IMG/VR virus record: IMGVR_UViG_3300012274_000094
Coordinates: 45,909 to 65,908 of that record
Length of the DNA stretch: 20,000 nucleotides
Direction: 5' to 3' (one strand)
Source: an uncultured virus (IMG/VR IMGVR_UViG_3300012274_000094)
Taxonomy: Duplodnaviria; Heunggongvirae; Uroviricota; Caudoviricetes
In this document: piece after piece, positions 1 through 20,000 of the stretch
Position numbering within the stretch: the first letter of the stretch is position 1
How the letters are laid out: the number at the start of each line of letters is the position of its first letter
The notes under the pieces: generated by a model
Databases searched by the model: none
What the model was told of the DNA's origin: nothing
The model's input: only the letters and a program-made list of their open reading frames with translations
Translations under genes and position numbers: made by a program

Positions 1-2
1 TT

Positions 3-446
3 GGTGTTGATGCTACAGATATTGAAGAAATCTTTAGCGAAGATACAGAAGTTGCTGATGCTGCATTAGAAGCAGCAGCAAATACTGTTCTCGCTAATAC
101 GCCTGATGAAGGTCCAGAACTCGAAGAACTGGTACGAGAATTTATTTTCGGTGAGGCAGATGAAACTGAAGAAGGTTTCGACTCAATGGCTAAAAAAATT
201 AAAGCTCGAAATGGAGCGTTTAGCCAGCGTAAAGTGAATGGTCGAAAAGTTCATTACCGTGGAGTTCTTGCGATTCGACAAGGGGTTAAAACTGTAGTGA
301 ATAAACGATTACCTGGTCAAAAGGTGCGTTTAACGTCAGCTCAAAAAGCTGGTATGAAAAAAGCTCGTCTTCATGCTTTCACTGCGAATGCTATTCGCAA
401 GCGTTTGCGTTCATTCAATAAAGGTAAACGTTTAGGTATTTACTAA
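3..446 (+). CDS. 5'-truncated phage protein with an acidic N-terminal part and a very basic C-terminal ~87 aa (possible internal head/scaffold-type protein)
   Basis: The frame is open from position 3 (GVDATDIEEIFSEDTEVADAALEAAA...EEGFDS) directly into the 186..446 ORF with no stop, so the listed 86-aa ORF is only its C-terminus. Stop TAA at 444-446. Confidence 0.75.
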   Translation, partial: GVDATDIEEIFSEDTEVADAALEAAANTVLANTPDEGPELEELVREFIFGEADETEEGFDSMAKKIKARNGAFSQRKVNGRKVHYRGVLAIRQGVKTVVNKRLPGQKVRLTSAQKAGMKKARLHAFTANAIRKRLRSFNKGKRLGIY

Positions 447-453
447 TTGCTAT

Positions 454-482
454 TAGGTAAAGTCATTTTATGGCTTTACCTA
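454..482 (+). other. 13-bp intergenic hairpin (possible mRNA stability/processing element or weak terminator)
   Basis: TAGGTAAAGTCAT-TTT-ATGGCTTTACCTA with one G-U pair; no clear U-tract follows. Confidence 0.6.
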
Positions 483-508
483 TCATCCATTCAATTAAGG
501 AAATAAGC

Positions 509-787
509 ATGAATACAACTCAAATCTTAGGTGAAGCGCCAGGTATTCAATATCAGAAAAAAACTGATAAAACTGAAACAAAAACAAATCAATCATTAAC
601 TGACACGATTATCATTGGCCGTTTTATGCGTGGGCGTTTTGATGCACCTATGACGATCCATAAAGGAAATATTCGCGGTGAACTCGGTTATGAACCAAAT
701 AACCCTGATTATCGTTGTGTCCAAGATACCCTTGAACGTGGTGTGCCTTCAGTACAAGTTCTGCGGGTACCGCCGAATATTGGATAA
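509..787 (+). CDS. 92-aa protein resembling an isolated N-terminal domain of a contractile tail sheath
   Basis: RBS AAGGA at 497-501 favours ATG 509 over ATG 470, which lies in a hairpin. Motifs PGIQY...IIGRFMRGRFDAP...LGY...Y..VQDTLERGVPSVQVLRV resemble sheath N-termini. Confidence 0.55.
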   Translation: MNTTQILGEAPGIQYQKKTDKTETKTNQSLTDTIIIGRFMRGRFDAPMTIHKGNIRGELGYEPNNPDYRCVQDTLERGVPSVQVLRVPPNIG

Positions 788-800
788 AAAGAAATAAACA

Positions 801-825
801 AAGCTACCTTTAAGGTGGCTTTTTT
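801..825 (+). terminator. Rho-independent terminator
   Basis: AAGCTACC-TTTAA-GGTGGCTT followed by a T-run, just after the 787 stop. Confidence 0.8.
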
Positions 826-827
826 AA

Positions 828-899
828 TGGAACCAAACAACTTTGAAAGGGTTTTAACCTTTTACTCTTGATGCATATAAAAGCTATAGAGCATCAAGA
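828..899 (+). promoter_or_regulatory. Putative late promoter TGGAAC-N29-TACTCT plus hairpin abutting the start codon
   Basis: TGGAAC 828-833 and TACTCT 863-868. Perfect 9-bp inverted repeat TCTTGATGC (866-874) / GCATCAAGA (891-899), ending just before ATG 902. Confidence 0.6.
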
Positions 900-901
900 T
901 C

Positions 902-1549
902 ATGCAACAATCTAACCCGATTTTACTTAACCAGCTTAAACAAGATTATATTGCCTTACAGCAACTTGGGTCCCCCTTATTAGCGTGTCAAGGAATGTTT
1001 GTACCTCGTGGCATGGAAGACCTTCGCTTTTTATTTAAAAGTTGCCCACGGCCGATTGTGAGTAATGAAGATCCAGCAGAAGTTCAATATGCGGGTGGTT
1101 TTACTGGAATTGTTGCTGGTCCACCGAAAACCCATTACACAGGCAACCTTCAAATCCTAGTAACTGAAGCTGGTCATGATCAACTATTAGCTGAATATGT
1201 CGTAGCTAGTGGTGGAATCATCCATGGTGATTACTACGATGGCCGATTAGGAAGTTTTACCCGCTCATATGCACTTGAAAACTGTGCTATTCGTTTTGAA
1301 TCAGCTGAATACGATTCTGATAGCCGATCACAAGTAATGACAGTTTCTTGCCCAATTGATTACAACTACTTTGGTAGTTTCGCAAACATTGGTACCAACG
1401 GTAGTATTCAGCCGGGTAAAAAAGAAATTGATGGTACAGCTGAGCTTGTTAATCGAGTTCAGCAAGTGATCAATACTGCTCAACAAGCAACTAATCTTGC
1501 AAATGCTGTGCAAGGCGTTGGTCGTCAACTGGGCAATCTATTTGGGTAA
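902..1549 (+). CDS. Tail tube-like protein (P1 BplB-like)
   Basis: 215 aa. The pattern GMEDLRFLFKSCPRP...EVQYAGG...GPPKTHYTGNLQILVTEAG...LENCAI...DYNYFG recalls the P1 BplB/tube fold, with a Gln/Asn-rich C-terminal extension. Confidence 0.6.
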   Translation: MQQSNPILLNQLKQDYIALQQLGSPLLACQGMFVPRGMEDLRFLFKSCPRPIVSNEDPAEVQYAGGFTGIVAGPPKTHYTGNLQILVTEAGHDQLLAEYVVASGGIIHGDYYDGRLGSFTRSYALENCAIRFESAEYDSDSRSQVMTVSCPIDYNYFGSFANIGTNGSIQPGKKEIDGTAELVNRVQQVINTAQQATNLANAVQGVGRQLGNLFG

Positions 1550-1992
1550 TGGCTATGAAGTTATTACCTGAATCAGAAGGGTATGCTGTAGTTGCTGGTT
1601 CTATCCAGCAACTTTCGGAAGAACTCTATAAAGAATATCAATTAACTGGTTACTCAATTTTGCTTGAGGATATCGTTAAGGCATTTATTGAAGAGACAAA
1701 ATCTTATGCGGGTTGGGCGACATTAGATTGTCAAACTAAGGCAATTACCAGTATTGAACTGAATGAATCCATAGAACTTAATGGGGATGAGTATGTAATC
1801 ATTTTGCCTTTAGTAAAAGCGCATTGTGATCTTTTGCAAGCTCGATTAGTTGAAGCTACCCGTGGGCTAGGTGTCGAAAGTTACGGGCTTTCAGTCTCAG
1901 AAGCTCAGCAAAACTATAATGAGAAGAAAGAAGCTTTACCAAAACTTGCATTTTTAATGGTCCCTAAGAGTTTTAATATGGGGAACCGTTAA
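1549..1992 (+). CDS. Hypothetical phage structural/assembly protein
   Basis: 147-aa ORF with TAATG stop/start overlaps at both ends, lying between the tube-like and hub genes. Confidence 0.6.
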   Translation: MAMKLLPESEGYAVVAGSIQQLSEELYKEYQLTGYSILLEDIVKAFIEETKSYAGWATLDCQTKAITSIELNESIELNGDEYVIILPLVKAHCDLLQARLVEATRGLGVESYGLSVSEAQQNYNEKKEALPKLAFLMVPKSFNMGNR

Positions 1993-2885
1993 TGCAAATT
2001 ACCATTGTGTCTGCGGGTAAAGTTATTCCAGCATCTGAGCTCATTAGTGCAACTTTAAGAACTGATCTCGTACCAATTCCAGCATCCATTGAGTTTACAG
2101 TTCAATCAACAGCAGAATTAGACTCCCTTTTGAAAGAAGGGGAGCAGTTAACTGTAAACGATATTTCTCATCCATTTGAATTAATCAAAGTTACTCCTCT
2201 AAAAACTCAAACTATTAAACAAGATCGCCGTGTAGGTGGTATCTCATGTATTGGCATTTTGGCTGGCTGTAAAAGACTTATCGAAAATTCAAAGCAAGCT
2301 GTTATTAGTAATGAAACCTCCTTTAATTCAGTGATAAGAGCTTGTGGAGCAACTATCAGTCTAGGTGGTGATTTACCTTTGCCAAAATTCGTATGCCTAA
2401 AGGGAAGCTTGCCTACACAACGTTTGGCTCATTATCTGCAGCAAGAAGCGGCAGTCATTTGTTTTCAAAACAATAAGATGTCAGCTCAAAAAATTGATTC
2501 TTTTTTCAAAAAGGAACCAGTCACAAAACTAGATCCTAGCAGTGTCGTTTGGATATCCAGTAAACCTTTGGAACTGATGCAAAAATCATCTTTCGTGACC
2601 GTGGAGAATAACGGTTCAACGGTTGTTGGTGATGACTCAATAACCCCAGGCCACACTGTTACGCAAAGAGCTGGTTTAGATGCCCGACAAGTTAAAAACT
2701 TAGAAAAAGTTTTGATCTTGCGGGGAACCATAATCAGGCCGCTAAATTTGAATTGGAATGCGGGCGATATATTCGAAATTGATAGTAAGAAGTATGTCGT
2801 TTTAACAGCTGCACATCATATAGATACAGGCGCAATCGGGGGATCAATGGGGACTTCATCAAAGTTCTGGATTGCTAATTTGTAG
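1992..2885 (+). CDS. Baseplate hub protein (gp27/GpD-like)
   Basis: 297 aa, directly upstream of a spike OB-fold. Shows LISATLRTDLVPIPASIEFTV at the N-terminus and a hub-like C-terminal barrel (GDIFEIDSKKYVVLTAAHHI). Confidence 0.6.
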   Translation: MQITIVSAGKVIPASELISATLRTDLVPIPASIEFTVQSTAELDSLLKEGEQLTVNDISHPFELIKVTPLKTQTIKQDRRVGGISCIGILAGCKRLIENSKQAVISNETSFNSVIRACGATISLGGDLPLPKFVCLKGSLPTQRLAHYLQQEAAVICFQNNKMSAQKIDSFFKKEPVTKLDPSSVVWISSKPLELMQKSSFVTVENNGSTVVGDDSITPGHTVTQRAGLDARQVKNLEKVLILRGTIIRPLNLNWNAGDIFEIDSKKYVVLTAAHHIDTGAIGGSMGTSSKFWIANL

Positions 2886-2894
2886 GTCAAATAT

Positions 2895-5800
2895 ATGAAT
2901 GGTTATAAACGTGCAAAGATTTTAAGTTACAACGCAAAAGGTCGTACTGCACAAGTACACATTCATGGTTTAACTGATGGCGCGAGTGAAGGCATTACGG
3001 CAACTTTTGCCTATCCAGTCGGTGATAGTGATTTAGATACAGAAATACAAATTGTGGATGGGGAAGACGTCTATGTCTTCTTTGAAAACGGCAATGAAGA
3101 ACGTCCAGTAATCCATAGTTATGTTAGTCACGGAGACGGCGCAATTGTAGGTGTGCGCCGTATTCGACAAGACAATATTGAATTTATCTCTAAAGAAAAT
3201 TTAAAAGTAGATTCTGGCACAACTGTATCTATTAAAACGCCGTTGATGAATGTGCAAGCTAATACACAACAAACTGGTAATAGCACATTAACGGGAAATA
3301 GCACTGTAGTAGGTAATACTTCAGTAGCAGGTAATAGTTCTGTTGCAGGCAGTATGGCCGTAGGCACAACGCTTACGGTTGCAGGTGTGCCTATTGACCC
3401 TAAAGCTATTGAGGGGGCATTTAAAGACGCTCTTGATAAGTTAGAGAGTTTAAAAGAAGACTTAAAAGAACAAGGCGAAAAAATTGATGAAAACAAAGAT
3501 CAGGTAAGCCAAGAAATTGATGAAAAAATAAAAGAAGTAGAAGAGTTAATTGATAATATTAAAGATTCTGATGCCTATAAATTGCTTGAAGAAGGTATTA
3601 ATCATATTGATGAAGAAGTGCAAAAAATTCATGACCAAGTAAAAGAAGTAGGTCAGATTGCACAAAATAAAGTTGATGAAATTCGGGCTTATATTGATCA
3701 AGAAATTGTCGATACAAAACAGATTGTTGAGCAGCATGTCAGTGATGCAAACATTCGTTTGGATGAAGCCAATCAACGTATTGATCAATCAATTCAAGCG
3801 AATGAAGCGCTGGTGGCAGATGCTCAACAACGGGCTATTCGTGCTGAGAAAGAACTTGATGACAAAATTGGTTTCATCAAGAGAGAAACGGATTCTATTA
3901 TTGCTGATGTTAGAAGTGATGCAGATGAAATTCGTATAGTTGCTGAAAACGCAAAAAAGGTTGCAGATCAAGAAGTTCTAGACCGCAATAAGCAAGCAGC
4001 TGAAACTCTTATTGTAATAGACCAAACAAAAGCCGCTTTAAAACAAGATATTGATCAAAGCTTAGTTAAAGCAGGTCAAATGATTGATGATGCTAAATTA
4101 GCATTAGGTGAAGAAACTAATACTCTCATTAATCAAAAAATTGAACCTATTGTAAGCCAAACTGAAGCTGCTGTTAAAAAAGTAGATCAAGTTGCAGCCC
4201 AATATGTTGACCTTAATAAGAAAGTCGATTCGGGCTTTCTAGCTGAAGCTGAAGCACGTGCAAATGATAAAGAGGCATTAACTCAAAGTTTTGAGCTTAA
4301 GTTTGCTGAAATGCAAACTGAATTGGGAAAATCAAACGCCTTAATCTCAGAAGAAATTAAAACGCTTGCAGCAAAAGATAAAGCTATAACTGAACAAATT
4401 AGTACTGCTCAGTCTCAAATTGGAGATAACAAAGCAGCAATTAATAATGTTGAGCGTACAGTAGTTGATCTTGGTAAATCTGTTGCTGAAAAAACTGATC
4501 AAATACAAGCCAGTTTAGACACCACAAATGCAAGTTTATTAAGTGCTAATGAGTTAGCGCGGATGCAATCACTTGGTAAACCTTTACGTGATGATCCCAC
4601 GTTTCTATCGGGGAATGGGGGATTAAGTGCCTATGCGGTACCAGCAGGCTCAACACTAACTCGACAAGCCAAATCTACGGATAACCCCGTAAATAGTACC
4701 CATGAGATGCTTTTAAGATCTACAGCATCTTTAGGTGGTGGCTGGTATCCAACTGTTCCTACACTTGTAGCTGCGCCTAATAAAACGTTTTTAATAAAAC
4801 AAATCATTAAAATGCCAAAAGGGACATATTTATTACCAGTTGGCAATGCTACAGGTACGGGTGGTTATTTACGAGTACTTGGAAATAAAGAAGGTACAGG
4901 CAAGTTTGAGGTTTATTACTCTGTTGTTCAGTGTGGCTATGATGCACCAGCAGCTATTCATGGGCATTTTCGTGTTTTAGCTGGCACTAATCCACCTTTA
5001 CCAAGCACTTCAAGTCCAGTTGATGTAATCCTTGCTGATTATGAGGTCTGGGACATTACAGCATTAAATGACACCATTCCTAAAGCATGGCGTGATCAAA
5101 TTACTGGTAATGCCTCATATATCGAAAAGGTTGAATCTTCTGTAAAACTTGTTGATGAGAAACTTGTTTCAGAAGCAAAAAAACTTGAAGAACTAAAGAC
5201 TGACTATAATTCAAATAAGACTAAAACAACGTCTGATTTAGCGACAATTACTCAGTCAGTTTCTGATGGAGATAAAGCCTTATCATTACGTATCGACCAA
5301 ACGAAAGCAGCTCTGGAAGAAGCAGATCGTCAGTCGAATTCAAATATTCTAGAAGTTACTGAGTCACTAGCTGAATTTGAACAGTCTACCACGACAAAAT
5401 TTACGGAACTTGATACAAGTATCTCGAAGGAAAATTTGAAGGTACAAGGTCAGATTGTAGATGTCCAAAAAAGTGTATCTACCTTAGAAAGTAATACAAA
5501 CACTAAAATATCTGGCCTTTCTTCTTCACTTAAAACTACTGATGATATTGCTAAACTGGCTTTCGATAATGCAGCCGAAGCGCAGCAAACTGGTACAACA
5601 GCGGTAAAAGCTACTGAAGCACTTTCTCAAAATTTATTAAGTCTCAAGTCTCAAACTCAAGTAACTACTGGTGTGAGGGCAGTAGTAACAGCAAAAGGAA
5701 TTGATGACTGGTCAACTTGGCGAACTACAGGTGAAGCTAAAGTACTTCAAGATTCTGATGCATTTGGCGGTTATATTCTTGAGCTTGGTAATAATGCTGG

Positions 5801-8800
5801 CAATGATGAAGTTTGGGTTCATTGGAAAGAATTAGTAAAAATTATTCCAGATACGCTTTATCGGGTGCGTGCACGTTTCCGTCGTGTTGCTGGTGAAAAT
5901 GGAAGTATTTATTTAGGTGTTGCATGTAAAACAGCAGATCAAACTAAGTATGTAACAACTACAAATAATCTTGCTGCAGACATGGGCTCATCAAATTACT
6001 TGTTGTCTGCAATTAAACCAAATTTAGGTGAATGGCAAGAAGTAGTACTTTATCTGAAAGGAAAATCTACAGGTGCAGCTACGGGACTTGGAACAATTGA
6101 TAATCCGCGTACTTTCCCAGCACAAGCTGAATTTTATGCCCCAATGTTTATTGGTAACTATGCAGCTCAACCAGGTATAAGTCAGCTTAACTACATTATC
6201 GTTGAAGATAACAACTCTTTAGCTTCAGCAAATGATGCAACAGCAACTGCAAATGATTTATTCAAAACTGCTACTAATAGAACTGAGGCTGAAGCAGAAC
6301 GGACCAGTAAGCTTGAATCAAGAATGCAGAATGCTGAATCAGGTATTCAGAGTAACGCTCAAGCATTATTGAAAACAGCTACAAAGAGTGATCTTGAAAG
6401 CGCCATGGGACGTGTGGCGACTGATATTACAGCTGCAGTGAATAACATTAAGATTGGTGGTGTAAACGCCGTAGCTAATTCAGAAGCACCTCGAACGTCC
6501 ACAGCAGCAACAAGCCGTGAATACTTAATGTATGAACGTAGCAAAGAGCTGAAAGCTTTTTATGACGAAAATTTAGATAAGCCGGTTACTATTTCTTTTG
6601 ACGTGAGTGTGCCCGTTGCTGGAACAGTACAGGTTTACTCTTCAAATGGATCTGCTCATTACTTTACAACTTCAGTTACTGTAACAAAAGCAAATGAGTT
6701 TCAAAGATTTGCAGTTACAGTATCCCCTAAAGTACATACTGGAAGTACTACCGAATCTACAATTGAGTTTTATGGAACATATGGTTCTGGTCGAATTCCA
6801 ACAATTCAAAAATTACAGATCGAAGCAGGCAATAAGGCTACTGCATGGAGCCCAAGCCCACGTGATACTCAAAGCTCTTTAGATGCTAATGCGGAAGCAA
6901 TTAAAGTCACTCAAGCTGAAGTGAAAAAGAATGGAGATACTTTATCTTCTCAAAGTATAGATATTTCTAAGCTTAGAAATGATTTAACTTTGACTAACAC
7001 TGAAGTAGGGAAAAAAGCCTCAAGTGAAGCACTTGAAACAACAAATTCAAAAGTAACTGAACAAGCTGGACAGATTAAGGCTGTAACTGAACAGGCAAAT
7101 ACCTTGTCTGCGAACTTAAGTAAATCAGCACCAGCGGGTACAAATCTTTTAATTAATTCAAATGTAATTGGTAACTATGATGGAGTTTCGTATCCTCATG
7201 TACTTTATAAAATGGGGGAAGATTGGGAGGTAGGTGCAAAATATACTTTGTTATGGTGTGCAGAACATAAGCGTAATAATGCTGATACAAACTCTACATT
7301 AGGTGCATATGTAGGTGGTGGACAGCAGGTTGTTCAATCACTTACAAATAGTAATGGGAAAGTAGTAAGTAAAATTACTTTTACTAAAAACAGTAGTGGT
7401 TTAGGTAAGTACGTCAATTTCTACATGCTTAATAGGCCAAGTGCAGCACAAGGTTCTATTGGTACAGTTTACTGGGCTGTATTAGTCAAAGGGGAGTTAA
7501 TAACTACAGATAGTTGGATTGCTAGCCCATATGACTTTAATGCAGCTTTTGATCAAGTATCTGCTAATCTCACTGAGTTTAAGCAAACATATGTGACTGA
7601 AAGGGATGCATTAGCACAGCGCACATCTAAGCTTGAAGTTGGTATGACAGATGTAGAGAAGAATATCTTTAACACTGCTCAAGCTCTAAATAACTACGCT
7701 ACAAATGCAAAATTAGATGAAGTTACAGCTTCACAAACAAAGACGTTTAATACTTCACTGACTAAATTGGATGAAGCACTGAAATCGGCAAATGACAGTG
7801 ATTCATTGGCAGGCGATTATAACTGTAAGAATCCTGACATGTGGTATAGCCATTACGGTTATGACATCTCTCAGTATTTTAAAACTACAACAACTGGGAA
7901 AATTGGTAATACAGTTTTCAGAAAGGATACTTCAAATCCAGTTAACTGTTTTAATTACAATAAACAATCACTACCAAATACACGAACATATATTGTGAGT
8001 TTCCTTGTTCGTCGTAGCTCCGATTCAAACGGTCTTTGTTACATTCCAATTGGTCGTGCAAAAAATGATGGGGTATTTTCAACAGCAAATTATACTAGTG
8101 TAAGTGTTCCAATTGCTGAAATCCCAGCAAATGAAACTTGGACTCTTATTTCAAAAGTCATCAACATGACTTCAGTTGATGATACATATCCCCAAATTCA
8201 GTTAGGTATTGCTTTAGGTCATACTGGAAATGCGGGTTGGTGGGAAGCGCAAGCATATAAAATTACACCAGTTCTAAATGAGTCAGATGTAGACAGCACA
8301 ATTGTTAAGTCTTCTATTCTTGTTGATTACTCAAGTAAGTCTGATACGACTAAAGCAATCTCTGCTGCTACTGAGTCTCTTAAAGCCAAATTCCGTCAGA
8401 AATTTGGTGACTTATGGACCAATAGTTCAGCAACTCTTGATAGTACTCGTTATACAAAAACAGAGACTAATCAGGCGATTGCAGAGGAAAGTAAAATCAT
8501 AAAAGCCGCAATTTCAACTAGTGGCGGCGATAATATTATTAAAAATGGTGATTTTTCTAAGCCTCTTGAAATTTCAAATTGGCGTCAAAATGCAGCAGTA
8601 GCAGGTAGCTTATTAGAAGTTTATAAGGACTCAAATGGGGTTACTTGGGGGCATTTTAAATCAACCAATACAGCTACATATTTTAAAGGCTTTATTGAGA
8701 CGATTACTTTAGCTGAAGGTCTAGAAGGGAACCAGAAATACACGTTGTCATTCAAGGCAAAATCATTGACAGCTGCTCAATCACAAATACTCCTAATCAT

Positions 8801-11800
8801 TCATCGTCGTGATGCTGCAGGTAGTAACAATCAAATTGGAACCTCTTGGAATAATATTTCGACAGATAAAGAAGTTTTATGTACTTACACATTTGACACT
8901 AATCTTGTTGATTTACAATATATTAATGTAATTCTGTATGCTCAAATTGGATTTGCACCTGATTTTTTAATTCGTGAAGTACAAATTGAAAAAGGTGAAT
9001 TAGCAACTGGTTTTAGAAAAAATCCTCGTGAACTTGAAAAAGGGTTAGAGGCTAATGCAACCGCAATTGAAGGGACCAAGGCAGATGTTAAAAAGAATGG
9101 TGAACAAATTGCATCCATTTCTGAAAATTATGTAACTTTAAAATCTGCGGTCGATAATAATAAATTATCTGTTGACGGTAAGTTTCAAGAAATTAACTCT
9201 ACAATTAGCGACAACCAGCAAAATACAACACAGTCAATTTCGAACTTAGAGTCAAGTTATAAACAACTTAATCAAGATCTTGGTCAAGTTTTCAATTATC
9301 GTGTCTACTCATGTGGTTGGAATGGCTTTTTCACAGGGATAAAAAACCTTAAAGGTGAAATCAAATCCGTAGCTTCAGCTCGCGGATTCTCAGTTCATGT
9401 TTTAGCTGCTGATGGGTCAATTGCATCTTCAACTCGATACGATACATATGCTGCTATCGCTAATGCAACGGCGATGAGTAATGCTATCGCCGCGATTCCG
9501 AATGACACATTTGTTATTGTGACCAATTACGACAGTATCGGAGTAAATATTGCTACTGTTAGAAATGCCTTAATCTCTCTTGGGGCAAATCCATTTACAA
9601 TTGATCAAATTACTGGCCGTGATGCATACATATTAGTAGGTCAAAAAGGAATTGGCTCGGGGAGAGGTATCGAATTACATTCAACACCAGATACGGGCCC
9701 AAATGGAGCCAAACAAATCATGCTTGCCGTTCAGGTCGTAAGTGGTATTCCGATTGGTTTGGCAAATAACAGTGGTAACTTACAAAAGGTGTTAGAAAAC
9801 CACGCTCAAATACTTCAAGAAAAAATTACTCGATCTGATGCAAAAGAAGTCTTTGCTGAGGAAATTAAAGTCTTCAAAGCACAACTAGATACCTTACGTT
9901 ATTCCGAAGAAAACTGGATTTTACTAGGTGATGATACTAAAAATTTAAGTATCACCACTGGTACCAATAGAACCGTTGCTGTTTGGGAACTTCAATACAA
10001 ACATAAAGAAATTCCTATCGATAAAGGTGATCCGGTTGTAGCCCGTATCAAATATACAGCTGCAGCTGGATTAGTTGGAGCTACCTGTAGCATTCAATTT
10101 CATGGAGCAACTTATAGCATTGGATTACCTTCATTTATTGTTGCTGCAAGTGGTGAAATTGAATTGACTGGTATTTTCCCTTCTGATTTAAAAGCCTCTG
10201 CTTATGAAGGTATTCCATTGGGTTTACGATTTGATAATGCTCCATCAGGGGGAACATTTACTGTGACCAATATGTTTATTAGCCGTGGTAATTCAGCACC
10301 GAACTTTAAAGGAGGTTTTAGATCCTCTCTTAAGCAAAATGCACAGTTTGTAGAAGATACTTTTATCAAAGCAGATGCAAACAAAGGTGTTATTGCCCAG
10401 CAAATTCAACAATATGATGCTGGTGTACCTGGTGGATTATCTACAGTTGTGAAAACAACAAAAGCTACAGCTGACCAAACTTCACAAGATCTTGCAACTC
10501 TTAAAAATACTGAAATTTCACAGTTACAAACAAGTACTAACAATCTTGGCTCTGCATTAGAAAACACAACTATGCTGGCGATGATGATTACTAACGGCAA
10601 GTTGGTGCAAGGAGACGTGAACTTTAAAAAGGGTAATAATGTAGTAGGTGTATATAACAATGCTGGAAATGGGAACGTTACTGTTACTCGTGTGGCAAAA
10701 AGTGCGGATAACCCGACTACATCAACACATGAGCTGGAAATCAAAACCATTGGTGCAGCAAATCCAGTCTGGGGTGGATTTTTCCAACTTGTTTATGGCC
10801 GTGCAAATGCTGTTTTTGTCATCAAATATTTAATCAAGCTACCAGTGGGTTATAAATTAATGAATGCTGGTAACGCTATGGGGACTGGCGCAATTGATCG
10901 CTTCATTGGCAGTACAGAGGGTACAGGTAAATTCGAAACTTATATTCGAATGATTAAATGTGGTGCGGCAGGTACTTTCTCAAACTCAGGACATGTTTAT
11001 GTGGCTGGCGGCTCTACACCAACTGCAACAGTACCTTTAGTTTGGACCTTAGCCCAAATTGAGCAATATGACGTTACCGATTACGCTTCAGCTGACCCAA
11101 CATTACAAGATTTTGTTTCTACAGCTACAGACTCTATTTCAACATTAACCAATTTCAAAGAAACATGGGCGGCCAAACTTTCGGAGATGTCTTCAAAGTT
11201 AGACAGTAAAAACGGCGCTTATATTCTGAATGCGGATATGACAAATACCAATGTTGAGCGAGCTATTGCTGCATCCTCACAGAAAATTACCTCAGAATAT
11301 ACTAATGCAATGAGCGTTCAGCCACTGGGTTCAGGTGGAGGCAAAATTTTCGTGAAGCCTTTGACTTGGCGTCAACCAATCACGACTACGGGAACTCTTG
11401 TAATTAAGACACCAATTACAATTGGTGCCTTCATGACTAAAGTTAAAATCTCAGGTTATAACTACAACAACAAAGAAGACAATATTTTTGATTTGGACTT
11501 GGCGTTCTATGCATATACGTCAACAGTACCATTTTATCCAAATATGACTTCGCGTTCTTTTGGTATCACCTTAGATGAAAGTAATACTACGACTAAAGGT
11601 TTGGCTTTAGCTTTAGATAGCAATAATAAAGTGTGCATCTTAATTACCAAAAAAGATGCTTGGTCTTACCCAGCTATTACGGTTGAGTCAGCAACAATTA
11701 CTCATACAAACCCGCCAGATAACTTTAAAGAAGGATGGTCAGCGGCTATTGAAACGGATTTATCGGTTTATAAGTCAGTAACGCCGTTTACTGTCACTTC

Positions 11801-13400
11801 AATGATGGAAACGACTGCAGGTTCTCAAGCCAAAGTTGATATTCCAATGGCTCAGTTAAGTGATATTGCAGCTGATAATAAACTTACACCCGTTGAGAAA
11901 AAACAGGCGAAGTTGGTGTGGGATACTCTTTATCAAACTGATACAAGCTTACGAGCTGAGGCTGTCACTTATGGTATATCTTCAGCTGCTTATGCAACAG
12001 CTTTTAGTACTTTAAATACATATTTGGCTTCTTTGTTTGCCAATATGAATACAACCAGTACGATTGATCGAAATCAGTTTATTACTAACTTTGCGAATGT
12101 ACACAATGCACGTCAAGCATTGGTAAGAGCAATATCTGAAAAGGCAAAAGAGATAGCCGATTCTGCAAAAGACTTAGCATCAACTACAAAAGCGACATTA
12201 GAGCGTGATTACATGACGTCTACCAAGACGAATGAAGCAATTGCATCTTCAACTGAAAGAATGTCTGCTCTGTATTCTGCAAATGGTCAAAAGATCATGG
12301 CTTCAGTACTAGATACATGGCAAAAAGATTGGTTGGTAAAAACACCAAGTGGAAACAAACCTGAGCTAAATTTAGTGGCTGATGCAACTTGCCGTGGGGG
12401 ATATGCACTAAGAATAGGTAATAACGTTGGAAATGATGAAGCTTGGTTAAATTGGTTTGCTTCTTTGCCAATCGATGACAACAAATACTATCGAGTGAAG
12501 TATAGATTCCGCCGTGTAAGTGGTACGGGGGTTGTATACGTAGGTGCAACTTGTCAGAACGCCACTAAAACTAAATATGTGGCTCAAGACAACACCGAAA
12601 TTAATGATATTGGATCGAGTCATTATCTTGTTGCTGGTACCGCACCAGCGCTGGGAACTTGGATAACTGGAACTGCATATTTCAAAGGTAGATCTGCTGG
12701 TGCAAGTGCAGGTGCCGGCACTCTACTAAGTCCAAAAACATTTGCAAATAAAGCTGCTTTCTTTACTCCAATGATCATCGGTAACTATTCAGGAAAAGCT
12801 GGTGAGGTGGATCTAGACTTTATTGATATTGAAGATGCAGACAATATTGCAGATTTTGAAAACTTTAAAACCACCTATACAACTGATGTGGGTGCATATG
12901 CTGGCGCATTACAAACATTAGTATCTGTTTACGGCCAAAATGCTATCAAGCTTAAATCGCAAGCTGACTTGATTGATGGTGTGAAAGGTAAATACGTAAT
13001 GGGCATGGATAATAACGGTGTGTTTTCTGGCATGTCTATGGTCAGTGAGCAAACGAATGGAACCGTTATCAGTTCAATAGGTTTTCAAGCGGATAAAATA
13101 TTCTTCACTACTGGTACTTCTTCTACTAAATATATGCCGTTCATAATCCAAGACAATCAAGTTGTCATGAACAGTGATGTATTTATTAAGAATTTGACAG
13201 CTGCAAACTTCAAAGCGAAGTCTTTAACAGCTGAACTGTTTAAAGTCGATAAATTGAGCGCGATTGCTAGTGAGTTGGGGACCTTAACTACGTACAAGGA
13301 TCCGGCTAAACCCAATGGTGCAAGAATGGTTTTAAGCGGCAGTTTAATTACGGTTTACGATGATAATAATGTTGTCAGGGTTAAATTAGGGCTGTGGTAG
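2895..13400 (+). CDS. Giant (3501 aa) baseplate spike / central tail fibre fusion: gpV/gp5 OB-fold + beta-helix, coiled coils, multiple CBM-like modules, ILEI-like domain, DUF1983/gpJ-like C-terminus
   Basis: N-terminal OB-fold AKILSY...VQ/HIHGL...GEDVYVFFENGNEERPVI and GNSTLT/GNSTVV/GNTSVA beta-helix repeats. Internal repeated globular modules are separated by heptad linkers. C-terminus GMDNNGVFSGM...FQADKIFF...PFIIQDNQVVMN..FIKN...ITVYDDNNVVRVKLGLW. Confidence 0.85.
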   Translation: MNGYKRAKILSYNAKGRTAQVHIHGLTDGASEGITATFAYPVGDSDLDTEIQIVDGEDVYVFFENGNEERPVIHSYVSHGDGAIVGVRRIRQDNIEFISKENLKVDSGTTVSIKTPLMNVQANTQQTGNSTLTGNSTVVGNTSVAGNSSVAGSMAVGTTLTVAGVPIDPKAIEGAFKDALDKLESLKEDLKEQGEKIDENKDQVSQEIDEKIKEVEELIDNIKDSDAYKLLEEGINHIDEEVQKIHDQVKEVGQIAQNKVDEIRAYIDQEIVDTKQIVEQHVSDANIRLDEANQRIDQSIQANEALVADAQQRAIRAEKELDDKIGFIKRETDSIIADVRSDADEIRIVAENAKKVADQEVLDRNKQAAETLIVIDQTKAALKQDIDQSLVKAGQMIDDAKLALGEETNTLINQKIEPIVSQTEAAVKKVDQVAAQYVDLNKKVDSGFLAEAEARANDKEALTQSFELKFAEMQTELGKSNALISEEIKTLAAKDKAITEQISTAQSQIGDNKAAINNVERTVVDLGKSVAEKTDQIQASLDTTNASLLSANELARMQSLGKPLRDDPTFLSGNGGLSAYAVPAGSTLTRQAKSTDNPVNSTHEMLLRSTASLGGGWYPTVPTLVAAPNKTFLIKQIIKMPKGTYLLPVGNATGTGGYLRVLGNKEGTGKFEVYYSVVQCGYDAPAAIHGHFRVLAGTNPPLPSTSSPVDVILADYEVWDITALNDTIPKAWRDQITGNASYIEKVESSVKLVDEKLVSEAKKLEELKTDYNSNKTKTTSDLATITQSVSDGDKALSLRIDQTKAALEEADRQSNSNILEVTESLAEFEQSTTTKFTELDTSISKENLKVQGQIVDVQKSVSTLESNTNTKISGLSSSLKTTDDIAKLAFDNAAEAQQTGTTAVKATEALSQNLLSLKSQTQVTTGVRAVVTAKGIDDWSTWRTTGEAKVLQDSDAFGGYILELGNNAGNDEVWVHWKELVKIIPDTLYRVRARFRRVAGENGSIYLGVACKTADQTKYVTTTNNLAADMGSSNYLLSAIKPNLGEWQEVVLYLKGKSTGAATGLGTIDNPRTFPAQAEFYAPMFIGNYAAQPGISQLNYIIVEDNNSLASANDATATANDLFKTATNRTEAEAERTSKLESRMQNAESGIQSNAQALLKTATKSDLESAMGRVATDITAAVNNIKIGGVNAVANSEAPRTSTAATSREYLMYERSKELKAFYDENLDKPVTISFDVSVPVAGTVQVYSSNGSAHYFTTSVTVTKANEFQRFAVTVSPKVHTGSTTESTIEFYGTYGSGRIPTIQKLQIEAGNKATAWSPSPRDTQSSLDANAEAIKVTQAEVKKNGDTLSSQSIDISKLRNDLTLTNTEVGKKASSEALETTNSKVTEQAGQIKAVTEQANTLSANLSKSAPAGTNLLINSNVIGNYDGVSYPHVLYKMGEDWEVGAKYTLLWCAEHKRNNADTNSTLGAYVGGGQQVVQSLTNSNGKVVSKITFTKNSSGLGKYVNFYMLNRPSAAQGSIGTVYWAVLVKGELITTDSWIASPYDFNAAFDQVSANLTEFKQTYVTERDALAQRTSKLEVGMTDVEKNIFNTAQALNNYATNAKLDEVTASQTKTFNTSLTKLDEALKSANDSDSLAGDYNCKNPDMWYSHYGYDISQYFKTTTTGKIGNTVFRKDTSNPVNCFNYNKQSLPNTRTYIVSFLVRRSSDSNGLCYIPIGRAKNDGVFSTANYTSVSVPIAEIPANETWTLISKVINMTSVDDTYPQIQLGIALGHTGNAGWWEAQAYKITPVLNESDVDSTIVKSSILVDYSSKSDTTKAISAATESLKAKFRQKFGDLWTNSSATLDSTRYTKTETNQAIAEESKIIKAAISTSGGDNIIKNGDFSKPLEISNWRQNAAVAGSLLEVYKDSNGVTWGHFKSTNTATYFKGFIETITLAEGLEGNQKYTLSFKAKSLTAAQSQILLIIHRRDAAGSNNQIGTSWNNISTDKEVLCTYTFDTNLVDLQYINVILYAQIGFAPDFLIREVQIEKGELATGFRKNPRELEKGLEANATAIEGTKADVKKNGEQIASISENYVTLKSAVDNNKLSVDGKFQEINSTISDNQQNTTQSISNLESSYKQLNQDLGQVFNYRVYSCGWNGFFTGIKNLKGEIKSVASARGFSVHVLAADGSIASSTRYDTYAAIANATAMSNAIAAIPNDTFVIVTNYDSIGVNIATVRNALISLGANPFTIDQITGRDAYILVGQKGIGSGRGIELHSTPDTGPNGAKQIMLAVQVVSGIPIGLANNSGNLQKVLENHAQILQEKITRSDAKEVFAEEIKVFKAQLDTLRYSEENWILLGDDTKNLSITTGTNRTVAVWELQYKHKEIPIDKGDPVVARIKYTAAAGLVGATCSIQFHGATYSIGLPSFIVAASGEIELTGIFPSDLKASAYEGIPLGLRFDNAPSGGTFTVTNMFISRGNSAPNFKGGFRSSLKQNAQFVEDTFIKADANKGVIAQQIQQYDAGVPGGLSTVVKTTKATADQTSQDLATLKNTEISQLQTSTNNLGSALENTTMLAMMITNGKLVQGDVNFKKGNNVVGVYNNAGNGNVTVTRVAKSADNPTTSTHELEIKTIGAANPVWGGFFQLVYGRANAVFVIKYLIKLPVGYKLMNAGNAMGTGAIDRFIGSTEGTGKFETYIRMIKCGAAGTFSNSGHVYVAGGSTPTATVPLVWTLAQIEQYDVTDYASADPTLQDFVSTATDSISTLTNFKETWAAKLSEMSSKLDSKNGAYILNADMTNTNVERAIAASSQKITSEYTNAMSVQPLGSGGGKIFVKPLTWRQPITTTGTLVIKTPITIGAFMTKVKISGYNYNNKEDNIFDLDLAFYAYTSTVPFYPNMTSRSFGITLDESNTTTKGLALALDSNNKVCILITKKDAWSYPAITVESATITHTNPPDNFKEGWSAAIETDLSVYKSVTPFTVTSMMETTAGSQAKVDIPMAQLSDIAADNKLTPVEKKQAKLVWDTLYQTDTSLRAEAVTYGISSAAYATAFSTLNTYLASLFANMNTTSTIDRNQFITNFANVHNARQALVRAISEKAKEIADSAKDLASTTKATLERDYMTSTKTNEAIASSTERMSALYSANGQKIMASVLDTWQKDWLVKTPSGNKPELNLVADATCRGGYALRIGNNVGNDEAWLNWFASLPIDDNKYYRVKYRFRRVSGTGVVYVGATCQNATKTKYVAQDNTEINDIGSSHYLVAGTAPALGTWITGTAYFKGRSAGASAGAGTLLSPKTFANKAAFFTPMIIGNYSGKAGEVDLDFIDIEDADNIADFENFKTTYTTDVGAYAGALQTLVSVYGQNAIKLKSQADLIDGVKGKYVMGMDNNGVFSGMSMVSEQTNGTVISSIGFQADKIFFTTGTSSTKYMPFIIQDNQVVMNSDVFIKNLTAANFKAKSLTAELFKVDKLSAIASELGTLTTYKDPAKPNGARMVLSGSLITVYDDNNVVRVKLGLW

Positions 13401-13405
13401 TGAAG

Positions 13406-13432
13406 AAGGGCTAGTTATCTAGCCCTTTATAT
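13406..13432 (+). terminator. Hairpin / probable weak terminator after the giant tail gene
   Basis: AAGGGCTAG-TTAT-CTAGCCCTT followed by TATAT, ending just before RBS GGGAGGA. Confidence 0.6.
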
Positions 13433-13444
13433 TGGGAGGACAAT

Positions 13445-13765
13445 ATGCCACAAGGCTTACAATGTTTTGATGAAACTGGGAAGATTGTTGTTGATGTTAC
13501 AGATCGTCAAATGCACTTAATACATACTTTTGAAATCTCTTTAGGTTCTAATGAGTATTATAAGGATTATGTTTATGACGGTATTTCATCTGAAACTCAT
13601 ATAGCAATTGTTAGAGAAGACTGCTTAGGTAATATGACTCAGCAATACCCTACACTTGCTTACCATGGTGGGCCTTTTGCGTCTATTTATACACCTAATG
13701 TAGTAAGAGTGAGTGCATTATCTGGTTTAGCCCTTCTTACTGTTGATATTTATAGGTATGGATAA
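13445..13765 (+). CDS. Tail-tip accessory protein (type found downstream of gpJ-like central fibres)
   Basis: 106 aa with strong RBS GGAGGA. N-terminus MPQGLQCFDETGKIVVDVTDR is typical of small gpJ-associated tip proteins. Confidence 0.65.
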   Translation: MPQGLQCFDETGKIVVDVTDRQMHLIHTFEISLGSNEYYKDYVYDGISSETHIAIVREDCLGNMTQQYPTLAYHGGPFASIYTPNVVRVSALSGLALLTVDIYRYG

Positions 13766-14427
13766 TGTCTGGTTTTGAAGTAAGTAATGATAAAGGTGAA
13801 ATTATTGTTAGTGACACTTACAGACATTTAGGTGTAAATTCTGTACAAGTGTTAGATGGTGGTGCACCTAGTTCAATAGGTGCATCTTCTGGTTGGGCAC
13901 CTAGTTTTATTCAAACCCCTAGTTTGGTATATCCTTCTTTTCGTAATGATTTACCAAAAGAGACTCTTTATATTTTAAACCTATCAGAAGGTACAGAGTT
14001 TTGTGGGAAATATTGGCATAGTGTGCATAACAATAATATTTCATTTTTAAGTTATGACTACACTAAAATCTCTGGTTATTTAGATGTATATGATGAGCAA
14101 GGTAATTTAATCTGGTCTGCTATATCTGCTAAAAATGTTCCAAGGATAGTGCAAACATATCAATTAACAGCAGATAACTTATTAAACGGTATTACGCTGA
14201 GCATTGGTTCTAATGTGGGTATCTTACTAAATACTTTACCTTCATGGTTTAGACCGGGACCTATGAATAACTTAAATAGAGGGGGCGTGTTTGGTAGATA
14301 CTCTAACAGTCAGTTACAATTACAGTTTGCTGCTGCTGCTAAATTAAATGATATCTCCCCAAGGATTATTGAAAATTTAGGGCCAAATGGCACTCTTCCT
14401 GTTCATATTACCTCTTTTGCATCATAA
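13765..14427 (+). CDS. Putative receptor-binding tail-tip protein
   Basis: 220 aa with TAATG overlap. Two related motifs, GFEVSNDKGEIIVSD and GYLDVYDEQGNLIWSA, are typical of gpJ-associated tip proteins. Confidence 0.65.
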   Translation: MSGFEVSNDKGEIIVSDTYRHLGVNSVQVLDGGAPSSIGASSGWAPSFIQTPSLVYPSFRNDLPKETLYILNLSEGTEFCGKYWHSVHNNNISFLSYDYTKISGYLDVYDEQGNLIWSAISAKNVPRIVQTYQLTADNLLNGITLSIGSNVGILLNTLPSWFRPGPMNNLNRGGVFGRYSNSQLQLQFAAAAKLNDISPRIIENLGPNGTLPVHITSFAS

Positions 14428-14441
14428 GGTTACTAGATAAA

Positions 14442-14469
14442 AAGAAAGCCCCTTAATTGGGGCTTTCTT
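14442..14469. terminator. Bidirectional Rho-independent terminator
   Basis: AAGAAAGCCCC-TTAATT-GGGGCTTTCTT between convergent genes (14427 and 14484), with an A-run on the left and a T-rich tract on the right. Confidence 0.85.
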
Positions 14470-14483
14470 CATTTAAATGCATT

Positions 14484-14678
14484 TTATACAGGTTGATCTG
14501 GACTTTGTGGTTCTTCTACCAGCGTATAATTAACAGCTACAGCACCAGTATCAAGATCCCAACCTAAATTCAAAGTTTTGAAAGCAGGGCGATTGTTATA
14601 TTTCTGATTATTAACAATATCCTTAGTTTTTTGAGCAAGTTCGATATCTAAATCGGTAAATACTTTTACTTCAGCCAT
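14484..14678 (-). CDS. Small hypothetical protein (64 aa)
   Basis: RBS AGAGGA a few nt upstream of ATG on the - strand. Fills the gap between the terminator and the divergent TGGAAC element. Confidence 0.7.
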   Translation of the reverse strand: MAEVKVFTDLDIELAQKTKDIVNNQKYNNRPAFKTLNLGWDLDTGAVAVNYTLVEEPQSPDQPV

Positions 14679-14718
14679 GAGCTTTTCCTCTAAAACAGAT
14701 TAAAAAATATGTGCAGAT

Positions 14719-14759
14719 AGAATTGCATGCTGTGGATTTATTGAATCTGTACGGTTCCA
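14719..14759 (-). promoter_or_regulatory. Putative late promoter TGGAAC-N29-AATTCT for the 64-aa gene
   Basis: GTTCCA at 14754-14759 (TGGAAC on the - strand) and AATTCT at 14724-14719, with the same spacing as the other copies. Confidence 0.5.
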
Positions 14760-14767
14760 ATTAACTT

Positions 14768-14830
14768 TGGAACTCATCTAATAGTTAAAAATTGGTAGCC
14801 ATCAAAATACTTAATTATTTAGGTATTTTG
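14768..14830 (+). promoter_or_regulatory. Putative late promoter TGGAAC-N29-CAAAAT plus RBS-occluding hairpin for the portal gene
   Basis: TGGAAC 14768-14773 and CAAAAT 14803-14808. Stem CAAAATACTTAA (14803-14814) / TTAGGTATTTTG (14819-14830) with one G-U pair; the right arm contains TAGG. Confidence 0.6.
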
Positions 14831-14838
14831 GCTTAGTT

Positions 14839-16374
14839 ATGTCTTCTCGGTTCTTATCGTTGTTACTCGGTGAAAATGTTAATTCATATGATCAGCAATT
14901 TGATGCCTCAAATCAGGATGCTACGGCGCAGCTTTATGAATCCATGGCACCATTTTCACTTGGGACCAATCAAACTAAAGCCAATAAGAAGCGTACTCGA
15001 AAAGAAATTTTCACCAAATGGGAGAGAATGTTACGCTTTGCCCCTATCGCAGAGGGTATGGGGATTCATGTTTCTGCAGCTTTAGGCGGAGATTCTTATA
15101 GCGGCCAACAAGTGTTTATTACACCAGCACAACGTTTGAAAAAGGGAAATGGCCCAGCAGCTGAAAAAATCAAAAAGCAGCTAGATGAACGCCGTGATGT
15201 CATGGAAAAGCTGATCAATAAGTATTTAAGTAAGCTTGCCCGAGATGCGATTTCATTTGGCGATTCTTATGCCCGAATTTATGGCAAAAAAGAAAATGGA
15301 GTAATTGACCTCCTTTGTAATGAGTATACTTATCCGCCATTAATACAGCCATTCGAACAGGGCAGTAAAACTGTCGCATTTTTTTGCTTAGATCCTCGAA
15401 ATTGGCAGAAAACTATTACCAAACTAAATACTATTCAAATGGTACGTTTCAAAATGCCCCGTATGAGCAATATTGCTCAATATGAACTTGTTGAAACTGG
15501 CCTTGTAACTAAAATGTTAGAAGGAGATGACCCAGATGAATTACCGATTTTACCAGCGCATTTAGGTGGTTCATTTCTATACGAAATTGAAGAAGTTTAT
15601 GATGATGTGATTCTTGCATTGGCATCTATGAACAGCCAGCAGATTGCAGATACAGTAAATCAGATGTTCTTGACGGTAAATATGTCTGGAATGCCGCCAG
15701 CACAACGCCAAGCCTATGTTCGGGGTTTAGAAGGTTTACTTAAAAATCATGAGACATATGTTCGTGATGCTTTATCTGGTGGCGAAGCCGTTTGGAATAC
15801 TGCTTTTCATATGCTGCCAGTATTTGATGAAAAGCAAGTTCTAAATCCTGTTGGTGATATCAAACTTCAAAGAAGCTCACCTATTAATATTGAACAATTC
15901 ATGATTAATGTCCGTTTGTTAATGGGCGGGATAGGTCTAGACCCAAGTATGGTAGGGTGGGCTGACATGTTAACTGGTGGTATTGGTGAAGGAGGAGCGT
16001 TCCATACCTCAGCGCAAATAATGCGTAGGTCACAAGATATTCGTACAGCAGTAACTGAAGGGATTAATCAGATTCTTCATTTGGATTGGGGATTTGCATT
16101 TAATGAACAATTTGAGCCTAAAGATTATCCTTGGCAAGTTGAATATTATACAAACCAAACTGCAGCAGCTACTGAAGAAATCAGTAATGCCCAATCTAGA
16201 ATGAATACAACACTACTTAAAACCCAAGTGATTGCCGCTTTAAAGGAGACAAACTTAGATGTAGAAACTATGGCCTATATTCTAGAGCGCGATGCAGGTA
16301 TGAAATATGATGAAGCTCAATTATTATCTGAAAGTATTTTTAAGAGCCGTAAATTTCCTGAGGATGATGAATAA
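14839..16374 (+). CDS. Probable portal protein (P1 Prt / T4 gp20-like)
   Basis: 511 aa. Portal-like motifs WERMLRFAPIAEGMGIHVSAALG, LARDAISFGDSYARIY, VNMSGMPP, LMGGIGLDPSMVG. Confidence 0.65.
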   Translation: MSSRFLSLLLGENVNSYDQQFDASNQDATAQLYESMAPFSLGTNQTKANKKRTRKEIFTKWERMLRFAPIAEGMGIHVSAALGGDSYSGQQVFITPAQRLKKGNGPAAEKIKKQLDERRDVMEKLINKYLSKLARDAISFGDSYARIYGKKENGVIDLLCNEYTYPPLIQPFEQGSKTVAFFCLDPRNWQKTITKLNTIQMVRFKMPRMSNIAQYELVETGLVTKMLEGDDPDELPILPAHLGGSFLYEIEEVYDDVILALASMNSQQIADTVNQMFLTVNMSGMPPAQRQAYVRGLEGLLKNHETYVRDALSGGEAVWNTAFHMLPVFDEKQVLNPVGDIKLQRSSPINIEQFMINVRLLMGGIGLDPSMVGWADMLTGGIGEGGAFHTSAQIMRRSQDIRTAVTEGINQILHLDWGFAFNEQFEPKDYPWQVEYYTNQTAAATEEISNAQSRMNTTLLKTQVIAALKETNLDVETMAYILERDAGMKYDEAQLLSESIFKSRKFPEDDE

Positions 16375-17027
16375 TGGCTTTTTTTGAATATGAAACACAG
16401 AATAAAACGTCTAATAACAGTTTTGGTAATGTTATAAGTCCATTCAAGGAACGTTTTGCAAGAAATCCTGTCTTATGGTCTGGATTGACAGTTGATAAAG
16501 CTGTTTCTCATTATCAAGAGCTCTATGCATTAGGAACTCTCTCAGCCGCTCATTTTGGAATAGAAATTAGACCTTATCGGGCAAATAGTAAGATTGCCCA
16601 AGCGAATATTCCAATTTTTGATCCTTCCAATAAAATCGCATGGTTAGCCAATAATGTTGATGTATCTCTTCTGGATGCACAAACAGATTCAGTACATGTT
16701 GGACACCATCAACTCAACTATATAACCGGTAATGCCTCGAATGAATTAAGTATCTCATTTATTGAGACTAAAGCTGCAGCTATTGCAAATAGTGCATTAG
16801 CCATAAAGCAGATAATGTTTAATAAAGATGGTACACAACCGCCACCTATAGAATATTTAATGCGTTTGAAAATATATGCTTTTGATAAAGCTGTAAGATC
16901 TCAACATCATTTTGAAATTGAGCATTTAGTATCTCTACAAGCTGGTAATTTGCCTCTAGATGCCGCAAATAAAGCCCATTCAATAGTCACTTTAAATTTC
17001 ACTAAAATGTTCCCGAACTTAAAATAA
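16374..17027 (+). CDS. Tube-fold baseplate/tube-initiator protein (P1 Tub / T4 gp48-gp54-like)
   Basis: 217 aa. LANNVDVS...TDSVHVG...NYITG...ELSISFIET...DGTQPPPIEYLMRLKIY...IVTLNF pattern resembles tube-fold proteins. Confidence 0.55.
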   Translation: MAFFEYETQNKTSNNSFGNVISPFKERFARNPVLWSGLTVDKAVSHYQELYALGTLSAAHFGIEIRPYRANSKIAQANIPIFDPSNKIAWLANNVDVSLLDAQTDSVHVGHHQLNYITGNASNELSISFIETKAAAIANSALAIKQIMFNKDGTQPPPIEYLMRLKIYAFDKAVRSQHHFEIEHLVSLQAGNLPLDAANKAHSIVTLNFTKMFPNLK

Positions 17028-17031
17028 GCTA

Positions 17032-17095
17032 TGGAACTCATTGGCTTTTTACATTCAATAGATTGAGAAAATATCCTCAAATTAAAATGAGGATA
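17032..17095 (+). promoter_or_regulatory. Putative late promoter TGGAAC-N29-GAAAAT plus RBS-occluding hairpin for the darA-like gene
   Basis: TGGAAC 17032-17037 and GAAAAT 17067-17072. Perfect 8-bp stem TATCCTCA (17072-17079) / TGAGGATA (17088-17095) containing the GAGGA RBS of GTG 17101. Confidence 0.65.
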
Positions 17096-17100
17096 ACTCC

Positions 17101-18555
17101 GTGAGTGTTAAATCAATTTTTACTCAAACACATGCACCACATCAAAGCCGATTAGTATCTGGTTTTGATTCAATGGTGAATAGTGGCGCTTGTTCAATTG
17201 GATTTATTAAAGGTGATTACCGTCAAATTAATGCCTTAGTCACTGAAGACTACACGGAAAATGACCTCTGGCGAGTGATTAACTTAAAAGGGCAGAAGAG
17301 CGGAATCGAAGCTTATGATTCAGTTGCCATACTTGGTGCAATTGATGATCAGCATGCTGGTGAACTAGCAATCTTACAGTTTGGACGCATGTTTGACGCT
17401 TGTGTTACAGATGTAATTGAAACAAATCAATTTGGTCTTAAACGCCACCTATCTTCCAAACAATTTAATTTGTCTGGGTCTAAACCAATTCAAAGATGGC
17501 AATTAGAGAAATTACAGAACGTGATTGCTGCAGAAACACCTCAATGGGATGGTATCAGTTTAGTTTCTCATGATGGTGAAACAGCAAAACTTCTTCTAGA
17601 TATGCAGCGAAATGATGACCATAGTCAGCTGCTAAGTAAATTTGATGGGTTGCCTACGCTATTATCTAGTCTGGAAGTAGAAGAAGCTCATTATGATTCT
17701 ATTATTGTCGATTACCAGCATTTAGAGCAGCTGTCTGCTATTTTGCATCACGCTATGGATCAGTTTTCTAAAACTGGTGTTAAAGTCATTAACGTTACTG
17801 AAAGTAAGCCCTTCAAGCATAAAAAAGTACTTCAAATTGCGCTTACTTATGATTTTGAAGACGGTCAAAACTTCACAATCCTTTTTCATAAGCCAGATCG
17901 ATTTTCAAAGAAAATTAGTTCTGCAGATTCATTAATTTCATGGAAGATCTTAATGAACAATCGTGATATTACAGCTGCAATTCAGCCTAATCAGGGAGAA
18001 GGAATTTCAATTCCTGTTCTCGCTGGTCGAATCATGAAGTTAATTAACCAAAATAGTAATCGTTTTAAACGCTTACAAGCTAAAAAAGCCGAAAAAGCTA
18101 AAGCTTTGGCTGAAGCGGAAAATCGGGTTTTGGAAAAGCAGAGTTTATTGGCATCTTTAAAGCAAGAAATAGAAAGTTTGCAATCTGAATTAGATAATTT
18201 AGCTATTTCCAAAAGTAAACCGACACCAGAAGTGACACCTGAACCGGCACCGGAGGTGACACCTGAGCCAACACCAGAAGTGACACCTGAACCGGCACCA
18301 GAGGTGACACCTGAACCAGCACCAGAGGTGACGCCTGAACCAGCACCAGAGGTGACACCTGAAGAACTACAAAATCTATCAGCTTCGGATACTTCAAATC
18401 CTTTGTATAAGTCAATCATTGAAGGACAAGTAGGCGTAAGTTTGGAAGTACTAGAACAAGTTCGAGATGAGGCTGAGAAGAATTTAGAAGACCCTTTATT
18501 AATTCCAGCTGTAACTGAGTTGCTTAACCAAATTAAAGTTAAGGAGAGCGTTTAA
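17101..18555 (+). CDS. darA: DarA-like (defence against restriction A, N-terminal domain) virion protein
   Basis: GTG start with RBS GAGGA. Segment YDFEDGQNFTILFHKPD...DSLISWKILMNNRDITAAIQPNQGEGISIPVLAGRIMKLINQNSNRF followed by a coiled coil matches the DarA_N pattern. Followed by a ddrB-like gene. Confidence 0.75.
   Translation: MSVKSIFTQTHAPHQSRLVSGFDSMVNSGACSIGFIKGDYRQINALVTEDYTENDLWRVINLKGQKSGIEAYDSVAILGAIDDQHAGELAILQFGRMFDACVTDVIETNQFGLKRHLSSKQFNLSGSKPIQRWQLEKLQNVIAAETPQWDGISLVSHDGETAKLLLDMQRNDDHSQLLSKFDGLPTLLSSLEVEEAHYDSIIVDYQHLEQLSAILHHAMDQFSKTGVKVINVTESKPFKHKKVLQIALTYDFEDGQNFTILFHKPDRFSKKISSADSLISWKILMNNRDITAAIQPNQGEGISIPVLAGRIMKLINQNSNRFKRLQAKKAEKAKALAEAENRVLEKQSLLASLKQEIESLQSELDNLAISKSKPTPEVTPEPAPEVTPEPTPEVTPEPAPEVTPEPAPEVTPEPAPEVTPEELQNLSASDTSNPLYKSIIEGQVGVSLEVLEQVRDEAEKNLEDPLLIPAVTELLNQIKVKESV
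18220..18363 (+). repeat. Six tandem 24-bp coding repeats, P[T/A]PEVTPE
   Basis: Units start at 18220, 18244, 18268, 18292, 18316 and 18340; consensus CCRRCACCRGARGTGACRCCTGAR. Confidence 0.95.
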
Positions 18556-20000
18556 TGTTACTTAAATTTATTACGCCTTCTGTAATAGCTACGGACCCTT
18601 TAATTGTAATTGATCAAATGATTAGTTTCTTTAAACCAACGAAGTCCTTAACAGGGCTTTTACGGGGCAGAACTAATAATGTTAAGACAGCCAAAGGGGA
18701 AAAGATTTCTACTGTCTTCGCCATAGTCGATATTGATCAAGTCATTGCGTCTCATACGGCGACAGGTGCAGAAAACCCAAACTATCCTCAAGAATTACAA
18801 CCGCGAGATCGTAGCCGTGAATCATCACAAGCATGGGTACATAAAACTGCTAATGATTTAGATCCCGAAAGCCTTGGCCGCTCAGGGCGGGCAGATACAG
18901 GAGCACCGATAACTGGAGACGATTTAGTTGTGGAGTCAGGAAACGGTCGAACCATGGCAATCAAGCTTGCATATGAGCAGGGCACCGCAGATGAGTATAA
19001 ACAATGGTTAATTGATGAAGCCGATTACTTTGGTTTTAGTTCTGAGCAAGTACAGGCCATTTCTAAACCAATATTGATACGTATTCGTACCACTGAGATT
19101 GATAGAGCACAATTTGCTATTGATGCAAACCAAGATGATAAGTTGTCATTTACAGCTACAGAACGAGCTAAAGCTGATGCTAAACGATTAGATGATAATT
19201 TACTGGCTCTTTTTAACCCGAGTGAAGACGGTGATTTATTAGCAGTAAGTAATCAAAAGTTTATTCAAGGTTTTTTGACTAAATTAGGTGATACGGAAGC
19301 AGCCCAGTACACCACGAAAGATAAAAAACCAACACAAGCACTGATAAACAGAATCAAGGCCGCAATTTTTAGTAAAGCGTACAATGATGATCGTTTGCTA
19401 GAAATGATGGCTGATCATACAAAACCAGATCTTCAAAACATGCTTAATGCGTTGGGTGTTGCTGCGCCTAAATTTATTGAAGCACAAGCTATAAGTCGTG
19501 GAAATGTTCAAGATATATCGGATCAAATCGTTGATGGTATGGAGCAAGCCATTGATCAACGTGTTGCTAATGCAATTATTGATGCAGCAAATACCATTTT
19601 ATCTGCCAAGAAAAATGACCAAGATATTGTTGAATTCGTAAAGCAACAAAGGCTTTTTGAGGATCTAGGAGAAGGTGTTGCTGAGCTCGCCGTGTTTCTG
19701 GATAAGAATAGCCGCAGTTCTAAAAAAATGAGTATGTTGTTTAAAACCCTTGCGGAATTTGCAGAAAAACAGGCTTTAGATAGCATTAACGTAGGTTTAT
19801 TTGGTGAGCCTGAACCCGTCAGTGTGAAAGATGCAATCCAATATGCAAAGCAAGTACTTGGAGAGGATTTCATAAGTGTGCAAATGTATGATTCTTTGAT
19901 TGAGACCAGCAGATCAAGTAGCCCTAAGACAATTCGATTAACCAAAGAAGGTGTAAAAAACTTTCAAAATGCTTTTAAGAACTACAAATTTAATAGATAA
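18555..20000 (+). CDS. ddrB: DdrB-like ParB-superfamily domain protein
   Basis: Motifs ASH...NPNYPQELQPRDRSRESS...LDPESLGRSGRADTGAPITGDDLVVESGNGRTMAI are characteristic of the ddrB-like ParB domain. TAA stop at 19998-20000. Confidence 0.75.
   Translation: MLLKFITPSVIATDPLIVIDQMISFFKPTKSLTGLLRGRTNNVKTAKGEKISTVFAIVDIDQVIASHTATGAENPNYPQELQPRDRSRESSQAWVHKTANDLDPESLGRSGRADTGAPITGDDLVVESGNGRTMAIKLAYEQGTADEYKQWLIDEADYFGFSSEQVQAISKPILIRIRTTEIDRAQFAIDANQDDKLSFTATERAKADAKRLDDNLLALFNPSEDGDLLAVSNQKFIQGFLTKLGDTEAAQYTTKDKKPTQALINRIKAAIFSKAYNDDRLLEMMADHTKPDLQNMLNALGVAAPKFIEAQAISRGNVQDISDQIVDGMEQAIDQRVANAIIDAANTILSAKKNDQDIVEFVKQQRLFEDLGEGVAELAVFLDKNSRSSKKMSMLFKTLAEFAEKQALDSINVGLFGEPEPVSVKDAIQYAKQVLGEDFISVQMYDSLIETSRSSSPKTIRLTKEGVKNFQNAFKNYKFNR

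What the first reader, a model, noticed from the sequence alone, without database searches (positions are those of the whole stretch)
2895..14427. Chimeric tail tip: contractile-tail spike fused in one 3501-aa chain to a siphovirus gpJ-type fibre end, with its two accessory tip genes
Seen: the first ~165 aa form a gpV/gp5 OB-fold plus a short beta-helix (TGNSTLTGNSTVVGNTSVAGNSSVAG, about 3270-3390) directly after a hub gene. There is no HxH apex; the chain instead continues ~3300 aa and ends in a DUF1983/gpJ-like C-terminus (about 12900-13397). The two following genes carry GLQCFDETG / GYLDVYDEQG motifs. Known: myophage spikes (P2 gpV, Mu gp45) are about 200 aa and end in a piercing tip, whereas DUF1983 and these accessory genes belong to the non-contractile central fibres of lambdoid/T1-like phages. 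Inference: a P1-like contractile tail whose central spike is extended into a very long trimeric receptor-binding filament, i.e. a hybrid adsorption device.
Basis: partly seen in the sequence, partly recalled or inferred. Interest (0 to 1): 0.85.

Follow-up and report, generated by a model that had tools for sequence, protein, structure and literature searches.

The report
Tail spike fused to giant host-recognition fibre
In a temperate Acinetobacter phage with a contractile tail, the small needle protein at the tail tip has lost its point and is fused to a fibre of about 3,300 residues that ends in the host-recognition cassette otherwise typical of lambda-like phages.

Summary
Window 2895-13400 is one uninterrupted 3501-aa ORF in an ABMM1-like Acinetobacter provirus. 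Residues 1 to about 165 are a Mu gp45 / P2 gpV / P1 gp5-type central spike: 36-50% identical to aligned stand-alone spikes of 147-224 aa, 8 of 16 alignment members carrying the Pfam Apex motif. The HxH apex is absent here and a helix starts at residue 169.

In 30 of 32 related Moraxellaceae loci the spike is a short separate gene, usually followed directly by the portal gene. Only the A. baumannii/nosocomialis lineage carries the in-frame fibre with its two small genes. The isolated myovirus ABMM1 has the same fusion and no second spike copy, so the fusion is real and apparently functional.

The chain alternates coil-like stretches with about 11 globular modules, some carbohydrate-binding-like, and ends in a lambda-J-type Phage_Tail_Tip domain plus a conserved end motif. 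The two downstream genes form, with that end, a three-part cassette also found behind J proteins of siphoviruses and behind giant tail proteins of N4-like podoviruses and Saclayvirus myoviruses. So the cassette is not siphovirus-specific.

The fibre itself, its trimeric state and any receptor binding are inferred, not shown. I rate it a new variant of a known kind.

The parts
1992..2885 (+). Candidate baseplate hub (297 aa), immediately upstream of the spike
   Evidence: phrog_1390 'tail protein', E 3.7e-81. A homologue lies upstream of the spike in 30 of 32 Moraxellaceae loci and in Xanthomonas phage Rb1. Atlas feature neighbours include Phage_GPD (18% of one cluster) and XkdQ/YqbQ clusters, which is a lead only. 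No PDB or Pfam match.
2895..13400 (+). Giant spike-fibre ORF, 3501 aa (P0001)
   Evidence: phrog_5911 'tail protein' and phrog_11 'baseplate spike'. 88.8% nt identity to phage ABMM1, whose homologue is a 3451-aa 'hypothetical protein'.
2895..3389 (+). Central-spike domain, aa 1-165: OB barrel (about aa 5-76) plus a beta-helix repeat region, with no HxH apex
   Evidence: 36-50% identity to the 15 other sequences of A1, stand-alone spikes of 147-224 aa. The A1 profile hits Mu gp45 at E 1.7e-5. AF2 model has pLDDT 75 with strands at 5-76. Foldseek top hits are the P1 baseplate chain 9vzk_q, contractile-injection-system spikes, Mu 9ki1_V, VgrG and the R2 pyocin spike. The apex is absent.
3399..4595 (+). 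First long coil-like segment, aa 169-567
   Evidence: AF2 predicts a helix at 169-199. A composition filter (at most 2 of G, P, W, Y, F, C, H per 28 residues) marks 175-567 as coil-like. The coiled-coil reading is inferred.
4596..5090 (+). Globular module A1, aa 568-732; duplicated as A2
   Evidence: Internal repeat 601-722 against 2610-2728, 35% identity, E 1e-21.
5706..6224 (+). Globular module B1, aa 938-1110; duplicated as B2
   Evidence: Internal repeat 1003-1110 against 3212-3319, 43% identity, E 8e-29. The module is shared with the Saclayvirus and Presley giant tail proteins.
8532..8912 (+). CBM_4_9-like module, aa 1880-2006
   Evidence: Pfam PF02018, E 1.7e-4, 22.4 bits, below the 25.9-bit cutoff. 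The Saclayvirus homologue passes the cutoff at E 1.7e-19.
9381..9650 (+). ILEI/PANDER-like module, aa 2163-2252
   Evidence: Pfam PF15711, E 8.2e-13, 49.1 bits against a cutoff of 27.
10611..11114 (+). Globular module A2, aa 2573-2740
12327..12851 (+). Globular module B2, aa 3145-3319
13008..13193 (+). Phage_Tail_Tip (PF09327, DUF1983) domain, aa 3372-3433
   Evidence: Aligns to lambda J 872-952 at 32% identity, E 1e-5.
13221..13397 (+). Conserved end segment, aa 3443-3501, ending ...ITVYDDNNVVRVKLGLW
   Evidence: Invariant columns are shared with Presley, XC38, Saclayvirus CRR8 and HK639 J. The same ending precedes the accessory pair in 64 of 79 IMG/VR loci.
13445..13765 (+). Accessory gene 1 (106 aa), begins MPQGLQCFDETG
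   Evidence: phrog_7961. Homologues lie directly after J-type or giant genes in Presley, CRR8, XC38, HK639, Flotzy and LLS. Complex prediction with the tip gave weak support: score 0.42, best control 0.01.
13765..14427 (+). Accessory gene 2 (220 aa), motif SGYLDVYDEQGNLIWSA; candidate receptor-binding protein
   Evidence: phrog_4524. Homologues and alignment. AF2 model has pLDDT 72 and pTM 0.73. Best VIA-align match is the LptDE-bound RBP of phage Oekolampad, 9rpt_C: Z 6.7, rmsd 4.8, 130 residues aligned; the next row has Z 3.5.
14839..16374 (+). Portal gene; marks the downstream edge of the inserted fibre cassette
   Evidence: phrog_1497, E 3e-205. In relatives the portal homologue follows the short spike directly, or after one extra gene in 7 loci.

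Best explanation
The ORF is a genuine chimeric central tail protein. A Mu gp45 / P2 gpV / P1 gp5-type spike (OB barrel plus a short beta-helix) keeps its place under the baseplate hub. Its iron-binding apex has been replaced by an in-frame extension of about 3,300 residues. Because the spike is a trimer on the tail axis, the extension is expected to continue that axis as a trimeric fibre. I estimate about 1,460 residues of coil-like rod interrupted by about 11 globular modules, some of them lectin- or CBM-like.

The fibre ends in a lambda-J-type tail-tip domain and a conserved end motif. The two downstream gene products are proposed to dock on that end, with the 220-aa protein as the likely terminal receptor binder. 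The device would act as a long central adsorption line that can reach through the Acinetobacter capsule to an outer-membrane receptor. The separately encoded side fibres and the contractile sheath would then complete infection.

Shown: the fusion, its domain identities, its lineage-specific insertion between spike and portal, its presence in a viable myovirus without a second spike, and the mobility of the tip cassette. Inferred: the trimeric fibre, its length, docking of the accessory proteins, receptor binding, and how an apex-less spike crosses the membrane.
For: Spike identity:
- 76 stand-alone homologues of 99-315 aa were found; sources name one 'baseplate assembly protein gpV' and one 'Gp5/Type VI secretion system Vgr protein OB-fold'.
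- Alignment A1 has invariant columns through G128. Apex Pfam is present in 8 of 16 members.
- The A1 profile hits Mu gp45 (3vtn, 3vto, 9ki1_V) at E 1.7e-5 to 7.4e-5.
- The fold model's best matches are the P1 baseplate chain 9vzk_q (E 3.2e-4), contractile-injection-system spikes, VgrG and pyocin spikes.

Insertion:
- Of 32 Moraxellaceae loci, 30 have a complete short spike ORF (147-228 aa), 1 is cut by a contig end, and 1 (L008) has a 3192-aa fusion.
- By tblastn, fibre middle, tip, acc1 and acc2 occur in 1 of 32 loci, while hub occurs in 30, portal in 26 and DarA in 24.
- Among the best 150 of 184 representative hits, only 6 exceed 300 aa, and only the window's own clusters are giant.

Real and functional:
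- ABMM1 is a plaque-forming phage with a contractile tail by TEM (PMC10345192, passages). It carries the same fusion with a 100% identical N-terminal 170 aa and only one spike-like place in its record.
- The provirus has one match to the spike profile and no hidden apex or alternative frame at the junction.
- Six IMG/VR proviruses have unbroken spike-to-tip ORFs of 3187-3193 aa.

Tip cassette:
- PF09327 and alignment with lambda J and HK639 J.
- The three-part cassette occurs in HK639, Presley, XC38 and CRR8 and in 64 of 79 IMG/VR loci.
- PMC8594841 (passages) describes RBP loci directly downstream of gpJ homologues in small siphoviruses.

Docking:
- Complex prediction of the tip (135 aa, 3 copies) with acc1 gave weak support. 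Score 0.42, best of 3 controls 0.01. The runs agree in at least 94% of contacts and the partner's pLDDT is at least 68.
- The mark was reached by 116 of 157 solved complexes and 2 of 215 mismatched pairs. At 0.60 or under it was reached by only 18 of the 157 solved complexes and by both mismatches. My own alignments were used.

Co-variation:
- ABMM1's fibre is 90.7% identical over the last 300 aa, but its last roughly 25 residues differ and its two downstream genes are unrelated by hhalign.
- A third end allele exists in the 1613-aa variant P0101.

Viability without a tip:
- The T4 spike-tip protein gp5.4 is dispensable for assembly (PMC12407873, abstract).
- P1 carries a tripod (UpfB) anchored at its spike tip (PMC12810830, passages).
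Against: - No particle image, mass spectrometry or genetics links this protein to the tail tip. The ABMM1 paper lists it only as a 372.6-kDa hypothetical protein (supplement row). Its text does not name the six proteins found by LC-MS/MS or mention a fibre; I could not see the figures.
- The AF2 monomer model leaves residues 77-160 without regular structure, and TM-scores to spikes are low (0.28-0.36), as expected for an intertwined trimer but not proof.
- Hub identity is unconfirmed.
- The coil estimate comes from a crude composition filter, not a coiled-coil predictor.
- The match of acc2 to a solved RBP is middling (Z 6.7, 6% identity). Foldseek gave no hit at E <= 0.001, and the sequence profile gave none.
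- The complex score is a weak pass.
- A bulky fibre on the piercing end of a contractile tail has no worked-out penetration mechanism.
- Several A. baumannii records hold interrupted or shortened versions, and one (L071) has almost the whole gene deleted. The gene is therefore often broken in resident prophages, or in their assemblies.
Confidence: 0.72

Rival explanations
1. The fusion is an assembly or annotation artefact, or a dead pseudogene. In this reading the real spike is a short protein, and the fibre is a separate gene or junk.
For: Related species have a stop after a short spike in 30 of 32 loci. Some A. baumannii records hold shorter or interrupted ORFs (992-2969 aa) and one holds a near-complete deletion.
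Against: The same uninterrupted fusion is seen in the isolated phage ABMM1, in A. nosocomialis L008, in six IMG/VR proviruses and in a 3500-aa representative cluster. The short relatives end in an apex that is absent from every frame here. Both alternative frames at the junction are full of stops. ABMM1 forms plaques and has no other spike copy.
Confidence: 0.03
2. The fusion is real, but the fibre is not a standing central filament. Either it is cleaved off or processed after assembly, leaving an ordinary blunt spike, or it folds back along the baseplate or tail as a decoration.
For: The passages I read of the ABMM1 paper report no long central fibre; I could not see the figures. A fibre longer than the 118-nm tail is mechanically awkward for a piercing device.
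Against: No protease or intramolecular-chaperone domain was found in the chain by Pfam, PHROGs or NCBIfam. The J-type tip and the RBP-type cassette sit at the far end, which makes sense only if that end is exposed. The helix begins directly after the beta-helix, on the trimer axis.
Confidence: 0.12
3. The two small downstream genes are assembly chaperones for the fibre end, like tail-fibre assembly proteins, rather than virion-borne receptor binders. The receptor contact would then be made by the giant chain itself.
For: Small genes after fibre genes are often chaperones; this is general knowledge and was not tested here. The match of acc2 to a solved RBP is only Z 6.7, and the docking prediction is a weak pass. 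The chain itself carries CBM-like and ILEI-like modules that could bind sugars.
Against: In small siphoviruses the genes directly downstream of gpJ homologues track the terminal receptor (PMC8594841, passages). The best structural neighbour of acc2 is a receptor-bound RBP from such a locus, well above the next row. The last roughly 25 residues of the fibre and the accessory pair change together between the window and ABMM1. Both readings fit that last point.
Confidence: 0.25
4. The extension is cargo rather than a fibre. As with 'evolved' VgrG spikes of type VI secretion, the C-terminal part would be delivered into the host as an effector.
For: Spikes of contractile systems with C-terminal extensions are known from type VI secretion (general knowledge). 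VgrG chains are among the fold matches.
Against: No enzymatic or toxin domain was found. The architecture is alternating coil and beta-sandwich modules, shared with tail proteins of podoviruses and myoviruses. The end is a J-type tip with an RBP-type cassette.
Confidence: 0.03

Closest known systems
Central spikes of contractile tails: Mu gp45, P2 gpV, P1 gp5
   Same: It has an N-terminal OB barrel followed by a beta-helix, and the gene follows the hub candidate. The family profile hits Mu gp45, and the best fold match is the P1 baseplate spike chain.
   Different: Those proteins are about 200 aa and end in an HxH apex, or in P1 and T4 carry a separate tip protein. Here the apex is missing and about 3,300 residues follow.
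Lambda gpJ-type central tail fibres with downstream RBP loci (HK639 J; T1-like and Dhillonvirus phages of the BASEL collection)
   Same: It has the Phage_Tail_Tip domain, the conserved ...YDxNNVLRVRMGLW-type ending and two homologous small genes directly downstream.
   Different: The roughly 800 N-terminal residues of J, which build the siphovirus tail tip, are absent, and lambda's own C-terminal receptor domain is not matched. Here the anchor is a myovirus spike.
Giant tail proteins of Acinetobacter phages: Presley gp60 (2133 aa), XC38 gp34 (2479 aa), Saclayvirus 14/CRR8 'tail protein' (2744 aa)
   Same: Shaft modules are shared (36-43% identity over hundreds of residues), as are the end motif and the same accessory pair.
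   Different: None of the three was among the only two phage records (ABMM1 and Xanthomonas Rb1) that matched the spike domain in the tblastn search. In the PHROG profile Presley's chain starts at about position 153, where the window's fibre begins after its spike. They belong to podoviruses, or sit between the capsid and neck genes of a myovirus.
P1 tripod UpfB on the spike tip
   Same: It is an extra structure carried at the distal end of the central spike of a temperate myovirus (PMC12810830, passages).
   Different: In P1 it is a separate protein bound non-covalently to a tip protein. Here the extension is covalent and far longer. No homology was tested.
Evolved VgrG spikes of type VI secretion
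   Same: The principle is the same: a C-terminal extension on the spike of a contractile machine.
   Different: VgrG fuses hub and spike and carries effectors. Here the hub is a separate gene and the extension is a fibre with a recognition tip.
LptD-binding RBP of phage Oekolampad (PDB 9rpt chain C)
   Same: It is the best structural neighbour of the 220-aa accessory protein (Z 6.7, 130 residues aligned). Per PMC13035648 (passages), LptD-RBPs of such phages, Oekolampad among them, are encoded downstream of the tail-fibre/gpJ gene.
   Different: Identity is 6% and there is no sequence-level match. Z is below the level at which the tool's notes advise trust. The receptor in Acinetobacter is unknown.

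Membership tests
gpV/gp45/gp5-type central spike | N-terminal OB-fold barrel | tested here: met
   The AF2 model has five strands at 5-76 with block pLDDT mostly 74-88. Foldseek matches IF1/eIF1A OB folds (TMt up to 0.73) and spike chains. Identity to the 15 aligned stand-alone spikes is 36-50%.
gpV/gp45/gp5-type central spike | Trimeric beta-helix after the OB domain | tested here: inconclusive
   The family profile aligns to the Mu gp45 beta-helix and apex at positions 76-161, and the window has 6-residue repeats at aa 127-152. The monomer model shows no regular structure at 77-160. No trimer model was run.
gpV/gp45/gp5-type central spike | HxH metal-binding apex (Pfam Apex PF18946) or a separate tip protein | tested here: not met
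   Apex is found in 8 of 16 alignment members but not in the window's protein. There is no [ST]HxHxG in any frame of the provirus. A separate PAAR or gp5.4-like gene was not specifically searched for.
gpV/gp45/gp5-type central spike | Gene placed with hub and tube genes in the tail module; single copy | tested here: met
   The order tube, 147-aa gene, hub candidate, spike is conserved: hub is upstream in 30 of 32 loci. There is one match in the own provirus and one place in ABMM1.
Lambda gpJ central tail fibre | Phage_Tail_Tip (PF09327) domain near the C-terminus | tested here: met
   E 4.6e-10, 39.8 bits against a cutoff of 22. It aligns to lambda J 872-952.
Lambda gpJ central tail fibre | N-terminal J body that forms the siphovirus tail tip | tested here: not met
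   BLASTP of the window's last 300 residues (aa 3202-3501) against lambda J and HK639 J aligns only with the C-terminal parts of J; the rest of the chain was not compared. No J-body Pfam family was found in the whole chain.
RBP locus downstream of gpJ homologues (as described for small siphoviruses) | Small genes directly after a J-type C-terminus, homologous to those of lambdoid and T1-like phages | tested here: met
   tblastn hits directly after J in HK639, Flotzy, LLS and T1-like phages. Alignments A2 and A3. The three-part pattern holds in 64 of 79 IMG/VR loci.
RBP locus downstream of gpJ homologues (as described for small siphoviruses) | Product sits on the fibre end and binds the terminal receptor | not testable with these tools
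   There are only indirect hints: a weak-support complex score of 0.42 against a best control of 0.01, and VIA Z 6.7 to a receptor-bound RBP.
Evolved VgrG | Hub (gp27-like) and spike fused in one chain, with an effector at the C-terminus | tested here: not met
   The hub candidate is a separate gene. No effector domain was found.

The most novel reading that the evidence does not exclude
A contractile-tailed phage has given up its piercing apex. Instead it recognises its terminal receptor from the centre of the baseplate, through a fibre perhaps 200 nm or more in length studded with lectin-like modules and carrying a siphovirus-type outer-membrane-protein binder. Receptor binding at the far end would be relayed along the axial fibre to the spike and hub and would trigger sheath contraction. 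That is a firing signal entering through the spike rather than through the side fibres. The same plug-in fibre, with a different N-terminal anchor, would serve podoviruses and other myoviruses of Acinetobacter.
Probability: 0.2. Interest if true: 0.85.

Novelty: new variant of a known kind. Interest (0 to 1): 0.66.

Why it matters
Spikes of contractile tails are thought of as short, sharp and conserved, while long central fibres with J-type tips are a hallmark of non-contractile tails. This lineage joins the two in one polypeptide, and a viable phage (ABMM1) is available to study it.

It offers a natural test of whether a myovirus can infect without a spike apex. It can also show how a bulky axial fibre is cleared during penetration, and whether the baseplate can be triggered from its centre.

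It also shows that the J-type end with its two small genes is a portable host-recognition cassette used by siphoviruses, podoviruses and myoviruses. That helps to predict the receptors of Acinetobacter phages and prophages. The ABMM1 record and paper and the other records seen here label these genes only as hypothetical or generic tail proteins, and NCBI labels the A. baumannii homologues 'sugar-binding protein', 'interleukin-like EMT inducer domain-containing protein' or 'DUF1983 domain-containing protein'.

Tried and rejected
- phmmer of the whole 3501-aa chain against PDB sequences gave 0 hits at E <= 1. NCBIfam gave nothing for the giant chain, either accessory protein or the hub.
- Hub identity by sequence: phmmer and an 11-sequence profile against PDB gave only chance-level rows, and Pfam gave nothing on 11 members. 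The tube protein against PDB also gave nothing.
- Accessory proteins against the local Pfam gave nothing at E <= 10 apart from one chance row. One source's precomputed label PF28254 for the 220-aa family is not in the local library.
- Foldseek of the 220-aa model against PDB gave no hit at E <= 0.001. The A7 profile against PDB sequences gave 0 hits.
- Hidden short spike by frameshift: both other frames at the junction are full of stops, and no apex-like string exists anywhere in the provirus. A search for a second spike gene found one match only.
- Homology of ABMM1's two downstream genes to acc1 and acc2: hhalign probability is below 1%.
- Direct BLASTP of Presley's first 400 aa against the window's first 700 aa gave no significant alignment. 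The PHROG-profile coordinates are therefore soft evidence.
- Two self-BLAST attempts printed nothing because the identity hit masks internal repeats. A chunked search replaced them.
- The terminator and promoter scan of 13300-14900 gave nothing above the shuffles that would define the operon end.
- Literature: three-term searches for 'central tail fiber' + 'contractile tail' + 'central spike' (2 unrelated papers) and 'central spike' + 'central fiber' + 'myovirus' (0 papers) found no description of such a fusion. A paper on A. baumannii phage fibre domains (PMC11823257) contains none of the terms ABMM1, DUF1983, ILEI, Presley, prophage or gpV. These searches cover only the held library.
- Earlier findings of this scan: none for this genome.

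Full report
**What is there.** The window is the last 20 kb of a 65.9-kb IMG/VR provirus record. It is 88.8% identical over 87% of its length to Acinetobacter phage vB_AbaM_ABMM1. Coordinates 2895-13400 hold one + strand ORF of 3501 aa without a stop. Upstream on the same strand lie:
- a short sheath-like ORF (470-787);
- a tube gene (902-1549, phrog_1120);
- a 147-aa gene;
- a 297-aa 'tail protein' (1992-2885, phrog_1390).

Downstream lie two small ORFs (13445-13765, 106 aa; 13765-14427, 220 aa), the portal gene (14839-16374, phrog_1497) and proteins with DarA_N and ddrB-ParB domains. Elsewhere the provirus encodes a sheath, baseplate proteins, a 782-aa protein with a tail-lysin match that is a candidate tape measure, and separate fibre-like genes. 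The giant ORF is therefore neither the tape measure nor the only fibre.

**The N-terminus is a central spike.** A search with residues 1-180 among proteins of 99-315 aa found 76 relatives. Most are 145-196 aa and 42-74% identical (three near-identical partial fragments aside), from Acinetobacter, Alkanindiges and metagenomes. Sources name one 'phage baseplate assembly protein gpV' and one 'Gp5/Type VI secretion system Vgr protein OB-fold'.
- In a 16-sequence alignment, invariant columns run to G128. The relatives then end in a ...SHxHxG... apex, whereas the window's chain continues.
- Pfam Apex (PF18946) is found in 8 of the 16 members but not in the window's protein.
- The alignment profile hits phage Mu gp45 (3vtn, 3vto, 9ki1_V) at E 1.7e-5 to 7.4e-5, and more weakly other tail-tip and puncturing proteins and VgrG.
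- An AlphaFold2 model of residues 1-200 (pLDDT 75) has a five-stranded barrel at 5-76, an unstructured stretch at 77-160 and a helix at 169-199.
- Its best Foldseek matches are the P1 baseplate chain 9vzk_q (E 3.2e-4), contractile-injection-system spikes, Mu 9ki1_V, VgrG and the R2 pyocin spike, next to IF1-type OB folds.
- TM-scores to spikes are low (0.28-0.36). A monomer model of an intertwined trimer would give that, but it leaves the beta-helix untested structurally.

**The fusion is a lineage-specific insertion, not an artefact.** A scan of one genome per species found 32 related loci in Moraxellaceae.
- In 30 of them the spike is a complete ORF of 147-228 aa. One is cut by a contig end. 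Only L008 (A. nosocomialis) has a giant ORF, of 3192 aa, followed by the same two small genes.
- By tblastn with the window's proteins, homologues occur as follows: spike in 32 of 32 loci, hub in 30, the 147-aa gene in 29, tube in 25, portal in 26, the 217-aa gene in 25 and DarA in 24. Fibre middle, tip, acc1 and acc2 each occur in 1 of 32.
- In the relatives the portal gene follows the short spike within 0-150 nt, or after one extra gene in 7 loci.
- Among the best 150 of 184 hits in the 50%-identity representative library, 144 are 294 aa or shorter. The six longer ones are the window's own two clusters (571 aa partial, 3500 aa), proteins of 421 aa (collagen repeats), 332 aa and 694 aa, and a 1493-aa protein matched internally.
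- Proteins of 316-2000 aa carrying this N-terminus are all A. baumannii, 98-100% identical over the domain.
- About 11 kb (fibre, two small genes and a short spacer) therefore entered between spike and portal in the A. baumannii/nosocomialis lineage, replacing the apex in frame.
- The fusion recurs in ABMM1 (3451 aa; N-terminal 170 aa 100% identical; one place in the record), in six IMG/VR proviruses with unbroken ORFs of 3187-3193 aa, and in a 3500-aa cluster.
- ABMM1 forms plaques and has a contractile tail of about 118 nm by TEM (PMC10345192, passages). Its annotation table lists the protein as a 372.6-kDa hypothetical protein (supplement row).
- The provirus has no second match to the spike profile, no apex-like string in any frame, and no open alternative frame at the junction.

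**The chain.** A composition filter marks about 1,460 of the 3,501 residues as poor in glycine, proline and aromatics, in 16 stretches. The longest runs from about 175 to 567, and about 11 globular segments lie between the stretches. This is a crude proxy, and coiled coil is my inference.
- Two module types are duplicated: 601-722 with 2610-2728, and 1003-1110 with 3212-3319.
- Pfam finds an ILEI domain (2163-2252, E 8e-13) and a sub-threshold CBM_4_9 (1880-2006).
- NCBI names relatives 'sugar-binding protein' and 'interleukin-like EMT inducer domain-containing protein'.
- Long stretches are 36-43% identical to a 2744-aa Saclayvirus 'tail protein' and to the 2133-aa tail protein of the N4-like phage Presley.
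- Within A. baumannii the chain is mosaic. A complete 1613-aa variant keeps the spike and a tip but skips modules.
- If the coil-like residues were all helical, the rod would be on the order of 200 nm (inference).

**The end and the two small genes.** Pfam Phage_Tail_Tip matches 3372-3433. This stretch aligns with lambda J 872-952 and with the last 130 residues of the J protein of lambdoid phage HK639 up to a shared ...RVRMGLW ending. Lambda's own receptor domain is not matched.
- The last 60 residues are nearly invariant among the window, Presley, XC38, Saclayvirus CRR8 and HK639.
- In all five, homologues of the 106-aa and 220-aa proteins follow at once.
- Of 80 IMG/VR loci fetched with the acc2 alignment, 79 have an acc2 ORF and 64 show the full three-part pattern. 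The upstream ORF there is mostly 1044-1315 aa, which is J-sized.
- Published work on E. coli siphoviruses describes RBP loci directly downstream of gpJ homologues that track the terminal receptor (PMC8594841, passages; PMC13035648, passages).
- An AlphaFold2 model of the 220-aa protein (pLDDT 72, pTM 0.73) has no Foldseek hit at E <= 0.001.
- VIA-align ranks the LptDE-bound RBP of phage Oekolampad first: Z 6.7, rmsd 4.8, 130 residues aligned, 6% identity, with the next row at Z 3.5. By the tool's own notes this is a lead, not proof.
- A complex prediction of the last 135 residues (three copies) with the 106-aa protein gave weak support. The score was 0.42 and the best of 3 controls 0.01; the runs agree in at least 94% of contacts and the partner's pLDDT is at least 68. 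The mark was reached by 116 of 157 solved complexes and 2 of 215 mismatches, but at 0.60 or under by only 18 of the 157 and by both mismatches. My own alignments were used.
- ABMM1's chain is 90.7% identical over the last 300 residues, yet its final roughly 25 residues differ and its two downstream genes are unrelated by hhalign.
- The extreme end and the small genes thus change together, as expected for parts that touch.

**How it most likely works.** The spike domain sits under the hub on the tail axis. Its three chains continue as one axial fibre, and the far end carries the J-type tip with the two small proteins. The 220-aa protein is the best candidate for the receptor contact. The lectin-like modules may give weak multivalent binding to capsule or other surface sugars.

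The loss of the apex need not be lethal. The T4 tip protein gp5.4 is dispensable for assembly (PMC12407873, abstract), and P1 carries a tripod on its spike tip (PMC12810830, passages). How the fibre is moved aside during contraction is unknown.

**Verdict.** The finding is a new variant of known kinds (central spike; J-type tip with RBP locus). My literature searches found no description of it, within the limits of the held library.

Noticed in passing
window 470-787 (+), with provirus G000:C1:44273-45568 just upstream of the window: The tail sheath appears to be encoded in two pieces in swapped order. The 431-aa gene upstream matches phrog_1036 positions 93-530. The 105-aa ORF in the window matches positions 5-87 (and 1-91 of phrog_5283). 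A 255-aa gene (phrog_1053; its end is window 3-446) lies between them. ABMM1 annotates the same two 'tail sheath protein' CDS.
   Followed up: partly
window 13300-14427 versus L001 (ABMM1) 23302-24923: The window and ABMM1 share the fibre but carry different alleles of the last roughly 25 residues and unrelated pairs of downstream genes. A 1613-aa A. baumannii variant (P0101) has a third ending. This looks like cassette exchange with a breakpoint inside the end of the giant gene.
   Followed up: partly
L071 (IMG/VR provirus), locus 8553-9998: One related provirus keeps the hub and codons 1-61 of the spike and then runs straight into the 106-aa gene, so nearly the whole giant gene is deleted. 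Several other records show ORFs of 992-2969 aa that start after an interruption.
   Followed up: no
L006 (Saclayvirus phage 14/CRR8) 11221-20503: In this 103-kb myovirus the related 2744-aa 'tail protein' and its accessory pair sit between the major head protein gene and the neck and sheath genes, an unusual place for a tail fibre gene.
   Followed up: no
window 17101-18555 (+), repeat at 18224-18363: The DarA_N-domain protein contains 5.8 copies of a 24-nt repeat encoding PEVTPEPA-type units. The ABMM1 homologue is longer, 650 aa against 484 aa.
   Followed up: no
L001 (ABMM1) 8872-11276, versus window 787-902: Between the small sheath piece and the tube gene, ABMM1 carries an insertion with antirepressor-like genes and a Phd/RelE-type toxin-antitoxin pair. 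The window lacks it: only 115 nt separate the two genes here.
   Followed up: no
window 14484-14678 (-): A 64-aa minus-strand ORF lies in the spacer between the accessory genes and the portal gene. ABMM1 annotates a CDS of the same size and orientation there.
   Followed up: no
P0140 (421 aa) and P0251 (694 aa): A few distant relatives of the spike domain also carry C-terminal extensions, one with collagen triple-helix repeats. Extending this spike may therefore have happened more than once on a smaller scale.
   Followed up: partly
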